A stretch of DNA of 64,000 bases, taken from the NCBI GenBank assembly GCA_016928155.1, contig JAFGLG010000007.1, forward strand, positions 58,973 to 122,972, given 5' to 3'. A program made the translations under genes and the position numbers. The DNA comes from Candidatus Woesearchaeota archaeon (GTDB lineage Archaea; Nanobdellota; Nanobdellia; Woesearchaeales; JAFGLG01). Each line of letters begins with the position of its first letter. Within the stretch, counting starts at the first letter, position 1. Below the pieces are notes generated by a model. The model made no database searches, was not told the DNA's origin, and was given only the letters and a program-made list of their open reading frames with translations. This document shows, piece by piece, positions 1-64,000 of the stretch.

Positions 1-473
1 AATATCAGCAGCCATGTGAAGCCCAGGCCGAGACCTTTGAGATAATAAACAGGCTCAGAGAATATCTGCTTCAGGGCAGATATAAGTCTATCAAGGAATG
101 CCTGCCTGTGCCCACCTGCATGAGATGTCATCCTGGATGCAAATGTGATCTTAGATGCTGAGGTTATCAGAAGAAATGATATCACAAGAGAATAAATGGC
201 CAGCAGGATACCATACATCACGATCTTTGATGCAACATCCTTTATCTGCTTCTCGATGGAATTTATGAGGGCAATGTTCTGGGAGGAGACAGCCTGGGCA
301 ATGTCCACTGTAGCCACTTTCTGCACCATATGGTCTATGGCCTGGCTTGTCGTCGATATGCCAAACCTGAAAAGCGCAAAGAATGCGATGAAGAGAAGGA
401 CAACAAACAAGGCCCTGGCAGGATCGATCCTGAATGATCCCAGGAAATCCCCCACAACTCTTTTATGCCTCAT
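1..473 (-). CDS. membrane protein, partial (C-terminus runs off the left edge)
   Basis: Minus-strand reading frame is open from ATG at 473 to position 1 (MRHKRVVGDFLGSFRIDPARALFVVLLFIAFFALF...) with two hydrophobic segments. TATA-like ATTTAAATA lies about 25 nt upstream. It is absent from the ORF track because it has no in-window stop. Confidence 0.5.
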   Translation of the reverse strand, partial: MRHKRVVGDFLGSFRIDPARALFVVLLFIAFFALFRFGISTTSQAIDHMVQKVATVDIAQAVSSQNIALINSIEKQIKDVASKIVMYGILLAIYSLVISFLLITSASKITFASRMTSHAGGHRQAFLDRLISALKQIFSEPVYYLKGLGLGFTWLLI

Positions 474-568
474 GCACCGCTTTTTGGCAAGGGGGTATTT
501 AAATGTTTTTCAAAACCTGCGCAAGAGCATTCAAAAATTTTATTAATCCGAAAGACCGGAGACTAATC

Positions 569-1264
569 ATGGGCTTCCAACAGAACCTGAAACAATTGGA
601 ACGAGAGCTTTCTGACAGCATGAAACAGAAACCTCAGAAGAGATTCAGTTTCATGAACCATGACAGGAGGATACAGAACGCGTATACATCAGTAAGGAGC
701 TCGCTATGGGAGACTGCAGCAGTCTTCGGGCCGAAGCATGAGAAAAGGATGAAGGAGCTGATCGACCTGGTGCTCGGCATAGATCCTGAAGAGAAAGAGA
801 AAGCGCTTGAGAAGGTGAGGAAAGCCCAGATGATGAGCGCGGATCTCTCCACAGACACTGACTCAGGAGCGCTGAAGCTTCCCAAATTCAACCTGCCGTC
901 AGCTATATGCGATGAGGTGAGGGCGGATCTCGCTGAGATGATGAGCTGCCATGAGAACAGGAATTACAGGAGCGCTGTCATACTCTGCGGGAGAGTGCTT
1001 GAGACCTGCCTCTTCAGGAAATATTTTGAAGTGACAGGAAAAGATCTTCTTGTGACATCACCAGGGCTCGGGCTGGGAAAGTTGATTGCGAAGCTTTCTG
1101 AGGCAAATTTCAAATTCGATCCAGGACTCTCCCAGCAGGTCCATCTCATAAACCAGGTGAGGATAGGCTCTGTGCACACAAAATCAGATGTGTTCAGGCC
1201 GTCTGGCGAGCAGGCTCATGCCATAATGCTTTTCACATTCGATGCTGTCAAAAAGCTATTCTGA
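569..1264 (+). CDS. DUF4145-like protein
   Basis: ORF 503..1264, with the probable start at MGFQQ (569) downstream of the shared TATA at about 495. The C-terminal half (NYRSAVILCGRVLETCLFRKYFE...LGKLIAKLSE...INQVRIGSVHTK) matches the DUF4145 layout as I recall it. Confidence 0.5.
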   Translation: MGFQQNLKQLERELSDSMKQKPQKRFSFMNHDRRIQNAYTSVRSSLWETAAVFGPKHEKRMKELIDLVLGIDPEEKEKALEKVRKAQMMSADLSTDTDSGALKLPKFNLPSAICDEVRADLAEMMSCHENRNYRSAVILCGRVLETCLFRKYFEVTGKDLLVTSPGLGLGKLIAKLSEANFKFDPGLSQQVHLINQVRIGSVHTKSDVFRPSGEQAHAIMLFTFDAVKKLF

Positions 1265-1372
1265 CCTTAAGCCAAGACCCTGGCAGAATCACCTGGATAA
1301 ATCCTTCTGACCCCAAGATTTAATAATCACCCCTAAATTCTTGTCAGAATCCCATCCTAAGGAGGTATAACC

Positions 1373-1879
1373 ATGAAAGACGTTTGGCTTACACAAGAAC
1401 AGATTGCAGGAATCGCAGGCAGCGATATAATACTTGACATGCAAGGATACAGCACAATACTCAGACGCAACCCTTCAAAGCAGACAATCCCCGGAAACAT
1501 CTATCTGGGGTATGCGCCGCTGGTCTCTGCCGGAGCCCTCGAGGCAGAGACAATAAGAGCTCTCAGAGACAATCCAGAATTCTCAAAGCTTGTCCATACA
1601 TTGACATTGCATTATGCACAGGATCCAGGAGCATTGCCGGACACACTGATCTCTGTGACATCAGCTTCAGGGCCTAACCTGCGTGAGAGCTCGCTGCTGT
1701 CAGACCTGGCGAGCCTGCTGATAATCCCCAACATACAACTCAATCTGGCGGAATCGGCAAACCCAGGAGAGTCAACAGCAGTATACAACTCTGTGAAGCT
1801 GATCGTGCAGCCGTACAATCCTGCAAGCCGCTATCATGATGTATTCAAGGCTGCAAGACCTCAGTTCAGGCTCTGGTGA
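1373..1879 (+). CDS. hypothetical protein
   Basis: 168-aa ORF preceded by a strong SD (TAAGGAGGT). No motif recognised. Confidence 0.6.
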   Translation: MKDVWLTQEQIAGIAGSDIILDMQGYSTILRRNPSKQTIPGNIYLGYAPLVSAGALEAETIRALRDNPEFSKLVHTLTLHYAQDPGALPDTLISVTSASGPNLRESSLLSDLASLLIIPNIQLNLAESANPGESTAVYNSVKLIVQPYNPASRYHDVFKAARPQFRLW

Positions 1880-1919
1880 CCAGAAAGATTAATATATGAT
1901 GAAGCACTCTTGATCCATC

Positions 1920-2501
1920 ATGACATGGAAAAAGATTTCTGACTCAGGGGACCTCAAGATCTTCGAGAAGAGCAGCAGCAGGCTGAACATCAGGATAGAG
2001 GCGAGGCTGACTGACAGGGGCTGGGAGATATACAAGAATTACAATGACGGCGAGAACAACAAGCTCATAGAGGAGTATGCTGTCGAGAACGAGAAAGAGC
2101 TCGACGAGCTCATGGAGAGCCTGAAGAGGGACAGGGACCTGTCCGAGAAGGATATAGACGTGATAAACAGGCTGAAGAAAGCAGAGCACAAGTTCGCATT
2201 CAAGAGATTATACAAGGGCAATGACTCCGAGAAATGGAGCATCGTGGTGAACGGGGGCAATGAGAATTTTGTCCTCGTGAAATACGGCGAGAACCTGGTG
2301 ATAGACCTCCTGCTCCATGAGAAATACAGATTCATAGCAGAGAGGTTCATGGATGAGATATACAAGACACTCATCGACGACGATTCTGCGCTGAAGATAA
2401 CAGAGAACATCCACTACTTCACAAAATCGACGACAAGGCGGGAAGAACTGCCCAAGAATGTGTATGTCAACAACATCGAGATGACATTCGGGGACCTATA
2501 A
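1920..2501 (+). CDS. hypothetical protein (charged, Lys/Glu-rich)
   Basis: 193-aa ORF with natural composition. No motif recognised. Confidence 0.55.
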   Translation: MTWKKISDSGDLKIFEKSSSRLNIRIEARLTDRGWEIYKNYNDGENNKLIEEYAVENEKELDELMESLKRDRDLSEKDIDVINRLKKAEHKFAFKRLYKGNDSEKWSIVVNGGNENFVLVKYGENLVIDLLLHEKYRFIAERFMDEIYKTLIDDDSALKITENIHYFTKSTTRREELPKNVYVNNIEMTFGDL

Positions 2502-2825
2502 GAATTCCCTGATGAACTCAGGCTGCTCAACCTGCTGCCTCATGAGATCAAGCCTTCTTTTCAGGACATCGCGCGATTCCGCGAGCTCCTTCCATTCCTT
2601 ATGGCCGATGCTCCCTATCTTCTGGAATGAATCCACTTCGAACCTGTCGGAATACATGACCTTCTTCCCGAAGTGCTCATGATCCGGGTCAGCCATGATG
2701 AAATGAGATTCTGTGTGAGGGGCATATTCCCTTGTGCCGACATACAATAATGTCTGCAGAGTGCCATCCTTGAGCTTCAGGTCGATTATGTCCCCCTCCA
2801 AAAGATGCTCCCTTGCTTTCTTCAT
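2496..2825 (-). CDS. hypothetical protein
   Basis: 109-aa ORF directly downstream of, and co-oriented with, the Ntn-hydrolase-like gene. Confidence 0.5.
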   Translation of the reverse strand: MKKAREHLLEGDIIDLKLKDGTLQTLLYVGTREYAPHTESHFIMADPDHEHFGKKVMYSDRFEVDSFQKIGSIGHKEWKELAESRDVLKRRLDLMRQQVEQPEFIREFL

Positions 2826-2870
2826 GGAACAGGAAATTGAGAAAGAGGTATTTAATGTTTTCCGTTGATA

Positions 2871-3818
2871 TCAGTGATTCCCGTTGAAATGCCTGGCATT
2901 CGCCCTTGCCTGCCAAGCCGAGTAAGGTATCGCCGTTGTAGTCAAGGCTTCGACATTAAGGTCAAGCTTCTTTGCGATAGTCACATAATCAGGACTGCCT
3001 GACATCACACTGGCCACAAGCTGCCTGGTCCTGTTGAGAGTGAGAGTATGATCATATTCAGTCATATAAGCAGCGCTGAGATTCACTATTGCGCAGACCT
3101 TATCCCTCCCGAGCAGGCTCACCCCTTCCTCATTTATCCTGACGATAGATGGAGTGCCGCCGACACCATGGTTAAGCTGAGCATCTGAATATGCATTAGC
3201 ACCAAAGAACATCAAGTCTGATAGACCAAGCTTATTTGTGTCAAGGCCCTGAAGCTTCTTGGCAAAATACAGCTGGGATGCGTCGCTCCCTGATCCTATC
3301 GGAAGATTCGAGTCAGTGCTTTCATGAGCTCCGCTCGCACTCACCTGGAACTGCCTTATCTTACTCTTGCTCTTATCATAAGCCACCACAATGATCCCGG
3401 TCTGTACAGTATTCATGCAGTCTTCTGCTTCCTTCAGCGCTTTTGACGTCTCGGTCTCAATATACTTCTGCCTTGTTTCGATAATAGGTATGGCTTCTGC
3501 CCTGAGCATGATCCTTTCAGATGCATCCTTGGCCACCTGTTCCACAGCATCCTTACGATAATCATGCAACATGCTCTCAATCTGCTTCACATAACTCTCT
3601 ATGAAGAATTTCTGCCCTGAGCCAGGTTCAGGAAGATTCTCAAGAACCCTTGAAAGGAACTCACCGTTACCTGCTCCATAAAGGACCCCATGGAATGTCT
3701 CATGCTCAAATGCACCCACTTTCTGCCACCTGTCAGACTCCCTGAACCCCATCGATACTTTTGCATCTGCCACAACAATCGCTTCCAATCCATTGTGCAT
3801 AGAGATCCCGACTGTCAT
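2871..3818 (-). CDS. proteasome-beta/HslV-like Ntn-hydrolase family protein with a helical insertion
   Basis: ORF 2871..3869. The start at 3818 gives M-TVGISMHNGLEAIVVADAKVS, placing Thr right after Met. A later IGSGSDASQLYFAKKL resembles the GSG motif of the proteasome beta family. TATA (TTTATATAA, plus 3843-3851) lies about 25 nt upstream of 3818 and would fall inside the longer ORF. Confidence 0.5.
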   Translation of the reverse strand: MTVGISMHNGLEAIVVADAKVSMGFRESDRWQKVGAFEHETFHGVLYGAGNGEFLSRVLENLPEPGSGQKFFIESYVKQIESMLHDYRKDAVEQVAKDASERIMLRAEAIPIIETRQKYIETETSKALKEAEDCMNTVQTGIIVVAYDKSKSKIRQFQVSASGAHESTDSNLPIGSGSDASQLYFAKKLQGLDTNKLGLSDLMFFGANAYSDAQLNHGVGGTPSIVRINEEGVSLLGRDKVCAIVNLSAAYMTEYDHTLTLNRTRQLVASVMSGSPDYVTIAKKLDLNVEALTTTAIPYSAWQARANARHFNGNH

Positions 3819-3965
3819 TTTAGGAAGGACACCCATCCGGGTTATATAAATATTATGGTGATTAATCACTAATAAGTAGCTAATAGATGATTTAATAAAT
3901 TATTTACAATAATGAAAATATATTGTGTGATGTCTCAGAAAACTCTTTTACCATAAATGGTCTTG

Positions 3966-5684
3966 TCAATTGTGTTCATGCATAGGATGTTCATGGCCCA
4001 TGCCTTTCCTATGCCCTATATTCTCTATATGGATAATCTTCTCTTTCAGGAACTTGTTCATGCTCATCCTGTTCTTCTCAATCATGGTCGAGAAATGCTT
4101 GCCTCCCAAGAAATGGGGCATGATGACATAGGTGGCACCGGCATCGTAAAGCTTGACAGCATCATCTATCTGATGGGAGACCACTGTGATTATCACCTTG
4201 CTGTTCACCTCTTTCACTTTGCTGATGATGAGAAGATTGGTCTCAGTTATCGGGATGGTTGATATTATCATCTTTGCTGAGGCATAATCAAGCTCGTTGA
4301 GAAGCTCTGAATCATTCGCGTCCCCATACCTGCATTCATACCCTTCCTTTGACAGGTTGGTGATGACTTCAGGATCATAATCCACAATAAGGAACCTCTT
4401 CTTTATCTTCTTCAATGACTCGAGGATATCAAAGCCGATCCTGTTGTAGCCGAAAAGGATGATGTCATGCTTGTCCTCCCTATGATGCCTGTGCTCGTCA
4501 ACCTTCTTCCCTTCTCTTTCGAACAATGAAAGATATGGGGAAAGGATCGGATAGATCCTGTTGGAATACAATATCATGTAAGTGGAGCCAGCAAAGGTTA
4601 TCAGGCCGACAGCTGTGACCAAAGAGAGGATTTCATTGCTCACATGGCCGACAGAGACTCCCATTGTCACGACAATCAATGAGAACTCGCTTATCTGGGC
4701 CACAGTCAGGCCTGCAAGGAAGCTGTTCCTCTTAGTATAACCAAGAAGGCCCATCAGGATCATCACAATGATAGGGTTGCCGATAAGCACAAACAAGGAG
4801 AGCAGGATGATGATGCCCATGTTCTGGAGAATATTCGAGAAGACCATCTGCGAGCCGATCATGATGAAGAACAGGATGATGAAGAAATCCCTCAGCGGCT
4901 TCAGCTTTGAGCTTATCTCAAAATGATAAGGGGACAATGAAAGGGTGATGCCTGCAAGCAGGGCGCCAGCCTCTATCGAGAAGTTCAAGTAATAGAATAC
5001 AGAGGAGACAGCAAAGCACCAGCTTATAGAGAACAAGAGCAGGAACTCCTGGGATCTCGCGATAATCTTGGTCAATGAAGGCAGGATGTATATCGTCAGG
5101 GCAAACAGGACAAGAATGCCGCCGATGCCTTTAAGGACAGTCTCAACAGCCATGGAAGCCAGATCAGTGCCGTTATTCAATGATGAGATGACCAGCAGGA
5201 CAATGATTGCGATGAAATCCTGGATGATGAGGAATCCTATGGATATCCTGCCGTAAAGGGATTCAAGATCCCTCTTGTCAGACAATAATTTCATGATGAC
5301 AATCGTGCTGCTGAATGCAAGGGCTATCGAGATATAGAAAGACACTATGTTCGAGAATCCCATCATCTTTGCGATGAAGAAACCTATCGAAGTAGTGAAG
5401 AGGACCTGGCCCACTCCTGTGATGAGGGAGATCTTGCCGACCTCCTTAATGACTTTAGGATTTAGATTGATGCCGACAAAGAAAAGCAGGAGTGCAACAC
5501 CGATATGGGAGAAGGCAGTGAAGGTCTCAACAGAATCAATGATGTTCAGCAGGAAAGGGCCTGCTACAATGCCGCTGATTATGTAACCTATTATGACTGG
5601 CTGCTTGAGGATCTTGGCCACGCCAGTGATCAAGATAGTGAGGACCAGGATCTTGCTCAGTTCCACAAAAATCTCAGGATCCAT
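3966..5684 (-). CDS. CPA2-family cation:proton antiporter (Kef-type) with C-terminal TrkA-N/RCK domain
   Basis: 572 aa. About 12 hydrophobic segments are followed by DIILFGYNRIGFDILESLKK...FLIVDYDPEV...GDANDSELL, a Rossmann-type RCK motif. Confidence 0.85.
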   Translation of the reverse strand: MDPEIFVELSKILVLTILITGVAKILKQPVIIGYIISGIVAGPFLLNIIDSVETFTAFSHIGVALLLFFVGINLNPKVIKEVGKISLITGVGQVLFTTSIGFFIAKMMGFSNIVSFYISIALAFSSTIVIMKLLSDKRDLESLYGRISIGFLIIQDFIAIIVLLVISSLNNGTDLASMAVETVLKGIGGILVLFALTIYILPSLTKIIARSQEFLLLFSISWCFAVSSVFYYLNFSIEAGALLAGITLSLSPYHFEISSKLKPLRDFFIILFFIMIGSQMVFSNILQNMGIIILLSLFVLIGNPIIVMILMGLLGYTKRNSFLAGLTVAQISEFSLIVVTMGVSVGHVSNEILSLVTAVGLITFAGSTYMILYSNRIYPILSPYLSLFEREGKKVDEHRHHREDKHDIILFGYNRIGFDILESLKKIKKRFLIVDYDPEVITNLSKEGYECRYGDANDSELLNELDYASAKMIISTIPITETNLLIISKVKEVNSKVIITVVSHQIDDAVKLYDAGATYVIMPHFLGGKHFSTMIEKNRMSMNKFLKEKIIHIENIGHRKGMGHEHPMHEHN

Positions 5685-5780
5685 GGCACTGACCTATATC
5701 TCACCTTTTTTCATATATCATCCCCCAGCCATTGCATATATAAATATTTCCCTGTGTCAGCTCTGTTCTCCTAGGCAATG

Positions 5781-5788
5781 TTTAAATA
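5781..5788 (+). promoter_or_regulatory. TATA box of the tRNA-Arg gene
   Basis: TTTAAATA ends 25 nt upstream of the mature tRNA 5-prime end at 5813. Confidence 0.5.
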
Positions 5789-5812
5789 ATCCACCTGATA
5801 TTTTGAGATTAT

Positions 5813-5932
5813 GCCCGTGTAGCATAGCCTGGATAGTGTACAACCCTGCGGAGGTTGTTACCCGGGTTCGAATGGACTCACTGTTGTTCGTAACTTTCGA
5901 TGACAGAGCCCTCGAAAGTCCCGGCACGGGCG
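5813..5932 (+). tRNA. tRNA-Arg(GCG) with a 46-nt intron in the T-loop
   Basis: Acceptor GCCCGTG/CACGGGC, anticodon arm CAACC-CTGCGGA-GGTTG, T-arm CCGGG-TTCGAAT-[5874..5919 intron]-CCCGG. The intron contains the hairpin CTTTCGA/TCGAAAG. Confidence 0.8.
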
Positions 5933-6064
5933 CTTATTCCTATACCCATAAAACCATTCTCCCTGCGTCAGACAGCTTCCAATCCTTTTCAGCATCTGCA
6001 TCAGTACTTGCATTAGGATCTGCATCACTATCTTTATATATCACATATACTTACTGTACTTACA

Positions 6065-6268
6065 GTGATTACCCTAATATTTTCAAAGCATGCAAGAGAG
6101 AGGATGATGCTCAGGGGCATCTCAGCCAGCGAGATAAGGCTGGCAATAGACAGAGACTCCAAGCAGATCCAAAGGCCTGACAAGATTCTCTACAGCTACA
6201 GATATTTCTGTGTTGTTGCGAAGAAGGTAAAGAACACATATTTCATAATAACAATCAAGCCAAGGTGA
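6065..6268 (+). CDS. DUF4258-family putative toxin
   Basis: 67 aa. (GTG)ITLIFSKHARERMMLRGISASEIRLAI matches the DUF4258 N-terminal signature as I recall it. It is followed after 4 nt by the antitoxin-like gene. Confidence 0.55.
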   Translation: MITLIFSKHARERMMLRGISASEIRLAIDRDSKQIQRPDKILYSYRYFCVVAKKVKNTYFIITIKPR

Positions 6269-6272
6269 TAAA

Positions 6273-6650
6273 ATGAAACCAATAAAATCCAAAGAATTTC
6301 CGGATAATCAGACATCAGGATCCCTGACATGCCCAATATGCAGAAAAGGGAAGCTGACAAAAGGAAAATCAAAGGAATACCTCTATGGGGTGTATCTCGG
6401 CGAATATGATGCACAGATATGCACTGTGTGCCATGAGATATTCCTCAACGAAGAATCTGTCAAGAAGATAGAGAAAAAAGCAAAGGAGAAAGGCATCTGG
6501 GGATTGGGCAAGAAGACCAAGATAACAAAATCAGGCAATTCAATAGCGATAAGGATATCAAAGGAACTGGCAGACTATCTCAAGCTTGAAGTCGGCAGGG
6601 AGGCATTCATACATCCTGAGAATAAAAGGATAATCATTGAGCCATTATGA
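6273..6650 (+). CDS. Zn-ribbon (MqsA/YgiT-like) plus AbrB/SpoVT-domain putative antitoxin
   Basis: CPICRKGKL...CTVCHEIF zinc ribbon followed by C-terminal ITKSGNSIAIRISKELADYLKLEVG, a swapped-hairpin AbrB-like motif. Confidence 0.55.
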   Translation: MKPIKSKEFPDNQTSGSLTCPICRKGKLTKGKSKEYLYGVYLGEYDAQICTVCHEIFLNEESVKKIEKKAKEKGIWGLGKKTKITKSGNSIAIRISKELADYLKLEVGREAFIHPENKRIIIEPL

Positions 6651-6653
6651 GAT

Positions 6654-7019
6654 TCAGATGAGGATGACATCAAGATCCTTGATCCTTGAGAAATGCCTGT
6701 CACAGGTCATGATAGGGATCTTGTGATTGATGCAGGTTGCTGCAAGGAAGATGTCCAGCTTGCCGGTCGGTTTGCCTTTCATATAAAGTGAAGCTTCCAA
6801 GTCTGCACTCTTGATTGCTGTCTCCTTGTCAAAAGGCAGGACTTCAACTGAGTTGATGAATCCCTTGATGAGCTCTTTCTGCTTTATGCAGACGAGAAGC
6901 TCATTGACTGTGATGGAGCTGACTGCAAAGGCCTTAGACTCCAGATGATCCCTTATCGCAGCACCTTTCTCTGTACCTGCCAATAATTCGATGACTGCAG
7001 AGGTGTCAAGCAGAATCAT
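6654..7019 (-). CDS. vapC: PIN-domain toxin VapC
   Basis: MILLDTSAVIELL start, conserved acidic positions and a C-terminal MTCDRHF motif. It overlaps the upstream antitoxin by 14 nt. Confidence 0.85.
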   Translation of the reverse strand: MILLDTSAVIELLAGTEKGAAIRDHLESKAFAVSSITVNELLVCIKQKELIKGFINSVEVLPFDKETAIKSADLEASLYMKGKPTGKLDIFLAATCINHKIPIMTCDRHFSRIKDLDVILI

Positions 7020-7242
7020 GATGCCTCCTGAATTCCTTCTCGATATCAGACCTTCTGGCTTTGATCTTTGATTTCAATTCCTTAAGATCAATATCTTTCA
7101 GTATGCCGAAGAACCTGTCAGCTGAAGGCGTCCTGCTCTTCGAGATTCTCAGGATGGCCTTGCTGAAGCTCTCATCACCATGCTTCATGCTCTTCAATGC
7201 ATTGTAAGCCTCTTCAGTTATTGTCAATGATTTTATTGCCAT
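7006..7242 (-). CDS. vapB: VapB-type antitoxin
   Basis: 78 aa. MAIKSLTITEEAYNALKSMKHGDESFSKAI is typical of archaeal VapB partners. It is translationally coupled to vapC. Confidence 0.7.
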   Translation of the reverse strand: MAIKSLTITEEAYNALKSMKHGDESFSKAILRISKSRTPSADRFFGILKDIDLKELKSKIKARRSDIEKEFRRHHDSA

Positions 7243-7244
7243 AT

Positions 7245-7264
7245 GTGTACACTTAAGTGTACAC
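7245..7264. promoter_or_regulatory. perfect 20-bp palindrome at the vapBC start (candidate operator)
   Basis: GTGTACACTTAAGTGTACAC is its own reverse complement. It lies 3 nt upstream of the vapB ATG and just downstream of a TATA-like ATAAATATAA on the coding strand. Confidence 0.5.
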
Positions 7265-7392
7265 TTATATTTATGGTTTTCTATGAAAACTCCTAAATAT
7301 CAAGGCTTAAAATAGGTTTACAAGGATTTTCCGAAGAACTTTTGGGTTAACTTTAAATATTAGTATATTTTTGTGTATACTCAGATTGTAAA

Positions 7393-7845
7393 ATGAATTA
7401 TGCGGAATATGTAGGATTGCAGATGGACACACCTCATAGATTCTTCTTTCCCTATTATGATACTTCAACCAGAACCATCTTAACACCTCATACAACAGAA
7501 TCAATCTACGAGCTTGCACAACATAGTGTGGAATTTCTTAGAGATTTCCTCGGAGCACTGAGAAAAGGATATAAACTAATGAGATTTGACAGCAAAGACC
7601 TGGAAACGCATACTTTGGATGAATCATTCAACATATTCAAACAAGCATTGATGGCAAGGATAAGATCACAGCGCGGGAAAGGGGAATACCACAATCCCAC
7701 ATCACCAGAGTGTGAGCTGTTCTATTCAAGCCTTACTGATCTATTGGGGCATGGAGAGAGATTCGGCAAGCTGGAAAGAGAATATGAAAGAGCATCAGGA
7801 TATCCAATAAATCCTGATCTGATTGTAAAACATCTGATGGATTAG
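7393..7845 (+). CDS. hypothetical protein
   Basis: 150-aa ORF. No motif recognised. Confidence 0.5.
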   Translation: MNYAEYVGLQMDTPHRFFFPYYDTSTRTILTPHTTESIYELAQHSVEFLRDFLGALRKGYKLMRFDSKDLETHTLDESFNIFKQALMARIRSQRGKGEYHNPTSPECELFYSSLTDLLGHGERFGKLEREYERASGYPINPDLIVKHLMD

Positions 7846-7857
7846 AGAGGTGAAAAG

Positions 7858-8322
7858 ATGGAGGAGAAAAACAACTATTATGGAATCATAGCAATAGTAG
7901 CCATAGTGGCTCTTGTCGGGGCATTTGCCTTGTTTTCTGGCAGAGATGTGAAGATAGATACAAGCAATCTTGGTGGAGACTCTGGTGGGAAAGCCATTGC
8001 GGTAAGCAAAGACAATATTATCAAGAAACAAATACTGCCAACAACAGGTTGGGTGAAGATTTCAACAAGCGGTCCATACCAATGGTGCAATGAGACTGAT
8101 GGTGGGAGGGAGCCTTTCTTTGCAGGATTTGCAATCGGCGGATTGAACAGCTATGAAGAATCCAAATATGACTCTTGCATGGGTACATACATATATGAAC
8201 AGGTTTGTAATTCAAATTATATAGAGACATGGAAGAGAGATTGCAGGGAATACAACTCAAGCCTGACATGCATAATACAGAATGCTTCAGGCTATCCAGC
8301 TGGAGCATGCGGAACATATTGA
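7858..8322 (+). CDS. small N-terminally anchored Cys-rich secreted protein
   Basis: MEEKNNYYGIIAIVAIVALVGAFALFSG hydrophobic N-terminus followed by a Cys-containing ectodomain. SD is GAGAGGTGA. Confidence 0.6.
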   Translation: MEEKNNYYGIIAIVAIVALVGAFALFSGRDVKIDTSNLGGDSGGKAIAVSKDNIIKKQILPTTGWVKISTSGPYQWCNETDGGREPFFAGFAIGGLNSYEESKYDSCMGTYIYEQVCNSNYIETWKRDCREYNSSLTCIIQNASGYPAGACGTY

Positions 8323-8334
8323 AGAGGTGAACAA

Positions 8335-8724
8335 ATGGAAGAAAAATCAAAAGGAAGTTTTGCGTATCTTGCGATTGTTGCGATAGTTGCGATTGTCGCA
8401 TTGGTTGTGCTGATAAAAGGAAGTTCTTCTACTGGACAACAATATCATACTTTTCCCATAATTGGAAGTGATATTGCTGGACAACCTATCAAGGATCCTA
8501 GTTCAGTGAAGAAAGACATCTGTACCAACTGTGTTAACACTTGTAAGAAAGATACATCAGAAGAAAATCTTGTAGTATGTGCTGAAAAATGTTCAATTTC
8601 TTGTCAGAATTTCACTTCTGGACTGTGGGAGGAGATAAAAGAATTATTCAAGTGTCTGATTAGAAACTATGGGGATTATTGGGCTCAGAAAGCATGTTAC
8701 GATGCGGTTGCAGAGGCCATTTAA
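8335..8724 (+). CDS. small N-terminally anchored Cys-rich secreted protein (paralog-like N-terminus)
   Basis: MEEKSKGSFAYLAIVAIVAIVALVVLI shares the MEEK..IVAIVAIVALV leader with the preceding gene. It contains 8 Cys. Confidence 0.6.
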   Translation: MEEKSKGSFAYLAIVAIVAIVALVVLIKGSSSTGQQYHTFPIIGSDIAGQPIKDPSSVKKDICTNCVNTCKKDTSEENLVVCAEKCSISCQNFTSGLWEEIKELFKCLIRNYGDYWAQKACYDAVAEAI

Positions 8725-8820
8725 CTGCATAAATATTTTTTTCATTTTTTATTAAAACTGGCGAATAACCTGTCCTTTAGGGCAGGTTGTAGTCAGTAAT
8801 CTTTTTTGTTATTTCTTCTG

Positions 8821-8885
8821 TTTCCCGAACAATCCTGATGTCTTGCCCTTGATTATGCTGTTTTCTGTTGACCTGCTGATGCTCT
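8821..8885. repeat. 65-bp direct repeat, copy 1 (orphan copy of the 3-prime end of the transporter gene)
   Basis: TTTCCCGAACAATCCTGATGTCTTGCCCTTGATTATGCTGTTTTCTGTTGACCTGCTGATGCTCT is identical to 10248..10312 apart from one T/C difference. Confidence 0.9.
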
Positions 8886-9024
8886 CTGGCCTAACTGTGA
8901 TGCATCTATGGCCATTATAGAAATCCTGGGATCAACTGTAAGAATCCGGCCAGGATATTATTGCATTTTCATCATCCCTGAGTGCTAATCAAATTATTTA
9001 AATAAGCTTCAGTGCGGGGTGTGT

Positions 9025-10209
9025 ATGGGAGTTTACTTCAAGGAGTCAATGTCCATCTTCATGAAGACATTGCCATTCATATTCATCAGGTTTGCACTCC
9101 AGTGTGCATTCCTTCTTGTGTCCCTGATTTACTTTGCGATACTTATCGGTATAACTATCCTGATCGGCAAGATGATGTCAGGGGACAAGCAGACCTTTGT
9201 CACAATCATCTTCTGGCTCTTTGCCCTGGGCGGGACATGGACAATGTGGAAGCTCTTCAAGAGCTATGTATATTATCTTGTGAAGTCTGCCCATGTTGCA
9301 GTAATCACTGAGATTGTTAGGGAAGGCAAGATGCCGCCTGCAGGGCAGGTGAAGTACGGCATTGCGAAAGTGAAGAAGAGATTCGTGTCCACTTCAGCCA
9401 TGTTTGTGCTTGACAAGATAATCAATGCAGTCATAAGAGGAATCAACCATGCAGTGAGCATGCTGACAGGATGGATACCCATACCTCAGGTGCAGCAGAT
9501 AATACGGCTGTTCATGAAGATACTGAATCTCGCTCTCTCCTATATCGATGAGGCCATCATGAGCTACATATACGGGCATGACGAGCTTGATGCGTGGACA
9601 GGTGCAAGGGACGGCATAATACTCTATTTCAAGAACTGGAAGCCGATACTCAAGACATCAGCATTTCTTGTGATATTCGGCATGATCCTCTCAGGAGCGA
9701 TGGTCGTGGTATTCTGGCTTATAGCAATACCTGTTGCAGCCATTCTTCCGGATAAGTTTGCGATACTGGCTTTCATCGGCCTGATGGTATTCGGCTACAT
9801 AATCAAGGCAGCTACAGTGAATCCTTTCATCCTGATATCCATAATTGTTACATATAATGAGTCGATAAAAGGCTATGAGCCTGATTATGAGACTCAGGCG
9901 AAACTTGAGCAGATGGTGCCGAAATTCAGGGAGATAACATCAAAGTCCCAGGGCGGTTCAAGAACAGCAGAGCCCCAGTCAGGCTTCAGATCCGCCCTGT
10001 CAGGGAGTCCATTGGGCGGGCTTGTCAGCAATATCGTGGGCTCATTTGAAGGCAATCTGACACCAGAAGAGAAGAAGCAGGTTGACACTCTTGTGCCTTT
10101 CATCAAGGATTCCAGGACTAAAGGTTTCAGTGATGATCAGATCAGGGAGTCGATAGCCAAGCAGGGTTACCCCCAGAAAGTCCTGAGCGAAGCATTCAAG
10201 AAAGCGTGA
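9025..10209 (+). CDS. multi-pass membrane protein, unknown function
   Basis: ORF 9019..10209. The ATG at 9025 lies about 25 nt downstream of TATA (ATTATTTAAATAA). It has several TM segments and a soluble C-terminal tail. Confidence 0.65.
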   Translation: MGVYFKESMSIFMKTLPFIFIRFALQCAFLLVSLIYFAILIGITILIGKMMSGDKQTFVTIIFWLFALGGTWTMWKLFKSYVYYLVKSAHVAVITEIVREGKMPPAGQVKYGIAKVKKRFVSTSAMFVLDKIINAVIRGINHAVSMLTGWIPIPQVQQIIRLFMKILNLALSYIDEAIMSYIYGHDELDAWTGARDGIILYFKNWKPILKTSAFLVIFGMILSGAMVVVFWLIAIPVAAILPDKFAILAFIGLMVFGYIIKAATVNPFILISIIVTYNESIKGYEPDYETQAKLEQMVPKFREITSKSQGGSRTAEPQSGFRSALSGSPLGGLVSNIVGSFEGNLTPEEKKQVDTLVPFIKDSRTKGFSDDQIRESIAKQGYPQKVLSEAFKKA

Positions 10210-10238
10210 AGGAATATCTGACTACATTATAAACTAAT

Positions 10239-11555
10239 TCATCTTTCTTTCCCGAACAATCCTGATGTCCTGCCCTTGATTATGCTGTTTTCTGTTGACC
10301 TGCTGATGCTCTTTGATCTCACCCATCGTGATCCATTGTAGAAATGCAAGAAGAACCGTTTCGGGAATGAGCTTAGCTTCTGGACCTGACCCCAAGGGTA
10401 GATGTTTGCAACAAGCTTCTTAGAGCCATTGTAGAGCTTGACAACAGGAGAAAGAGGATAATATGCTTCCTCGAAATAAACTCCTTTGATGATGAGCAGA
10501 GCCAGGTAAGCGAGCATTATGAGAGAAGTGAAGATGAAGAACAATGGAAAAGGGAATCCGAAGAATAACATGACGACAAGCACTGATGCGCTGAAGGCCC
10601 TGCCCAAGCCAAGCATGAATTCACGGATTATCAGCGAAGTTGACTTGTCCTCGACCTTGTCCAGCACAACAGCAAGGAAAAAAGGATAGATAAGGGTCTG
10701 CAGGAAGCCAAGCAATGCAGTCGCGATCAGCCATTTCTCCACAGAATCTGCGAAGAACAGATTTATCATAGCAGCAATCAGGAAGATTAGCAGAGGGAAG
10801 AAGAACTTCATCCTCTTATTATCCTTATCAGATATCCTTGTCACAATGAAAGTCGCGATGATGCTGATGAAGCCGATGAAAGAGAGATACAATGCATAGC
10901 TCATGCTCTCGCTGATGAATGTCAGGGTGTGTATGCTGACTGAGATGTAGATGATCTCCCAGGCTCCCTGCAGGAACTTGAGGCTCCTTATGCCTTTTGA
11001 TTTCCTGAATGCCTCGCGGAAATCATAGCTGACAAGGAACTCATCAATCCTTGACGCCTTGAAAATTATAAACAGCATCATGAGGGAGCCCAGGATTGTC
11101 AGGCTCCGGAAACCCAGATTATCAACAAAGAGACCGCTTATTATCGGGACAAATGTGCTAAGAAAAGCGCCGACAATTATGTAATGGCCTGCTGATGTGG
11201 CCCTGTTCATGCTGTGGCTGAAATGGAAATAACGGATATTGTATGATGTCCAGAAGAAGAAGATGAATATACCGAAGAGCGCGTAGAATATGTACAGGAA
11301 GACAGGCCTGGGTGGCAGAAGGAATATCAGGAGAGCGATCCATCTTGCAGACAGGCCGAATATCATGAAGCGCTTTGTGTCAAGGAACCTCGAGAAAAAA
11401 ATCAGGGCAGCAGGTATTGAGTATCCAAGCGCAGCAGCGCTGATGATCTGCAAAGGAGAGAAGTATTGTATCAGATAGACATAGAGCAGACAGAATGAGA
11501 GTATCTCAAATGAGGTATAGAGTTTCTGTATAGTGAATATCTGCCTGAGTTCCAT
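10239..11555 (-). CDS. MFS-like multi-pass transporter
   Basis: 438 aa with roughly 12 hydrophobic segments in two halves. The family assignment rests on topology only. Confidence 0.55.
   Translation of the reverse strand: MELRQIFTIQKLYTSFEILSFCLLYVYLIQYFSPLQIISAAALGYSIPAALIFFSRFLDTKRFMIFGLSARWIALLIFLLPPRPVFLYIFYALFGIFIFFFWTSYNIRYFHFSHSMNRATSAGHYIIVGAFLSTFVPIISGLFVDNLGFRSLTILGSLMMLFIIFKASRIDEFLVSYDFREAFRKSKGIRSLKFLQGAWEIIYISVSIHTLTFISESMSYALYLSFIGFISIIATFIVTRISDKDNKRMKFFFPLLIFLIAAMINLFFADSVEKWLIATALLGFLQTLIYPFFLAVVLDKVEDKSTSLIIREFMLGLGRAFSASVLVVMLFFGFPFPLFFIFTSLIMLAYLALLIIKGVYFEEAYYPLSPVVKLYNGSKKLVANIYPWGQVQKLSSFPKRFFLHFYNGSRWVRSKSISRSTENSIIKGRTSGLFGKER
10248..10312. repeat. 65-bp direct repeat, copy 2 (inside the 3-prime end of the 10239..11555 gene)
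   Basis: See copy 1. On the minus strand this copy encodes the last 20 or so residues (...STENSIIKGRTSGLFGKER). Confidence 0.9.
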
Positions 11556-11676
11556 TTATAAATGATTTAAAGGTCTATTATAATAAAGTTATCACAGCGC
11601 AGAGCCAATGTCTAGTATGGTGATTAAAAAAATTTATATATTAGTATAGATATTACTATATTAATTAAGTCAACAG

Positions 11677-12018
11677 ATGGTAAAGAGGGAGAATATGCAA
11701 AACACTAGAACATGCGACAAATGCAAACAGTCAATACCTATGACAGAGATAAAGATGTATCCCAAGGAAGGGGACAGGGTCTGGCTGGTGTGCAAGAAAT
11801 GCGTCGAGGAGCTGAAAAAGAAGACAGTCCACAAGCCGCTAAAGATGACAGCAGAAGACGAGACGACTCTCAAGCCTGTCGAGAAGAAACATATTCCTGG
11901 GAAGATCAAGGAAAACTATGTGTGCAAGAGATGCAAGTTCAATTTCTCCATCGACACTGACAAGCAGAAAGCAAGATGCCCATACTGCGGCAAGGATGAT
12001 ATCTCGCTGATAAGATGA
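11677..12018 (+). CDS. double zinc-ribbon protein
   Basis: CDKC...CKKC and CKRC...CPYC pairs in 113 aa. Confidence 0.55.
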   Translation: MVKRENMQNTRTCDKCKQSIPMTEIKMYPKEGDRVWLVCKKCVEELKKKTVHKPLKMTAEDETTLKPVEKKHIPGKIKENYVCKRCKFNFSIDTDKQKARCPYCGKDDISLIR

Positions 12019-12269
12019 AAAGGATAATAGTATCACTCTTGTTGCTTGCACTGATGGCGGGGTGCACAAAGGATTGCCAGCAAGTATGCTCTGAGATAGG
12101 GCCATCTGATTCTGCCCCAGAGATAACATCGCAAGAGCTGCAACAGGGATGGTATTATGGGGCTCTTGACCAGAAGAAACCAGGGACGCCTGACACATGG
12201 GTGCATGTCGGCGATGGCACAAGGAGCGCGATGTGGGCCTCTGCATCTGACCAGTGCGACTGCAATTGA
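12015..12269 (+). CDS. small lipoprotein
   Basis: MKRIIVSLLLLALMAGC lipobox-like signal. The start overlaps the previous stop (ATGA). Confidence 0.5.
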   Translation: MKRIIVSLLLLALMAGCTKDCQQVCSEIGPSDSAPEITSQELQQGWYYGALDQKKPGTPDTWVHVGDGTRSAMWASASDQCDCN

Positions 12270-12628
12270 CAAGATTTATTAATGAAACACCACTAGATGC
12301 AATCATGGAATGTCCGCATTGCCACAAGCCTGATTCCGGGGGGATATTGCGTCCTCTCAAGAACTGGAAGAAGCTTGAAGTCTCATGTGCTCACTGCAGG
12401 AAAAGCTATTATCTAGACCGGGCATATGTGCAGATTGCCCTTTCCGGAGTACTGCTGTCGACAATGCTTGTCTTTTTCCTGATCGTATCCTTTGCACTCT
12501 TTGTCCTTTCGAATGCATCATGGCCTTATGTTCTTGTTGCTGGCGTGCTGCTCTATGCAATCTTCACAATAAGGAACTTCTACAGGATACCAGTGCATAA
12601 GGAACAGAAAAAAGGTGAGCAACCATGA
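12254..12628 (+). CDS. zinc-ribbon membrane protein
   Basis: CPHC...CAHC followed by two TM segments. The start may be the internal MECPHC (12305). Confidence 0.5.
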   Translation: MRLQLTRFINETPLDAIMECPHCHKPDSGGILRPLKNWKKLEVSCAHCRKSYYLDRAYVQIALSGVLLSTMLVFFLIVSFALFVLSNASWPYVLVAGVLLYAIFTIRNFYRIPVHKEQKKGEQP

Positions 12629-12795
12629 GAATGCATCCCATCGCGGTGTTCTTCATCGCGCTAGCTCTAGGAGCAATGAGCATCTATCACATAATCAGGG
12701 GTATGATGCTGCTGGGCGTGCTGTTATTCGTCATTGCAGCAGTGCTCCTCGCTTTCACGCTGCCTGAGCCATCTGTCAAGAAGAAAAAGAAGTGA
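12625..12795 (+). CDS. 56-aa two-TM micro-protein
   Basis: The ATG overlaps the upstream stop (ATGA). Sequence is MRMHPIAVFFIALALGAMSIYHIIRGMMLLGVLLFVIAAVLLAF...KKKKK. It falls below the ORF-track cutoff. Confidence 0.35.
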   Translation: MRMHPIAVFFIALALGAMSIYHIIRGMMLLGVLLFVIAAVLLAFTLPEPSVKKKKK

Positions 12796-12902
12796 AGACA
12801 GCCGAAACACTTAAAAAGAGACGGGCTTCCTGCCTTACATCATATTGTGCATTTTTATCTGAGTTTCTCAGTTGAAATGTGTGATAAAAGAAAACAGAAG
12901 GA

Positions 12903-13094
12903 GTGATTTCCATCAAAATGAGAAGAAAAGAAACAAATGTAGAACAGATACAGAACAGCTTCAGGGATGAGTACATGATGTCCATCAGGCCGAAACATAA
13001 GGTCAATTGCTCAAAATGCGGCAAAGAAACAGAAGTGCCTTTCAAGCCCATCAAAGGCAAGCCTGTGTTCTGCAGGGAATGCTACCAAAGATAA
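12903..13094 (+). CDS. small zinc-ribbon protein
   Basis: CSKCGKETEVPFKPIKGKPVFCRECY, a CxxC...VPFxP...PVxCxxC motif. The exact start is uncertain. Confidence 0.5.
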   Translation: MISIKMRRKETNVEQIQNSFRDEYMMSIRPKHKVNCSKCGKETEVPFKPIKGKPVFCRECYQR

Positions 13095-13137
13095 TCTTTA
13101 TATAATCCTCTTTCTTAGGACAGGCTGAGGTGATCCC

Positions 13138-13272
13138 ATGGAAACAATCAGTCTGATGCTTTCAATAATAATAGGCATGCTCGCCGCCATTGTCTATAAT
13201 CTGAGGATGACAGTCCAGATGAATGAGAAGCTCGACAAGCTGCTGAAGCATCAGGGCATATCACTCAAGTGA
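13138..13272 (+). CDS. 44-aa single-TM micro-protein
   Basis: SD GAGGTGAT lies 5 nt upstream. Sequence is METISLMLSIIIGMLAAIVYNLRM... Confidence 0.35.
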   Translation: METISLMLSIIIGMLAAIVYNLRMTVQMNEKLDKLLKHQGISLK

Positions 13273-13287
13273 GAGTATCAGGTTATC

Positions 13288-13596
13288 ATGGGATGCAGAC
13301 AATGCGGCATTTGTTGCAAGCTGTTCATGATAAATCTTTCTGAGGAAGAGTATAAGTCAGGCAGGTACAGGACACAATTTGAGGAGTTCGGCATTGTCCC
13401 AGATTTTGCCGAGGCAGAGATGTGCGGGTGCAATGTCATTGCACAGCAGGAAGACGGGAGCTGCTATTATCTCAAAGATGGGAAGTGCTCAATACATGCT
13501 GATCGGCCTGAGGTCTGCAGGAAATTCTTCTGTTCAACTGATGATCCTAGCTATGCGGGGATGAGGGAGAAGATAAGGAAATACAAAATGGAATAG
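13288..13596 (+). CDS. YkgJ-family (UPF0153) cysteine-cluster protein
   Basis: CRQCGICC at the N-terminus plus DGKCSIHADRPEVCRKFFC. Confidence 0.75.
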   Translation: MGCRQCGICCKLFMINLSEEEYKSGRYRTQFEEFGIVPDFAEAEMCGCNVIAQQEDGSCYYLKDGKCSIHADRPEVCRKFFCSTDDPSYAGMREKIRKYKME

Positions 13597-13633
13597 ATTT
13601 AAATGTCTAATATCCTATATCCTATGATTGACA

Positions 13634-13879
13634 ATGACAAAAATATCGAAGAAAGCAGTCTATATAATCATGATTATAGGTATAATAGCCATATTTTGTT
13701 CAGCTATTGATCTATCTAAATTCTTCACAGGTAGAGACATAACAGAATCAGGGATGATTACGATATACAGAGCAGCCGGTCATCCTTGGGGGGAATTCCT
13801 AATGTTAGCCCTCGGTCTCCTACTGCTAACATTCTCATTAGTCGGAGGTTGGCCAGTCCTGTTCCCGAAGAAAATCTAG
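13634..13879 (+). CDS. small membrane protein
   Basis: Two TM segments. ATG at 13634 within ORF 13628..13879. Confidence 0.45.
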   Translation: MTKISKKAVYIIMIIGIIAIFCSAIDLSKFFTGRDITESGMITIYRAAGHPWGEFLMLALGLLLLTFSLVGGWPVLFPKKI

Positions 13880-13917
13880 ATTCTTGAACCTGCAATATCT
13901 GCACTCTTCAGATCGGG

Positions 13918-14007
13918 TCACCACCAACCCAATATCCTGCCTGCAATTAGTATGGCAAGCAGTGCCATCATGCTCCAGAAGACTATGCGCGGATTGTCAA
14001 AGAACAT
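13918..14007 (-). CDS. 29-aa hydrophobic micro-protein ending GWW
   Basis: MFFDNPRIVFWSMMALLAILIAGRILGWW. Its ATG shares one nucleotide with the upstream TGA (TGATG). Confidence 0.3.
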   Translation of the reverse strand: MFFDNPRIVFWSMMALLAILIAGRILGWW

Positions 14008-14099
14008 CACCACCACCCCATAAATCTTCCAACTGCCATCACAATAATGAGTATAAGGATTCCCCAGAGCATAAGACCCAAATCATTTGACTTCTTCAT
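14007..14099 (-). CDS. 30-aa hydrophobic micro-protein ending GWW
   Basis: MKKSNDLGLMLWGILILIIVMAVGRFMGWW. Its ATG overlaps the stop of the 95-aa ORF (ATGA). Confidence 0.3.
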   Translation of the reverse strand: MKKSNDLGLMLWGILILIIVMAVGRFMGWW

Positions 14100-14383
14100 C
14101 TTCTCACCATGTTCAGGTATATCACATATAAAAATATTGTCATGATGACAGTAAAAGGAAATATTATCCATTGCTTCTGTACAAGGCTGAGGTAATCTGA
14201 GAATGAGTTCACAAATGCAACAGAGGTTATCAAGCTAACCAATAATCCGAATATCTTCCGATTCTTTTTGAATTGTTGGATGAATATGTTTTGCATGAAG
14301 AAAGATTGGGGATATGGAATAAAAATCTTTTCCAGAAAAAACCGGAGGCTCTTCGAGAGTTCTTGTATCTGCAATACTAGCAC
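14096..14383 (-). CDS. small membrane protein
   Basis: 95-aa ORF with two hydrophobic segments. It is the first of three start/stop-overlapping minus-strand ORFs. Confidence 0.4.
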   Translation of the reverse strand: MLVLQIQELSKSLRFFLEKIFIPYPQSFFMQNIFIQQFKKNRKIFGLLVSLITSVAFVNSFSDYLSLVQKQWIIFPFTVIMTIFLYVIYLNMVRR

Positions 14384-14447
14384 TCTTTATCTGTAATATT
14401 TCCTGTAAAATCTTAATCTGATCTAAATTCTGTATGAAATTTTTTTT

Positions 14448-14579
14448 CATGAAGGTTGTCTCGGATACCAATGTCCTGATCTCTGCCACACTGTGGGAGG
14501 GTGAATCGCAGAAGATGCTCAGGCTGAGGTCTTTCCAATCCACCACAGGCCTGTGGGATATACATCTTTATATAGGCTG
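14448..14579 (+). pseudogene. N-terminal remnant of a PIN-domain toxin
   Basis: MKVVSDTNVLISATLWEGESQKML matches the N-terminus of PIN (PIN_3-like) toxins. The frame then ends after 43 codons, 16 nt before the next gene. Confidence 0.45.
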
Positions 14580-14595
14580 ATACCACATATATACC

Positions 14596-15144
14596 ATGAA
14601 AAAGTCCAAAGTAAACATGGCAAAATTCACAGGCAATGAGAAGGTAGTCCTGAAGAAAATCATTGAACAGGCCAAGATACCTGACCTGGAAATCGCCAAG
14701 AAGATGGGACTTTCGCAGCAATCTATCTTCAAGATAAGACACAAGCTAGAGGACCTGGGTGTAATAAAAGGGTACATGCCCATAATAGATTTCAAGAAGA
14801 TCGGAATCGAGACATTGGCTGTTGTCGGAGTCAAGCTCACCAGCTATATCTGGGACAAGTATTCAGAGGAGCAGATCTCAGAGAGGATACAGAAGATCCC
14901 CCATGTGATAACAGCTTACCGGATCCCAGAGTCAAGGATCTCTCACCTTCTTGTACTCGGATTCAAGAACACTGACCATAAAGACAGATACCTCATGAAG
15001 ATGCAGAACAAATTCTCAAAAGAAGTCGAGATTGTCCAAGTGTATCCCTTTTCTGTGGACAGGATAATAAAAGAGAGCCATATAGGGCTGCTTGGCACCA
15101 TCCTTGACCAAAAAGATACTTATGAATTCTTCCTGGATAACTGA
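14596..15144 (+). CDS. Lrp/AsnC-like HTH transcriptional regulator
   Basis: KVVLKKIIEQAKIPDLEIAKKMGLSQQSIFKIRHKLEDLGVIKGY HTH followed by a ligand-domain-sized C-terminus. Confidence 0.7.
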   Translation: MKKSKVNMAKFTGNEKVVLKKIIEQAKIPDLEIAKKMGLSQQSIFKIRHKLEDLGVIKGYMPIIDFKKIGIETLAVVGVKLTSYIWDKYSEEQISERIQKIPHVITAYRIPESRISHLLVLGFKNTDHKDRYLMKMQNKFSKEVEIVQVYPFSVDRIIKESHIGLLGTILDQKDTYEFFLDN

Positions 15145-15214
15145 CAGTGTCATGATGAATTCTAGCTGTTTTATACTACCATAATTAGTTATACCTGTCT
15201 CACCTAATATATGT

Positions 15215-15355
15215 ATGGTCATATCACAGGCGAGATGCAAGCACTGCAAGAAGGAAATGACAGGAAAGACAAAACTTATAGGGCTTGCATCTATCTGCCC
15301 TTTTTGTGAGAAACCAAGCGAAGAGATAAGCCTAAAAAGAGGTGAGGGTAATTGA
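15215..15355 (+). CDS. 46-aa zinc-ribbon micro-protein
   Basis: MVISQARCKHCKKEM...ICPFCEKP, with two CxxC pairs. Confidence 0.35.
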   Translation: MVISQARCKHCKKEMTGKTKLIGLASICPFCEKPSEEISLKRGEGN

Positions 15356-15517
15356 GCACATAAGCAATCTTAGGGCAAATTGCCCTAATTTTGCAATATC
15401 GAGGTGATCATAATGATGGATCTGGACATAGTGCCGTATGATGAGGATGTGTTCTGGGATTATATCAGAGGATTTGACATAATGGAGGATGAGGAAAATG
15501 TGGATAATAGATGCAGA

Positions 15518-15757
15518 TTATATGTATGAAGTCGAAGACAGAGAGGCAGGAAAATGGAAGAAGAGCAGAGAAGCGAATTCGATAGGATGTTTGACAATAT
15601 CAGCATAGTGAGCAGGAACAGGCTTGAACAGAGAGAGAAACGCTGGTGGTAGTCCCTGAAATATGAAAAAGCGCAAATGATCCGAGTTTTTCTTGGTGAA
15701 ATACACTAAGCCCTTTCTTATCAAGTCATCAGGAAATTCCTGACCATAATCAATCAT
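15518..15757 (-). CDS. hypothetical protein
   Basis: The only ORF longer than 60 aa in an otherwise unassigned gap of about 600 bp. No motif recognised. Confidence 0.3.
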   Translation of the reverse strand: MIDYGQEFPDDLIRKGLVYFTKKNSDHLRFFIFQGLPPAFLSLFKPVPAHYADIVKHPIEFASLLFFHFPASLSSTSYI

Positions 15758-15948
15758 AGATGTTCTTCCTATGGCATATCACAGACACAATGTTTTTTCT
15801 TCTTTTTCATTTACAGATCCGCCTTTTTTATTCTAGCTCTTGCTTTATCAATAGAGGTTAATGTTTTTCTGCTCAATTTCTGAGTGATTATCCTTATACG
15901 TGAGCGCCATTAATATTTATTTGTTCACACGAAAAAACCAGAAGAAAT

Positions 15949-16308
15949 TCACTCCTGCTCAACATCAAGAACATCATAGCGTATGTTCTTTATCTTCCAC
16001 ATGTTCTCAGTGAACCAGATGCTCGGCCTGCAGGACTCGCTGTCGCCTAAAGAAAAATTGACAGACTTTCCATCATTACAAGAGACGGTCCTGGGATGAT
16101 CGCATGCGACATCAAAGCTGAAGAAATGGAAATAGAATATAGTGTGGTACTTTATGCAAGTCCCGCAACTGAAATCACCAGTTGAAGAAGGCGCGCAAAG
16201 GCAGGACTGCCTATTGCATTCTGTGTTTGCAGGAACAAGAAAACCAGCTATCAAGCCAAGAACAACAACAGCAAGTGCAATCAATGAATACAAAAGACTC
16301 CTTATCAT
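15949..16308 (-). CDS. N-terminally anchored Cys-rich protein
   Basis: The start at MIRSLLYSLIALAVVVLGLIAGF (16308) lies about 25 nt downstream of a TATA. The longer ORF to 16392 would cover the divergent promoter. Confidence 0.5.
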   Translation of the reverse strand: MIRSLLYSLIALAVVVLGLIAGFLVPANTECNRQSCLCAPSSTGDFSCGTCIKYHTIFYFHFFSFDVACDHPRTVSCNDGKSVNFSLGDSESCRPSIWFTENMWKIKNIRYDVLDVEQE

Positions 16309-16381
16309 AGTATGTGAAAACAAGGCTTCTTTTATAAATGTTTCAGAAAGATTTAATATAAATGCCAAATCCCACCCCATA

Positions 16382-17521
16382 ATGGAACCCATCCTGAAAG
16401 ATGTAGAGAGAAGAAGCTATCAGGGGAGATTCAAGATAGAGATGGATGTGCCAAGCACATCAACACTGACTGATTCTGAAATTGAGAAAACACTGGCGCT
16501 TGCAAGCTGGGAAGTGGATCCAGGGATTTATCCAGGAGAAGGAGGGAGAGACATCCTGGTGCCGAGAGCAAATGGGATGGTGCTCCAGATCAGCGGGATA
16601 GGATACAGAAGGATGACAGCACATGCAGGACAACTGCATATACCTTCATCAGAATTCCATCCGCCATCAGAAGAGAACTTCATGGACAGCATGACAGGAA
16701 CATTGATGACAACAAGCTACGCAGTCGGGAACAGTATAGTAAATTCACAGCCAAAGTACAGAGCATTAGGGACATACACACCTGATGAATTAGAAGAGAA
16801 AGTCCTGAAGACACAGGAAATATCAAGATCAGCATTCACAAAGATGAGAGTGCCAAGAGTAGAAGCATATGGAAGATTTGAGAACGGCACTGGATTCATG
16901 GCAGTCACAGTGCCAGAAGGGAAAAGGCTTGCAGCAGAGATGGTCAATGACCTTCTTGCCAGCTCCAACAACACAGTCCAAGTCGTGATGGACTACTGGT
17001 ACAGGTCAGCTCCCAAGATATTGATGTTTGTTGTTGCGCTGAGAGAACTCCATGATAAAGGATATGCACACCTCCAAGCTCATCTCTCGAATGTCTACAT
17101 AAGAGACAGGCCATATGTGGTTGACTGGGCCACGATGAGGCCCATCGGAACAGGACAGCAGGAAGTTCTGCACAGGACAATGGACCTCAAGAAACCAGCA
17201 GACAATTATGTTGCAGCGTTGACCTCACTATTCGTTCTGCCAGAAAAATTCCGGGTCAAGTTTGGGATGATAGTGCAAGAAGCAGTCATGGAAGCATACT
17301 CGAGAAGCAATAAGGAGATAAAACTGCTTGAAGAAGGAGAGAAAGCTATGCAAGCATTAAGGAAAGACCCTACTGAATTCGAGATAATGGCCCACTGGAT
17401 GAGAAATGAGCTCAATAGGGATGATGCAAACGAATCCAGAGCAAAGAAGAAAGAAAAGATAGGAAGAAATGACCCGTGCCCGTGCGGATCAGGGGCCAAA
17501 TTTAAAAAGTGCTGCGGGTAG
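16382..17521 (+). CDS. SEC-C-motif protein with a possible kinase-like core
   Basis: C-terminal GRNDPCPCGSGAKFKKCCG is a SEC-C metal-binding motif. LHDKGYAHLQAHLSNVYI...VVDWATM loosely resembles a kinase-fold catalytic loop that lacks the Asp. The start at 16382 follows TATA ATTTAATATAAA. Confidence 0.65.
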   Translation: MEPILKDVERRSYQGRFKIEMDVPSTSTLTDSEIEKTLALASWEVDPGIYPGEGGRDILVPRANGMVLQISGIGYRRMTAHAGQLHIPSSEFHPPSEENFMDSMTGTLMTTSYAVGNSIVNSQPKYRALGTYTPDELEEKVLKTQEISRSAFTKMRVPRVEAYGRFENGTGFMAVTVPEGKRLAAEMVNDLLASSNNTVQVVMDYWYRSAPKILMFVVALRELHDKGYAHLQAHLSNVYIRDRPYVVDWATMRPIGTGQQEVLHRTMDLKKPADNYVAALTSLFVLPEKFRVKFGMIVQEAVMEAYSRSNKEIKLLEEGEKAMQALRKDPTEFEIMAHWMRNELNRDDANESRAKKKEKIGRNDPCPCGSGAKFKKCCG

Positions 17522-17562
17522 ACAACAATAATGCATATAAACCCTAATCAGTCCGTGACAAC

Positions 17563-18933
17563 ATGGAAGGCATTGAAGAGACCATAAAAGAATGCATCAG
17601 CGATCCTGAACATTATCCTGATGCAGCTAAAGCCCTGTCAGATCATGTTGCGCCTGGAAATCCCTCACAGCTCCTGCATGCAGCCATGCTCAATGCCATG
17701 CAAGCATATAAGGATTCAAGAAGAAGGAATGGCGAGCTTTCTATTGTGCATCCATTGTGTGTAAGCAGGAAACTATCAGAATTCGGGGAAGACATAGGTA
17801 TAGTCACCGCAGGACTGCTGCATGATCTTCCTGAAGATTTCGGCAAAAGAAATGAGAGAGGATATGCAGTCATGCTTGACAAGGCACTCAAGCAAGCAGC
17901 ACCGGATGAAAGCAATCAAGTTGCAAGGATATCCGCAATACTTGATTCAGTGTCAAAAAGAGGGGCAGAAGACTATTTCACTTACCTAAGAAGAATGTCC
18001 GGGATAAGGGTGAGAAAAAGAGATTTTGAGCATATAAAGAAGATCACAGAAGCACCGATGTCCCTCAAAGGACGCATCGATCCGATTGAATTCTTGCAGG
18101 GTGCAGGAACTTTTACAGGACTGATCTCTGGTACAGAAGACAAACTAGGTTATTTCATAGCAGCAGATGATGACAGGGTGGAACGCCAGATAAGATTCTC
18201 AGAAGAGATCGGCCTGCATTATCATGGGACTCCATTCTCAAGGATAAACCCATTCATCAGAGAGTGGGGATGGACCGGGGCCACGCTCGGCTATATGCTT
18301 CTGACGAACAGAGACGAAGCAGAGGAAGCAAGAAAAGCAAGAGATTTCATCATATCAGAGATCATCAAGCCAGCGCTCAAAATAAAAGCGGTCGATGCAA
18401 TGCATAACCTATCCACAAATGATGTATTCCCCTACATGCATCAGATGTACAGCACATTCAAAGCATGGGCAGTTGCAAGAGAATTCAAGAGAGTATTCAG
18501 ACAAATGCATGATGATCCTGGACCCTACCTGGCAGCACTAGTATCAAAAGGAATAGAAAGCTGCCTTAGGACTAGGACAAGGATGAAAAGAGAATTCAAA
18601 GCCTTATATATGCTTGAACCATTTTATGCCTTGGCAGCTAAGGCTTATGACCTGAAAGGAGGGTTTGACAGGAAGACAAGGAAAGGCGATGTAGGCCTGC
18701 CCTTCTTCCTGGCATGGATAAATGAATGGGATGAAAGAGCTTATGAATATGCAAGATTCATACACAAAACAGGAGAGATACCTGACAATAACTCCATGGA
18801 CAGAAGAAGAGTATTCGGTGATACGATGGCATTCCATTTCCTTTTCAGCAAGCTGGCAAATGTAGAGCATTACCAACCAGACCTGGCCTATACAAAGAGC
18901 CTGACCTCTACTGGTGACATCTTATTGATATGA
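17563..18933 (+). CDS. HD-domain protein, RelA/SpoT (ppGpp-hydrolase) type N-terminus
   Basis: AMQAYKDSRRRNGELSIVHPLCVSRKLSEFGEDIGIVTAGLLHDLPED matches the SpoT/Mesh1 HD signature (H...HP...LLHD..ED). No motif was recognised in the remaining 330 or so aa. Confidence 0.65.
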   Translation: MEGIEETIKECISDPEHYPDAAKALSDHVAPGNPSQLLHAAMLNAMQAYKDSRRRNGELSIVHPLCVSRKLSEFGEDIGIVTAGLLHDLPEDFGKRNERGYAVMLDKALKQAAPDESNQVARISAILDSVSKRGAEDYFTYLRRMSGIRVRKRDFEHIKKITEAPMSLKGRIDPIEFLQGAGTFTGLISGTEDKLGYFIAADDDRVERQIRFSEEIGLHYHGTPFSRINPFIREWGWTGATLGYMLLTNRDEAEEARKARDFIISEIIKPALKIKAVDAMHNLSTNDVFPYMHQMYSTFKAWAVAREFKRVFRQMHDDPGPYLAALVSKGIESCLRTRTRMKREFKALYMLEPFYALAAKAYDLKGGFDRKTRKGDVGLPFFLAWINEWDERAYEYARFIHKTGEIPDNNSMDRRRVFGDTMAFHFLFSKLANVEHYQPDLAYTKSLTSTGDILLI

Positions 18934-19122
18934 CTGTCATGTCGACAAGGCGAGCATACCGGTTATTGAAGAAACAGCCTTTTCATTCCTTGATGCAAGA
19001 TCAGACTTCTTGTCCTTATGCATGTGCTTGAAGGAAGCGATCGCGTCGAAGATGCCCTTATTGGTCTCAAGGGATTTGTTGATTATCCTCTTAGCGGTCT
19101 CTGTCTTCCACTCGAGTCTCTT

Positions 19123-19800
19123 CTACTCAAAGAAAAGCAAGGCCTCATTGAGCTTCTCAAATGAGCTGATGACTCCGGCAGCAAGGAGCTCTGCGTTCAA
19201 TGCATCAATATTCTTGATGAAATGATTGTCTGATTTGGAGAATAGAGGAGGTATCTCATTCAAGGTGTCCTCAAAAGATGACAATGTGAGATAAAGATTT
19301 GAGATCTCACGCTTCCTTGCAACACCCTCCTCGACCTTGCTGAGGAGACGGTCAAGGTTCTGCCTGAAGAGGAGCATCGATGACCTCAACCTGTTAGTCT
19401 TCTCATTCAGGCTGAGAACATAGATCTCGTCGAGTATGATATCCTGCTTGATCGAGACCAGCTTTGATGTCACGAGAGCAAGAAGCAATAGACCGCAGAT
19501 AACCTCAGCGATGGCAACAAGCTTAAGCCAGCCGAATGGTATCATGTCACCAAAACCTGTAGTTGTGGCAGTCACAAAGCTGAAGTATATAGAGTCGAAT
19601 ATTGTCCCGGGTATTGACCTGTCCGGGGTGTAGAAAAGATAGCTTGAATCATCATGCAGATAATAAAATGCAATCCCGAAAAGGATGATAATGATTATCC
19701 AGAGCAGGAGGATGCGGGTGAAGGTAAGCTTGTCTATCCAGCGAGTGAGGCTCTTCCTCTTCATATCCCTAAACATATTATTGATGTCTGTAAAGTGCAT
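19123..19800 (-). CDS. two-TM potassium channel
   Basis: Pore signature SFVTATTTGFGDMIP lies between two TM helices. The C-terminal domain is cytoplasmic and helical. Confidence 0.8.
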   Translation of the reverse strand: MHFTDINNMFRDMKRKSLTRWIDKLTFTRILLLWIIIIILFGIAFYYLHDDSSYLFYTPDRSIPGTIFDSIYFSFVTATTTGFGDMIPFGWLKLVAIAEVICGLLLLALVTSKLVSIKQDIILDEIYVLSLNEKTNRLRSSMLLFRQNLDRLLSKVEEGVARKREISNLYLTLSSFEDTLNEIPPLFSKSDNHFIKNIDALNAELLAAGVISSFEKLNEALLFFE

Positions 19801-20043
19801 AAAATGAGATCATAAGGTCTTGCTTAAAAATCTGGCGGCTCTGATCATACCTTTTGTGATAATCAATAATATGTGCATCTAACCTGTATATGTGGATCTA
19901 ACCTGTATAAAACTATCTTATGATATATCATTCATAATCCATATTTAAATGGAGTATAGACCCTTATAAAGACCTCTAGTTTATGGACACAGCCCACTCA
20001 ATCGAAAGATTTATATATTAGTGGTTCATTTAAGGTAGTTATG

Positions 20044-20060
20044 GTTGACTTAAGGTCAAC
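20044..20060. promoter_or_regulatory. 17-nt palindrome downstream of the hsp20-operon TATA (candidate operator)
   Basis: GTTGAC-TTAAG-GTCAAC lies 26 nt downstream of TATA TTTATATAT (20010-20018). It matches 14 of 17 positions at 43723..43739. Confidence 0.45.
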
Positions 20061-20199
20061 TAGATTGGTTTATTGGGGGTTTTTCCCAAAATCAGAGGTG
20101 GTATCATGAAAGACCGCAAAAAACTGATCTTAAGCCCACTGGAGATAATCCAGATAGTGGAAGCAAACTTAGCAAAACCAACTTAGGAGGTGAACAAAA

Positions 20200-20649
20200 A
20201 TGAATGATTGGGACATCTTTGAACAGATGAAAAGCATGCAAAGAGAGATGGACAGATTGTTCAGCAACTTCTGGGACCGACCTATGCTGGGATATGAGAG
20301 AGACATAACAAGGGAAAGATCGATGGTGCCTGCTGAAACAAGGATGCCTGCCTGCCACATGCAGGAGACAGAGACTGGCATTATAGCTGATATAGAACTC
20401 CCAGGAGCAAGCAAGGATGAGATCGAGCTGAATGTGACAGACGACATGATCGAGGTTAAAGTCGAGCAGAAAAAAGAAAAGAAAGACAAGCACAGCCACT
20501 ACATGTCAAGCCAGCAGTTCTACAGACGAATAGGATTTCCCCAGAAAGTGGATTCCAGCAAAGCAAAAGCTAGCTATAGGAACGGCATACTGAGAGTAGA
20601 AGCACCGAAGATACAGCTGAAGGGAAGCAAGAGACTGCAGATCGAATAA
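20200..20649 (+). CDS. small heat-shock protein (Hsp20/alpha-crystallin)
   Basis: ACD core: GIIADIELPGASKDEIELNVTDDMIEVKV...FYRRIGFPQKVDSSKAKASYRNGILRVEAPK. SD is AGGAGGTGA. Confidence 0.9.
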   Translation: MNDWDIFEQMKSMQREMDRLFSNFWDRPMLGYERDITRERSMVPAETRMPACHMQETETGIIADIELPGASKDEIELNVTDDMIEVKVEQKKEKKDKHSHYMSSQQFYRRIGFPQKVDSSKAKASYRNGILRVEAPKIQLKGSKRLQIE

Positions 20650-20674
20650 ATCCATTTTTTTTCAAGGTGACGAT

Positions 20675-21214
20675 ATGAACAAAGAAAAAGAACATGGAAA
20701 GGAACATGGAAAAGAGCATGAAAAGAAGTATGAAAAGGAGCATGAAAAAAAACAAGCGCCGGACCATGCTGAATGCAACCAGAAGATAGGAGAGCTGACA
20801 CAGGATCTCCAGAGGCTGCAGGCAGAGTTCGAGAACTACAAGAAAAGATGCGACAAGGACAACCAGAGGGAAATAATGAAAGGCCTCGGGGGATTTGTTG
20901 CAAAATTGCTGCCTATCATAGACAGTCTTGAGATAGCAAGGAGAGACTCAGATGGGATAAATCTCATCTATGCACAATTATACTCAATGCTGGAGAAGGA
21001 AGGGCTGAAGAGAATACCCACAGAGAAATTCAATCCATACATGCATGAAGTCATGATGACAGAGGAGACAGAGAATCCAGACGAGGACCATAAGATAATA
21101 GAAGTGTTCCAGACAGGATATATGCTGAGGGACATGATATTAAGGCCAGCAAGAGTCAAGATACGGAAACATGTTCGACCAAACCAGGATCAAGGGCAAA
21201 CCCAAGATAGATGA
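20675..21214 (+). CDS. grpE: nucleotide exchange factor GrpE
   Basis: LQRLQAEFENYKKR...LLPIIDSLEIA...FNPYMHEVMM...GYMLRDMILRPARVKI. Confidence 0.9.
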   Translation: MNKEKEHGKEHGKEHEKKYEKEHEKKQAPDHAECNQKIGELTQDLQRLQAEFENYKKRCDKDNQREIMKGLGGFVAKLLPIIDSLEIARRDSDGINLIYAQLYSMLEKEGLKRIPTEKFNPYMHEVMMTEETENPDEDHKIIEVFQTGYMLRDMILRPARVKIRKHVRPNQDQGQTQDR

Positions 21215-21731
21215 AGAGAAAATCAGGATAACAAGAAAAACCCCTGAAAAAGATATGCTCAGGTATGGAGACTATGACTGCCACGGATGCACACACTGCT
21301 GCGAATACGGAGGAGGCATAGTGCTGGAGCATGAGATCGAGCCCATGGCAAAGAGGCTCAGGATCACAAAAGAGGAATTCAGGAAAGAATACCTCGACGA
21401 GATAGAGAGATTCAACAAGAAAGTGTGGAAGTTCAAGGTCAAGAGCAGGAAAGGACTTCCATTCGGCTCCTGTGTATTCCTGGAAAAGGGATGCAAGATA
21501 CACGATGTGAAGCCACTGTACTGCAGGATAACGACCTGCGGAAAGCTGGCAAGGAAACAGCTGCTCTGGTTTGACATCAACCATCTTGTAGAGCCGACAG
21601 ACCCAGAGGCCATAAGGCAATGGGCGCAGTATCTCCAATACGGGGAGCTCATAGAAGGCGGGGAATTGGAAGAATTGGTGCCTGACAAGGAGAGGCTGAA
21701 GAAAATACTGAGCTATGAGATATTCAAATAA
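21171..21731 (+). CDS. YkgJ-family (UPF0153) cysteine-cluster protein
   Basis: CHGCTHCC plus GSCVFLEKGCKIHDVKPLYCRITTC. It overlaps the grpE 3-prime end. Confidence 0.7.
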   Translation: MFDQTRIKGKPKIDEEKIRITRKTPEKDMLRYGDYDCHGCTHCCEYGGGIVLEHEIEPMAKRLRITKEEFRKEYLDEIERFNKKVWKFKVKSRKGLPFGSCVFLEKGCKIHDVKPLYCRITTCGKLARKQLLWFDINHLVEPTDPEAIRQWAQYLQYGELIEGGELEELVPDKERLKKILSYEIFK

Positions 21732-21755
21732 GATGCATAAGATGAAGGTGATAAG

Positions 21756-22085
21756 ATGAAGATCCAGGTCGAAAGCGAGCAGAAAAGAAAAATATTCCTC
21801 AGACCAGACATGATACTCAAATACCTGATAACAGAAAATGACGAGCTCAACACACTGATAATGTGCGGAAATGCCGAGATAGACTTCAGGATGAGCGACC
21901 AAGGGCTCTACGAAGCGCTCGGGTCGATAAAAGAATATGACGGGTTCAGGCATCCCAAGCTCACAAAGCTGCTCGAGGTAGCTGAGATCATGCCATTCTC
22001 GAAGATGGCCGGGCAGCCCAGGCACATACTCACAGAGGATAAAGTGGAAGAACTGAGGGCAAAAGCCCTCAAGGAAGGTGAATAA
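21756..22085 (+). CDS. hypothetical protein
   Basis: 109-aa ORF inside the chaperone operon, with SD GAAGGTGA. Confidence 0.55.
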   Translation: MKIQVESEQKRKIFLRPDMILKYLITENDELNTLIMCGNAEIDFRMSDQGLYEALGSIKEYDGFRHPKLTKLLEVAEIMPFSKMAGQPRHILTEDKVEELRAKALKEGE

Positions 22086-22087
22086 AG

Positions 22088-22432
22088 ATGGAAAAGAAGA
22101 TAAATCTCACAATAAACGAAGGCGAGGCATTCTTTGCCCATGAGCTCAGTGTGAATTTCAACCCGCTCCAGTTCATGCTCGACTTCAAATGCATAACACC
22201 AAGGATAGACCCGAGGATGAGGGAGAGCATGCAAATGCACATAAAGCACAATGTCATAATGCTCGACCCATACCACCTCAAGCAGATCCTGCCCATGATG
22301 CAGGACTCGCTGCAGAGATATGAGAAGGAATTCGGGAAGATAGAGAAGCCGAAAAGCCTCAAGAAGATGGACAAGAAGCAGACAAAGAAAGAAGATGGCA
22401 CAATAGAAGCAGTGCCGACATATCTAGGGTGA
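22088..22432 (+). CDS. DUF3467-like protein
   Basis: [25 protein letters not shown]...[30 protein letters not shown] follows the DUF3467 pattern as I recall it. Confidence 0.55.
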
Positions 22433-22437
22433 TGAAC

Positions 22438-24306
22438 ATGGCAAAAATCATAGGAATAGATCTAGGAACAAGCAACTCAGCAGCAAGCGTACTTGAGGCA
22501 GGAAGGCCTAAGATAGTGCCCAGCTCAGAAGGGACAAGCATGTACGGGAAGGCATTCCCGAGCGTAGTGGCATTCACAAAAGACGGGCAGATGCTTGTCG
22601 GCGAGCCGGCAAGAAGACAGGCAGTCTCGAATCCGGAAGGCACCATCATGGGAGCAAAGAGGAAAATGGGGACGAGCCACAAGTACAATATCCACGGGAA
22701 GCAGCACACACCCCAGCAGATAAGCGCATACATACTGCAGAAGATAAAGAAAGACGCAGAGGAATTCCTGGGAGAGAAAGTGGACAAGGCAGTGATCACA
22801 GTCCCGGCCTATTTCGACGATAACCAGAGGCAGGCGACAAAGGATGCAGGAGCGATAGCAGGCTTGGAAGTCGTCAGGATAATCAACGAGCCCACAGCAG
22901 CAAGCCTGGCATTCGGCATAGACAAGAAAGAGAAGGACCAGAAGATACTAGTATTCGACCTTGGCGGCGGCACGCTTGATGTGACAGTCATGGAGTTCGG
23001 CGACGGGGTCTTCGAGGTCAAGTCGACATCAGGAGACACGCAGCTCGGCGGGCAGGACATGGATGAGGCGATAATAAAATTCATAGTCGATGACTTCAAA
23101 CAGAAAGAGAGAGCTGACCTGAGCAAGGACACTGTAGCGATGCAGAGGGTGAGAGAGGCAGCAGAGAAGGCAAAGATAGAGCTCAGCACAACACTGGACA
23201 CAGACATAAACCTGCCATACATCACAGCAGACCAGAGCGGGCCAAAGCACCTTGTGATGAAGATGAACAGGGCAAAGCTCGAGGAGCTGATAGACCCGAT
23301 AGTCAAGAAATGCAAGGGCCCCCTGGAGCAGGCGCTGAGGGATGCAAAGCTCACAAAGAATGACATAAGCAGGATAATCCTCGTCGGAGGACCGACAAGG
23401 ATGCCTATAGTCAGGGCATTTGTCGAGAACATAATCGGGAAGCAGGCAGAGAGAGGGGTCGATCCCATGGAGTGCGTAGCGATGGGAGCAGCGATCCAGG
23501 GAGGCGTGCTTGCAGGCGAAGTGAAGGATGTTCTATTGCTGGATGTGACCCCGCTTTCGCTCGGGATAGAGACGCTGGGCGGGATATTCACAAAACTGAT
23601 CGAGAGGAATACCACAATCCCCACAAAGAAGAGCCAGGTATTCAGCACAGCAGCTGACAACCAGCCCGCAGTCACAATCAGGGTGTTCCAGGGAGAGAGG
23701 CCAATGGCAAACCACAACAAGCTTCTTGGGCAATTCGACCTTGTGGGCATACCGCCTGCTCCAAGAGGGATACCTCAGATCGAGGTGACATTCGACATCG
23801 ATGCCAACGGCATAGTCAATGTCAATGCAAAAGACAAAGGGACTGGCAAGGAACAGAAGATAACGATAACAGCCACCCAGAAGCTCAGCGACGAAGAGAT
23901 TGAGAAGATGAAGAAGGATGCAGAGGCGCATTCGGACGAGGACAAGAAAAGGAAAGAAGAGATAGAGACCATAAACAACGCAGACACTCTTGTCTATTCT
24001 ACTGAGAAGATGCTTGAAGAGCTGAAAGGAAAGTATGATGAATCAAAGATCAAGGATATAAAGGACAGGATAGCAGAGCTGAAGAAGCTTCTTGAGCCAG
24101 AGAAGAAAGATGTCGGAGCGGTCAAATCCAAAGTGGATGAGATCAACAAGATAGTGCAGGAAGCATCTACTGAACTATACAAGCAGGCAGCTGCAGCCCA
24201 AGAGGCACAGGCTCAGGCAGGAGCACAGGGGCAGGAAAAGGCAAAAGGCCCAGATGAGAAGACAGTGGATGCAGAATACACAACAGAAGACGACAAGAAG
24301 AAATGA
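22438..24306 (+). CDS. dnaK: chaperone DnaK (Hsp70)
   Basis: [31 protein letters not shown] and other canonical Hsp70 motifs are present throughout. Confidence 0.97.
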
Positions 24307-24315
24307 AGTGACCTG

Positions 24316-24885
24316 ATGAAAGAGACAGAGACAAAATTCCAGCTTCAGGATCCTGGAGCGATGAGGCAGAAACTGCTGAGCATAGGATTCAAGAGCAAGG
24401 GAAGGCATCTCCAGGTCAACAGAAAATTCAATGACAAGGATGACAATTTCGGGCCGCACAAGGGCAGGCTGTTAAGGATAAGGGTGGCGGACAAGTGCAC
24501 GCTCACATCCAAGGCCGGCAAAAGCGTGGAGAAAAACATAAAGACCCTAGACGAATACGAGACAGAGATATCAGACCCTGAAAAGACTGAAAAGATACTG
24601 AACATGCTCGGATTCCACCTGGATGAGGTAATGGAGAAATACCGTGAGGCTTTCCAGAAAAGAGATGTCGAGGTGGTGATAGATGAAGTCCCATTTCTAG
24701 GTGCATGGATGGAGATAGAAGGGGATCATGAATCCATAGAGAGGACAGCAGAAGAGCTGGGCCTTGACATGAAAGACGCCATAAGCAGCAGCTACGGGAC
24801 ATTATGGAGAGGATACAAGGAAAAGCACAAGATTGATATAAGGGACTGCACCTTCGGGGAGAACCATGGCCAAAGACTACTATGA
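24316..24885 (+). CDS. CYTH-domain protein (CyaB-type class IV adenylate cyclase / triphosphatase family)
   Basis: N-terminal ETETKF (ExExK), LLRIRV, YETEI and EVVIDEVPFLGAWMEIEG follow the CYTH beta-barrel pattern. Confidence 0.7.
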   Translation: MKETETKFQLQDPGAMRQKLLSIGFKSKGRHLQVNRKFNDKDDNFGPHKGRLLRIRVADKCTLTSKAGKSVEKNIKTLDEYETEISDPEKTEKILNMLGFHLDEVMEKYREAFQKRDVEVVIDEVPFLGAWMEIEGDHESIERTAEELGLDMKDAISSSYGTLWRGYKEKHKIDIRDCTFGENHGQRLL

Positions 24886-25978
24886 GACACTCGGTGTGAG
24901 CAAGAAAGCGACCCGTGAAGAGATAAAATCCGCATATAAGAAGCTGGCGAAGAAATACCATCCTGATGTCAGCAAGGAGCCGGATGCGGCTGAGAAGTTC
25001 AAGGAGATCAACGAGGCAGCTGCAGTGCTCGGCGATGACCAGAAAAGACAGCAGTATGACCAGTTCGGCACAGCAGACACAAGCGGCTTTGACTTCTCTG
25101 GATTCGAGAGCGCGTTCAGGGGATTCGGCGGATTCGACTTCGACTCCATATTCGATTCATTCTTCGGCGGAGGATTCGGAAGAAGAGAAAGAGGGCCGAG
25201 AAGAGGATCTGACCTGCTCTATACAATGGAGATCAGCCTGGAAGATGCTTTCAACGGGACAGAGAAGACGATAATCATCCCAAAGACAGAGACCTGCACA
25301 AAATGCAACGGCTCAGGAGCAGAATCAGATGCGGACATCGAGACGTGCAACACGTGCAATGGCACAGGGATGGTCAGAAGGACAAGAAGGACCCCATTCG
25401 GCATATTCTCAACAAGCTCAGCGTGCGACAGATGCAGAGGGGAAGGCAGGACCATTAAGAGATACTGCCCTGTCTGCGACGGCAATGGAATTGTCAATAA
25501 AACCAAGAAGATAAATGTCAAGATACCTCAAGGGATCGACAGCGGGAACAGGCTCAGGGTTGCCGGAGAAGGAGAGGCAGGAGAGAAGGGAGGACCACCA
25601 GGCCATCTTTATGTCGAGGTGCATGTCAAGGAGCATAAGCTCTTCGAAAGGAAAGATGATGACCTCTACACAGAAATACCAATAAGCTTTGTCACAGCAG
25701 CTCTTGGAGGGGAGACCCATGTCGATTCATTCACTGGAAAAGTCACGATGAAGATACCTGCCGGAACCCAGAGCCACACATTGTTCAAGGTGAAGGATAA
25801 GGGTATGCCAAGGCTGCAGAGAGGAGGGCACGGGAACCTTCTCGTGAGAACGATGATACAGACACCTACAAAGCTCACTGTCAAGCAGAAAGAGCTCCTC
25901 AAGAAATATGCAGAGGCAGGCGGGGACAAGGTGCAGGAGAAGAAGTTCTTCGACAAGCTCAAGGATGCATTCTCATGA
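24866..25978 (+). CDS. dnaJ: co-chaperone DnaJ
   Basis: J-domain DYYETLGV...KKYHPD, a G/F region, and four CxxCxGxG zinc-finger repeats. Confidence 0.95.
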   Translation: MAKDYYETLGVSKKATREEIKSAYKKLAKKYHPDVSKEPDAAEKFKEINEAAAVLGDDQKRQQYDQFGTADTSGFDFSGFESAFRGFGGFDFDSIFDSFFGGGFGRRERGPRRGSDLLYTMEISLEDAFNGTEKTIIIPKTETCTKCNGSGAESDADIETCNTCNGTGMVRRTRRTPFGIFSTSSACDRCRGEGRTIKRYCPVCDGNGIVNKTKKINVKIPQGIDSGNRLRVAGEGEAGEKGGPPGHLYVEVHVKEHKLFERKDDDLYTEIPISFVTAALGGETHVDSFTGKVTMKIPAGTQSHTLFKVKDKGMPRLQRGGHGNLLVRTMIQTPTKLTVKQKELLKKYAEAGGDKVQEKKFFDKLKDAFS

Positions 25979-26036
25979 TAAGATCAATGATGTTTAATAA
26001 TATGATAATACTAATAATAAGAATATCAAGAATAAT

Positions 26037-26630
26037 ATGATAAGAGCGATAATATTCGACCTTGACGGGGTATACTTTGACAAGGGAAGCGATGATTTCT
26101 ACATAAACATATCAGAGAAGTTCAATGTGCCACTGGAGAAGGCAAAAGAGGCATTCTTCGGGGAAGAGATGAAGCGGCACAAGAGAGGCGAGACCAGCAA
26201 AGAGGAGTATTGGGGCTGGTTCATAAAAGAGCTCTGCATCGACACGACACCAGAAAAGCTGATAGAGATGATGCGCAAGATGTACCATGCGGATGATAAG
26301 ATAAGGGATCTTGTCAAAGATGTCAGGAGAAAGGGCTTCGAGACGATAGTATGCTCAAATAACTTCCAGGAAAGGGTTGATTTCTTAAGAGATGATTTTG
26401 ATCTTGGCAGTGTGTTTGACCATATCTATTTCTCATGCGAACAAGGAATGCTGAAACCAGGGCTCATAGATGTGATGCTTAATGAGACAGGATTCAGGCC
26501 AGAAGAGATACTGCTGATAGATGACATGGAATACAACTTCAAGGGGTTGGATGAGAAGGGGATAAAATACATGCTTTACCAGGATTTCAGCCAGCTGACT
26601 GAATATCTTAAAGAGATAAGCATTTTATAG
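26037..26630 (+). CDS. HAD-superfamily hydrolase
   Basis: Motif I IIFDLDGV, with a later SNN... and LLIDD motif. Confidence 0.8.
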   Translation: MIRAIIFDLDGVYFDKGSDDFYINISEKFNVPLEKAKEAFFGEEMKRHKRGETSKEEYWGWFIKELCIDTTPEKLIEMMRKMYHADDKIRDLVKDVRRKGFETIVCSNNFQERVDFLRDDFDLGSVFDHIYFSCEQGMLKPGLIDVMLNETGFRPEEILLIDDMEYNFKGLDEKGIKYMLYQDFSQLTEYLKEISIL

Positions 26631-27001
26631 AAAATATCAAAAAGCATATATACTTCTTAACTATTGTTAATCAAAACCCCAACCCCCAACTATTTTTTCT
26701 TTTTTGTCAGATACCAGCAGACATGTGTCCTATCTCGCATTCATTAATCGCTTTTTTTGATGTGGCAGAATTTTTCGGGCAACCTTCCTAATCAATCCAT
26801 AATAAGTCAATGATTGGAGTGAATCTTATGTTAATCTTTATTTTTTACTATATAGAAATTAACTCTAATATCAACAAAATTTATAAATAGGTATTACTAT
26901 TATTTAGTAAGAATAAGGCTTCATCCCTAGAAGATGGTGGTTCATCCCAAGCCACTGTAATCTATCGGAAATCTGATGCAAGCCTGACTTAGTCATGCGG
27001 A

Positions 27002-28411
27002 ATGATTGATATGTGGAACATGAGAAAAACAAGACTGGAAGAACGGATAAAGGAATTAGAGGCAGAAGCAGCCAGACATGAAACCATGATCGGTGCATCA
27101 GCCGAGATAAGGAAAGCCTTGAACGCAGATGATGAACTTATGCCAAGGCTTGATGCAGTCCTTGACATACTCAGGGAATTCTACGGCCAAAACACACAGC
27201 TAGGCATAATGCTGATGGATGAGGGAGGCCAGAGACTCAAGCTGATGAACTACAGAGGGGAACATCATCCATCGCTCGACGGGCTTGTCGTAGAGGTCGG
27301 AAAGGGCATAAGCGGCGCAGCAGCCCGTGAAAAAAGGACAATCAATGCCCCTGATGTCAGGTCACTGGGGTGGAAGAATATCTACATCGGGCCTGAAAGC
27401 ACAAGGTCAGAGATGGCGATACCCCTGATCTTCGAGGAGCATGTCTATGGCGTGCTTAATGCAGAGAGGCATGAGACAGATGCATTCACAGAACAAGACG
27501 AGGGCATGCTACAGATGATCGCAGATTCCATAGCGCCGGTACTGGCAAACAGCTTCTGGAAGAATTCAAAAAGATATGACTCAATGACCGGAGTCTACAG
27601 CTCAGATTACATAAGGACCCTGCTGGCATATACTTCAGGGGACAGACCAGAGAAAGCCACAAAAATACTCGAAAGCAGCCACATTGGCAGCCTGTGCTCA
27701 TCTGATGAGATCATTGTCGGGATATATGACCTTGATTACCTCAAGACCATAAACGACAGCACAGAGGACCACGCAATAGGGGACCAAAGGCTCACTGCAA
27801 TCGCGCACATACTCAGGGATGCTGTCGGAGACAAGGGGCTTGTAGCAAGATACGGCGGAGATGAGTTTGTCGTCGTGATGTTCGACACGAATGCAAAGGA
27901 GTATGAAGGGATACAGGCGACAATAGACAAGAGGATCAAGAGATGGAATGATGATTATAAGGCAAAGATAGCAGAAGGGAGCGAAGCAGACCTGCTGCCA
28001 GACCTCAGCGTATCAAAGGGGTATGTCCAGATCTCAAGATACAATGATGTGACAAGAGGGCTTGAGAAGGCAGACAAGATTCTCTATGAAGAGAAGAACA
28101 GGAGAGCGACAGAAGTGGCCCTGATAGAGATACCAGGACTTTCTGACGGAAGATACACGCCCGAGCAGGTATATGATATTGAACAGGAAATCATGAAATC
28201 GATCAATGGAGACGGATGGGCGCAGAGATTCGGGTCATTGATACAGGTGGGCATGGTCACAAACCCTGACAAGATAAGGAATAAACTTCAGGGGACCCAT
28301 GGAAGATTCAGGCTGCCTGATGGTTCGCAGCTGCAAGAGCCGCAATATTTTGAGCTCATCAGAATGAAAAAGAACGGAAATGGCCATGGGCCGAATGGCA
28401 CATCAGGCTGA
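27002..28411 (+). CDS. GAF-GGDEF protein (diguanylate-cyclase-like)
   Basis: N-terminal coiled coil. GAF core: GISGAAAREKRTINAPDV...EMAIPLIFEEHVYGVLNAE. GGDEF domain: DSMTGVY...IYDLDYLKTIND...GDQRLTAIAHIL...ARYGGDEFVVVMF...LEKADKILYEEKNRR. Confidence 0.85.
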   Translation: MIDMWNMRKTRLEERIKELEAEAARHETMIGASAEIRKALNADDELMPRLDAVLDILREFYGQNTQLGIMLMDEGGQRLKLMNYRGEHHPSLDGLVVEVGKGISGAAAREKRTINAPDVRSLGWKNIYIGPESTRSEMAIPLIFEEHVYGVLNAERHETDAFTEQDEGMLQMIADSIAPVLANSFWKNSKRYDSMTGVYSSDYIRTLLAYTSGDRPEKATKILESSHIGSLCSSDEIIVGIYDLDYLKTINDSTEDHAIGDQRLTAIAHILRDAVGDKGLVARYGGDEFVVVMFDTNAKEYEGIQATIDKRIKRWNDDYKAKIAEGSEADLLPDLSVSKGYVQISRYNDVTRGLEKADKILYEEKNRRATEVALIEIPGLSDGRYTPEQVYDIEQEIMKSINGDGWAQRFGSLIQVGMVTNPDKIRNKLQGTHGRFRLPDGSQLQEPQYFELIRMKKNGNGHGPNGTSG

Positions 28412-28888
28412 TCATCCCAATAGCTTTCTCACTTCTTTGTGCACAAATTTCTCCCAACCCCCTGCTTTCTTCATGATGTGTCTTATCTTTGTTGCAGAGA
28501 GACCATAGTATCTAGGGAGGTGGATGACTTTAAAGCCTGCTTTCTTAAACAACTTCTTGACCAAGGGGGTGCCGGAATAGACAACATCAAAATGACCGAC
28601 AATCTTCCTGACATGGGCTGCGTACCTGCTGTCTGACTCGATATCCCTGATAGCCATCAGCCTATAGTTCCTGATCCCCTCTTTCTTCAAGGTGTTATGC
28701 ACCATACGTCTCCTCAGCCCCGCATGATAAGGATCATGGACCGTGCCAGAGAGCTGGGAGCTCCCTATCACAATCTTGACAAGAGAAAATCTCCTCGACA
28801 AATCCTTCACGACCTTGAGGTGCCCCTTATGGAAAGGCTGGAACCTGCCGATGAACAATGCGACACCACTCTTTTTTGACGAATCCAT
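28412..28888 (-). CDS. archaeal-type nicotinamide-nucleotide adenylyltransferase
   Basis: ALFIGRFQPFHKGHLKVVKDL (the (T/H)xGH motif) plus IVIGSSQ. Length is 158 aa. Confidence 0.8.
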   Translation of the reverse strand: MDSSKKSGVALFIGRFQPFHKGHLKVVKDLSRRFSLVKIVIGSSQLSGTVHDPYHAGLRRRMVHNTLKKEGIRNYRLMAIRDIESDSRYAAHVRKIVGHFDVVYSGTPLVKKLFKKAGFKVIHLPRYYGLSATKIRHIMKKAGGWEKFVHKEVRKLLG

Positions 28889-29101
28889 TTTAATCTGGCA
28901 TCAGTGAAAAACAATGCTGTTTATAAATCTTTTCTAATCTGTTTTGTCGTCGAGAAAATTTATTTTCGTTTGGCATTAGTGACGAATCTCGTCTAGGAAA
29001 AAGTTTTTTCAGCAAAGTTTAAATAGTAGTTGGGCTTGGATGCAATCATTGATTATCAATCAAAAAATGAGGTTTATAAACCAAAAAACTGGGGTGAAAA
29101 G

Positions 29102-30337
29102 ATGAATAGACTTCTAGTAATGTCAGTTCTGATGCTAACAATAATATCCCTTTCCGGATGCGTCCAGACTCCGAATGAGGGGATTGTCAATGTGACAATC
29201 GAGGATTCTGAAGATGCCGGTATGACAACCACGACAGGCGATGCTGTTGCGGATGCTGACGAGGCAGATGCATACGAGAGCGGGGAAGATGAGACAGCAG
29301 AGGCCGAAGATGAAGAATCTGAAGCAGAGACCTCCAAGACTGCAAAATACAAGATAGCTGTCACAGAAGGCGAGCTCGTATCACTGAAACCGAAAGCCGT
29401 CGATCCAGATGCAGATACCATAAAATACATGTTCTCAAAGCCGCTCGATTCAGAAGGGAAGTGGCAGACAGAGACAGGTGACGCCGGAGAATATTATGTC
29501 GATGTCACTGCGACAGACGGCAAGCTCTCAGCCACCCAGACAGTCCTTGTAGTTGTCAATTCGGCAAACAAGGCGCCTGTCATGACAGAGTTAGAGGACA
29601 TAACAGTGAATATGGGCGAGACTGTGAAGATCAGCCCGAAAGCCACTGACCCTGATGGGGACAAGATAAGCTTCTCATTCAGCGGATGGATGACCAAGCC
29701 TTCCTACACCACCCAGAAGGGTGATGAGGGCAAGCACAAGGTCACAGTCACTGCGACAGACGGCACAAGCAGTGTCTCCAAGGACATGTATGTGACAGTC
29801 ATCAAAGAGAACCACGCGCCTGAGATCACAAGCCTCACTGCAGAGCCAGTGCTGGAGAAAGATACAGTGGTACTGGATGTCGAGGCTGAGGATGAGGACG
29901 GCGATGAGGTCTCAATAGTGTTCCCTGAACCATTCAATGATGATGGAGAATGGCAGACCAAAGTGGGAGATGCAGGGACATACAGGGTTGTAGTGACTGC
30001 CACAGACGGAGAGAAGAGCGCTTCAAAAGAGGTCATTGTCAAGGTCAATGCCCTGAACAATGCGCCAGTGCTCGAGCCTATCAAGGACATCACAGTCAAG
30101 GAAGGAGAGACTGTAACCCTGAATGTCAAGGCATCAGATCCGGACGGGGACAAGGTCACAGTGATCATCTCAGGATGGATGAACACGAACACCAAGAAGA
30201 CAGGCTATGATGATGCAGGAGAGTACCAGGTCACAATCAAGGCATCAGACGGCCAGGTGGAGACAACACAGACTGTGGAGATAACAGTCCTTGACCAGAA
30301 TAGGCCGCCGGTCTTTGTAGATATCGTGCAAGGCTAA
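29102..30337 (+). CDS. surface lipoprotein with four tandem Ig/cadherin-like repeats
   Basis: MNRLLVMSVLMLTIISLSGC lipobox, an acidic linker, then a unit of about 90 aa repeated four times (VTEGE.V.L.PKA.DPDGD...GDAGEY.V.VTATDG). Confidence 0.7.
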   Translation: MNRLLVMSVLMLTIISLSGCVQTPNEGIVNVTIEDSEDAGMTTTTGDAVADADEADAYESGEDETAEAEDEESEAETSKTAKYKIAVTEGELVSLKPKAVDPDADTIKYMFSKPLDSEGKWQTETGDAGEYYVDVTATDGKLSATQTVLVVVNSANKAPVMTELEDITVNMGETVKISPKATDPDGDKISFSFSGWMTKPSYTTQKGDEGKHKVTVTATDGTSSVSKDMYVTVIKENHAPEITSLTAEPVLEKDTVVLDVEAEDEDGDEVSIVFPEPFNDDGEWQTKVGDAGTYRVVVTATDGEKSASKEVIVKVNALNNAPVLEPIKDITVKEGETVTLNVKASDPDGDKVTVIISGWMNTNTKKTGYDDAGEYQVTIKASDGQVETTQTVEITVLDQNRPPVFVDIVQG

Positions 30338-30361
30338 TCTTTTTTTTTTCTTTTCTTTAAA

Positions 30362-31522
30362 ATGTCTAAAAAGGTATTTTTGGGAATATTGATGATTCTG
30401 CTGATACCTGCAGTCCTATCCCTGAAATTCACAGTGACAGAAGGAGACCTTTTCAAGCTGAAAGTGACAACATCAGATCCAGACAATGACAGGGTGAGCT
30501 TAGTATATTCTGATCCTCTCGATGACAAAGGAGAATGGCAGACAAGTATCGGGGACGCAGGAGACTATAAGATAAAGATAGGGGCGACAGACGGAAAAGA
30601 TGTAGCGTATGAGACAATAGATCTTGAAGTGGCGAAATATGTCAATTATGAGCCAGAGATAACCACACAGCCCAATTATCATATAGACGAGGGCCAGACA
30701 CTTGAGCTCAAGGTTGCAGTGAGAGACAAGAACGGAGACAAGATCGACATCACATACTCCGGTTACATGAGTGCAGAGTCTAAATACATAGACTATGATC
30801 AGGCAGGGAACTATACATCGTTTATCACAGCAACAGACGGCGTCAATACAGCCAAGGAAGAGATCAATATATTCGTGAACAACATCAACCGGGCACCAGT
30901 GATCGCTAACCTTTCCGACATCAAGGTCAGCGAGGGAGACCAAGTCTTGATACAGCTCGATGCATTCGATCCAGACGGGGATGAGCTCCACTTCTGGTAC
31001 GAAGAGAATGTCACAGGCGCAAACATAACCGACAGAGTGTTCTACTGGACACCGCCGCATTATCTGCTGGACAACAAGCCTCTCAAATTCTATGAGCAAG
31101 AGCCAAGCAACACCTACTTCATAACATTCGGTGTGAGCGATGGAGCAGATGAGGCATACCAGCAGGTTGGGATAAGCGTGCAGAACAAGAACCTTGTGCC
31201 TGTGCCTGTATCGATACAGCCTGCAGAAAGCCACATCCTGATATGGACAGGAGAGTCAGTCAAGTTCTTTGCGAATGTTACAGACTGGGATGAGGATGAA
31301 CTGGAGTATACATGGAGCTTCGGGCCGCTCTCCAAGATGACAGGCACACAGGCAATAGAAAAACATTATGCCAAAGCAGGCGACCATGAAGTCAGGCTCG
31401 AAGTATCAGATGGCAAGGACAAGATAATCAGGACATGGAAAGTGCATGTTTCAGAACCATACAAGCCTCTTGAGCCAGCATATGTTGAAAGGACATCAAA
31501 GACATATGTGCTTTGGTCCTAA
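30362..31522 (+). CDS. surface protein with the same repeat family plus a PKD-like C-terminal domain
   Basis: Signal anchor MSKKVFLGILMILLIPAVLS. Repeats: VTEGDLFKLKVTTSDPDNDRV...GDAGDYKIKIGATDG. The C-terminal ELEYTWSFG...GDHEVRLEVSDG is PKD-like. Confidence 0.7.
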   Translation: MSKKVFLGILMILLIPAVLSLKFTVTEGDLFKLKVTTSDPDNDRVSLVYSDPLDDKGEWQTSIGDAGDYKIKIGATDGKDVAYETIDLEVAKYVNYEPEITTQPNYHIDEGQTLELKVAVRDKNGDKIDITYSGYMSAESKYIDYDQAGNYTSFITATDGVNTAKEEINIFVNNINRAPVIANLSDIKVSEGDQVLIQLDAFDPDGDELHFWYEENVTGANITDRVFYWTPPHYLLDNKPLKFYEQEPSNTYFITFGVSDGADEAYQQVGISVQNKNLVPVPVSIQPAESHILIWTGESVKFFANVTDWDEDELEYTWSFGPLSKMTGTQAIEKHYAKAGDHEVRLEVSDGKDKIIRTWKVHVSEPYKPLEPAYVERTSKTYVLWS

Positions 31523-31764
31523 TTTGTCTGTCTTATCCATTTGTAGTATTATTTCTACTAAAACTCCCACCAACCAACCCCCACCGCTGCACCCAGCTAT
31601 GCGTCAAGCTATGCTGATTGCAGAAAAATTGCATGAGGTCAGGGCCAGTTCGCAGAGCGAACTGGATATATCAAAATATATCCTATGAAATTTTTACTGA
31701 TTGTAAAAGGATTAGGACAAAGGATGTATAAGAACCAGAAAAAAATAAGAAGTTATGACCAAAA

Positions 31765-31838
31765 ATGGCGATGCCGCGCAAATGGCAGCCCATTTGATAG
31801 GCTATTCAAGTGGGACTTTCGCTCTTGCTTCAGTCCCA
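31765..31838 (-). other. tRNA-linked module 3: conserved hairpin followed by an RNA end CATCGCCA and a T-run
   Basis: Minus strand: GTGGGACT-GAAGCAAGAGCGAA-AGTCCCAC-TTGAATA...GCGGCATCGCCA-TTTTT. The hairpin and TTGAATA are shared with 36139..36175. Confidence 0.35.
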
Positions 31839-31869
31839 CGGACTTTGTTAGCAGAAAAAAAGAAACAAA

Positions 31870-31994
31870 ATGGCGATGGCGGGATTCCCAATGATGCATT
31901 AATGTTCTGTTGCATCCTTTTGAGCCCGCGACTTCGCAGCAGCTGAGATGTCAGCTGGCACCATCGTGGGTTTCGACCTTTGGTCTCAAGCCCA
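31870..31994 (-). other. tRNA-linked module 2: hairpins fused to a copy of tRNA-Met positions from about 44 to the 3-prime end, including its T-loop intron
   Basis: The 3-prime 65 nt (31870..31934) matches tRNA-Met exon sequence except for one T/C difference beside the intron. The intron stem GATGC/GCATC is kept while the intron loop differs. Upstream are GGTGCCAGCTGAC and a GTGGG...CCCAC hairpin, and a T-run follows. Confidence 0.4.
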
Positions 31995-32011
31995 CATAAA
32001 AAAGAAAAGAA

Positions 32012-32169
32012 GTGGCGATGGCGGGATTCTCAATGATGCTAGCATTCTTTGCATCCTTTTGAGCCCGCGACTTCCAGATTTCTGTGCCAATATGATCTAT
32101 CATCGCTTTCGCTCAACACTCATAATTGACTTATGAGTCTGGCACTCTAACCAGGCTGAGTTACATCGC
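32012..32169 (-). tRNA. tRNA with CAT anticodon (elongator Met or Ile2) carrying two introns
   Basis: GGCGATG-TA-ACTC-AGCCTGGTTA-GAGT-G-CCAGA-CTCATAA-[about 52 nt intron]-TCTGG-AAGTC-GCGGG-[38 nt, T-loop plus about 31-nt intron]-CCCGC-CATCGCC-A. All stems are perfect. Confidence 0.8.
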
Positions 32170-32237
32170 CACAGCTGTCATAGCAGACAAACAAGGCTTT
32201 TATAAAGCTTTTGCCAGAATTGTATATAAAACAAAAA

Positions 32238-32483
32238 TCATATCTGAAGATCCTGCTCCAGAGTCTCTAATTCTGAGTCAAGGTCCATGTTTTCCAGGTC
32301 CTCAAGGTCCTTGTCAATATCACTGATATCAGTGTCCACTTCATCAATCTCTCCAGCCTGAGCATCCTGGCCAGTGATCTCATCACCTGCCTGATCACCA
32401 GTATCTGGAGCAGGCTTGGAACAGCCGCTTATGAATATCGCAAGCATCAATATCAATGCGACTGGGATTAATATCTTTTTCAT
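32238..32483 (-). CDS. small acidic lipoprotein
   Basis: MKKILIPVALILMLAIFISGC lipobox followed by an Asp/Glu-rich tail. Confidence 0.6.
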   Translation of the reverse strand: MKKILIPVALILMLAIFISGCSKPAPDTGDQAGDEITGQDAQAGEIDEVDTDISDIDKDLEDLENMDLDSELETLEQDLQI

Positions 32484-32575
32484 TGTATCACCTATCCGCG
32501 TTTTAAAGGCAAATCATTTATAAAGGTTGTCAAATGGGGCAGAACAGAGCACAACCCTGCCCTGCATCCATCTGA

Positions 32576-33886
32576 TCAAGCAGTACTGTTTGAATCATCT
32601 GTCTCATTGCTATCATCGCTGTCATCTTCGTCTGGGTCTTCGAGGTCCTCGCACTCTCCGTTGTCGCAGAACTTACCTGTTTCGCAGTCTGAGTCTGCGG
32701 TGCAAGCGTCATCTTCATCTGCCTCTTCATCATCCATGTCATCAGTCTCATTTTCTCCTGAGTCATCATCTGTCCCATTCACATCATCTGTATCAGCATC
32801 GTCTGAATCATCGTCTGTCTCGCTATCCATGTCCTCTGTCCCGTCATCTGCATCCTCCTCTTCATCCTCTGCTTCTACCTTGCCATTCTGGGATTTTATC
32901 TCCCTGACAAGCTCTTTAAGGATCTGATGGGCTTCCTTCAAATATCCATGAGACTCTTTCATCAAAGACTGGGCTTCCTTGATCAGATCAGCCGTTTCAT
33001 CAGCAGTCTTGACCTCATCCCACTTCTCTTTTGCAGCATCATACTTCTCCTGGGCTGCGTCAAGCTTTGCATTGAACTCATCAATCAGCTCCTCTGACCC
33101 GCTCATGTCATACCCTTTTTCTGTATACCTCTCAATAACGTCTTCCAGCCTCTTGCCTAGCTGATCAAGCTTTGTTATTATCTGACCTGCCTTCTCATTG
33201 GCAAGCTTACCAGCAGCGCGCTTCATGACCTTCTCAGTATTCTGCCAAGCATGCCTTATTGTCTTGGCTGCATCCTGGACATCTTCTGATGTGGCATTGT
33301 CGCCTGCTTCTTCTGCTGCATCCTTTGCAGCCTCTATCTCAGCGATCTTATCAGCAATATCATCGAGCATATCCTGCTTCTCATCATCTGAAAGATTCTG
33401 GTTGTCTGCAATCTGTGCCTCAAGCCTCTGCAGATTATTCAGGATAACATCAGAAGCCTGCACAAGGTATCTCTGGGCCTGGGCATTGAACTGGTTCCTT
33501 GCCTTCTGGCACTCAGGAGTGAGATCTCCCTCGGCATCATCCTGCCTGCAGTCAAGCCACTCCATCCTCTGCTTTGCAAGCAGGGCTTTCTGCTCCTGAT
33601 AATTGACCCTGATTACTTCCCTCTGCTGCTTAAGATGTATTATCCTCTCTTTCAGGTTCTCATTGACCTCTTTCAGCCTCTCATTCTGCTTCTTGAATCT
33701 CTTTACATCCAATAGAGGCCTATCATCTGTATCATTATCATCAGAATCAGCACTGCCATCATCCGAAGCATCATCATCATCGGCCAAATGGCCTGCTCCG
33801 GAATTCCCCTGCCTCTCAGCAAACGCAACCGGCATTATACCCAATATCATGATCATTGCCATGAAAACCGCATATGTCTTCTTCAT
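32576..33886 (-). CDS. secreted coiled-coil protein with acidic tail and C-terminal Cys motif
   Basis: Signal MKKTYAVFMAMIMILGIMPVAFA, long heptad-like helical regions, poly-Asp/Glu stretches, and CTADSDCETGKFCDNGEC near the C-terminus. Confidence 0.65.
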   Translation of the reverse strand: MKKTYAVFMAMIMILGIMPVAFAERQGNSGAGHLADDDDASDDGSADSDDNDTDDRPLLDVKRFKKQNERLKEVNENLKERIIHLKQQREVIRVNYQEQKALLAKQRMEWLDCRQDDAEGDLTPECQKARNQFNAQAQRYLVQASDVILNNLQRLEAQIADNQNLSDDEKQDMLDDIADKIAEIEAAKDAAEEAGDNATSEDVQDAAKTIRHAWQNTEKVMKRAAGKLANEKAGQIITKLDQLGKRLEDVIERYTEKGYDMSGSEELIDEFNAKLDAAQEKYDAAKEKWDEVKTADETADLIKEAQSLMKESHGYLKEAHQILKELVREIKSQNGKVEAEDEEEDADDGTEDMDSETDDDSDDADTDDVNGTDDDSGENETDDMDDEEADEDDACTADSDCETGKFCDNGECEDLEDPDEDDSDDSNETDDSNSTA

Positions 33887-34105
33887 ATTGCATTACCTCC
33901 AACAATTTTTCTAAATATGATACATAGTTCATGGTGTATAGTGATATTGTTTAAAAAGATGCTTTCAAGAAACTTGTTTTAAAGCTTTATGAGAGCTCCC
34001 AAAACTTTACAGAGAAATATTCTATCTTTTATGGCTTGAAATGGCTTAAATATCCCTTCTTGCCAAAAAATAAGCTTTAAATATCAAATATCACACACAC
34101 TTCTT

Positions 34106-34765
34106 ATGAAACCTTATTTGACTCTGCTTATGATGATGCTTCTAGCCTGCTATGCGCAAGGCGCTACAGTGCATGGCAAGGTCTATAACCTTGATCTTGA
34201 ACCAGTGGATGCGATTGTGGAGATAAATACGCAGCCAAGGCAGCAGATTGTTGCAGTGAATGGGGACTATTCATTCGATATACCAATCGGGTTTTATACA
34301 TTGACAGCAAAAGAAATTGAGCAAAATGAGACACTAAGTTCAGTCTATGAGAATCTTTTAGTGATAGATGACGGAGACTATGTGCTTGACCTCATACTAT
34401 TCCCTGAGTTCGATTTCGACTATGATGACATCGGGACAGACCTTGATGAGATCGCAGCTGAAGAGGGGCCTGACTGGCATTACCTCATACCTGTCCTGAT
34501 GGCTCTTGTCCTAATGCTTTCGCTCATCTATGTCAAGAGGCTCAAAAGACTGCAGAAGGAGACAGATGAAGCAGACATAGAGCCTGTTGAAGAAAGGATA
34601 ATGCTGCTTCTCAAGAAAAATGGCGGAAGGATGACACAGAAAGAGATCCGTCGGGAAATACCATTATCTGAGGCCAAGATATCACTTGTCATAGCAGATC
34701 TTGAATCGAAAGGAAGACTGAAAAAGATAAAGAAAGGGAGAGGGAACATCATCGCTTTGCAATGA
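34106..34765 (+). CDS. membrane-anchored winged-helix protein with extracellular beta-sandwich-like domain
   Basis: Signal peptide, then VHGKVYNLDLEPV...DGDYSFDIPIGFYTLTA (carboxypeptidase-regulatory-like), one TM segment, then RIMLLLKKNGGRMTQKEIRREIPLSEAKISLVIADLESKGRLKK (wHTH). Confidence 0.6.
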   Translation: MKPYLTLLMMMLLACYAQGATVHGKVYNLDLEPVDAIVEINTQPRQQIVAVNGDYSFDIPIGFYTLTAKEIEQNETLSSVYENLLVIDDGDYVLDLILFPEFDFDYDDIGTDLDEIAAEEGPDWHYLIPVLMALVLMLSLIYVKRLKRLQKETDEADIEPVEERIMLLLKKNGGRMTQKEIRREIPLSEAKISLVIADLESKGRLKKIKKGRGNIIALQ

Positions 34766-35150
34766 GGGAACTCTTATAGATATCTTCTTTGTATGGCTTT
34801 GCTCTCAGGATCTTCGTGCTCATCTTATGTGCAACAAGCTCATATTCAAGATCAAAAGGAACTTTCTGGTCATAACCCAGGCAGATTATGTCGGGCTTTT
34901 CTTCCCTTATGCACCTGAACAGATCTGTATTGTCACCGATCATCACCTTGTCTGCAATCTTCAGCTGCTCAACCATGCTCCTCCTCTCTTCTTCAGAATG
35001 ATCAGGCATTGCACCTTTCAATGCAAAGACATTTGTGTCCCTTGCAACGCACACAATAAGAATATCACCACATGCCTTTGCCTGCTCAAGATAATCCACA
35101 TGTCCAGGATGCACCTTATCAAATGTGCCGAAAGCCATTACCTTCTTCAT
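34749..35150 (-). CDS. cytidylyltransferase-family protein, RibL-like FAD synthase
   Basis: MKKVMAFGTFDKVHPGHVDYLEQAK (GxFDxxHxGH), about 133 aa. Confidence 0.65.
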   Translation of the reverse strand: MKKVMAFGTFDKVHPGHVDYLEQAKACGDILIVCVARDTNVFALKGAMPDHSEEERRSMVEQLKIADKVMIGDNTDLFRCIREEKPDIICLGYDQKVPFDLEYELVAHKMSTKILRAKPYKEDIYKSSLIAKR

Positions 35151-35293
35151 TTTGAGGATACACAATATCATAGGAAATATATAAAATAGTCTCTTGACTT
35201 AACAATGGTTAATCTTGTCTTTTGGTAGATTTTTGTCACTATATAGTGTCTAATATGGTAAGATTTATAAATGGTGGGCAAACCCCATAACCT

Positions 35294-36007
35294 ATGGACG
35301 TTTCTCTCATGAGTAGGGTTAAGGATGCAGTATACCTAAGTATGGAGCACATACACGAAGAAGGATTCGAAGCACTGATACTATCAGGATTCAGCAGCAC
35401 TGTGGCAACTGAGATGATGAGAAAAGCGTGGATGAATCTCTATCCAAACCAAGAGATGCCACCCGTGCATGTTATAGGCCACACTGGCAATGAATTACTT
35501 TATGCTCCCCTGTTCGAGAGAAGACTTGATGCTGAAGAGGAAGAACCATTCTGGATGAATGCCCTCAATGCAAGGAAGAGTCCGCCTAAGAGAGAACTCA
35601 CGCTTGAAAAGAGGATACCTAAAGTCGAGGGATATATGGATGAGATGCATCCAGAAATCATGGCACTGCGAGGCAGGAATGTCGCTTACGTCGACAAGTT
35701 CGCATCATCAGGATTCAAATATGAAGGATTATCAAAAATATTCCCTGCAATAGGATTCCAAGAAATGAAATATGTCTTCTTTGTCTCGCTTGAGAGCACA
35801 CCTCTTGGGGATGATGTGTCCACAACAAGAGATGATGAAGCGACAAAATACCTGCACGTACTTGTGCCCAGCCTCAAAGGATGGTCGAACAGGATATTTT
35901 CTGTTCCAGGGACAATGGAGCAAAGGAAAGCAAGGGTTGTTGCAGATGCATGGATAGAAGCAAAGAAGATGATCACTTACATCGGGATGCCTGTACAAGA
36001 ACCTTAA
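35294..36007 (+). CDS. hypothetical protein
   Basis: 237-aa ORF. No motif recognised. Confidence 0.55.
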   Translation: MDVSLMSRVKDAVYLSMEHIHEEGFEALILSGFSSTVATEMMRKAWMNLYPNQEMPPVHVIGHTGNELLYAPLFERRLDAEEEEPFWMNALNARKSPPKRELTLEKRIPKVEGYMDEMHPEIMALRGRNVAYVDKFASSGFKYEGLSKIFPAIGFQEMKYVFFVSLESTPLGDDVSTTRDDEATKYLHVLVPSLKGWSNRIFSVPGTMEQRKARVVADAWIEAKKMITYIGMPVQEP

Positions 36008-36095
36008 AGAAAGATCGCATAATTCTTTAGGCATTAATGGATCTTGCGGCAATGGAAATCCTTGATCTCCTGATTGCATGTTCCCATGCTTGGCA

Positions 36096-36175
36096 TGGAC
36101 CCTGCGGGAGTCGCACAGCTGCAAAGTCAGCTGGCACCTTATTCAAGTGGGACTTGCACTTTGTTTCAGTCCCAC
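36096..36175 (-). other. tRNA-linked module at the Ala locus: conserved hairpins fused to an exact copy of the tRNA-Ala 3-prime end
   Basis: Minus strand: GTGGGACT-GAAACAAAGTGCA-AGTCCCAC-TTGAATA-A-GGTGCCAGCTGAC-TTTG-CAGCTG-TGCGACTCCCGCAGGGTCCA. The last 21 nt are identical to 36189..36209. Confidence 0.4.
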
Positions 36176-36188
36176 GGATTTCTTAATA

Positions 36189-36283
36189 TGGACCCTGCGG
36201 GAGTCGCACCCGCGGCCTCTTCCGTTCTCTGCCGTCTTCAGACCGGCTGCGAGGGAAGCGCTCTACTACTGAGCTAAGGGCCC
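36189..36283 (-). tRNA. tRNA-Ala(CGC) with a canonical-position intron of about 23 nt
   Basis: GGGCCCT-TA-GCTC-AGTAGTA-GAGC-G-CTTCC-CTCGCA[intron]-GGAAG-AGGCC-GCGGG-TGCGACT-CCCGC-AGGGTCC-A. The G3:U70 Ala identity pair is present. Confidence 0.85.
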
Positions 36284-36467
36284 TTCATTCCTCTGGCACA
36301 TGACTCAATATGGTCTTTGATGAACTTATATTTAAATGATATATACCCTAAATGCGATAGTTTTAAATAGTTTTTTCATATATCATCATATATCATCATA
36401 TGAAATAAGAAATGAGCCAACTGAAATATGGGGGTGAAAAAGATGAACAAGAAAATGATGAGGCTTA

Positions 36468-37064
36468 TTGAAGGGTTCGAAACTGACCCTGACACTGAGC
36501 AGGATGATGAGTTCATCGAAAGATTCTTCCCAGAAGATACCGGATACTGCAGCTGACCAGTCATTTTTTTCACTAAAACATATAAAAAGCAGATTTTCCC
36601 ACCATTCCATGGAATCATCCACATATGCCCAGATAGAAGCCCTGTCAGCAGCATATTTTCTCCAGAGAGGCGAAGAAGAGAGGATACCTTCACCCTGCAT
36701 ACTGCTCTCGGCTCTCTCTTATGTGGCAGACACAATGAGACCTGCCAGAGAACTCCAGGGCCAGGCCTATGATGGGATGCCCTTGGACGATTTCCTCAGC
36801 ATCGCTGATGAGCTCGATGCTGCAAAAAGAGAATTCTCTGAAAATGTAGAACAGATCTTTAGGCAGACCGGGCTGACAAGATTCGAATTCTATGACATCC
36901 TGTGCTATGGAGCCAAGACAGGAAAAATCTCAGAAGAGTTCAGATATGGTGGTCATCCGATCTCAAAAGAGCTCCTGATCTTCGAAGCCATGAGAGACCA
37001 TCTTATATCATTTGGGGACAAGGAATTCAGGCCGAATCTCAGGATAGAAGAGATAGAAGAATAG
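36468..37064 (+). CDS. hypothetical protein (start uncertain)
   Basis: 198-aa ORF whose first 47 or so residues look unnatural. Plausible starts are MESSTYAQ (36609) or a frameshifted fusion with the SD-preceded 37-codon ORF 36443..36556. Confidence 0.5.
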   Translation: MKGSKLTLTLSRMMSSSKDSSQKIPDTAADQSFFSLKHIKSRFSHHSMESSTYAQIEALSAAYFLQRGEEERIPSPCILLSALSYVADTMRPARELQGQAYDGMPLDDFLSIADELDAAKREFSENVEQIFRQTGLTRFEFYDILCYGAKTGKISEEFRYGGHPISKELLIFEAMRDHLISFGDKEFRPNLRIEEIEE

Positions 37065-37116
37065 TTTCTCCTTAAGACAATCCTTCCCTTGATGAAAATC
37101 TCCAAAAGGTTTATAT

Positions 37117-37326
37117 ATGCCTTCTTCAAGGACCCTTATCATGAAATGCCAAAAATGCGGAAAAGAGAACAGGGAGCACGATAGCTTCTGCAGGAACTGC
37201 GGCGAGTCTACAGGAAGGGAAGCCTTCGAATGCGAATGCGGCGCAGATGTCGGGAAGGAAGACAACTACTGCGGGAAATGCGGCATGAAATTCGAAGGTG
37301 TCGAGGAAGCCGAGAGCGACGAATAG
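37117..37326 (+). CDS. double zinc-ribbon protein
   Basis: CQKCGKEN...FCRNCG and CECGADV...YCGKCG. Confidence 0.6.
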   Translation: MPSSRTLIMKCQKCGKENREHDSFCRNCGESTGREAFECECGADVGKEDNYCGKCGMKFEGVEEAESDE

Positions 37327-37328
37327 AA

Positions 37329-38198
37329 TCATCTTCTCTTTTTTATCTCTGCCACAGCCTCAGGTATGGAAAAGAACATATCAGAGGCAATCACGCTGTC
37401 CTGATATCTTCCAGCAGCTATCTCCCCAGCAAGACCATTCAGATAAACAGCTGCGCATGCTGCGTCAAAAGGAGAGAGCCCCTTTGCAAGGAACTGGGCG
37501 CAGATGCCGGCAAGGCAGTCGCCAAATCCCCCTTTTGTCATGAAAGGAGAACCAGTCTGGTTGACATAGATGTTCTTGGAGTCAGCGACGACATCATCCT
37601 TACCTTTGAGTATTATCGTGCCGCCAATCCTCTTTGCAGCATCAGAGACCTTGCTCTTCCTGTCAGCAGTGTCGAACTTAGCATTCATTCCAGTCAAGGC
37701 CAGAAACTCATTGAGATGAGGGGTGATGATGAACTTCTTGTCATGCAGAACCCTATGATTACGGCCGATGAACCTTATTGCGTCTGCGTCAATCACCATG
37801 GGCTTCCTGAGCCTATTGATGAGCTTCAGCACCATCTTCCTTGTCTCTGGATCCTGCGACAGGCCCGGGCCGATGAGCACAGAATCGCACTCATCTGCAA
37901 TGCCAAGTATGAAATCAACATCATCTGAGTCAAGGAACCTCTTCTCCCTTGCATAAGCTATCAGGTCAGGAGAATAAGAGGCAGCAATATCGGCGGATCT
38001 CCTCGGGGTGACAAGCATGACAAGATCAGCACCAGCGCGATAAGCAGACATGCAGCTGAAGATAGGGCTTCCTGAAAACTGATAAGAGCCTGCGACAACA
38101 AGCACAACACCATTCTTCCTCTTATGGGTCCAAGGATCCCTCTTCCTGTAAATATCCTTGAGAATCTGCTCAACCCGCTTTTTGGTGTAGATCATCAT
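37329..38198 (-). CDS. ADP/ATP-dependent NAD(P)H-hydrate dehydratase (YjeF C-terminal family)
   Basis: VLVVAGSYQFSGSPIFSCMSAYRAGADLV, VLIGPGL, LKGKDDVV and TKGGFGDCLAGI. Confidence 0.8.
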   Translation of the reverse strand: MMIYTKKRVEQILKDIYRKRDPWTHKRKNGVVLVVAGSYQFSGSPIFSCMSAYRAGADLVMLVTPRRSADIAASYSPDLIAYAREKRFLDSDDVDFILGIADECDSVLIGPGLSQDPETRKMVLKLINRLRKPMVIDADAIRFIGRNHRVLHDKKFIITPHLNEFLALTGMNAKFDTADRKSKVSDAAKRIGGTIILKGKDDVVADSKNIYVNQTGSPFMTKGGFGDCLAGICAQFLAKGLSPFDAACAAVYLNGLAGEIAAGRYQDSVIASDMFFSIPEAVAEIKKRR

Positions 38199-38229
38199 AT
38201 CAAATCAGGGCAATATATTTAAATAGTTA

Positions 38230-38424
38230 ATGGGTTTAGGAAGAGGCATGGGGGCAAGTCTGATAAAGAAGATGATCGGGATAGCTGCAATAACAGCACT
38301 GATGGCAAATATGGTGCTGTTTGCTGTGCTGAAATACAGCAATCTCAGATTCTGGCTGATACTTATCATAATAGCAGGCACCAGCCTCGGACTTCTCAAG
38401 CTCATAAAGCTTTATGAAAAATGA
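38230..38424 (+). CDS. 64-aa two-TM protein
   Basis: Hydrophobic ORF whose stop overlaps the nth start. Confidence 0.4.
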   Translation: MGLGRGMGASLIKKMIGIAAITALMANMVLFAVLKYSNLRFWLILIIIAGTSLGLLKLIKLYEK

Positions 38425-39098
38425 GCTGCCAAAGAACAATGAGAGAGACCAAAGAACAGAAAAAGAAGAGGATAGCGAAGATTATAATTCTCCTCAGCAA
38501 AAATCATGGGAACACGATGCTAGCCAGGCTTTCCCATATGGGTGCATATAAATCCCTCATCAGCACAATACTCAGCGCAAGGGCAAGAGATGAAACAACA
38601 GAAGTTCTCGCAAAAGAGCTGTTCAGGAAATACAGGACAATGAAATCTCTGGCAGATGCGCCGCTCCCTCAACTGGAAAAGGATATCAAGAAGAGCGGAT
38701 TCTACAAGCAGAAAGCCAGACGGATCAAAGAAGTTTCTCAGATAATCCTGACAAAGCACAGAGGAAAAGTTCCAGAGACAATGGAAGAGCTGACTGCGCT
38801 TCCCGGAGTGGGCAGGAAGACAGCAGGGTGCGTGCTCGTGTATGCGTTCGGCAAACAGGCGATACCTGTCGACACACATGTGCATAGGATATCAAACAGG
38901 CTGGGTCTTGTCGAGACAAAGGCTCCTGAGAAGACAGAGCAGGAGCTCATGAAGCTCGTGCCTAAGAACAGATGGCACCTGGTGAATGACCTCCTGGTCA
39001 ATCATGGAAAGACAATATGCAATCCAATCACGCCTTCATGCTCAAGATGCGAGATATCAAAACTATGCCCAAGAAAGAAAGTTACGAGGTGGAAATGA
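38421..39098 (+). CDS. nth: endonuclease III (HhH-GPD, Fe-S)
   Basis: LISTILSARARDE, LPGVGRKTAGCVL, VDTHVHRISNRLGL and the C-terminal cluster C..C..C. Confidence 0.85.
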   Translation: MSCQRTMRETKEQKKKRIAKIIILLSKNHGNTMLARLSHMGAYKSLISTILSARARDETTEVLAKELFRKYRTMKSLADAPLPQLEKDIKKSGFYKQKARRIKEVSQIILTKHRGKVPETMEELTALPGVGRKTAGCVLVYAFGKQAIPVDTHVHRISNRLGLVETKAPEKTEQELMKLVPKNRWHLVNDLLVNHGKTICNPITPSCSRCEISKLCPRKKVTRWK

Positions 39099-39806
39099 AT
39101 GGCCAAAGCCCTCTATATGGATGATTCATACATGAAGGAATTCGATGCAAAGGTCACTGATGCAGACGGGAAGAACATCGAGCTTGACCAGACAGCGTTC
39201 TATCCTGAATCTGGAGGCCAGCCGGCTGACCACGGAAAACTGGTCAAGGAGGGCGTCGAGTACATGGTATTGCACACAAAGAAGGACAAAGGAAGGATTG
39301 TCCATGAAGTGGACAGGGAAGGGCTTTCTGTCGGCGATGAAGTGCATGGGGTGATTGACTGGGAAAGGAGATACAGGCTGATGAGGAGCCATACAGCAGC
39401 ACATGTCGTCTCAGGGATGTTCTCCAAGACAACAGAGGCCAAGATTACAGGCAACCAGCTGGGGCTCGACAAGATCAGGATAGACTTCAATCTCGAGAAC
39501 TTCGACAGGGAAGTGATAGAATCCCTGATCACAAGATCAAATGAGCTGATACACAAGAACCTTGATATCAAAGCATATGGGATGCCCCGTGAAGAGGTCG
39601 AGAAGAATCCAGACATGGTCAAACTGGCTGCAGGACTGCCGCCGGGGATCAAGGTGCTGCGCATCGTCGAGATAGATGGATTCGACAGCCAGCCAGATGG
39701 CGGAACGCATGTCAGGAACACATCAGAAGTGGGCGAGCTCGAGATACTGAAGATGGAGAACAAAGGAGCGAGCAACAGAAGGGTTTATATCAGGCTGAAG
39801 GAGTAG
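39099..39806 (+). CDS. alaX: alanyl-tRNA editing protein AlaX
   Basis: FYPESGGQPADHG, HTAAHVVSG and GGTHVRNTSEVG. Confidence 0.85.
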   Translation: MAKALYMDDSYMKEFDAKVTDADGKNIELDQTAFYPESGGQPADHGKLVKEGVEYMVLHTKKDKGRIVHEVDREGLSVGDEVHGVIDWERRYRLMRSHTAAHVVSGMFSKTTEAKITGNQLGLDKIRIDFNLENFDREVIESLITRSNELIHKNLDIKAYGMPREEVEKNPDMVKLAAGLPPGIKVLRIVEIDGFDSQPDGGTHVRNTSEVGELEILKMENKGASNRRVYIRLKE

Positions 39807-39878
39807 AATTGAGTGGCACTGGTCACTAGACAGTTGCGAGGAATTCTTTTAAACTGGCTGTGAAGATTTCATTATCAC

Positions 39879-40643
39879 ATGATAAGGAACTCATTTGTAT
39901 TTCTGGACAAGATTGGCCTGACAAAGGAAAAACTCATATGGCAGAGCGGGGTCAGGCACTGGGACGATTTCCTGAGGGCGGGAAGCGTATCAGGGATAGG
40001 CAAAGCAAGGAAATTCTATTACAATATGCAGGTCAGGAATGCAGAGAAAGAGCTTGAAAAGGATAACTCATGCTTCTTTGCAGACAGGATGCCCAAATCA
40101 GAGATGTGGAGATTATATGAAACTTTCAAGGATGATGCGCTCTTCCTGGATATAGAGACCACAGAACATTATGGAGACATCACAGTGATAGGGATGTATG
40201 ACGGAAAGGAAAGCAATTTCATGGTGCGCGGATTCAATCTTGACAAAGATAAATTCTATGCCTATCTAGAGCAGTTCAAGCTGATAATAACATATAACGG
40301 ACTGAGCTTTGACCAGCCAGTCATCGAGAGATATTTCGGCAAGAAATTCACAAAGATACCTCATCTTGACCTGCGGCACGCATGTGCAAGGATAGGATTG
40401 GTCGGCGGACTGAAGACAGTTGAAAGAACCCTTGGTATAGATAGAGATGAGGAAGTTGCAAATGTGATGGGAAGCGATGCAATATATCTCTGGAGCATGT
40501 GGAAGGCAACAGGAAAAAGAGAATACCTGGACAGGCTGATCAGATACAATGAATATGACATCGTGAACCTCAAGCCAATAGCAGAGCATGTCTGCTCTGA
40601 ATTGAGCCAAACACTAAATGCCCTAAGCCCACAACATTTATAA
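39879..40643 (+). CDS. RNase H-like/DEDD exonuclease-fold protein (YprB-like)
   Basis: LFLDIETTEHYGDITVIGM and ITYNGLSFDQPVIERYF. Confidence 0.6.
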   Translation: MIRNSFVFLDKIGLTKEKLIWQSGVRHWDDFLRAGSVSGIGKARKFYYNMQVRNAEKELEKDNSCFFADRMPKSEMWRLYETFKDDALFLDIETTEHYGDITVIGMYDGKESNFMVRGFNLDKDKFYAYLEQFKLIITYNGLSFDQPVIERYFGKKFTKIPHLDLRHACARIGLVGGLKTVERTLGIDRDEEVANVMGSDAIYLWSMWKATGKREYLDRLIRYNEYDIVNLKPIAEHVCSELSQTLNALSPQHL

Positions 40644-40687
40644 AGAGGCCGGGTTGCCACTGCGGAAAAGACGTTCAAGGTGATCAT

Positions 40688-41437
40688 ATGCAACCATATC
40701 AAAAAACCATAGAAAAATTCTATCCACAAGCATCACCAATGGAAGACTCCCTGGGGGAGATGCAGACAATGCTGTCAGACATGGGATTCAGATCCGGGCA
40801 GACCCAGATCATCACATCCCTCTGCAGAGATGATATACTAAACCCATTCCATCAATATGTTGAAAGCCTCTGGAAAGATACAGACGGATCTTTCAGGCTA
40901 GGCGGTCTTGTGGGCTTTCCAACAGGGGGCGCGACAGGCATGGGTGCAGCGATGCATCATGCGCCTAACACAAAAGGCCCTGAAAGATATCTCATTTTTG
41001 CCGGAGCCCATGTCTCTATAGGACAGAATGGAGTCTTTGGAGACCTGACAAGAAATTATAGAGCGGGGAATACAGGTGCATGCGGGGCAGCACTGAAATT
41101 CCTTGGCAGATTAGAAAGCGATCCAGAATACAAACCAACACCCAACAGGGCAGACAGGGAGCAATATTATGCAGAGACAACTCTCCTGAAGAATGCGGCT
41201 TCAATATTGGGCCATGAATCCAGGAGCGATAGGGTGCATGCGCTTACCCAGCATTCAGCCAAGCATATTGATAGTGATCTTGACGAGACACTTGCAGCTA
41301 CTGGGATCACGAAGAATGGAACACCATTTGCACTTATACTGGCAGATTTCCTGCACACACCAGAAGGATTGTTCCTACAGCTCAATAAGGATAGGAGTGT
41401 CATCCAGAATGAGAACGGAGTATACAGCTTCAACTAA
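40688..41437 (+). CDS. hypothetical protein
   Basis: 249-aa ORF. No motif recognised. Confidence 0.55.
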   Translation: MQPYQKTIEKFYPQASPMEDSLGEMQTMLSDMGFRSGQTQIITSLCRDDILNPFHQYVESLWKDTDGSFRLGGLVGFPTGGATGMGAAMHHAPNTKGPERYLIFAGAHVSIGQNGVFGDLTRNYRAGNTGACGAALKFLGRLESDPEYKPTPNRADREQYYAETTLLKNAASILGHESRSDRVHALTQHSAKHIDSDLDETLAATGITKNGTPFALILADFLHTPEGLFLQLNKDRSVIQNENGVYSFN

Positions 41438-41529
41438 TGCAGCAATCCAATAAATTTATATATCAATTTCTTTAATTTTTCAATTCGGGGTTTTTAAATC
41501 ATAATTATCCAATAATCAGAGGTGCAAAA

Positions 41530-42765
41530 ATGGATGTATTTGAAAATGTGATGAAATTTCTCGAGAAGATCAGGAAGATAAAAGGCCTGACACCAGAAGA
41601 ATTCAAGATATTATCAGAGCCCAGGAAAGTGTTCAGGTTCGACATCCCAGTGACCCTTGACAATGGGGAGAAGAAGACCTACCAAGGATACAGGGTGCAG
41701 TACAACAATGCAAGAGGCCCGACAAAAGGGGGCATAAGATATCATCCTGATGTGTCACTCGCAGAGGTCAAAGCCCTCGCATTCTGGATGACGCTGAAAT
41801 GCGCAGTCGTCGACATACCATACGGCGGCGCAAAGGGAGGGGTCATAATAAACCCAAAAGTCCTCTCACAGCAGGAACTGGAAAAAGTCTCGCGCGGATT
41901 CATCCAGGCAATCCATGACGAAGTAGGGCCAGACAAGGACATACCAGCACCAGATGTGTATACAAACCCCCAGGTCATGGCGTGGATGCTCGACGAGTTC
42001 GAGAAGATAAAAGGAGGCCACTATCCAGCTTTCATAACAGGCAAGCCGCTTGAGCTCGGCGGAAGTGCAGGAAGGATGTTCTCAACATCCCAGGGAGGGG
42101 CCTACTGCGTCAGGGAGATGGCAAAAGTCTACAGACTGGAGCCCCACAAGACAAGGATAATAGTGCAGGGCTTCGGCAATGTTGGAAGCTTCATGGTGCA
42201 GATACTCGCAGACTGGGGATACACAGTAGTGGGGGTCAGCGATTCAAAGGGCGCCCTCTACAGAAAGGATGGCCTGGATATTGACGCTGTCACAAAGCAC
42301 AAGCAGGAGAAAGGAAGCTTTGAAGGATTCCCGGACGCACAATATATCACAAATGCAGACCTGCTCGAATCAGAATGCGACATACTGGTCCCGGCAGCGC
42401 TTGAAGGTGTCATAACCGCAGAGAACGCAGGCAAGATAAAGGCCAAGTATGTCATCGAGCTTGCAAACGGACCGACAACACCAGAAGCTGATGAGATACT
42501 TTTCAAAAAGGGAATATTCCTTGTGCCTGATGTGCTCGCGAATGCCGGTGGTGTGACTGTGAGTTATTTTGAGTGGGTGCAGAACAGGATGGGATATTAC
42601 TGGGAAGAGGCAGAAGTGCTTGCAAAGCTAGACAGGATCATGATAAGGGCCTTCAAGGAAGTCTATGACACGTCCCAAGAATACAAGGTCGACATGAGAA
42701 CAGGATCCTATATCGTAGCAATAGAAAGGGTGCTGAAAGCAGAGAAGCTCAGAGGGAATGTCTAA
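41530..42765 (+). CDS. gdhA: glutamate dehydrogenase
   Basis: KGGIRYHP, PYGGAKGG and the Rossmann motif QGFGNVG. Confidence 0.95.
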   Translation: MDVFENVMKFLEKIRKIKGLTPEEFKILSEPRKVFRFDIPVTLDNGEKKTYQGYRVQYNNARGPTKGGIRYHPDVSLAEVKALAFWMTLKCAVVDIPYGGAKGGVIINPKVLSQQELEKVSRGFIQAIHDEVGPDKDIPAPDVYTNPQVMAWMLDEFEKIKGGHYPAFITGKPLELGGSAGRMFSTSQGGAYCVREMAKVYRLEPHKTRIIVQGFGNVGSFMVQILADWGYTVVGVSDSKGALYRKDGLDIDAVTKHKQEKGSFEGFPDAQYITNADLLESECDILVPAALEGVITAENAGKIKAKYVIELANGPTTPEADEILFKKGIFLVPDVLANAGGVTVSYFEWVQNRMGYYWEEAEVLAKLDRIMIRAFKEVYDTSQEYKVDMRTGSYIVAIERVLKAEKLRGNV

Positions 42766-43655
42766 GACCTGTATTTGAACAGGTTCATGCTGAGATATCT
42801 CTCACCCCTGTCCGGGAGGACTGTTGCGACCTTCTTGTACATCTTAGCCAGCTTTAATGCGACCAACATGTTGGCGCCGGCGCTGATACCGACAAGGATG
42901 CCGTATTTCCTTGATAATTTCCTTGCCATGTTCACAGCCTCTTCGCTGCCGACAGTAACACATCTGTCAACTTTCTTCATGTCAATAAGCTGAGGGATGA
43001 AACCATCACCTATCCCCTGGATCTTATGCTCTGCAACCCTGACTTCAGAGCCGCCGAACATGACAGCAGCCTCTTCAGGCTCAATAGCTATGACCTTAAG
43101 ATTAGGATTAGCCTTCTTCATCACTTCAGAGATGCCCATCAAGGTGCCTCCTGTCCCTACACCGGCGACAACAGCGTCAACAGGTCCGATCTCCTTAAGG
43201 ATCTCCTCTCCTGTCTTCCTCTGGGCAGCGATATTTGCAGGATTATTGAACTGCCTTGCGAGGAAATGCTTCGGCTTCTTCCCCAGCTCTTCAGCTTTCG
43301 CAATCGCTTCCTTCAATGAGCCGCTCTTGCTGGTCTCAACAAGCTTAGCACCGAAGGCTCGCATCATCTGCTTTCGCTCCTCACTCATGTTCTCAGGCAT
43401 GACCACAATCATCTTGTAGCCTTTTGCAGCAGCGACCATGGACAATGAGATACCAGTATTGCCGGAACTTGCTTCAACTATTGTATAACCTCTCTTGAGC
43501 CTGCCTTCCCTTTCTGCTGCCTCAACAATCTCCTTTGCGACCCTATCCTTGATGCTGCCGCTCGGATTGAGCGATTCCATCTTTGCATAGACATTGCCTA
43601 TCCTTATCAATGGAGTGTTGCCGATGGCATCCAGAACAGAATAATCCTTTTTCAT
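42762..43655 (-). CDS. cysK: cysteine synthase / O-acetylserine sulfhydrylase family (PLP)
   Basis: GNTPLIR, NPSGSIKDR and SSGNTGISL. Confidence 0.9.
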   Translation of the reverse strand: MKKDYSVLDAIGNTPLIRIGNVYAKMESLNPSGSIKDRVAKEIVEAAEREGRLKRGYTIVEASSGNTGISLSMVAAAKGYKMIVVMPENMSEERKQMMRAFGAKLVETSKSGSLKEAIAKAEELGKKPKHFLARQFNNPANIAAQRKTGEEILKEIGPVDAVVAGVGTGGTLMGISEVMKKANPNLKVIAIEPEEAAVMFGGSEVRVAEHKIQGIGDGFIPQLIDMKKVDRCVTVGSEEAVNMARKLSRKYGILVGISAGANMLVALKLAKMYKKVATVLPDRGERYLSMNLFKYRS

Positions 43656-43722
43656 GGATCAGTGAGGAAAGGGCATTTATATATAAATTTGGCGCAAATC
43701 AATGGGAACATTTATATAATCT

Positions 43723-43739
43723 GTTGACTTTACATCAAC
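43723..43739. promoter_or_regulatory. 17-nt palindrome-like site directly downstream of the TATA of the wHTH gene
   Basis: GTTGAC-TTTAC-ATCAAC starts 3 nt after TATA TTTATATAA (43711-43719). It matches 14 of 17 positions at the hsp20 promoter site. Confidence 0.4.
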
Positions 43740-43773
43740 CAAGGCCCTAGGTGGCTAAATTCGGGTGTTTGAC

Positions 43774-44181
43774 ATGGTCTTTTTGCATCAGAGAATAACA
43801 ATCTACAGATTACGGAAACCTGCTACTCCTGGCATAAATGATGAGCTCCAATGGCTGGGCACATCGCTCGGGCTGTTCGGGCTCAGGGACAAGGATCGGT
43901 CGTGCTTCCGTCTTTTTATCACATTACTGAAAGCAGGAAAGAAGAACCAGAGCCTGACATCAGATGAGCTGGCAGATCAGCTCGATCTTTCCAGGGGCAC
44001 TGTCGTGCATCATCTCAACAAGCTCATGGAAGCAGGTCTTGTCCTCCATGAGAGGAACAACTACATGCTCCGCGTCTCGAAAGTCAGCGACCTCGTCGAC
44101 GAGATAAAGCAGGACATGGAAAGGACACTGCAGGACATAAAGAAGGTTGCGGATGACATCGACAAGGGGCTGGATCTCTGA
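43774..44181 (+). CDS. winged-helix transcriptional regulator (ArsR/TrmB-like)
   Basis: SLTSDELADQLDLSRGTVVHHLNKLMEAGLVLHERNNY. ATG at 43774, or GTG at 43765. Confidence 0.65.
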   Translation: MVFLHQRITIYRLRKPATPGINDELQWLGTSLGLFGLRDKDRSCFRLFITLLKAGKKNQSLTSDELADQLDLSRGTVVHHLNKLMEAGLVLHERNNYMLRVSKVSDLVDEIKQDMERTLQDIKKVADDIDKGLDL

Positions 44182-44202
44182 ATCACAGTCCGAGGCGATA
44201 TT

Positions 44203-45267
44203 ATGGATAAAAAAATATTATCAGAGTTCAAATTTGGAGATTGGGATAACCAATGGGCTGGCAGCTGGGAGATTGTATCTATCACCGACTGGGGAAGATT
44301 CTACTGCAGGAAGCCGTTCTCAAAATATGCTGATTCCTATGTCGATCACACTATTATATTCTGGGAGAATGGAAAAAGCAGTGCTTATCATAGAAGATAT
44401 TACAAGGAAAGATTTGCCAAGAAAATCATCAAGTGTATAATGACAGATGAAAAATTTGCAGATAAATTATGTGCAGAGCTGAAATCAAGAACAGATGAAT
44501 ATCTAGATACAGCGAAGAAATTAGTAGGTAAGGACATAACATATAGTCAATTCAAAGGATATAGCGATCTAATATTAGATTATTATCCCCCACATGTTAC
44601 TATAAAAGTCATGATAGATTTTCTACCAAAAAACCTGCTCGACAAATATTTCGAGAGATTCCAAGAAGCAAGAGTATATGCTGAACCGGTTTTTGGAAAA
44701 ACAATTGAATTTATGAATAAATTAGCAGAAATCCATGCGAAAAAGACAGGATATCCAGCAGAATTGATAAAGACCATGACCAGGGATGAGTTTGACGCGT
44801 ATTTGCAGGGAAAGGGCCTGCCCTCAAAAGAAATCCTTGAAGAACGGAATAAGAAATCCGCTTTTCTGTTTCATAACAAAGAACTACTTGTCGTTACCGG
44901 AAAAGATGCAGATCTTGTCGAGGACATTGTGCTAGGTGAAAAGCATCAGGATGAGATAAAAGGAAGCTCCGCTTATCCAGGCAAAGCGAAAGGCAGGGTA
45001 AAAATAGTGATGGATCCAGAAAAAACAGCCGGTTTTAAAGAAGGAGACATTTTGGTTGCAGGCATGACAAGGCCGGAATATGTTCCGCTGATGGAGAAGG
45101 CAGCAGCAATTGTTACAGATGGCGGCGGAATCCTGTGCCATGCAGCAATAGTTGCAAGAGAACTAAAGAAACCTTGTGTCATTGGAACTAAAGTGGCAAC
45201 AAAAGTATTCAAGGACGGGGATTTGGTCGAAGTGGATGCTAATAAAGGTGTTGTGAGGAAGATCTAG
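44203..45267 (+). CDS. PEP-utilising-enzyme mobile-domain protein
   Basis: C-terminal GKAKGRVKIV...GDILVAGMTRPEYVPLMEKAAAIVTDGGGILCHAAIVARELKKPCVIG, a swivel domain with the catalytic His. Confidence 0.75.
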   Translation: MDKKILSEFKFGDWDNQWAGSWEIVSITDWGRFYCRKPFSKYADSYVDHTIIFWENGKSSAYHRRYYKERFAKKIIKCIMTDEKFADKLCAELKSRTDEYLDTAKKLVGKDITYSQFKGYSDLILDYYPPHVTIKVMIDFLPKNLLDKYFERFQEARVYAEPVFGKTIEFMNKLAEIHAKKTGYPAELIKTMTRDEFDAYLQGKGLPSKEILEERNKKSAFLFHNKELLVVTGKDADLVEDIVLGEKHQDEIKGSSAYPGKAKGRVKIVMDPEKTAGFKEGDILVAGMTRPEYVPLMEKAAAIVTDGGGILCHAAIVARELKKPCVIGTKVATKVFKDGDLVEVDANKGVVRKI

Positions 45268-45275
45268 GTTTTAGG

Positions 45276-45390
45276 CGGCGTGGGCGGGACTTCCAAACTC
45301 AAGGGGTCAAGAGTATTTGAACCCGCATGGGACTTGGTGAATCCCACCGGAGCATCAGTCTGGCGCATTACCAGATTGTGCCACCACGCC
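45276..45390 (-). tRNA. tRNA with a 26-nt T-loop intron and an extra 19-nt hairpin in the variable region; isotype uncertain (GAU/Ile if folded canonically)
   Basis: GGCGTGG...CCACGCC acceptor. T-arm is GCGGG-TTCAAAT-[45289..45314 intron]-CCCGC. The anticodon arm CCAGA-CTGATGC-TCCGG has one A:C mismatch and G37. The hairpin is TGGGA-TTCACCAAG-TCCCA at 45328..45346. Confidence 0.6.
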
Positions 45391-45431
45391 ATTGCCTAAA
45401 AATTTATATATAAGGTAAGCTTATACAGATT

Positions 45432-45468
45432 GACTTGGTGAGTCTCACCGGGGTGAAAGCCACCACGG
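45432..45468 (-). other. partial tRNA-like copy upstream of the tRNA
   Basis: The minus-strand sequence CCGTGGTGGC-TTTCA-CCCCGGTGAGACTCACCAAGTC joins look-alikes of the tRNA 5-prime acceptor/D start (GCGTGGTGGC) and of its variable-region hairpin (TCCGGTGGGATTCACCAAGTC). Confidence 0.35.
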
Positions 45469-45845
45469 TTTTTTTTTTCTTTATTTGTATTATCAAAACA
45501 GTTTAATAAGCATAACTAAACAAGTATCAAATCTTCTTCAATGATTTCAGAAATCTTTCAATTCGACATAAATAATTTCGAAATCTTGTATTATAATCAG
45601 AAATCATTCAAATTTAATAAAAGCAATATTGCTGAAACGAACAATCTGATATCAAAATTCTAATAAAGAAATAATGCAGCCTTTTCCCAGAAAGGCTGCT
45701 GCTCACACTTCAATGAGCTGAAGAGGAGAGCTGATGTTGCCCAAGGACGGCATTCAAGTGATGACACTCTGTTATGGTGTGTGATTATTCCTTTTTTATA
45801 TTTTTTTGCATTAAGCAGGATGACGGATAATTAATCGAATTAAGC

Positions 45846-46400
45846 TCAGATAACTTCCAGGATCGCTTTCTTCTTGTACGTCACCTTGTTTGCCTCAAGT
45901 ATCGATTCAAACTTCAATGAATCTTTTGTCGGAATCTTTATTGCTCCGTTGACAAGTCTTTCCCCCTCCAACTCTTTTAGCATGCCTTTAGATCCCCTGC
46001 CTGCAAGGATATAATTGAACTTCACTTTCTGCGCGTGAGTCAAGCCATCCAATGAATACCAGAACAAAACATAAGACCTGAATCCCAAAACCTCTGGCAG
46101 GGGCTTGTTCCTGAAGACACTTATGCCTTCTGTCAGAATACCTGTCCTCGCAAAGAATGCGGAAGAGAACAATTCCTCCAAAGTGGTCTGCTTGATGTCA
46201 ATATTATCATATGATGCCTTGAGATTATCCTTGATCCTCTGTATCTGATCAAGGCGTTCCCTAAGAGTTGCGGTCTTGAATATCACGACTATGTCAAGAT
46301 CCCTGCCTTCCTTACCCTTGAAAGCAGAGCCATAGAGGATGATATCAAAAATCTCCGGCCTCTTCTCATCCCTTAATGATCTTATCAATCGCTTCTGCAT
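45846..46400 (-). CDS. minimal nucleotidyltransferase (MNT) with a C-terminal extension
   Basis: The probable start MQKRLIRSL (46400) overlaps the HEPN gene. IILYGSAFKGKEGRDLDIVVIF is a GS...D.D motif, and about 100 extra C-terminal residues follow. Confidence 0.65.
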   Translation of the reverse strand: MQKRLIRSLRDEKRPEIFDIILYGSAFKGKEGRDLDIVVIFKTATLRERLDQIQRIKDNLKASYDNIDIKQTTLEELFSSAFFARTGILTEGISVFRNKPLPEVLGFRSYVLFWYSLDGLTHAQKVKFNYILAGRGSKGMLKELEGERLVNGAIKIPTKDSLKFESILEANKVTYKKKAILEVI

Positions 46401-46704
46401 CTTCCATAAGCAGCTTTGCTGCCTCCTCATCCATCTTCTTTGTGTAACTATCCTGGTAAAAAGGGAAATCCCTATCGAGAATCTTATAGATATCAGGATG
46501 CTTCTGCTCCAGGATCCTGAACCTTTGAGTGTGTGATGAAGGCACAAACCCTTCTTTCTTCAAGATGAAGATATCTGTGGCTGCTGCAATCGCCTTGAAG
46601 AACAATGTTGTAGCTGTGTTGAATCTCTTCTTTGCGAATGCTTCTGTTGCTGAGCTGAAATATTCTGCAAAGTTCCCTTTCAGGATGTCCTCTTTCTCAT
46701 CCAT
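46366..46704 (-). CDS. HEPN-domain protein
   Basis: 112 aa, all-helical. The fit FAKKRFNTATTLFFKAIAAATD...SHTQRFRIL to the HEPN pattern is approximate. It is paired with the MNT gene. Confidence 0.55.
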   Translation of the reverse strand: MDEKEDILKGNFAEYFSSATEAFAKKRFNTATTLFFKAIAAATDIFILKKEGFVPSSHTQRFRILEQKHPDIYKILDRDFPFYQDSYTKKMDEEAAKLLMEDAEAIDKIIKG

Positions 46705-46886
46705 GATGTAATATACAACGAAATGCTTATATTTAAAGGTTTTGGTTGTATAATATGTATTGTTGTATTATACATCATATAAAAATTTAAATTCTTTATT
46801 TGTTGTACTTTACACCATATTTTATATATGAAATAAATTCACTATCTATGAAAAACTTAGTGGTCAATCATTCATTTCAATATCCA

Positions 46887-46953
46887 GTGCTCATATTTAC
46901 CAAGACTCACATCCCAAAACCACCGAAAGGTTTATATATCATCATATGAGCAC
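46887..46953. promoter_or_regulatory. 10-bp inverted repeat bracketing the ArsR promoter
   Basis: GTGCTCATAT (46887-46896) and ATATGAGCAC (46944-46953) flank TATA GTTTATATAT. The right arm ends 8 nt before the arsR-like ATG. Confidence 0.4.
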
Positions 46954-46961
46954 CCATTGAT

Positions 46962-47270
46962 ATGACTTATAAGGACAACCTGAGGCTTCTGAAAGCGCTG
47001 AGCGAAGAGACCAGATACAAGATACTGGAAGTGCTTCTCCAGGGAGAGAGATGCGCCTGCCAGATACCTGCGCTGATAGGCAGGACACAGTCAAACACCT
47101 CAATGCATCTCGCCAAGCTGAAAGAATCAGGGATACTGAAATCAAGAAGGGAAGGAAAGATGATGCATTACTCAATAAAGGACATGAGAGTCTGCGACCT
47201 GTTCAAAGCCATGGGATATGAAGAAGGAAAATTTCTCAAGTCCTGCTGCTGCATGACCAAGAAGAGATGA
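46962..47270 (+). CDS. ArsR/SmtB-family metalloregulator
   Basis: LKALSEETRYKILEVLLQGERCACQIPALIGRTQSNTSMHLAKLKESGIL, with a CAC metal/metalloid site in helix 3. Confidence 0.85.
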   Translation: MTYKDNLRLLKALSEETRYKILEVLLQGERCACQIPALIGRTQSNTSMHLAKLKESGILKSRREGKMMHYSIKDMRVCDLFKAMGYEEGKFLKSCCCMTKKR

Positions 47271-47274
47271 AGAG

Positions 47275-47514
47275 GTGGATATGATGAAAGTCACACTATA
47301 CACTGCACCGGCCTGCCCATTCTGCATCATTGCAAAGAAGTATCTTGAAAGGAACAAAATAAAATTCACAGAGATAGGCATCTCAAAAGACAAGAAGGCC
47401 AAAGAGATGATGATAAGGAAAAGCGGGCAGGAAAATGTGCCTGTCATAGATGTTGATGGGAGCATCATCATAGGATATGACCTCAAGAAACTCAAAGGAG
47501 CGCTGAAGATATGA
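47275..47514 (+). CDS. glutaredoxin-like protein
   Basis: VTLYTAPACPFCIIAKKYL (CPFC), 79 aa. Confidence 0.8.
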   Translation: MDMMKVTLYTAPACPFCIIAKKYLERNKIKFTEIGISKDKKAKEMMIRKSGQENVPVIDVDGSIIIGYDLKKLKGALKI

Positions 47515-48719
47515 AACTGGCAAAACCAATAAAAGAATTTTTCTCGTCAAGATTCAACATATCCCTGGTGCTGTTCCTGGTAATCGTCGGGGCAGCTGCC
47601 TTCTATGTCACAGATGGCGAATCCATAAAACCGACAGAGCCGGGGGATACATCAGTATATTTCTTCTATCTCCCTACATGCCCCCACTGCAGCGACCAAA
47701 AACCAATATACTATGAGATAAAATCAGAAAGATCTGATGTGAAGTTCTTCGAATATGACGCTTCATCACAGGAAGGATCAGTGCTGTTCTACAAGATGTC
47801 TGCAGAAGCAGGCCTCGACACATCAAGATTGGGTGTTCCAACCATATTTGTAGGAAAGAATGCTCTTGTGGGATTCCAGACAAAAGAGAACATAATCTCT
47901 GCAATAGATGAATGCATCAACAGCTGCAAAGGCGATGAGTACAAGACAGACACAAAACAGGAGATGGACACAGGATTCTCAGATTTTGAGATACCCTTCA
48001 TCGGAAGAGTAGACCTCACAAAGTGGTCACTTCCGACACTGGCTGTGATACTCGGACTGGTAGACGGATTCAACCCATGCGCTTTATGGGTGCTCATATT
48101 CCTGATAACACTCCTTCTCGGAGAAAAAAGCAAGAAAAAGATATGGCTTGTGGTAGGAAGCTTTGTCCTGGCCTCAGCAGTATCATATTTCCTTTTCATG
48201 ACAGCATGGCTAAACCTTTTCCTCCTGATGGGATATATCCGGATAATAACAATCCTGGTGGGAGTATTTGCTCTGGGGGCAGGGATATCACATCTGAAAG
48301 AGTGGTACACATCCAAAGGCGAGCTCACATGCAAAGTCGGAGATGAGGAAAGCCATAAGAAGACAATGAACAGGATACAGAACATAATAGCACAGCCAGT
48401 CACAATCGGAGTCATCATCTCAGTCATCGGGCTGGCCTTTGTGGTGAATGCGATAGAATTCGTGTGCTCAGCAGCGATACCAGCAATATTCACCCAGCTG
48501 CTTGCATTGAGCGGGATATCCTCATTCCAGCAGTACATGTACATCCTGCTATACCTGTTCTTCTACATGCTGGATCACATAATAATATTCAGCATGGCAG
48601 CATTAGCACTCGGAAGCGGGTTCGCCAACAAATACGCGAAATACTGCAAACTGGTAGGCGGCGCAGTACTGTTTGTGCTAGGACTGATAATGCTCTTCGC
48701 ACCGCACCTATTGAGGTAA
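47511..48719 (+). CDS. thioredoxin-fold domain fused to a multi-pass membrane domain
   Basis: FFYLPTCPHCSDQKPIY (CPHC) is followed by 6 or more TM segments beginning GLVDGFNPCALWVLIFL. Confidence 0.65.
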   Translation: MKLAKPIKEFFSSRFNISLVLFLVIVGAAAFYVTDGESIKPTEPGDTSVYFFYLPTCPHCSDQKPIYYEIKSERSDVKFFEYDASSQEGSVLFYKMSAEAGLDTSRLGVPTIFVGKNALVGFQTKENIISAIDECINSCKGDEYKTDTKQEMDTGFSDFEIPFIGRVDLTKWSLPTLAVILGLVDGFNPCALWVLIFLITLLLGEKSKKKIWLVVGSFVLASAVSYFLFMTAWLNLFLLMGYIRIITILVGVFALGAGISHLKEWYTSKGELTCKVGDEESHKKTMNRIQNIIAQPVTIGVIISVIGLAFVVNAIEFVCSAAIPAIFTQLLALSGISSFQQYMYILLYLFFYMLDHIIIFSMAALALGSGFANKYAKYCKLVGGAVLFVLGLIMLFAPHLLR

Positions 48720-48721
48720 AC

Positions 48722-49714
48722 ATGGCATCAAAGACAAAGATCACTAATAATATCGTGTTCGAGCCAAGGAACAGCTACAAGCACAATCCAGATGCAAACA
48801 GGGAATATGACCTCATTGTCATCGGCATGGGAGTTGCAGGCTATGCAAGCGCGATGTATGCTGCAAGGCTCGGGCTGAAGGTGCTCATCATCGGCGAGCA
48901 GCCCGGAGGGACACTTGCGCTCACAGGAAAAGTGGAGAATTATCCTGGCTTTGTCTCAGTAGAAGGCCAAAAACTCACAGAACTTCTTGAGAACCATGCA
49001 ATGGATTATGATATCGATTCAGAAATCGAGATAGTCAGCCAGGTGACTAAAGAGAAGGATGGATTCAAGGCGGTTGCCGGAGACAAGTCCTACAGATCGA
49101 AAGCCATAATCCTGGCAACAGGGGCCCAGGTAAGGAAATTAGGCGTGAAGGGAGAGGATGAATTTTTCGGCAATGGTGTCAGCTACTGCGCATTATGCGA
49201 AGCTGCATTCATCAAAGGAAAGACAGTCGCTGTCGCAGGCGGCGGAGACAGCGCAGTCAAGGAAGCCATACTCCTTGCAGAATACGCTAATAAAGTATAC
49301 ATAATCAATAATGAGAAGGAACTGCATCCAGAAGAGCACAACAGGAAGCTATTGAACCAAAAGATCAAGAAAGGGAAGATCGAAGAAATAAACAGCAATG
49401 AGATAACAGGGATAGCAGGGAAAGGAAAAGTTGAAAAGATCATGCTGAAAAGGCCATACAAAAAAAAGAAAGAGCTTCCTGCCGGGAGCGTCTTTGTCTA
49501 TATAGGCAACATACCAAGAAGCGAGCTGGCAAAGAAGATAGGTGTTAAGCTCAACAAGAGGAAAGAAGTGATAATCAATGCTCATTCTGAGACAAATGTC
49601 CCGGGGTTCTTTGCAGCAGGAGATGTCACTAATATAGACTGGAAACAGGCAATCATCGGTGTGTCGCAGGGAGTGACAGCTGCCTATTATGCATACCAAC
49701 ATGTCATGCTATGA
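48722..49714 (+). CDS. trxB: thioredoxin-disulfide reductase
   Basis: Start at MASKTK. DLIVIGMGVAGYASAMYAAR (FAD), redox CALC, and VAVAGGGDSAVKEA (NADPH). Confidence 0.9.
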   Translation: MASKTKITNNIVFEPRNSYKHNPDANREYDLIVIGMGVAGYASAMYAARLGLKVLIIGEQPGGTLALTGKVENYPGFVSVEGQKLTELLENHAMDYDIDSEIEIVSQVTKEKDGFKAVAGDKSYRSKAIILATGAQVRKLGVKGEDEFFGNGVSYCALCEAAFIKGKTVAVAGGGDSAVKEAILLAEYANKVYIINNEKELHPEEHNRKLLNQKIKKGKIEEINSNEITGIAGKGKVEKIMLKRPYKKKKELPAGSVFVYIGNIPRSELAKKIGVKLNKRKEVIINAHSETNVPGFFAAGDVTNIDWKQAIIGVSQGVTAAYYAYQHVML

Positions 49715-49760
49715 AATGGTCAACTGCGAGTCATGGGTCAAAATTCTGAGGCAGAAGCTG

Positions 49761-49991
49761 ATGAAAATAGAAATATTGGGTGCAGGATGCCCGAAATGCA
49801 AGATGCTCGAAGAGAATGCCAGGAAGGCATTGGAAGAGCTGAAAATAAAAGCAGAGATAAAGAAAGTGACTGACATCGGCGAGATTGTGGATCATGGCGT
49901 GATGTCCACTCCTGCAATAGTGATTGACGGAGAAGTCAAAAGCTATGGGAAAGTGGCAACCACAGAGGAGATCAAAAAATGGCTAAAGTGA
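49761..49991 (+). CDS. small thioredoxin-fold protein (redox-active disulfide protein 2 type)
   Basis: MKIEILGAGCPKCKMLEENA...VMSTPAIVIDGEV. Confidence 0.75.
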   Translation: MKIEILGAGCPKCKMLEENARKALEELKIKAEIKKVTDIGEIVDHGVMSTPAIVIDGEVKSYGKVATTEEIKKWLK

Positions 49992-50446
49992 CATATTGCA
50001 TAACAATCATCCTATTGGCATTGTCCGCTATTCTATTGTCCGGGTGCGATAGCGATGGCGCTCAAGGTCCAGAAGTGCTGTTTAGCGAGCTGCCCGAGCA
50101 GGAGATTAATGTCGACAAGCTGGAGATATTCCATTTTCATGGGACAAACCAGTGCTATTCCTGCATAACTGTGGGGAATTATGCTGAAGAGACAGTAAAT
50201 ACTTATTTTGCTGATGAACTCAAGTCAGGCAGGATTGTCTTCGGCCATGTCAATGCAGAGCTTCCTGAAAACAGTGAGCTGGTGAAGAAATATGGTGCTA
50301 CAGGATCATCCTTATGGCTTGGCGTATACAGCGGGGACGGATTCAAAGCAGAGCAGAATACCCAGGTATGGTACAAGATAAGGGACAAGCAGGATTACAT
50401 GGATTATCTAAAAGTGGTCATTGAGCAGAAGCTGGCAGGTAAATAA
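49979..50446 (+). CDS. lipoprotein with CxxC motif
   Basis: LLALSAILLSGC lipobox and HGTNQCYSCITVGNY. Confidence 0.5.
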   Translation: MAKVTYCITIILLALSAILLSGCDSDGAQGPEVLFSELPEQEINVDKLEIFHFHGTNQCYSCITVGNYAEETVNTYFADELKSGRIVFGHVNAELPENSELVKKYGATGSSLWLGVYSGDGFKAEQNTQVWYKIRDKQDYMDYLKVVIEQKLAGK

Positions 50447-50448
50447 AA

Positions 50449-51159
50449 ATGGGCTTGTTGGCATTCATGGAAGCAATGGGCACAAGCGATATTGCGATCC
50501 TTGCTGCTTTCTTTATCGGGCTCATGACAGCAATCAGCCCATGCCCTCTCGCAACAAACATCACAGCAATAGCTTATGCAAGCAAAAGAATAGACAACAG
50601 CAAACACACTATTATGGTGGGTCTCCTTTATACTCTAGGAAGGATGCTAACCTATGTCCTGATCGCCTCTGCCATCGTATGGTTCGGGCTAAACACGCAG
50701 AGCATTGTACTCACACTCCAGAAATACGGAGACAAAATACTGGGGCCTCTATTATTGATTGTCGGGATTGTGATGCTTGATGTCATCAAAATAAATTTCT
50801 TAAAAACAAGTGATAAACTGAATAAGATAAAAGAGAAGCTTGCACAAAAAGGATTTCTCGGCAGTTTCCTTTTAGGAGTGATATTTGCATTAGCATTCTG
50901 CCCTTTCAGCGCAGTCTTGTTTTTTGGGATGCTTATACCAATTGCACTCAAAGCAGGAGACGGACTGATAATCCCCTCAGTATTTGCCTTTGCAACAGGA
51001 CTGCCGGTCATCATATTCTCATTCATACTTGTCTACAGTGTCTCAAGACTGGGGGCCATAATGGATAAGATCAGTGTTTTTGAGAGATGGATGAGGAAGA
51101 TAGTTGCTGCAGTATTCATAATTGCCGGGTTCTATTACATAGGGATGATGGTGCTCTGA
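50449..51159 (+). CDS. CcdA/DsbD-like transmembrane thiol-disulfide transfer protein
   Basis: 6 TM segments, with SPCPLATNITAIAY in TM1. Confidence 0.65.
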   Translation: MGLLAFMEAMGTSDIAILAAFFIGLMTAISPCPLATNITAIAYASKRIDNSKHTIMVGLLYTLGRMLTYVLIASAIVWFGLNTQSIVLTLQKYGDKILGPLLLIVGIVMLDVIKINFLKTSDKLNKIKEKLAQKGFLGSFLLGVIFALAFCPFSAVLFFGMLIPIALKAGDGLIIPSVFAFATGLPVIIFSFILVYSVSRLGAIMDKISVFERWMRKIVAAVFIIAGFYYIGMMVL

Positions 51160-51160
51160 G

Positions 51161-52276
51161 ATGGAAAAGGAAGAATGGAAAATCTTAGCCTGGATAATAG
51201 GCATATTCGCGGTATTCTATTTTGTGCCTTACGGCGCAGAATGGTTCAATAACTCAGTGATTTCAGGAGTGAATCTCCTGAATGATTATGCAAAACAGCA
51301 TGTGCTGACATGCCTTGTACCTGCACTCTTCATTGCAGGCGCCATTGCTGTGTTCATACAGAAAGAGAAGGTCATGAAATATCTGGGTCATGAAGCAAAG
51401 AAATATGTCTCATATGGTGTCGCTTCTGTCTCAGGGGCCATACTTGCAGTGTGCTCATGCACGATCCTGCCGCTGTTTGCAGGCATAAGGAAAAGAGGAG
51501 CAGGTCTTGGACCTGCGATAACTTTCCTGTTCGCCGGGCCGGCGATAAACATCGCAGCAATATTCCTGACAATGAGTGTTCTCGGTCTGGAGATAGGGCT
51601 TGCAAGGGTGACTTCAGCAGTCTTGCTTTCGATAATAGTGGGCTTGACAATGCAGGTCATCTTCAGGGAGCAAGTCGATAAAGAAAAACTGATGATCCAG
51701 GATACAGAAGAATCACAATTATCAAACAAGGTCATGTTCGCTTTCTTTGGGCTGATGATCGGCGTGCTTGTTGTTAATGGATTGCAGATTGATAAATTCA
51801 TCAAGTATTCATTGATGGGTGTCTTCACATCAGGCGTTGTAGGTTTGGTTTTATGGAAATTCCGTGATCATATATCCCAGAAATGGCTCAATGAGACATG
51901 GAACTTCTCAAAACTGATCCTTCCATTACTCTTTGCAGGAGTGTTCATAGCAGGATTCATCATGCCGCTGCTGCCAGAAGGCATCATCACCAACCTTGTA
52001 GGAAGCAATACAGTGACAGGGAACCTGATAGCATCAATCTTTGGGGCATTAATGTACTTCTCAACACTGACAGAAATCCCTATCTTGCAGGCACTGATGG
52101 CCAAAGGGATGCATTCAGGACCAGCTCTGGCATTATTGCTGGCAGGGCCTAGCCTAAGCCTGCCAAACATGCTGGTGGTCAGAGGAGTGCTTGGAACAAA
52201 GAAAACTGCAGTCTATGTGGGGCTTGTGATAATCTACTCGGCAATCGCCGGCATGATATTCGGTTCGATTGCCTAA
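51161..52276 (+). CDS. DUF318/ArsP-type permease
   Basis: About 10 TM segments. AVCSCTILPLFAGIRKRGAGLGPAITFLFAGPAINI contains the vicinal CxC motif. Confidence 0.7.
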   Translation: MEKEEWKILAWIIGIFAVFYFVPYGAEWFNNSVISGVNLLNDYAKQHVLTCLVPALFIAGAIAVFIQKEKVMKYLGHEAKKYVSYGVASVSGAILAVCSCTILPLFAGIRKRGAGLGPAITFLFAGPAINIAAIFLTMSVLGLEIGLARVTSAVLLSIIVGLTMQVIFREQVDKEKLMIQDTEESQLSNKVMFAFFGLMIGVLVVNGLQIDKFIKYSLMGVFTSGVVGLVLWKFRDHISQKWLNETWNFSKLILPLLFAGVFIAGFIMPLLPEGIITNLVGSNTVTGNLIASIFGALMYFSTLTEIPILQALMAKGMHSGPALALLLAGPSLSLPNMLVVRGVLGTKKTAVYVGLVIIYSAIAGMIFGSIA

Positions 52277-52401
52277 AGCACTGAAACACTCGCATTGATA
52301 CTTCATTCACTTGTCATCTGCCCAAACCAATACCGTCTCACTTTTAAATAGTAACAAACATTTATAAATCAAATGGGGCTTTTTCTTTTAAAGGGGGTAG
52401 G

Positions 52402-53490
52402 ATGAGCGACAAAGAAGAAATTCTAAGACTGAAGGATTCCGGCTACCTGCAGGACTTCGTTGACCATCACAAAGCAAGATGGAACCATGATGATATCTCG
52501 GGCCTGAAGAAAGATCTCAGGAAATCAGGTTATTCGCTGGAAGAAGATGCGATCATAGACCTCCTTGAACATGAGAGGATAAACTATATCTTTGACAATA
52601 AGTTCCTGAAGCAGAAACACAGGGAAAGGGCAACAGAAGCAAAGCAGATGCACAAGGAAGCAGGCGACAAGCTGAAATATCTCTCCAGGAAGATCAAGGA
52701 GGTTGAAGCCCTCAGCAACGACATCGCTGAAAGGGAGCAGAAAGTCAAGGAGACAGAAGAAAGGCAGAGGAAACAGGCAGCAGAGCTCGAGGCAAAGAGA
52801 AGATACACAGACAGCCTGAGAGCAGAGATAGACCATGTCCTCAAGAATCTCGAGAGCCAGGAGAACAAGATTGCAGAGAGGGAGATGGCAATAAATGACA
52901 AGCTTGCAGAGCTGAAGCTCAGAGAGCAGGCCCACTCTGAAGCAAAGAGCGACCACAAGAAAATATCAAAGGACATCAAGTTCTACAACAATGAGATAAG
53001 CTCCCTCCAGAAAGAAATCGAGAAGCTGACAAAGAAAAGGCAAGAGCTCAGATCTGAGACAGATGCTTTCGGGAAGAAGAAAAAGCTCTATGCAGAAATC
53101 GAGAAGAAAGGAACAAAGCTGGATGAGAAAGAGAGCCATCTCAATGAATACCAGGAGTACATAACACAGAAAGAGAAAGAGATCGCAAACCTGCTCCACG
53201 CTGCAGAGAAGGATACAGAGCTTGTCGAGAAGAAAGAGAAGGAGCTCACAAGCCAATTGGAGATGCTTGAGAGAGACTCGCACGCGATATCAGAGAAGAA
53301 GAAAGAGATACTATCAAAAGTGATGGACCTCAAGGCACGCGAAGACAAGATAGCCCACATCGAACAGAAGATAATCGAGAAGCTCAAGACAATAGAGAAG
53401 GAATTCGAAAGGCTCCAGAGGCTTGAGCACGACCTGGCTGAAAGGGAAAGGAAAGTGCTCACGGGCGAGATACATACGCTCATAGAATAA
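52402..53490 (+). CDS. long coiled-coil protein
   Basis: 362 aa dominated by Glu/Lys heptad-like repeats after a short globular N-terminus. Confidence 0.6.
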   Translation: MSDKEEILRLKDSGYLQDFVDHHKARWNHDDISGLKKDLRKSGYSLEEDAIIDLLEHERINYIFDNKFLKQKHRERATEAKQMHKEAGDKLKYLSRKIKEVEALSNDIAEREQKVKETEERQRKQAAELEAKRRYTDSLRAEIDHVLKNLESQENKIAEREMAINDKLAELKLREQAHSEAKSDHKKISKDIKFYNNEISSLQKEIEKLTKKRQELRSETDAFGKKKKLYAEIEKKGTKLDEKESHLNEYQEYITQKEKEIANLLHAAEKDTELVEKKEKELTSQLEMLERDSHAISEKKKEILSKVMDLKAREDKIAHIEQKIIEKLKTIEKEFERLQRLEHDLAERERKVLTGEIHTLIE

Positions 53491-53517
53491 AAACCTTTAA
53501 AATCAGAACCTGATTCT

Positions 53518-54396
53518 TTGCATCCCATGACAAAAAAGTGCTCTATCGACTATGGCGGACAGGCACTCATAGAAGGGGTCATGATGAAGAGCAAGACCCA
53601 CTATGCAATGGCTGTCAGGAAGCCAGACAACAAGATATCAGTCAAGGTTGAGAAGCTCAAGCTCCTGAAGAAAGGCATCGTGACATGGCCTTTTATCCGA
53701 GGTGTAGTCACATTATTCGAGATGCTGGTCATCGGGATAAAAGCATTGTCCTATTCTGCAAATGAATCAATCGGCGAAGAGGAAGAGAAGCTCAGCAGCT
53801 GGCAGGTATTCGGAACAATACTCTTCTCACTTCTCCTTGCAATACTATTATTCATACTGCTGCCATTCTGGCTGACAAAAATATTCATCGCAGACAGGGG
53901 ATTCATGTTCGACCTCGTCGACGGCCTGCTCAGGGTGATATTCTTCCTTGTCTACATCGCCGGCATATCCATGATGAAGGACATAAGAAGGATATTCGAG
54001 TATCATGGAGCAGAGCACATGACAGTCCACTGCTATGAATCCGGCAAGAAGCTGACAGTGCAGAATGTCAAGAAGTTCGGGACAGCGCACCCCAGATGCG
54101 GAACAACATTCATACTGCTCTTCCTCATGATAAGCATACTTGTCTTCACTGTGGTGAGGACAGACCAGGTATGGATGAGATTCGCTGCAAGGATCGTGCT
54201 CCTGCCGGTGATTGCCGGCATATCCTATGAGATATTAAGGATTCTGGGCAAGTTCAAGCACAGCATCATATCCAGGATATTATCATGGCCAGGGATGATG
54301 CTGCAGAAGATGACGACGCGCCAGCCGGATGCGAAGCAGATAGAAGTCGCGATAAGATCACTGCAGGCGCTCATAAAAGGGAGCGGAAGCAAATAA
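53518..54396 (+). CDS. DUF1385-family membrane protein
   Basis: YGGQALIEGVMMKS and YHGAEHMTVH motifs with TM segments. Confidence 0.75.
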   Translation: MHPMTKKCSIDYGGQALIEGVMMKSKTHYAMAVRKPDNKISVKVEKLKLLKKGIVTWPFIRGVVTLFEMLVIGIKALSYSANESIGEEEEKLSSWQVFGTILFSLLLAILLFILLPFWLTKIFIADRGFMFDLVDGLLRVIFFLVYIAGISMMKDIRRIFEYHGAEHMTVHCYESGKKLTVQNVKKFGTAHPRCGTTFILLFLMISILVFTVVRTDQVWMRFAARIVLLPVIAGISYEILRILGKFKHSIISRILSWPGMMLQKMTTRQPDAKQIEVAIRSLQALIKGSGSK

Positions 54397-55095
54397 TCAC
54401 CAGCCTTCATAATGGATATCTTCTGAAGCAAAACCCAATGCTTTAAGCCTGGCCACAACATCCACAGTGAACCTGGAAGGCCCGCAAAGATAGACCTGCT
54501 TGCCTGATGGACTGCCTGCCAGCTCCAGATGGGTCTGGATATACCCGCGCCTGCCTTGCCAAGAAGGGTCATCCCTGCTGATTGATGGAATGAGATGGAA
54601 ATTAGGATGCTTCTTCTCCAGTGCCTCAAGCTCATCCTTGTACAGGAAAAATTCACCTGTCTTAAAGCCGAAGAAAAGCCAGACATCCTTGCTTGTCCTG
54701 CTGAAATCAATGCATCTTATCATGCTTATCAGAGGGGCGATACCTGTGCCGCCGGCAACAAATACTGTATCTTTGCCTGGAACAGGATTGTCCATAAAGA
54801 ACTTGCCATAAGGGCCCTGCACAATCACTTCATCTCCCTTCACCTTCTTCGCCAGGTATCTTGACAATGCACCATCTGCGTGCATCACATAGCAGAATTC
54901 CAGATATGCCTTCTCATTCTTTGCAGATGCTATAGAATAAGGCCTCTTGACTTCCTGGCCTCCAATCTCAAGACCCAGCATGCAGAACTGGCCGGGATAG
55001 AAATCAAAAGGCCCATCAAGCCCTATCCTGACAACAAAGACATGCGGAGCAGTCTCTTTATGATAAATGATCTTCCCTGAGGATGCGATCGCCAT
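54397..55095 (-). CDS. ferredoxin-NAD(P)+ reductase-like FAD/NAD-binding oxidoreductase
   Basis: FYPGQFCMLG, RPYSIAS and VFVAGGTGIAPL. Confidence 0.8.
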   Translation of the reverse strand: MAIASSGKIIYHKETAPHVFVVRIGLDGPFDFYPGQFCMLGLEIGGQEVKRPYSIASAKNEKAYLEFCYVMHADGALSRYLAKKVKGDEVIVQGPYGKFFMDNPVPGKDTVFVAGGTGIAPLISMIRCIDFSRTSKDVWLFFGFKTGEFFLYKDELEALEKKHPNFHLIPSISRDDPSWQGRRGYIQTHLELAGSPSGKQVYLCGPSRFTVDVVARLKALGFASEDIHYEGW

Positions 55096-55097
55096 CG

Positions 55098-55343
55098 CTA
55101 GACCTTCCTTACCTCAATTATCCTGACCGGGCAGACCTCAGCAGCCTGCCTGACATCATCGACCTCTTTCTCGTCGATGATACTCTCTTCTGTCTCCCCC
55201 ACTTTCTTTGCGCCGATAAGCTCGGCTTTGTTCTCAGAATTCATCTTCCAGTGGGCAGGATCTGCAGCGACACATGCCCCGCAGCCGATGCATTCATCTT
55301 TCCTATGGACAATCTTATATTTCATTTTAATCTCATCCCGCAT
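55098..55343 (-). CDS. small ferredoxin
   Basis: CIGCGAC...VCPV, a Cys pattern in 81 aa. It lies directly upstream of the reductase. Confidence 0.7.
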   Translation of the reverse strand: MRDEIKMKYKIVHRKDECIGCGACVAADPAHWKMNSENKAELIGAKKVGETEESIIDEKEVDDVRQAAEVCPVRIIEVRKV

Positions 55344-55687
55344 CTGTCGCAGAAACGGGAACCTGACTCAATAGCTGAACCGCACTTTCTGCATTTACCC
55401 GGAGGGGAAGCGACAAAAGCTCCCATGACAAAGACACTACCGATTATGATGACAATGATAGCGACAATCGAATAAATGGTGTTCTTGTTGCAGAAGGTCT
55501 CTTTCTCCCAGACTGTCAGCTCTCCCATATGCTTCCCTTGGACCTCCAGAAGCGAGAAACCAGGGCCAAGAGCATCATCTGAACATCCGTGCCATGCGCT
55601 CTTGGTGATTGCAACAGGTATAGAGACTAACCCGAAAAGAATCATAATTGAACCCATAATGAGATAGACCCTATCCATTATCCCCAT
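55322..55687 (-). CDS. membrane protein with C-terminal zinc ribbon
   Basis: Two TM segments, then CRKCGSAIESGSRFCDRCG. Confidence 0.55.
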   Translation of the reverse strand: MGIMDRVYLIMGSIMILFGLVSIPVAITKSAWHGCSDDALGPGFSLLEVQGKHMGELTVWEKETFCNKNTIYSIVAIIVIIIGSVFVMGAFVASPPGKCRKCGSAIESGSRFCDRCGMRLK

Positions 55688-56019
55688 TTTTTTTGAAAGA
55701 GATTTAAATAGTTATTGGGTATATATTTTCTATATTGTAATGATCAAATGAGCAATTATTTATATCTCCTTATCTAGGCACCATATGGGGTGGTAGCATG
55801 ATCAAGACATGCATAGACAAGACAGAGCTTGTTCTGGATATAAAAGAACGAATCATGAAGAGCAGGCCAGATTATGACCCAAGACACGCAGAGGAGACAG
55901 CCCGCCGATGGGTCTCAGGATCTGGGCAGAACAAGATACTCTACTGATTGATATTTTTGTCACTTTCTAGTGGTTATAAATAGAAATATTTATATATCAT
56001 CTGTGACATTTCTGGCTGC

Positions 56020-57102
56020 ATGCCTGACAAAAACAAGATACTAGTTCTTGTACAGAGAGTTCCTAGACTCCAGCATTTCATGATATCCGGCGCTACACAT
56101 CTCGGAAGGTCATCTGAGATAGCATGGAAAGTGCCGGAGCGACAGATGCCTGACGAATTCGGGCAGCTCGAATTGGGCATCAAGATCTGCGGCACCAGCA
56201 TCTCAAGGAACCACGCAGGCATCATCCGGAGAGATGATGATTACCTCCTCATGGACCTCAACAGCAGGAACGGCACAGAGGTCATCAGGGAATGGGATAC
56301 AGGCTTCGGAAGGAAAGACATCAACCCAGGCAGGAATGATCCTGTGCCGCTGAAACTCGAGAGAGGCGACACCATAATCCTCGGGAAAGATTTCCAGGTG
56401 AGTGTCGACGACATAATAGAAGAGGCAGGGAACAACCATGCCCTCCTTGTAGGAGCAGACGGCGGGAACCTGCGCGGAGTGAAGAATGACCTGGATAATC
56501 TCGCCTATCATCTGGCAAGAAGGGGATATGCAGGGAACATCACCAGGCTCTACAATGGCCAGGCGACAAAACCGAATGTCAAAGCAGCCCTCGAAAAAGC
56601 AGCATACACCTCGACAAGCGGATCGCATTTCCTTTTCTTCTATTCAGGGCACGGGGGCGAAAGAGGGCTGCACCTGGGATGCTTCAGGAATCTCAAGCCT
56701 GCGGAACTCTACCAGAGCCTCTCAAACATACGGGGCAAGAAAGCAGCTGTGCTAGACTGCTGCCATTCAGGCATCTTCGTGCACGGCATCAACAAGCTAC
56801 TGATACCAGACAACACCCTTGTGCTCGCAGCATGCGCAGCTGACAAGAGAGCATATGAAGGACGGTCACCTATCATGGCCGGCAGTCCTTACATGGGGAG
56901 GTTCACAGAAGCGCTTGTGCATTACCTGCATGAGAACAGAGGAAACATAAATCTCCAGGATTTCAAGGCAGAGCTGGAAAGGAAGATGTCCAATACAGTA
57001 TTCAAGGTCCATTACCAGGAACCCAGAGCAGCAGGCACATCATTCTCCATTGTTGAAGCCCATACATGCAGGGATGAGCAAAAATTTAAAAACAATTCCT
57101 GA
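56020..57102 (+). CDS. FHA domain fused to a caspase-like (C14) peptidase domain
   Basis: FHA: THLGRSSE...ISRNHAGIIRRDDDYLLMDLNSRNGTEV. Caspase dyad: FLFFYSGHGG and AAVLDCCHSGIF. Confidence 0.8.
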   Translation: MPDKNKILVLVQRVPRLQHFMISGATHLGRSSEIAWKVPERQMPDEFGQLELGIKICGTSISRNHAGIIRRDDDYLLMDLNSRNGTEVIREWDTGFGRKDINPGRNDPVPLKLERGDTIILGKDFQVSVDDIIEEAGNNHALLVGADGGNLRGVKNDLDNLAYHLARRGYAGNITRLYNGQATKPNVKAALEKAAYTSTSGSHFLFFYSGHGGERGLHLGCFRNLKPAELYQSLSNIRGKKAAVLDCCHSGIFVHGINKLLIPDNTLVLAACAADKRAYEGRSPIMAGSPYMGRFTEALVHYLHENRGNINLQDFKAELERKMSNTVFKVHYQEPRAAGTSFSIVEAHTCRDEQKFKNNS

Positions 57103-57114
57103 TTATCCTGCTGC

Positions 57115-57915
57115 ATGGATGAGGATAAGGAGCACATCAAGAACCTCAAGTTCAGGGATGACACACTCTTGAAAGCAAGAAAGGTATTCTACAGGCTTTC
57201 AAAGCCTTTTGTGGACCTTGACAAAGAGATAATCAGTAGGATAAGCACTGAAGGCAGCCTGAAGATATTGGATGTCGGCTGCGGGAACGGGGATTTACTC
57301 ATAAAACTCAGGAACACAGGTTTCAGCGGAGAGATGAAAGGGATAGATTTCTCAGAAGGCATAATCAACAATGCCCGCGATGCAGGGAAAGGAACAGGAA
57401 TAGACTTCAGAATCGGAGAAGCAGAGCACCTTCCATTCAGGGATGACTTCTTTGACATCATAATCGCAAAACATGTATTGCACCTTGTCGGGAGACCCCA
57501 GCAGGCATTCAATGAGATATGGAGATGCCTCAAGAAAGGAGGGAAGTTCATCTGCGTGCTACATACAGCAAGAAACAAGCCATTCATCCACGCCCTCGAG
57601 AAAGAGATAAACGAGAAATTCAAGGTATCTATCATGCACACAAGCAAAAATGTCACGATGGAAGATGCAGACCAATACTTTGAGGCATTCAAGGTGCTTG
57701 AGAAGAAGTCCTTCGAGAGCAAAGTTGAGCTGAAAGAGGCAAAGCCATTTGTCGATTATTTTGAGACATTGAAATACAGCTGGGTGCCCAAGCTGACAGA
57801 AGAGCAGTGGAAGCTCATTGTGGAGACGGTCAGGAGATTCGTGGAGCAGATGATAAAGGATCAAGGGCATTTCATCGAACTGAATTCCAATGGGCTGATT
57901 GTCGCGAAGAAATGA
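57115..57915 (+). CDS. class I SAM-dependent methyltransferase
   Basis: ILDVGCGNGDL (motif I) and FDIIIAKHVLHL. Confidence 0.85.
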   Translation: MDEDKEHIKNLKFRDDTLLKARKVFYRLSKPFVDLDKEIISRISTEGSLKILDVGCGNGDLLIKLRNTGFSGEMKGIDFSEGIINNARDAGKGTGIDFRIGEAEHLPFRDDFFDIIIAKHVLHLVGRPQQAFNEIWRCLKKGGKFICVLHTARNKPFIHALEKEINEKFKVSIMHTSKNVTMEDADQYFEAFKVLEKKSFESKVELKEAKPFVDYFETLKYSWVPKLTEEQWKLIVETVRRFVEQMIKDQGHFIELNSNGLIVAKK

Positions 57916-58286
57916 TGCTTCATGACATGATTTGACATGGAATCCCCCTGTTCTTTGAGGTATATTCTTAGTGCAAGGATGCCGAAGGCAAAACCCAAGA
58001 GAAACAAATTCTTCTGGGCGCCAAAAACCAAAGTTTCTTGAGCGAATCAAAGCAATTTCAGGGGCGTTTTTCATAAAGCCCGCAGAGCCTTTTCTAAATA
58101 TCCTAATGTCGGGGCAAATAAAAAGAAGATAAACTATCCAAACAAATCTGAAATCCAATCCCATACTTTTTGGAGAAAGTCATGCTCCCCATAAGAATCA
58201 CCTTTTCTGTCTCCTTCAGGCAAACTTGGAGGTTCCATAATACCTTCGCCTTCAAACTCAGCATCATCAGTCAATCCCTTCAGATC

Positions 58287-58775
58287 TTAGGTATAAGACA
58301 ACCGTGTAACATACTTTGCATTGGCCAGGTTCAAGGATTTCTCCAGCTTCTTTTTCAGTCCGTAACTGATCTTTTTGCTTTCTTCAACTGTTAAGATATC
58401 ATTCTGGTCTGCAACAGGATTAACAGTCAATACATGAACATCAATCATACTCTCGCCAAGATTCAGGCTGGATATCTCTAATGGATAGTATGGTTTTTTA
58501 GGTTGAAATCGAAAGATTAGGTGAGTGGCCATGCCTTGTCTCAGGTCCTTAATACCCCAGTAATAGTCGTAAAGAGGATCGAGCCTATCTGATAAGTATC
58601 TGAGGACAACTTCATATTTTTTCCTGGCATTTTTGATAGTCTCTTCATTGATTATTTCCTGTATCGCCTTTACGTCATTCATTGAACCAACAGGATCCAA
58701 CTCCGCAGCATAACAAAAATTATCATCAGCATATATATCATAAAAATATTCTGAAGAGTCCAGGTCACCGTTCAC
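58287..58775 (-). CDS. hypothetical protein (frame stays open for 50 more codons after its TAA)
   Basis: 162-aa ORF coupled (ATGA) to the upstream membrane-protein gene. See the finding on the in-frame stop. Confidence 0.5.
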   Translation of the reverse strand: MNGDLDSSEYFYDIYADDNFCYAAELDPVGSMNDVKAIQEIINEETIKNARKKYEVVLRYLSDRLDPLYDYYWGIKDLRQGMATHLIFRFQPKKPYYPLEISSLNLGESMIDVHVLTVNPVADQNDILTVEESKKISYGLKKKLEKSLNLANAKYVTRLSYT

Positions 58776-59059
58776 TTTCTGAATTTATCAATCATCAGAC
58801 AAGCCAAACCATAAGAAATGATAAATTCAAGCACGACAAAAATCATTCCAATAATCCCAAGATATATATGCGGAGAAAAATCACCAACATAAAATCCGTC
58901 TGAAAAAGTGAATAAGGGCATAACCTTTTTACATACACCGGTCCCTTCTTTACATTCATTTGCCGGGATTATTGGCAACAAAGAGATTATAAACAATAGG
59001 ATTACTGCAAGAATAATCTTCGACAGGTTCGGTTTGAATATTTCTTTCATATAGAACAA
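58772..59059 (-). CDS. small membrane protein
   Basis: 95 aa with two TM segments. Confidence 0.5.
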   Translation of the reverse strand: MFYMKEIFKPNLSKIILAVILLFIISLLPIIPANECKEGTGVCKKVMPLFTFSDGFYVGDFSPHIYLGIIGMIFVVLEFIISYGLACLMIDKFRK

Positions 59060-59205
59060 TTAGTCTCATTATTATATAAATCTATTGATAACCTCTAGGT
59101 GACCTAAATCGAGTTTAACATTGGACCCTGTTATCAGCCCAGAGCGAACAAAGAATATTGTAGGCGAAAGCCTGCAAGACAGGGTTCGACTGAAAGGAGA
59201 AAGCG

Positions 59206-59268
59206 GGATTTTCAATTTATTATAAACAATCCCCCAAAAGAAGCTATCTTTTAAGTCAGAAGTCCCCC
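59206..59268. repeat. left arm of an interrupted inverted repeat flanking 59305..60093
   Basis: GGATTTTCAATTTA (59206-59219) ... AGTCAGAAGTCCCCC (59254-59268). Their reverse complements lie at 60212-60225 and 60186-60200. Confidence 0.75.
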
Positions 59269-59304
59269 CACCCTGTGGGAAGTTCAGGGTGGGCGGGAAA
59301 AATT

Positions 59305-60093
59305 TTAATCTGCACCAACTAGGCCCTTAAACCAATTAAGAATCTTCTGTAAAAGTCCGTTACTTATACATTTTCCTGAAACACAAAAATCAGAAGAACA
59401 TTCAAAATTGTTTTCACAAGCTTCCCCTGTCTGTTTTTGTGATAACCAGATATAATCAGGAGAACAATAGCGAACATCTCTTCTTAACCCAGTCATCTCA
59501 CAAGAAACACCTGTTTCTGGACCGCCTTTTGTCCCACAATCTTGCGGACAATAATAAGGATATGATGCTGTGTTTTCTCCATAATCACAAACATTGTCGC
59601 CACATTTTCCATATTGGATCGGGCCAGCAGAAGCATCTTCAATAATCCATATATAATTCTGGCAACTCATCCCCGCCAAACCCCCTGTTTCGTCATTAGC
59701 ATGTTTCGAATCTTTGTAATATCTTATACTTTGTCCAACCTTCAGGTCATTCCCAAATCTCCTTGGCCCCCCTCCTGCACAATTTTCTTCTTCTCCTTCA
59801 ATACTATGAAAGAGTTGTGTGTTATACCCAACAATATCCCCTGCCTCATAATCCCCTTTCAAAGAGTTAGTTACTTCAATCTTAAAAGTGCAATCTTTTA
59901 TCATTTCATAACAATCCTCCTGCTCAATACCCCCTTTGTAGGGCTTGCCACAAATTTTGTCATTTATCATCCCTTCGATGGCAAATGTAGAAGAGTCTAA
60001 AAGTTGTGAATCTGAACAAGGAGGTTGCATGGCATAAACCATAGAAATTGATACCAAAAAAATTAATGCAGTCAATATAATTTTTGTTTCCAT
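59305..60093 (-). CDS. secreted Cys-rich protein
   Basis: Signal METKIILTALIFLVSISMVYA, CGDNVCDYGEN...YYCPQDCG, and C-terminal GEACENNFECSSDFCVSGKC. Confidence 0.6.
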   Translation of the reverse strand: METKIILTALIFLVSISMVYAMQPPCSDSQLLDSSTFAIEGMINDKICGKPYKGGIEQEDCYEMIKDCTFKIEVTNSLKGDYEAGDIVGYNTQLFHSIEGEEENCAGGGPRRFGNDLKVGQSIRYYKDSKHANDETGGLAGMSCQNYIWIIEDASAGPIQYGKCGDNVCDYGENTASYPYYCPQDCGTKGGPETGVSCEMTGLRRDVRYCSPDYIWLSQKQTGEACENNFECSSDFCVSGKCISNGLLQKILNWFKGLVGAD

Positions 60094-60185
60094 CTTGATA
60101 AGAATAAACATCCCGGATTTAAAAAGGTTACTGTAACTTCAAATACGTTTGCAGTTTTCTCACACGCGCAAAGCGAGTGTGAGGC

Positions 60186-60225
60186 GGGGGACTTCTGACT
60201 CTTGTCTTCGGTAAATTGAAAATCC
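60186..60225. repeat. right arm of the interrupted inverted repeat
   Basis: GGGGGACTTCTGACT (60186-60200) ... TAAATTGAAAATCC (60212-60225). Confidence 0.75.
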
Positions 60226-60634
60226 TATTGCTGATAATATCCTACTTAACCAAAGTCCCGAAAGCAAAAATTTTCCCTCGAATTTGAGGCAACCCGCAAA
60301 ACCGAATTTGGATGGGGAAGTCTGCAAGACTTTGGAATCTCTTAATCGCTGTTAGTTGCGTCACGAAGTGAAAACATCCCGAAGAGTTGAAAAATGGCAA
60401 ACATTGTCGAGAACGAAGCTCATCCAATCAAACAGAGAAAGGGGCTGTTTTTTATTGAAAATGACGTTTGTCATTTTAAGGGGTTTAATACCCCACCCTT
60501 CAGGGCGTCATTTTCAATTCCAAACCATAAAATAGCTTAGCAATTTTAGGGCCCCAAAAATCAAAGATTTTTGAGGGAATCACACAATCAAATACTCCAA
60601 CCTTTAGGTTGGAGATTAGTGCGATTTCTGTTAT

Positions 60635-61903
60635 TTAGAGGAAAATATTTGCTCTCTGCACATATTGGACAAAAGGACCATTATCTGCATATAATTTTAC
60701 TAAAAAGTTTATGAAATCAGGATATGACTTAAGATATTTTTTACTTCCATTAATTGCTTGAAGTATAATCTCGCATGCGATTTCTGCTATTCCTTCAGAA
60801 AAGCTAGTCTTGTGAGTTTTCTTTCCTAACAATTGAAGATCAGGAACCATGAAGTCCTGAGCAATATTAAATTTACTGCTTCTAGAACCGCCTCCAATAT
60901 GAACCCCATTTTGTTCCAGAATTTTCGTCACAATTTGAGCACCCCTAGTTACCAAATGAGGTTCGTCTCCGTGAATTACAATATTATCATCTTGCTGAAA
61001 TAACATACCCACTGATTCTGGCTGACATGTTTTAATTTGGCCTCTAAATCCAGACTTAACCAGAACTTGAACTGCCGAAATAAAAGCTTTTGCTGTGAAT
61101 GTATGATAATCAAGACTTATATATGCTTTAAAACTTCTGTGTTGTTGAGCATCGCCATTTAGAACAAAATGATTCCAACCAGCTCCTGATTTGTATTGTA
61201 CGCCACTAATTCTTGGAACTTCTTTCTCAATAATATTTAATTCTAACTTTAGTTTATCCCATAAATTTCTCTTTGAACCCCGGATATAATCTCTTATTAA
61301 TGCTTCATCGCCCACAAAACCAGAAAATCTTGCTCTGAGATATTTGTATAGGCGGTTAGGGTCTCTTCCCACTCTGCTAAGAAACTTCGTAAAATCTTCT
61401 CCTGCAGATTCTGATTTACTTGCTTCAGCAGAAAAGAAAGCAATACACTTTTTCGGAACAGCTCGGCCTCTCCCCTCATGAATTGCTCTTTCTTGTGATT
61501 CCTTTATGAATCTAATTTCTTGCTGAAAAAGAGAGTCAATCTCCTGAGTAAAACTTCGTAATCTGTCAAGCTCTTGTTTTTGTGTTTTTGGGTCTAAACC
61601 TCTATTAGATTCCATTACTTTGATGTGATCTTTTAATTGCTGTGCTTTGGTAATAATTCTTAAAGAAAGTTCTGGAACATCCAAACCCCTATTATGCAAA
61701 TCCTGAAGTTCTCTAATCAAAACAATATCTTCATCCTCAATATGTTCAAGTCTATGTTCTCTCTGTTCCATCCATTGCCAATTATCAGGAATGCTTAATT
61801 CGTCTTTCTCTATAGAACGAATCATACTATGGATCTGCTTTCGTAAATCTTGATGAAACCACATAGATAATAAAAAATAAGCCCCATTTAATAAGTTTGC
61901 CAT
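60635..61903 (-). CDS. hypothetical 422-aa protein with atypical codon usage
   Basis: Long ORF using TTA/CAA/AAA/AAT codons, unlike most of the window. No motif recognised with confidence. Confidence 0.6.
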   Translation of the reverse strand: MANLLNGAYFLLSMWFHQDLRKQIHSMIRSIEKDELSIPDNWQWMEQREHRLEHIEDEDIVLIRELQDLHNRGLDVPELSLRIITKAQQLKDHIKVMESNRGLDPKTQKQELDRLRSFTQEIDSLFQQEIRFIKESQERAIHEGRGRAVPKKCIAFFSAEASKSESAGEDFTKFLSRVGRDPNRLYKYLRARFSGFVGDEALIRDYIRGSKRNLWDKLKLELNIIEKEVPRISGVQYKSGAGWNHFVLNGDAQQHRSFKAYISLDYHTFTAKAFISAVQVLVKSGFRGQIKTCQPESVGMLFQQDDNIVIHGDEPHLVTRGAQIVTKILEQNGVHIGGGSRSSKFNIAQDFMVPDLQLLGKKTHKTSFSEGIAEIACEIILQAINGSKKYLKSYPDFINFLVKLYADNGPFVQYVQRANIFL

Positions 61904-62064
61904 TTTTCAATTGCAAATAGCATCGGGATTATCAATAAGTTTTTTGCGTAGCAAAAAATTTGGATGGAGCCCGCAGGGCGGAGTCTCTAAATCCTCGTCA
62001 TGCGTTTCTTCTGCAGGAAAAAATGCCGAAGCTAAGCATATGCACAGTATTACACAAGGTGGCA

Positions 62065-62508
62065 TTACCAAGCATAAGCGATCAGAAAAGAAAGCGGGAT
62101 ATATGTGGCCAAATTTGCTAAAAAAGAAATCTTCAGTAAATCTAATATTCTCATATTGACTTTTCTGAAAAATGGGATATAGATCCCCCATTCAATAAAT
62201 GCAGAAAACACAAAAGCGACACCAACCAATATCAGGTTTACATCAGTATTTTTGTAAAGACGGACAAAAGTTCCCAAAAAAGAAGTCACAATGTTTGCAA
62301 CAAAAGTGACTAAGACCAATTTCCAAAAACCAATGGGAACTTTTATGACCTTATCTGCCAGCAACCAGAATGCGAACGCTTCGACAAAAATAATGAAGGG
62401 TATCAAAGGGATAGTCAGCCTAGAAAGCGGAATAATCAAATCTGCTGAAACCAATTGAGGGAGCAAAAGAAAAGCCAATATTGCTGATAATAAAGATTTC
62501 TTGTCCAT
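62065..62508 (-). CDS. multi-pass membrane protein
   Basis: Probable start MDKKSLLSAILAFLLLPQLVSA, followed by four hydrophobic segments. Confidence 0.5.
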   Translation of the reverse strand: MDKKSLLSAILAFLLLPQLVSADLIIPLSRLTIPLIPFIIFVEAFAFWLLADKVIKVPIGFWKLVLVTFVANIVTSFLGTFVRLYKNTDVNLILVGVAFVFSAFIEWGIYIPFFRKVNMRILDLLKISFLANLATYIPLSFLIAYAW

Positions 62509-62771
62509 AATATGACAATATCCTTGATTATTTATATAACTTTCCAAAGGCCAACACCCGGGTAACGCACATAACAGTGTCTGACTCTTTTTCCGATACA
62601 AAGTGTCAGAAAAATCCATACAAAGTGTGGAAGTACGCGCAAGCTGAGTTTAATCGCATTATATGTCCAGGAGGGCGAAATCTGAAGGATTTCGAGTCGA
62701 GGGTTTATCTTATGATCACGGGGCGGATGCGGCGCATTGTCCAGAAGAAGAGAGAGCGGGGAGAAATCTAA

Positions 62772-63083
62772 TCAAAAAATTGCTCTGAGCATCAAGGAAA
62801 CCTGACCAATAAGGAAATACATCAAAAAAATACAGGCAATAAATGAAATAACATAATATATAGTAAAAAATTTCACATTCTTTTTCAATATATGATATAT
62901 TATAAATGCTATCATAACAAAAATGAAAAATATAATGAAACCAGAGATAATCATATAAAAATTATAACTATTGTAACCCATTGTCATCATAGCATGTCTT
63001 TTTGAAAAAAGAAAACTTAACAAGAATAGAGTGATTATTGTAGGTATTAAATGATATAGCATCTTTTTGTCTAGATTCTTCAT
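62772..63083 (-). CDS. small membrane protein
   Basis: 103 aa with three hydrophobic segments. Very AT-rich. Confidence 0.45.
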   Translation of the reverse strand: MKNLDKKMLYHLIPTIITLFLLSFLFSKRHAMMTMGYNSYNFYMIISGFIIFFIFVMIAFIIYHILKKNVKFFTIYYVISFIACIFLMYFLIGQVSLMLRAIF

Positions 63084-63519
63084 TAAAGTAAATATTAATC
63101 CAAGAGATATTTAAATGTTTATGCTGGGATATTGCATCTTCCCACCCCATTTCTTTTCTTAAGATAAATCCTCAATTGAGTTTAATTGATGTTAATGGCG
63201 CTCCGACATGAGCAAAACTTTATGATGAGTAGAAAATCACAGATTTGCGCCACGAATCAATAAATTTTCAGTTATGACGCAAGAAAAACCCTGTTTTTCT
63301 GAGTAATAATTGACTTTAAAAACATATACACACAAAATGCGGAAATAAGGATTCTTAAGGTTGATAAATGCATTTTATTTATGATCGATTCCAAATAAGT
63401 GACATGACTGTTGAATGATTTTCGGGTTTGCAAGGGAAATATGTTTATCTATAGTCTTGTTCTATTGGAAAGGCAACATTTATATATGAGGTAAGACTAA
63501 TCTTACCTTGGTGATATTA

Positions 63520-63786
63520 ATGGATGTTGCAATAACCAAGATAAGCTCAAAAGGCCAGGTTGTGATCCCAGCAGAGATGAGGAAGGACCTGAAAGATGGA
63601 GACAAATTGATAGTAATCAGGAATAAGGAACAGATAATCCTGAAAAAGGCAAGCCGATTGGGGGAGAATCTAGCTGAAGACCTTGAGTTCGCAAAAAGGA
63701 CTGAGGAATCTTACCAGAGGATTGAGCAGGGAAAGGGCATAAAAATGGAATTTGATGAGCTTATCAGACATATGAAAAAATGGTAG
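63520..63786 (+). CDS. AbrB/MazE/SpoVT-family antitoxin
   Basis: MDVAITKISSKGQVVIPAEMRKDL. Confidence 0.75.
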   Translation: MDVAITKISSKGQVVIPAEMRKDLKDGDKLIVIRNKEQIILKKASRLGENLAEDLEFAKRTEESYQRIEQGKGIKMEFDELIRHMKKW

Positions 63787-64000
63787 AAGTAGTCTTTGAT
63801 GATAATTTCAGGAGGTATTTTAAGAAGATAAAAAGCCAATCCATGAAAATGCAGATAATCAGCCAGATTGAGAAAATCAGAGAGAATCCTGAAACAGGAA
63901 AACCGATGAGATTCAGCAGAAAAGGAACAAGAGAATTATACATCTCTCCTTACAGATTATCCTACACCATAAAAGAGGGTATTATCTACATTCTTGATTT
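63780..64000 (+). CDS. RelE/ParE-family toxin, partial (runs off the right edge)
   Basis: The ATG overlaps the antitoxin stop. MVEVVFDDNFRRYFKKI...IRENPETGKPMRFSRKGTRELYISPYRLSYTIKEGIIYILD follows the RelE pattern. Confidence 0.65.
   Translation, partial: MVEVVFDDNFRRYFKKIKSQSMKMQIISQIEKIRENPETGKPMRFSRKGTRELYISPYRLSYTIKEGIIYILD

Follow-up and report, generated by a model that had tools for sequence, protein, structure and literature searches.

The gene at positions 27002..28411 (+ strand) of the 64-kb window, by which we mean the whole stretch of DNA analyzed here, encodes a GAF-GGDEF protein. Its most probable function is that of a diguanylate cyclase gated by its GAF domain and free of product inhibition. 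We give a probability of roughly 0.6 to the reading that it is a soluble, dimeric sensor diguanylate cyclase of an uncultured archaeon with a small genome (DPANN-type). Archaeal GGDEF cyclases were already published in 2026 (Sidorov et al., 2026, Mol Microbiol 126:576; PMC13725321), which overtakes the statement of the first-pass annotation that archaea have few or no GGDEF domains; the present gene is an unusually diverged further example. That study covered GGDEF proteins in archaeal isolates and 20 encoded by MAGs, mainly DPANN, and its set includes GGDEF_MRE50 of Methanocella arvoryzae as well as GAF-GGDEF architectures. Some of these proteins, including GAF-GGDEF proteins encoded by MAGs, produced read-outs that depended on cyclase activity when tested in Salmonella or E. 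coli (Sidorov et al., 2026), and we count these precedents in favor of the diguanylate cyclase reading.

The coding sequence is complete, with 469 residues and a stop codon, and contains an alternative start at Met7 (27020), where the public gene call (P0001, 463 residues) begins. The protein opens with a long helix followed by a GAF domain; a stalk helix then leads to a GGDEF domain, and the C-terminus is an orphan tail of about 93 residues, all encoded on the + strand; AlphaFold gives the whole protein a pLDDT of 82. The first-pass annotation had described a coiled coil, a GAF domain and a GGDEF domain. The two domains are borne out by Pfam, where both score above the cutoffs, and by the predicted fold; the N-terminal helix is also present (residues 2-40, 27005..27121; AlphaFold2 pLDDT 92-96) and is probably a dimerizing coiled coil.

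The core of the GAF sensor domain spans residues 46-163 (27137..27490). It is recognized by Pfam GAF_2 (E 1.3e-15, 58.2 bits against a cutoff of 28.6, residues 50-181), by Pfam GAF (45.7 bits against 22.4) and by GAF_3, and Foldseek aligns it to GAF structures with TM scores of 0.74-0.86. The best GAF structure matches raised the candidate function of an fRMsr-type free-methionine-sulfoxide reductase, which we rejected: the catalytic cysteine positions are serine or absent, and the domain is not such a reductase because it contains no cysteine at all. Its sequence matches in the PDB include Ta0848 (9e-9) and the cAMP-binding GAF domain of Lcd1 (1.9e-7). This last similarity led us to consider control by cAMP through the neighboring CYTH/CyaB-like gene, an idea that stays speculative, also because relatives have HD or HAD genes in the place of that CYTH gene. 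No diagnostic binding residues or signature for cyclic nucleotide monophosphates could be established in the GAF domain.

A stalk or signaling helix (residues 164-191, 27491..27574, from the AlphaFold2 model) leads straight into the wide turn of the GGDEF domain (residues 192-376, 27575..28129). This domain is identified by Pfam PF00990 over residues 235-368 (E 2.8e-18; 66.6 bits, cutoff 23.8) and NCBIfam TIGR00254 (66.3 bits against 37.4). The PF00990 alignment runs from profile position 31 to position 158 of 161; an insertion of about 15 residues keeps the initial 30 positions from matching. Residues 231-370 are modeled with block mean pLDDT values mostly between 82 and 97, and the palm-like GGDEF fold is matched by Foldseek to many diguanylate cyclases with a probability of 1.00, so that the domain withstands the check on its fold. 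Target-normalized TM scores are 0.68-0.76 to GGDEF-only chains, and 0.72-0.76 for 4wxw, 5euh and 9t28.

The top Foldseek matches are PadC (5llw), a sensor diguanylate cyclase, and Dcsbis (4zmu), a GAF-GGDEF protein, which presumably share a sensor-stalk-GGDEF layout. More broadly, the bacterial proteins Dcsbis/PA2771 (4zmu), Lcd1 of Leptospira (5w10), PadC (5llw/5llx) and LOV-DGC (8c05) have the same domain order and are its top Foldseek and PDB sequence matches, at only 14-25% identity. The presumed mechanism is also the same, with the sensor setting the register of a dimeric stalk. Unlike these proteins, the archaeal one has an additional helix at its N-terminus, an insert ahead of strand beta1 and a C-terminal tail. 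The tail (residues 377-469, 28130..28408) is partly helical with a Gly/Asn-rich end, has no Pfam match, and falls below a pLDDT of 50 from residue 405. It has no homologue among 5.8 billion sequences other than the protein itself, and inspection by eye revealed no convincing PilZ-like RxxxR...DxSxxG pattern in it.

The catalytic residues of the GGDEF domain are largely preserved. The motif ARYGGDEFVVVMF occupies residues 282-294 and includes the active-site hairpin R283-Y-G-G-D-E-F289 (27848..27868), in which R283, Y284, G285, G286, E288 and F289 lie in invariant columns and D287 in a nearly invariant one, so the motif is intact as first described. The upstream motifs reported with it are likewise in place, as the wide-turn motif D193-S-M-T196 (27578..27589, placed by alignments directly after helix 164-191) and as the GD motif at residues 260-261. 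The metal- and substrate-binding segment (27728..27784) presents D243, D245, K248, N251, D252, H257, G260 and D261 in invariant or nearly invariant columns: these comprise the Mg2+-binding Asp (D243, within a DxD that ends in D245), the Lys of the DxFK motif (K248) and the guanine-binding residues N251 (xxND) and D261 (xxGD, with Asp and not Ser). Farther on, K365-N-R-R368 (28094..28105) supplies the nearly invariant phosphate/transition-state Lys, located by alignment to DosC, with nearby Arg residues. Overall, the columns conserved at 90% or more in 57 relatives are kept in 28 of 32 cases, against 20 of 91 for variable columns.

The domain also deviates from its relatives at several points. 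Where they have a conserved Arg after the wide turn, the protein has Asp202 (S200-S201-D202; R202D against 57 relatives). The metal-binding segment contains one extra residue, and Asp takes the place of Gly in the GH motif at position 256, as judged by the DosC alignment and the 57 relatives. The canonical Arg four residues after K365 is Ala369, with R367 and R368 at +2 and +3; the closest relatives read K-R-R-A-S in this region. A lineage-specific insertion lies within residues 208-235 (27623..27706), between helix alpha1 and strand beta1, and is modeled as helices 216-225 and 229-233 with block mean pLDDT of 69-82. The first-pass annotation was right to place an insertion after the first motif but overstated its length at about 40 residues: it is about 15 residues by the gaps it opens in all relatives, and T196 and D243 are spaced 46 residues apart, whereas in relatives this spacing is about 31.

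The losses among conserved columns include exactly the two residues of the inhibitory site, R276 and D279. In the 57 relatives the Arg of this site is conserved at 90% or more and the Asp at 80% or more, and DosC reads RssD; the protein instead has a degenerate G276-D-K-G279 (27827..27838; R276G, D279G), in agreement with the initial remark that no RxxD is visible. Because both RxxD residues are lost, the enzyme would be expected to escape product inhibition. PleD and WspR (1w25, 2v0n, 3bre) are the reference diguanylate cyclases regulated through this site. Like them, the protein has the GGDEF fold, the Mg-binding Asp, the base-binding Asn and Asp, the RxGGDEF motif and the Lys of the C-terminal helix, as judged by motif equivalence; we take the PleD equivalents to be D327, N335, D344, R366, E370 and K442. 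Unlike them, it has GDKG for RxxD, a GAF rather than a REC input domain, and the K+4 Arg (PleD R446) out of register.

A mechanism can be proposed on this basis. The N-terminal helix and the GAF domain would build a dimer and sense a small ligand, and the signal may pass from the GAF domain through stalk helix 164-191 to the wide turn D193xxT196. The two GGDEF domains would thereby be repositioned so that two GTP molecules could be condensed to c-di-GMP. In each site the base would be contacted by N251 and D261, Mg2+ by D243 and E288, and the phosphates by K365 together with R367 and R368. Lacking product inhibition, such an enzyme would have its output set by the GAF signal, expression and dilution.

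Several observations weigh against the cyclase reading: the extreme divergence of the domain; Asp202, the 15-residue insert, G256D with the extra residue near the base pocket, and Ala369; the lack of an orthologue; the lack of partner genes in the window; and the fact that, of seven MAG proteins, no more than three showed a cyclase signal in the most sensitive assay (Sidorov et al., 2026). A degenerate, non-catalytic GGDEF domain would explain some of these features. The protein would then be a GTP-binding sensor or a scaffold acting through protein contacts, perhaps of its orphan tail ('class III' of Sidorov et al.), and catalysis-independent phenotypes have indeed been described for several archaeal GGDEF proteins (Sidorov et al., 2026). 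The extreme divergence in the comparison of 154 domains, the altered residues after the wide turn, the insert, G256D and the missing K+4 Arg all fit such a protein. However, every known metal, base and transition-state residue other than that Arg is kept, two Arg residues adjoin its position, conservation is focused on precisely those columns (28/32 against 20/91), and there is no downstream enzymatic domain to regulate. We therefore regard a non-catalytic role as unlikely, while still giving it some weight. In any case, the absence of an I-site means that the protein is not a receptor for c-di-GMP of the kind built on inactivated GGDEF domains.

An active cyclase could also make another product, such as 3',3'-cGAMP or c-di-AMP as Hypr enzymes do. 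The remodeled loop before the GD motif, with its extra residue and G256D, is compatible with an altered specificity. The second-best PDB sequence match is a Geobacter GGDEF fusion (6d9m) whose depositor name mentions a GAF domain and which we take to be GSU1658/GacA; such Hypr cGAMP synthases share the GGDEF fold. Against another product, N251 is kept and the specificity residue is the canonical Asp (D261), unlike the diagnostic Ser that marks Hypr enzymes at the GD position (Sidorov et al., 2026). Since D261 replaces this Ser, specificity for GTP is expected, and we consider a different product very improbable.

The GGDEF domain is the most diverged of the 154 that we compared. Its terminal branch is the longest in the domain tree (2.42 substitutions per site; median 0.085) and joins no supported clade. 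It scores 87.7 bits on the profile, where every other domain reaches 135.7 or more, and its PF00990 score of 66.6 bits compares with 164.6 for P0002. Apart from the protein itself, no relative above 35% identity was found when 5.8 billion proteins were searched through a word index, 1.84 billion cluster representatives were searched exhaustively with phmmer, and species genomes and JGI metagenomes were scanned, nor did the protein-database, species-genome and JGI metagenome searches return an orthologue. Identity to the best relatives is 26-35%, and the named homologues are all bacterial. The phylogeny suggested for finding a bacterial donor thus yielded none: with the longest branch, no supported clade and best relatives at 26-35%, no donor can be named. 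As there is no traceable donor and codon usage is native, the gene was probably taken up long ago or has evolved fast.

GGDEF domains are overwhelmingly bacterial, as are all named homologues here, and the gene is missing from six of six syntenic relatives, as it would be if the contig were chimeric or contaminated with bacterial DNA, or if the gene had arrived very recently from a bacterium and stood outside the biology of the archaeon. Yet an independent assembly, a Logan contig of 20.3 kb, matches positions 24988-31000 without a mismatch, at an even depth of 59.7, and spans both junctions of the gene. The stop codon of the gene abuts that of a convergent archaeal-type NMN adenylyltransferase gene (NMNAT, 28412..28888, - strand; NF002243, 134.9 bits against a cutoff of 127), whose named relatives are archaeal. 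GC content is typical of the window, as is codon usage (z = +0.49), which the first-pass annotation had already likened to that of the neighbors. Searches for mobile-element borders at the gene returned only short imperfect repeats and no flanking repeats. A recent donor is further contradicted by the absence of any homologue above 35% identity among 1.84 billion representatives. The locus is archaeal and not chimeric, and contamination or a very recent bacterial transfer is extremely unlikely.

The surroundings, which had been read as archaeal from the start, support this. On the left of the gene, a conserved archaeal chaperone block (20200..25978, + strand) contains hsp20, grpE, a CxxCxxCC gene, a gene for an unknown protein of 109 residues, a DUF3467 gene, dnaK, a CYTH gene and dnaJ, with tblastn identities of 37-73% to relatives L009-L013; on the right, the NMNAT gene forms the other anchor. 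Six other archaeal contigs, with Rpb7, Spt4, S24e, S27e, S19e and L31e genes at their flanks, share the synteny of this hsp20-grpE-dnaK-dnaJ/NMNAT block, and none of the six has a GGDEF gene in that place. Because it is absent from these six contigs, the GAF-GGDEF gene is best seen as cargo specific to its lineage that occupies a variable slot between dnaJ and the NMNAT gene. The slot also holds a HAD-family phosphatase gene (26037..26630, + strand) with a weak 27% match to the HAD protein of L011, and the CYTH slot of the block is occupied by HD or HAD genes in relatives. L013 has an unknown protein of 236 residues there; the unknown proteins that fill the slot in L011 and L012, to which the comparison was confined, are unrelated to the GAF-GGDEF protein. 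Elsewhere in the window there are an AlaXM equivalog, GdhA_Arch and tRNAs of 95 and 158 nt that match the full 71-position model, lengths from which we infer that they bear introns.

A TATA-like element, TTTATAAATA (26880..26889, + strand), read from the sequence, is a putative promoter of the GAF-GGDEF gene. It is preceded by oligo-T runs (~26690-26708) that follow the upstream HAD gene, and the NMNAT gene has a mirror-image TATA element upstream. The 5' leader of about 90 nt has no Rfam match to a regulatory RNA and a fold z-score of -1.63. The three metatranscriptomes of the same study contained none of the sampled words; in one of them no contig covers the locus or even dnaK, which makes it uninformative on expression.

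No EAL, HD-GYP or PilZ domain was found among about 50 long and about 50 small ORFs scanned in the 64-kb window, as noted in the first-pass annotation, and Rfam detected no c-di-GMP riboswitch there. PADLOC gave no match to anti-phage defense systems for the GGDEF, CYTH and HAD proteins. The archaeon might run a minimal, non-canonical cyclic-dinucleotide circuit, with at least two GGDEF-type cyclases (the present GAF-gated, feedback-free enzyme among them), no EAL, HD-GYP or PilZ domain, an undescribed route of turnover and read-out, and a messenger tied to the stress or chaperone response. Turnover and read-out could then proceed through the orphan tail or through small enzymes of nucleotide and phosphate chemistry (CYTH, HAD, HD) in the variable slots of the hsp70 operon. 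We hold such a circuit to be quite doubtful.

Compared with the archaeal GGDEF proteins already described, which were placed near WspR and AdrA (Sidorov et al., 2026), the present one has the canonical signature residues, a verified archaeal neighborhood and the GAF-GGDEF architecture in common. For those proteins, and within the 64-kb window for this gene, no canonical turnover or receptor genes are known alongside. Unlike them, it lacks an I-site, carries an insert of 15 residues as well as the orphan tail of about 93, and is without a relative above 35% identity in the databases searched.

The 2026 work showed archaeal GGDEF cyclases acting in bacteria and left their origin, partners and physiology open (Sidorov et al., 2026); no detection of c-di-GMP in any archaeal cell has been reported in the literature. 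The GAF-GGDEF gene alone leaves this overall picture unchanged, but it adds a well-anchored case, with a verified archaeal locus, a defined insertion slot and an active site that is intact despite the divergence, and its product, a soluble protein of 469 residues, is directly assayable. The persistence of this active site through extreme divergence, together with the selective loss of the feedback site, argues against a recent bacterial passenger and for long-term functional retention in the archaeon.

The gene at 27002-28411 (+) encodes a 469-aa protein, whose public gene call (P0001, on a 271-kb contig) begins at Met7 and comprises 463 aa. Pfam places a GGDEF domain at residues 235-368 (2.8e-18; score 66.6 bits, cutoff 23.8) and matches GAF_2, GAF and GAF_3 (residues 50-181 at 1.3e-15 for GAF_2), NCBIfam concurs on the GGDEF domain (TIGR00254), and diguanylate cyclases are the top PDB sequence matches (DosC, 8.9e-11). 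The domain assignment of the first-pass annotation is thereby confirmed. An AlphaFold2 model (58-sequence input, mean pLDDT 81.8) comprises an N-terminal helix (residues 2-40), the GAF domain (46-163), a stalk helix (164-191), the GGDEF domain (192-376) and an orphan C-terminal tail of low confidence (377-469). Sensor cyclases top the Foldseek list (PadC 5llw, the GAF-GGDEF protein Dcsbis 4zmu, LOV-DGC 8c05). Target-normalised TM scores of 0.68-0.76 for GGDEF-only chains dispel the concern that the domain might not adopt a GGDEF fold, and GAF structures score 0.74-0.86.

Alignment with 57 relatives supports the earlier reading of an intact active site. All invariant columns are kept, namely D193 and T196 of the wide turn DxLT, D243, K248, N251, D252, H257, G260, R283, Y284, G285, G286, E288 and F289, and the nearly invariant D245, D261, D287 and K365 are likewise present. 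Overall, 28 of the 32 GGDEF columns with at least 90% conservation are retained, versus 20 of the 91 variable ones. As noted at first pass, there is no RxxD inhibitory site (I-site): both of its residues are lost (R276G and D279G), while nearly all relatives possess it. The loss is selective, the active site being left intact. Other changes are G256D, which along with one extra residue remodels the loop ahead of the GD motif, and R202D at the residue after the wide turn. The canonical arginine four positions after K365 is an alanine, with R367 and R368 adjoining, a K-R-R-A pattern shared with the closest relatives. The insertion, initially estimated at about 40 residues, comprises about 15, which fall within 208-235 and form two short helices ahead of beta1 in the model; judging from fold topology, it would lie at the far end of the sheet from the active site, on the face that the I-site usually occupies.

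The most likely reading, to which we assign a probability of about 0.6, is that the protein is a diguanylate cyclase gated by its GAF domain. The N-terminal helix, GAF domain and stalk would jointly hold the dimer together; a ligand bound by the GAF domain would trigger a signal that travels along the stalk to the wide turn, and a pair of GTP-loaded GGDEF domains would thereupon meet and produce c-di-GMP, free of product inhibition. Retention of Asp261 speaks for GTP as the substrate and against cGAMP synthesis of the Hypr type, by the criterion given in Sidorov et al. (Mol Microbiol, September 2026; PMC13725321). A reading as an fRMsr enzyme was rejected because the GAF domain has no cysteine. 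Scans of about 50 long and about 50 small ORFs of the 64-kb window gave no EAL, HD-GYP or PilZ domain, in line with the first-pass annotation, Rfam models gave no c-di-GMP riboswitch, and the GGDEF, CYTH and HAD proteins match none of the defence-system models.

On five lines of evidence the gene is archaeal and native. In the one sediment metagenome containing the sequence, independently assembled, a single 20.3-kb Logan contig is identical to the window from 24988 to 31000, and its word depth (59.7) agrees with that of the flanking contig (59.3), which argues against a bacterial or chimeric contig. The stop codon of the gene abuts that of the convergent archaeal-type NMN adenylyltransferase (NMNAT) gene at 28412-28888 (-), whose named relatives are from Thermoplasmatales, Woesearchaeota, Aenigmarchaeota, Nanoarchaeota and Nitrososphaerales. 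The window also encodes an AlaXM equivalog and an archaeal-type GdhA, and it holds tRNAs that cover all 71 positions of the model yet measure 95 and 158 nt, which implies introns. In its choice of synonymous codons the gene does not stand out within the window (z = +0.49; GC 0.486), and no mobile-element repeats were found flanking the gene.

The fifth line is synteny. The gene lies in a chaperone block, hsp20-grpE-CxxCxxCC-109 aa-DUF3467-dnaK-[slot A]-dnaJ-[slot B]-NMNAT, that is syntenic in six other archaeal contigs (identities of 70-73% for DnaK, 51-56% for DnaJ and 44-49% for NMNAT) and flanked in two of them by Rpb7, Spt4, S24e, S27e, S19e and L31e genes. Slot B, between dnaJ and NMNAT, holds HAD and GAF-GGDEF genes in the window, nothing in three relatives, and in one relative each a 298-aa unknown, Fic with a 297-aa unknown, and a 236-aa unknown (locus L013). 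The two unknowns that were compared, those of loci L011 and L012, resemble neither the GAF-GGDEF protein nor one another. Slot B lacks a GGDEF gene in all six relatives, and the gene is therefore lineage-specific cargo in a variable slot. Slot A, between dnaK and dnaJ, holds an HD protein in three relatives, HAD, an HD-HAD fusion or nothing in the others, and CYTH in the window.

Across positions 20200-28888 of the window and the syntenic loci L009-L013, the two slots collect small nucleotide/phosphate enzymes, and two relatives have NUDIX and inositol-monophosphatase genes within the block. The CYTH/CyaB-like gene at 24316-24885 (+), between dnaK and dnaJ and overlapping the dnaJ start by 20 nt, matches TIGR00318 'class IV adenylate cyclase' (67.7 against a cutoff of 57.95 bits) and Pfam CYTH (2e-15); its product could be a triphosphatase instead of a cyclase. 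The Fic-domain gene of L012 (3201-4055, -) lies between NMNAT and dnaJ, adjoining the hsp70 operon. BiP, an Hsp70 protein, is AMPylated by the animal Fic enzyme FICD, so the gene's position may have a functional meaning.

The protein has no orthologue among 5.8 billion proteins, where its best non-self match is 26% identical; exhaustive phmmer over 1.84 billion cluster representatives returned nothing above 35% identity, and scans of species genomes and metagenomes returned nothing close. Among the 154 GGDEF domains placed in a tree, its terminal branch is the longest (2.42 versus a median of 0.085) and it belongs to no supported clade. The bacterial donor that such a tree was expected to identify can therefore not be named. 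This exceptional divergence is the ground for the main rival explanation, a non-catalytic sensor or scaffold, which we consider unlikely beside the GAF-gated cyclase. The GAF-GGDEF unit is co-linear with GAF-GGDEF proteins of other organisms, the few with a named source being bacterial, so both domains were probably acquired together; this would have happened either long ago or with fast evolution thereafter.

Further genes of note lie elsewhere in the window. The 58000-64000 region, with low GC (0.35-0.38 versus about 0.45), ORFs of deviant codon usage (z of -1.8 to -3.1) that have no Pfam matches, and small MazE-like and ParE-like ORFs at its end (63508-64000), may be an integrated foreign element. 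A VapBC-type toxin-antitoxin pair lies at 6654-7242 (-), a 121-aa PIN-domain ORF overlapping a 78-aa VapB antitoxin ORF. A SEC-C/SWIM-motif protein gene is followed by one for a weak SpoT-type HD protein (16142-18933, +), an LCIB-type beta-carbonic-anhydrase-like protein is encoded at 40688-41437 (+; PF18599, 3.7e-35), and the product of the gene at 56020-57102 (+) has both an FHA and a caspase-like Peptidase_C14 domain (PADLOC caspase model, 3e-11).

GGDEF domains were until recently regarded as essentially bacterial: a 2018 census knew of a single archaeal one, and a 2023 review described cyclases as "almost exclusively" bacterial and c-di-GMP as undetected in archaea. Sidorov et al. (PMC13725321) have since described GGDEF proteins in archaeal isolates and 20 proteins from MAGs, mainly DPANN. 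Their set also includes the GAF-GGDEF layout, as well as unconventional inserts, and some of the proteins gave cyclase-dependent read-outs in Salmonella or E. coli. The first-pass interpretation stands as to archaeal residence and GAF-GGDEF identity, while its premise that GGDEF domains are rare to absent in archaea has been overtaken. Archaeal GGDEF proteins being already known, the gene is an unusually diverged further example, and its interest lies in its orphan status, the selective loss of the I-site beside a preserved active site, the orphan tail and its defined place in a variable slot of a conserved archaeal chaperone block.

Follow-up and report, generated by a model that had tools for sequence, protein, structure and literature searches.

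How archaeal tRNA genes become interrupted, split or decorated with fragments is an old question, the usual proposal being the integration of mobile elements, and to our knowledge the intermediate stages of such disruption are rarely seen. At the locus described here, a complete tRNA(CAT) gene with two introns is followed on the minus strand by two units (units 2 and 3), each composed of a hairpin-bearing module (Met-2 and Met-3) and a piece of the 3' end of the same tRNA (Table 1). A preliminary description had noticed this layout in the window (the whole stretch of 64 kb of DNA that was analysed) and offered three explanations for it without choosing among them, namely 3' pieces of split or trans-spliced tRNAs, footprints of mobile elements, or a family of tRNA-tailed small RNAs. 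All the features that it listed are present, although its coordinates lie one base too low throughout; among its explanations the mobile-element footprints fit best, whereas split-tRNA pieces are poorly supported. Moreover, the Met locus is identical at 715 of 715 positions in an independent Logan contig (L001, SRR13394437) and is therefore not an assembly artefact.

Table 1. Features of the Met, tRNA-Ala and tRNA(GAU)-like loci, in coordinates of the window
Feature	Coordinates	Strand	Basis
tRNA(CAT) gene, elongator Met or Ile2 type	32013..32170	-	Rfam tRNA, 43.2 bits (gathering score 29); ARAGORN on spliced form
tRNA(CAT) anticodon-loop intron, 52 nt, position 37/38	32080..32131	-	Rfam alignment, manual sequence reading
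tRNA(CAT) T-loop intron, 31 nt, position 59/60	32027..32057	-	Rfam alignment, sequence reading, ARAGORN
tRNA(CAT) trailer with T-run, CTTCTTTTCTTTTTTAT	31996..32012	-	sequence
Unit 2 (module Met-2 and tRNA piece)	31871..31995	-	sequence
Hairpin A of Met-2 (GTGGG...CCCAC)	31966..31995	-	covariance model R1, 39.5 bits
GGTGC and hairpin B of Met-2 (CAGCTGA CATC TCAGCTG)	31940..31962	-	folding, alignment
Copy of tRNA(CAT) positions 44-73 including T-loop intron, and 15-nt T-run trailer	31856..31935	-	repeat comparison
Unit 3 (module Met-3 and tRNA piece)	31766..31839	-	sequence
Hairpin A of Met-3 (GTGGGACT GAAGCAAGAGCGAA AGTCCCAC)	31810..31839	-	covariance model, 46.4 bits
Linker TTGAATAGCCTAT and hairpin B of Met-3 (CAAATGG GCTG CCATTTG)	31779..31809	-	three compensatory pairs versus the other two copies
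Met-3 tail CGCGGCATCGCCA, remnant of tRNA(CAT) 3' end, and TTTTT	31761..31778	-	repeat family D2
tRNA-Ala(CGC) gene, G3:U70, 23-nt anticodon-loop intron	36189..36283	-	Rfam tRNA, 56.2 bits; ARAGORN on spliced form
Ala module leader: TATTAAGAAATCC, hairpin A (36175->36147), TTGAATAAGGTGC, hairpin B (36133->36116)	36116..36188	-	covariance model, 50.7 bits
Copy of last 20 nt of tRNA-Ala (TGCGACTCCCGCAGGGTCCA) and one trailer base	36095..36115	-	sequence
Odd tRNA(GAU)-like gene	45276..45390	-	Rfam tRNA, only 19.5 bits
Hairpin-A relative in long-variable-arm position of tRNA(GAU)-like gene	45350->45331	-	31.2 bits
Second hairpin-A-like 20-mer (CCGGTGAGACTCACCAAGTC), upstream of tRNA(GAU)-like TATA box	45432..45451	-	16.9 bits

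The tRNA(CAT) gene spans 158 nt and leaves 75 nt once spliced. In its Rfam alignment the anticodon loop is extended by 54 inserted positions and the T-loop by 32, and after removal of introns of 52 and 31 nt ARAGORN calls a 75-nt tRNA-Met(CAT), in agreement with the two-intron gene first proposed. By manual reading, the anticodon-loop intron has a BHB-like form, with H1 CCAGA/UCUGG and H3 GUCAAU/AUUGGC on either side of a central helix CUCA/ACAG, where two of the four positions are paired, and 3-nt bulges UAA and AAA; a strict BHB scan passes over it. The T-loop intron corresponds to a relaxed BHB made of the T stem, CUCA/UGAG, the bulges AAA and AAU and the hairpin GAUGC/GCAUC.

In unit 2, the copied segment extends from position 44 in the variable loop to the discriminator, T-loop intron included, and is perfect over a stretch of 26 nt and 90% identical over one of 42 nt. 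A comparison of this copy with tRNA(CAT) places six of the seven differing columns within the intron loop, which takes up 14 columns (P = 6e-4 by column, 0.03 by event), which bears out the earlier impression that the copy is not the product of random decay, and the sole difference outside the loop, A/G in UUGAG/UUGGG, preserves the T-loop pairing. Also, the copy continues for 15 nt beyond the tRNA end, with 12 of these 15 identical, and the motif CCATTTT is common to the Met-3 tail and Met-2 but not to the tRNA itself. The T-runs were thus duplicated along with the tRNA end, being part of the duplicated segment and not independent features of the units, so that the initial view of each unit as having its own T-run terminator is misleading. 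T6/T7 runs separate tRNA(CAT) from both its modules.

The repeats of the Met locus are tandem-like, with a period of 139-142 nt, and unit 3 seems more eroded than unit 2, as if both were plain local duplications generated by slippage or unequal crossing-over and now decaying, with neither mobility nor function. Nonetheless, hairpin A agrees at only ~57% between Met-2 and Met-3 against 92% for the tRNA pieces, and a single tandem duplication therefore cannot explain the locus. Plain duplication is also at odds with the non-random placement of the differences and with the compensatory changes that keep the hairpins, and it is largely refuted by a third copy, located 4 kb away, where the same leader stands behind a different tRNA and carries the tail of that tRNA. 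Taken with the evidence from both loci, it is very unlikely.

In this third copy, behind tRNA-Ala(CGC), the leader is as in the Met modules (the hairpin GTGGGACT…AGTCCCAC, TTGAATA and a hairpin beginning GGTGCCAGCTGAC), and it ends in the last 20–22 nt of tRNA-Ala's own sequence, the identity block being 22 nt once the preceding G is counted. The modules are thus a family, in which a conserved two-hairpin leader is joined to the 3' end of the particular tRNA that it follows. In order, they consist of ~11 nt (TWAMRAARTCC), of hairpin A, whose outer stem of 8 bp (GTGGGACT/AGTCCCAC) is followed inwards by a G.A-rich internal loop and a short inner stem, of the linker TTGAATAR, of hairpin B (6-7 bp) and of the tRNA 3' copy. 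The length of this copy ranges from 12-13 nt in Met-3 through 20-22 nt in Ala to ~80 nt in Met-2. The upstream boundary of the repeat is variable, the fragments starting at ~66 in the acceptor strand (Met-3), at 54 in the T-loop (Ala) and at position 44 (Met-2). At the other side, the identity blocks all run to or past the tRNA 3' end (+4 nt in Met-3, +1 nt in Ala and +15 nt in Met-2). The inserts between the repeats are 62-92 bp long and hold the two hairpins, with 13-31 nt between the left junction and hairpin A and 0-5 nt between hairpin B and the right junction. Both targeted tRNAs end in CCA (n=2 cases).

The kinship among the three copies is mosaic. For example, hairpin A of Met-3 is that of Ala and not that of Met-2, TCCGTGGGACTGAA...AAGTCCCACTTGAATA being identical in Ala and Met-3 except for the loop, whereas hairpin B of Met-2 is that of Ala and not that of Met-3, with GGTGCCAGCTGAC identical in Ala and Met-2. 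Hairpins A and B are unrelated to each other. In Met-2, hairpin A has diverged in sequence and kept its fold, with an inner stem GACC/GGUC and a GA/GA internal loop. In hairpin B, three of the seven pairs have changed on both sides and none is broken by a one-sided change; 95% of cells are paired, versus 24-52% when the partners are slid, and a random 18-mer closes at least six Watson-Crick pairs with P = 2.4e-4. Compensatory changes have thus conserved the hairpin structure. A K-turn or a C/D-box was considered for hairpin A, and by manual reading the consensus geometry did not fit.

Hairpin-A relatives are not confined to the three modules. Within 87 kb of this genome there are five, each of which lies on the tRNA strand and in or within ~60 nt of one of three tRNA genes; the next match to the model has E = 0.23. 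The two additional copies belong to an odd tRNA(GAU)-like gene, which also has a 26-nt T-loop intron at 59/60; one sits inside the gene as an extra arm and the other, upstream, is identical to it at 18 of 20 positions. For this gene, a scrambled exon order was rejected, and a reading that combines the T-loop intron at 59/60 with a long extra arm is preferred. Traces of the hairpin family are therefore present on three of the four tRNA genes seen in the 87 kb, as two nested duplications behind tRNA(CAT), one duplication behind tRNA-Ala, and the copies within and upstream of the tRNA-like gene.

A conserved fold on the tRNA-sense strand could also mean that the modules function as structured RNAs, which would be produced as 3' trailers of tRNAs or by read-through, with the hairpins as a protein-binding or stabilising scaffold and the tail serving for processing, acceptor mimicry or guide pairing to the antisense strand of the tRNA gene. 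The compensatory changes agree with the tRNA-tailed small RNAs of the preliminary description, every copy lies on the tRNA-sense strand, and the folds of the three modules are more stable than those of shuffled sequences (z = -4.2, -3.3, -3.3). Moreover, the Ala module has a T-run on neither side, and since none separates it from tRNA-Ala the two are probably co-transcribed. Folding of unit 2 also allows a 7-bp acceptor-like stem that would leave a GCCA 3' end, but this stem is limited to unit 2 and was not found by folding in the Met-3 or Ala modules. The tail varies from 13 to ~80 nt, no Rfam 15 family fits the modules even at E <= 10, where only the tRNAs match, and the hairpins fold equally as DNA, with no G.U pair in the modules to mark a strand.

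The route to expression is a further difficulty for an RNA function, because the T6/T7 runs at tRNA(CAT) have no equivalent at the Ala locus and the copies would lack a common, consistent one. The tRNA promoters in this genome consist of TTTATAA-type boxes and a shared upstream element TTCTGGCAWAAGM, and TTCTGGCAWAAGMTTTATAA is common to the two CAT tRNAs (P = 0.0005). This tRNA-type promoter is absent from the modules, where only TTGAATAR or TTTTTTAT is found, and together with the missing T-run of the Ala module this makes autonomous genes unlikely. A homology between tRNA upstream regions and module leaders was rejected as not significant, for example TTGAGTCATGTGCCAG versus TTGAATAAGGTGCCAG (13/16, P ~0.06), the P value of such similarity being at least 0.06. 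A clustering of GTGCCAG is noted as a lead only. On balance, we consider a structured RNA unlikely, if still worth keeping in view.

Alternatively, the units could supply the 3' part of split or trans-spliced tRNAs, or serve as alternative 3' exons, with the 5' piece coming from another place in the genome, such as an isoacceptor. Like the split tRNA 3' halves of Nanoarchaeum equitans, the tri-split tRNAs of Caldivirga and the recently split ones of Desulfurococcales, they present a 3' fragment after a non-tRNA leader in a lineage of disrupted genes, the tRNA genes being here heavily disrupted through relaxed BHB motifs that include 59/60 T-loop introns. In Staphylothermus tRNA-Lys, which provides a precedent, one fragment and the corresponding 3' part of a complete tRNA are near-identical, as in this case (PMC3218864). 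At the Ala locus, hairpin B, UGCG, AC|U and CCCGC are laid out like the 3' part of bona fide T-loop introns, and by manual reading the UGCG is able to pair with its counterpart in the T-loop of the upstream gene, so that a BHB-like motif at 59/60 could use the distal piece. However, such a relaxed motif can be drawn for the Ala locus only, and the Met-3 tail is too short and its geometry wrong for a BHB. No motif bounds a module in the strict BHB scan, but this result carries little information, since the scan also misses the genuine introns, which are relaxed. In addition, the UGCG T-loop is seen in a distant relative that has no module; it is a lineage trait, and its self-complementarity is no adaptation to the module.

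The genomic setting also differs from that of split tRNAs. The modules have no promoter of their own, and their leader, conserved across different tRNAs, folds on itself and is not free to pair with a trailer. Intact tRNA(CAT) and tRNA-Ala(CGC) genes lie directly upstream, and a distal piece would yield the identical product, although an isoacceptor might need the fragment. ARAGORN calls no tRNA in unit 2, and a search for sequences that start with a matching 5' acceptor strand found none with tRNA features, and no 5' half, in 87 kb of this genome. Overall, a reading as split-tRNA pieces is very unlikely.

We give about an even chance to a reading in which small insertions bearing hairpins entered the 3' ends of tRNA genes and left the units behind as nested target duplications of the att type. 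In both loci a direct repeat of part of the tRNA flanks an insert, with the complete gene on one side and the partial copy on the other, and the identity block continues to or past the tRNA 3' end. In such an event, an element carrying its own tRNA 3' part would recombine with the tRNA gene, which would be rebuilt while the displaced 3' end remained beyond the insert. At tRNA(CAT), two nested insertions would have placed the oldest 3' end furthest downstream, and the CCATTTT that the Met-3 tail shares with Met-2 fits such a serial insertion beside the gene. The nearly exclusive location of the differences in the intron loop would be expected if one copy had been on the element and the other in the host, both selected for a working tRNA. 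Partial tRNA genes produced by element integration are well documented in Archaea (PMC9897764), and it has been proposed that attP/attB mismatches can be inherited, as can even an intron when the attP bears one (PMC3293823).

A comparison with the attL/attR scars of archaeal elements (SSV1, pNOB8-type plasmids and TKV/PYG1-type islands) shows the same tRNA 3' repeat flanking an insert, the intact gene beside it and an identity block that extends to the tRNA 3' end; such scars can also be nested or in tandem, and mismatches or an intron may be present in the copy borne by the element (PMC9897764, PMC3293823). On the other hand, the inserts of those elements are 2-25 kb long, compared with 62-92 bp here, where the insert consists of two structure-conserved hairpins with no integrase or fragment of one between the repeats, and the identity blocks vary from 13 to ~80 nt within one family. 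On this reading, the units would be a variant of integrative-element scars in which the insert is gene-less and has conserved hairpins. The modules are most likely footprints of mobile elements with tRNA genes as insertion sites, or miniature relatives of such elements, and not split-tRNA halves.

No integrase, transposase or other mobile-element gene is present among the ~40 ORFs across the window, and the ORFs overlapping the modules have no Pfam or PHROG match and no integrase remnant. Neither a module nor a junction with a tRNA piece has a copy in IMG/VR or in phage or plasmid collections, where blastn against phages and plasmids returns nothing and the 17-mer and 16-mer matches in IMG/VR sit within coding sequence, being chance matches. 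The hairpin-A pattern has no match in viral contigs and one in a metagenome contig (L021), rejected as chance because it has no tRNA and no GTGGG and ~1 match is expected by a rough estimate. An exact 38-mer of the tRNA 5' exon has no match in the genome contig collection, nor has a 21-mer of the T-arm and intron in metagenome contigs. A relative with an empty site close enough for comparison was not found in any collection searched, the source genome itself being absent there, so that the lack of a free element in these collections carries little weight. The search of genome contigs for related loci gave no relative. Among the neighboring genes, the 81-aa protein is found only on the identical Logan contig, none of 5.8 billion proteins is homologous to the 232-aa protein, and the PKD protein has its best homologue, at 32% identity, in Woesearchaeota-type organisms. 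The best homologues of the NAD(P)HX dehydratase are ~50% identical, two of their contigs looking bacterial by gene content (T2SS and SpoIID, for example). No synteny is seen on the contigs for P0002 and P0003.

If the modules originated by site-specific insertion at the DNA level, they would be either complete miniature non-autonomous elements that need their hairpins for mobility or the conserved att-proximal ends of larger elements otherwise deleted. The second version is strained, because it implausibly requires three independent deletions that each end only a few bases from hairpin A. The first requires the recombination of a unit of ~100-150 bp, and we know of no such case. Classical attP arms are recognised by sequence and do not explain the compensatory upkeep of the hairpins, which points to recognition of a structure, as single-stranded DNA or RNA, or to a function as RNA. 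It is possible, if doubtful, that the modules are complete structure-defined non-autonomous mobile units of ~100-150 nt, made of two hairpins and a replacement tRNA 3' end, that home to tRNA 3' ends (possibly CC-A), the hairpins being recognised as ssDNA or RNA by a trans-acting enzyme or the tail acting as a guide.

Small elements with a comparable organization are the IS200/IS605-derived PATEs, REP/BIME and integron attC sites, which likewise are non-coding and below 100 bp, keep their hairpin identity by compensatory change, and have a strand-specific orientation and a specific kind of insertion site. As in PATEs, the modules have subterminal hairpins near both ends and strand specificity. 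Nonetheless, those elements do not duplicate tens of target bases and the end hairpins of IS200/IS605 resemble each other, whereas here the duplications are long and hairpins A and B are unrelated; moreover, the window encodes no HUH transposase or integron integrase. Another comparison is offered by the transposed tRNA introns of Thermoproteales and by tRNA intron gain via mobile elements, where related short structured sequences also occur at different positions of different tRNA genes, as hairpin A does here inside one tRNA-like gene and beside three tRNA genes, and T-loop 59/60 introns are present, but the modules lie outside the mature tRNA and the strict scan finds no BHB that bounds them.

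Finally, fragments of this kind can mislead tRNA annotation. If the modules are RNAs, they would represent a new tRNA-linked family. If they are mobile, we know of no smaller tRNA-targeting elements, and they would provide a directly testable model for the gain of fragments and introns. As complete structure-defined units, they would constitute a previously undescribed kind of miniature tRNA-targeting element, which may explain how archaeal tRNA genes gain fragments, introns and extra arms, the hairpin A within the tRNA(GAU)-like gene being one such event.

The preliminary description had placed a two-intron tRNA(CAT) on the minus strand, followed by two shorter units with tRNA-like ends, and all parts of this layout were found, although at positions one base higher than originally read. 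The tRNA matches the Rfam tRNA model over its full length with 43.2 bits (gathering score 29), showing two large insertions, one in the anticodon loop and one in the T-loop. The unspliced gene was missed by ARAGORN, as well as by the default Rfam filters, and the 75 nt that remain after removal of both introns are called tRNA-Met(CAT) by the former. Both introns can be drawn in a bulge-helix-bulge layout with imperfect central helices, being absent from the results of a strict scan for this motif. Also, the locus is identical over 715 nt in the independently assembled SRR13394437 contig, so the arrangement is not an assembly artefact.

Features of the two module-bearing tRNA loci and copies of hairpin A
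Feature	Position	Strand	Description
tRNA(CAT) gene	32170→32013	minus	Rfam tRNA end-to-end match
tRNA(CAT) intron 1	32131→32080	minus	52 nt, position 37/38
tRNA(CAT) intron 2	32057→32027	minus	31 nt, position 59/60
Unit 2 (module Met-2)	31995→31871	minus	repeats part of tRNA(CAT)
Unit 3 (module Met-3)	31839→31766	minus	follows unit 2
tRNA-Ala(CGC)	36283→36189	minus	Rfam 56.2 bits; G3:U70; 23-nt intron
Ala module, element 1			TATTAAGAAATCC, downstream of tRNA-Ala
Ala module, element 2			GTGGGACTGAAACAAAGTGCAAGTCCCAC
Ala module, element 3			TTGAATAAGGTGC
Ala module, element 4			CAGCTGACTTTGCAGCTG
Ala module, element 5			TGCGACTCCCGCAGGGTCCA, final 20 nt of tRNA-Ala itself
Hairpin A, copies 1-3			in the Met-2, Met-3 and Ala modules
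Hairpin A, copy 4	within tRNA(GAU)-like gene 45390→45276	minus	forms long extra arm
Hairpin A, copy 5	40-60 nt upstream of tRNA(GAU)-like gene		18/20 identical to copy 4

Met-2 repeats tRNA(CAT) from position 44 to the discriminator with the T-loop intron included, as a perfect block of 26 nt and a block of 42 nt at 90%. The copies differ in seven columns, six of them within the intron loop of 14 columns (P = 6e-4 counted by column; P = 0.03 with adjacent columns counted as one event), and the only change outside it still pairs with the T-loop. Moreover, the repeat does not stop at the tRNA end: 15 nt of the T-rich trailer are also copied, 12 of them identical, and CCATTTT is common to the Met-3 tail and Met-2 but not to the tRNA. 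This indicates that the T-runs were copied along with the tRNA end. The T-run credited to each unit as its own is thus part of the duplicated segment, and these runs are not evidence for the units as separate transcription units.

Four kilobases from tRNA(CAT), a related module follows tRNA-Ala(CGC). Its tail forms an identity block of 22 nt with tRNA-Ala, including one flanking base per side; its first hairpin and TTGAATA are the same as in Met-3 outside the hairpin loop, its GGTGCCAGCTGAC…CAGCTG matches Met-2, and the linker (13 nt) and hairpin B (18 nt) have the same length in Ala and Met-3. The modules are therefore a family, composed of a short lead-in, hairpin A, a linker, hairpin B and the 3′ end of the respective upstream tRNA. 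The finding holds and is larger than first reported, spanning at least two tRNA loci, and the shared module behind tRNA-Ala excludes a decaying duplicate of purely local origin.

In tRNA-Ala(CGC) itself, the T-loop (UGCGACU) is non-canonical and has G at position 55, and the D-loop (AGUAGUAG) is without the GG pair. The same traits (T-loop TGCGATT, D-loop AGTAGCAG) occur in the tRNA-Ala(CGC) of a distant relative (contig L022, 15502-15573, plus strand), which is intron-less and has no module, so the UGCG T-loop did not arrive with the module but is native. The odd elbow of this tRNA appears to be a trait of the lineage. Some 90 nt upstream of tRNA-Ala, immediately before its TATA-like box, there is a short tandem repeat, TATGATGATA TATGATGATA TATG (36371-36400, minus strand).

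Hairpin B of Met-3 (CAAATGG GCTG CCATTTG) aligns gap-free with that of Met-2 and Ala (CAGCTGA…), and in three of the seven pairs both bases have changed so that pairing is kept, with no pair disrupted on one side. Pairing in the alignment is 95%, against 24–52% with the partners slid, and the chance of a random 18-mer closing at least six Watson-Crick pairs is P = 2.4e-4. In hairpin A, Met-2 has only about 57% base identity with the other copies and retains both stems, outer and inner, as well as the internal loop with its G·A/A·G closure; the inner stem varies among modules (GC/GC, AC/GU, GACC/GGUC). The kinship is mosaic, Met-3 agreeing with Ala in hairpin A and Met-2 with Ala in hairpin B. 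These comparisons point to conservation of structure beyond sequence alone. Plain decay of a duplication, contradicted by both the compensatory changes and the Ala locus, is very unlikely. A segment of the tRNA(CAT) anticodon intron (32100-32118, minus strand; UUGA GC GAAA GC GAUGA) resembles the Met-3 hairpin-A core, GAA GC AAGA GC GAA, with which it shares the 9-mer GAGCGAAAG; by eye it is loosely K-loop-like (D′-like UUGA, C′-like GAUGA).

The covariation would also be accounted for if the modules were functional RNAs, structured, linked to tRNAs and ending in a tRNA-like tail. However, the two CAT tRNAs have the promoter region TTCTGGCAWAAGMTTTATAA in common (local alignment P = 0.0005) and other tRNAs carry TTTAAATA or TTATATA boxes, whereas the modules have nothing comparable, the similarity between tRNA-upstream regions and module leaders not being significant (P ≥ 0.06). 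Between tRNA(CAT) and its modules lie T6/T7 runs, but at tRNA-Ala there is no T-run between tRNA and module and none after the module. Hence, the modules have no expression route in common. The inconsistent terminators, absent promoters and variable tail length are left unexplained by a functional RNA, and no Rfam family matches the modules; we consider this reading rather unlikely.

The modules could instead be 3′ halves of split tRNAs or alternative 3′ exons, as there is precedent in Staphylothermus (PMC3218864) and hairpin B + UGCG + AC|U + CCCGC of the Ala module is laid out like the 3′ part of genuine 59/60 introns. Nonetheless, intact genes adjoin the modules, promoters are missing, the leader is self-folded and common to different modules, and 5′ halves, for which the preliminary description proposed a search, are absent from the 87 kb searched, all of which makes this origin highly improbable.

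An unfiltered search of the window and 23 kb of flanking contigs with a hairpin A covariance model returned no more than five copies, each on the sense strand of the tRNAs (next match E = 0.23). The tRNA(GAU)-like gene holding copy 4 is called tRNA-Ile by ARAGORN, with only 19.5 bits in Rfam, and becomes a cloverleaf only once a 26-nt T-loop intron at 59/60 is removed; the spliced form has a 20-nt extra arm related to hairpin A, G37 C38, and an anticodon stem with an A.C mismatch. The gene may be functional, a pseudogene or a tRNA into which a hairpin was inserted. Upstream (45425-45480, minus strand), CCGTGGTGGCTTTCACCCCGGTGAGACTCACCAAGTC is a repeat of 9 nt from the gene's 5′ acceptor strand and, at 18/20 nt, of its extra-arm region. 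A10 precedes this sequence, which reads on the plus strand as a hairpin followed by T10 and is either a partial 5′ duplicate or the terminator of the convergent gene.

Just past the right window edge, a second CAT tRNA-like gene (contig L020, 560-668, plus strand, equivalent to ~64400-64508) has no downstream module. Called by ARAGORN with no Rfam match at E <= 0.1, it has an irregular anticodon region, extra hairpins and a promoter region that hardly differs from the one of tRNA(CAT) at 32170. The 3′ end is CC-A in both module-bearing tRNAs and C-G in the two without a downstream module; with four genes only, this correlate serves just as a lead. The window has seven GTGCCAG heptamers, of which four belong to the two tRNA loci and lie on the tRNA strand (31955, 32139, 36131 and 36293, all minus): in the two modules, within tRNA(CAT) at positions 24-30, and in the leader of tRNA-Ala. 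The anticodon intron of tRNA(CAT) carries the complement, UUGGCAC, in its 3′ part.

The products of the ~40 window ORFs scanned are housekeeping and orphan proteins, strikingly acidic in many cases, and include no integrase, transposase or other protein of a mobile element. No Pfam or PHROG match was obtained for ORFs that overlap the modules, and nothing module-related was found in IMG/VR, phage or plasmid collections. The source appears to be a DPANN/Woesearchaeota-like archaeon that lacks close sequenced relatives: the best homologues of the PKD protein (named Woesearchaeota) are 32% identical, those of a conserved enzyme ~50%, and one neighbour protein is a complete orphan. Its genome is in neither the species-representative nor the JGI metagenome collections. 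Several neighbours have no homologue among 5.8 billion proteins. Extremely acidic predicted proteins with long D/E runs (32576-33886 and 32238-32483, minus strand, and the window in general) suggest a salt-in halophile. Weak C/D-box snoRNA matches at 32690-32820, inside an acidic-repeat coding region, are probably due to chance. A GAF-GGDEF (diguanylate-cyclase-type) gene (27002-28411, plus strand), of a type that to our knowledge is uncommon in Archaea, adjoins a GrpE-DnaK-DnaJ cluster (20675-25978). Toxin-antitoxin pairs occur toward the left window end (PIN/VapB; contig L019, 16152-16740, ~window 6650-7240) and just past the right end (ParE/MazE; L020, 1046-1548).

Site-specific integration into tRNA genes is the usual source of archaeal tRNA gene fragments (PMC9897764), and its signature is the arrangement seen here: an intact tRNA gene, an insert and a partial 3′-end copy reaching or passing the last base. 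Repeated insertion beside the gene would give the nested order at tRNA(CAT), and differences nearly confined to the intron loop would fit an element copy and a host copy that evolved apart, each selected for a working tRNA. For Caldiarchaeum, inheritance of mismatches between the recombination sites attP and attB, and of an intron from the attP copy, has been proposed (PMC3293823). Of the three origins first offered, DNA-level insertion is thus favoured over tRNA-linked small RNAs, ranked lower, and over split-tRNA pieces, which are highly improbable; we give it about an even chance. The whole case comprises one genome and five hairpin A copies, mobility, transcription and the enzyme being putative. 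Unlike classical scars, the insert spans only 62–92 bp with no gene, the left homology boundary hardly varies among independent copies, contrary to what random erosion of large elements would give, and the hairpins are kept by compensation, which suggests their structure-specific recognition. The modules may be either complete miniature elements or the conserved ends of larger ones. The modules would be best filed with tRNA-gene integration scars, as a variant, with a substantial chance that they represent something more novel.
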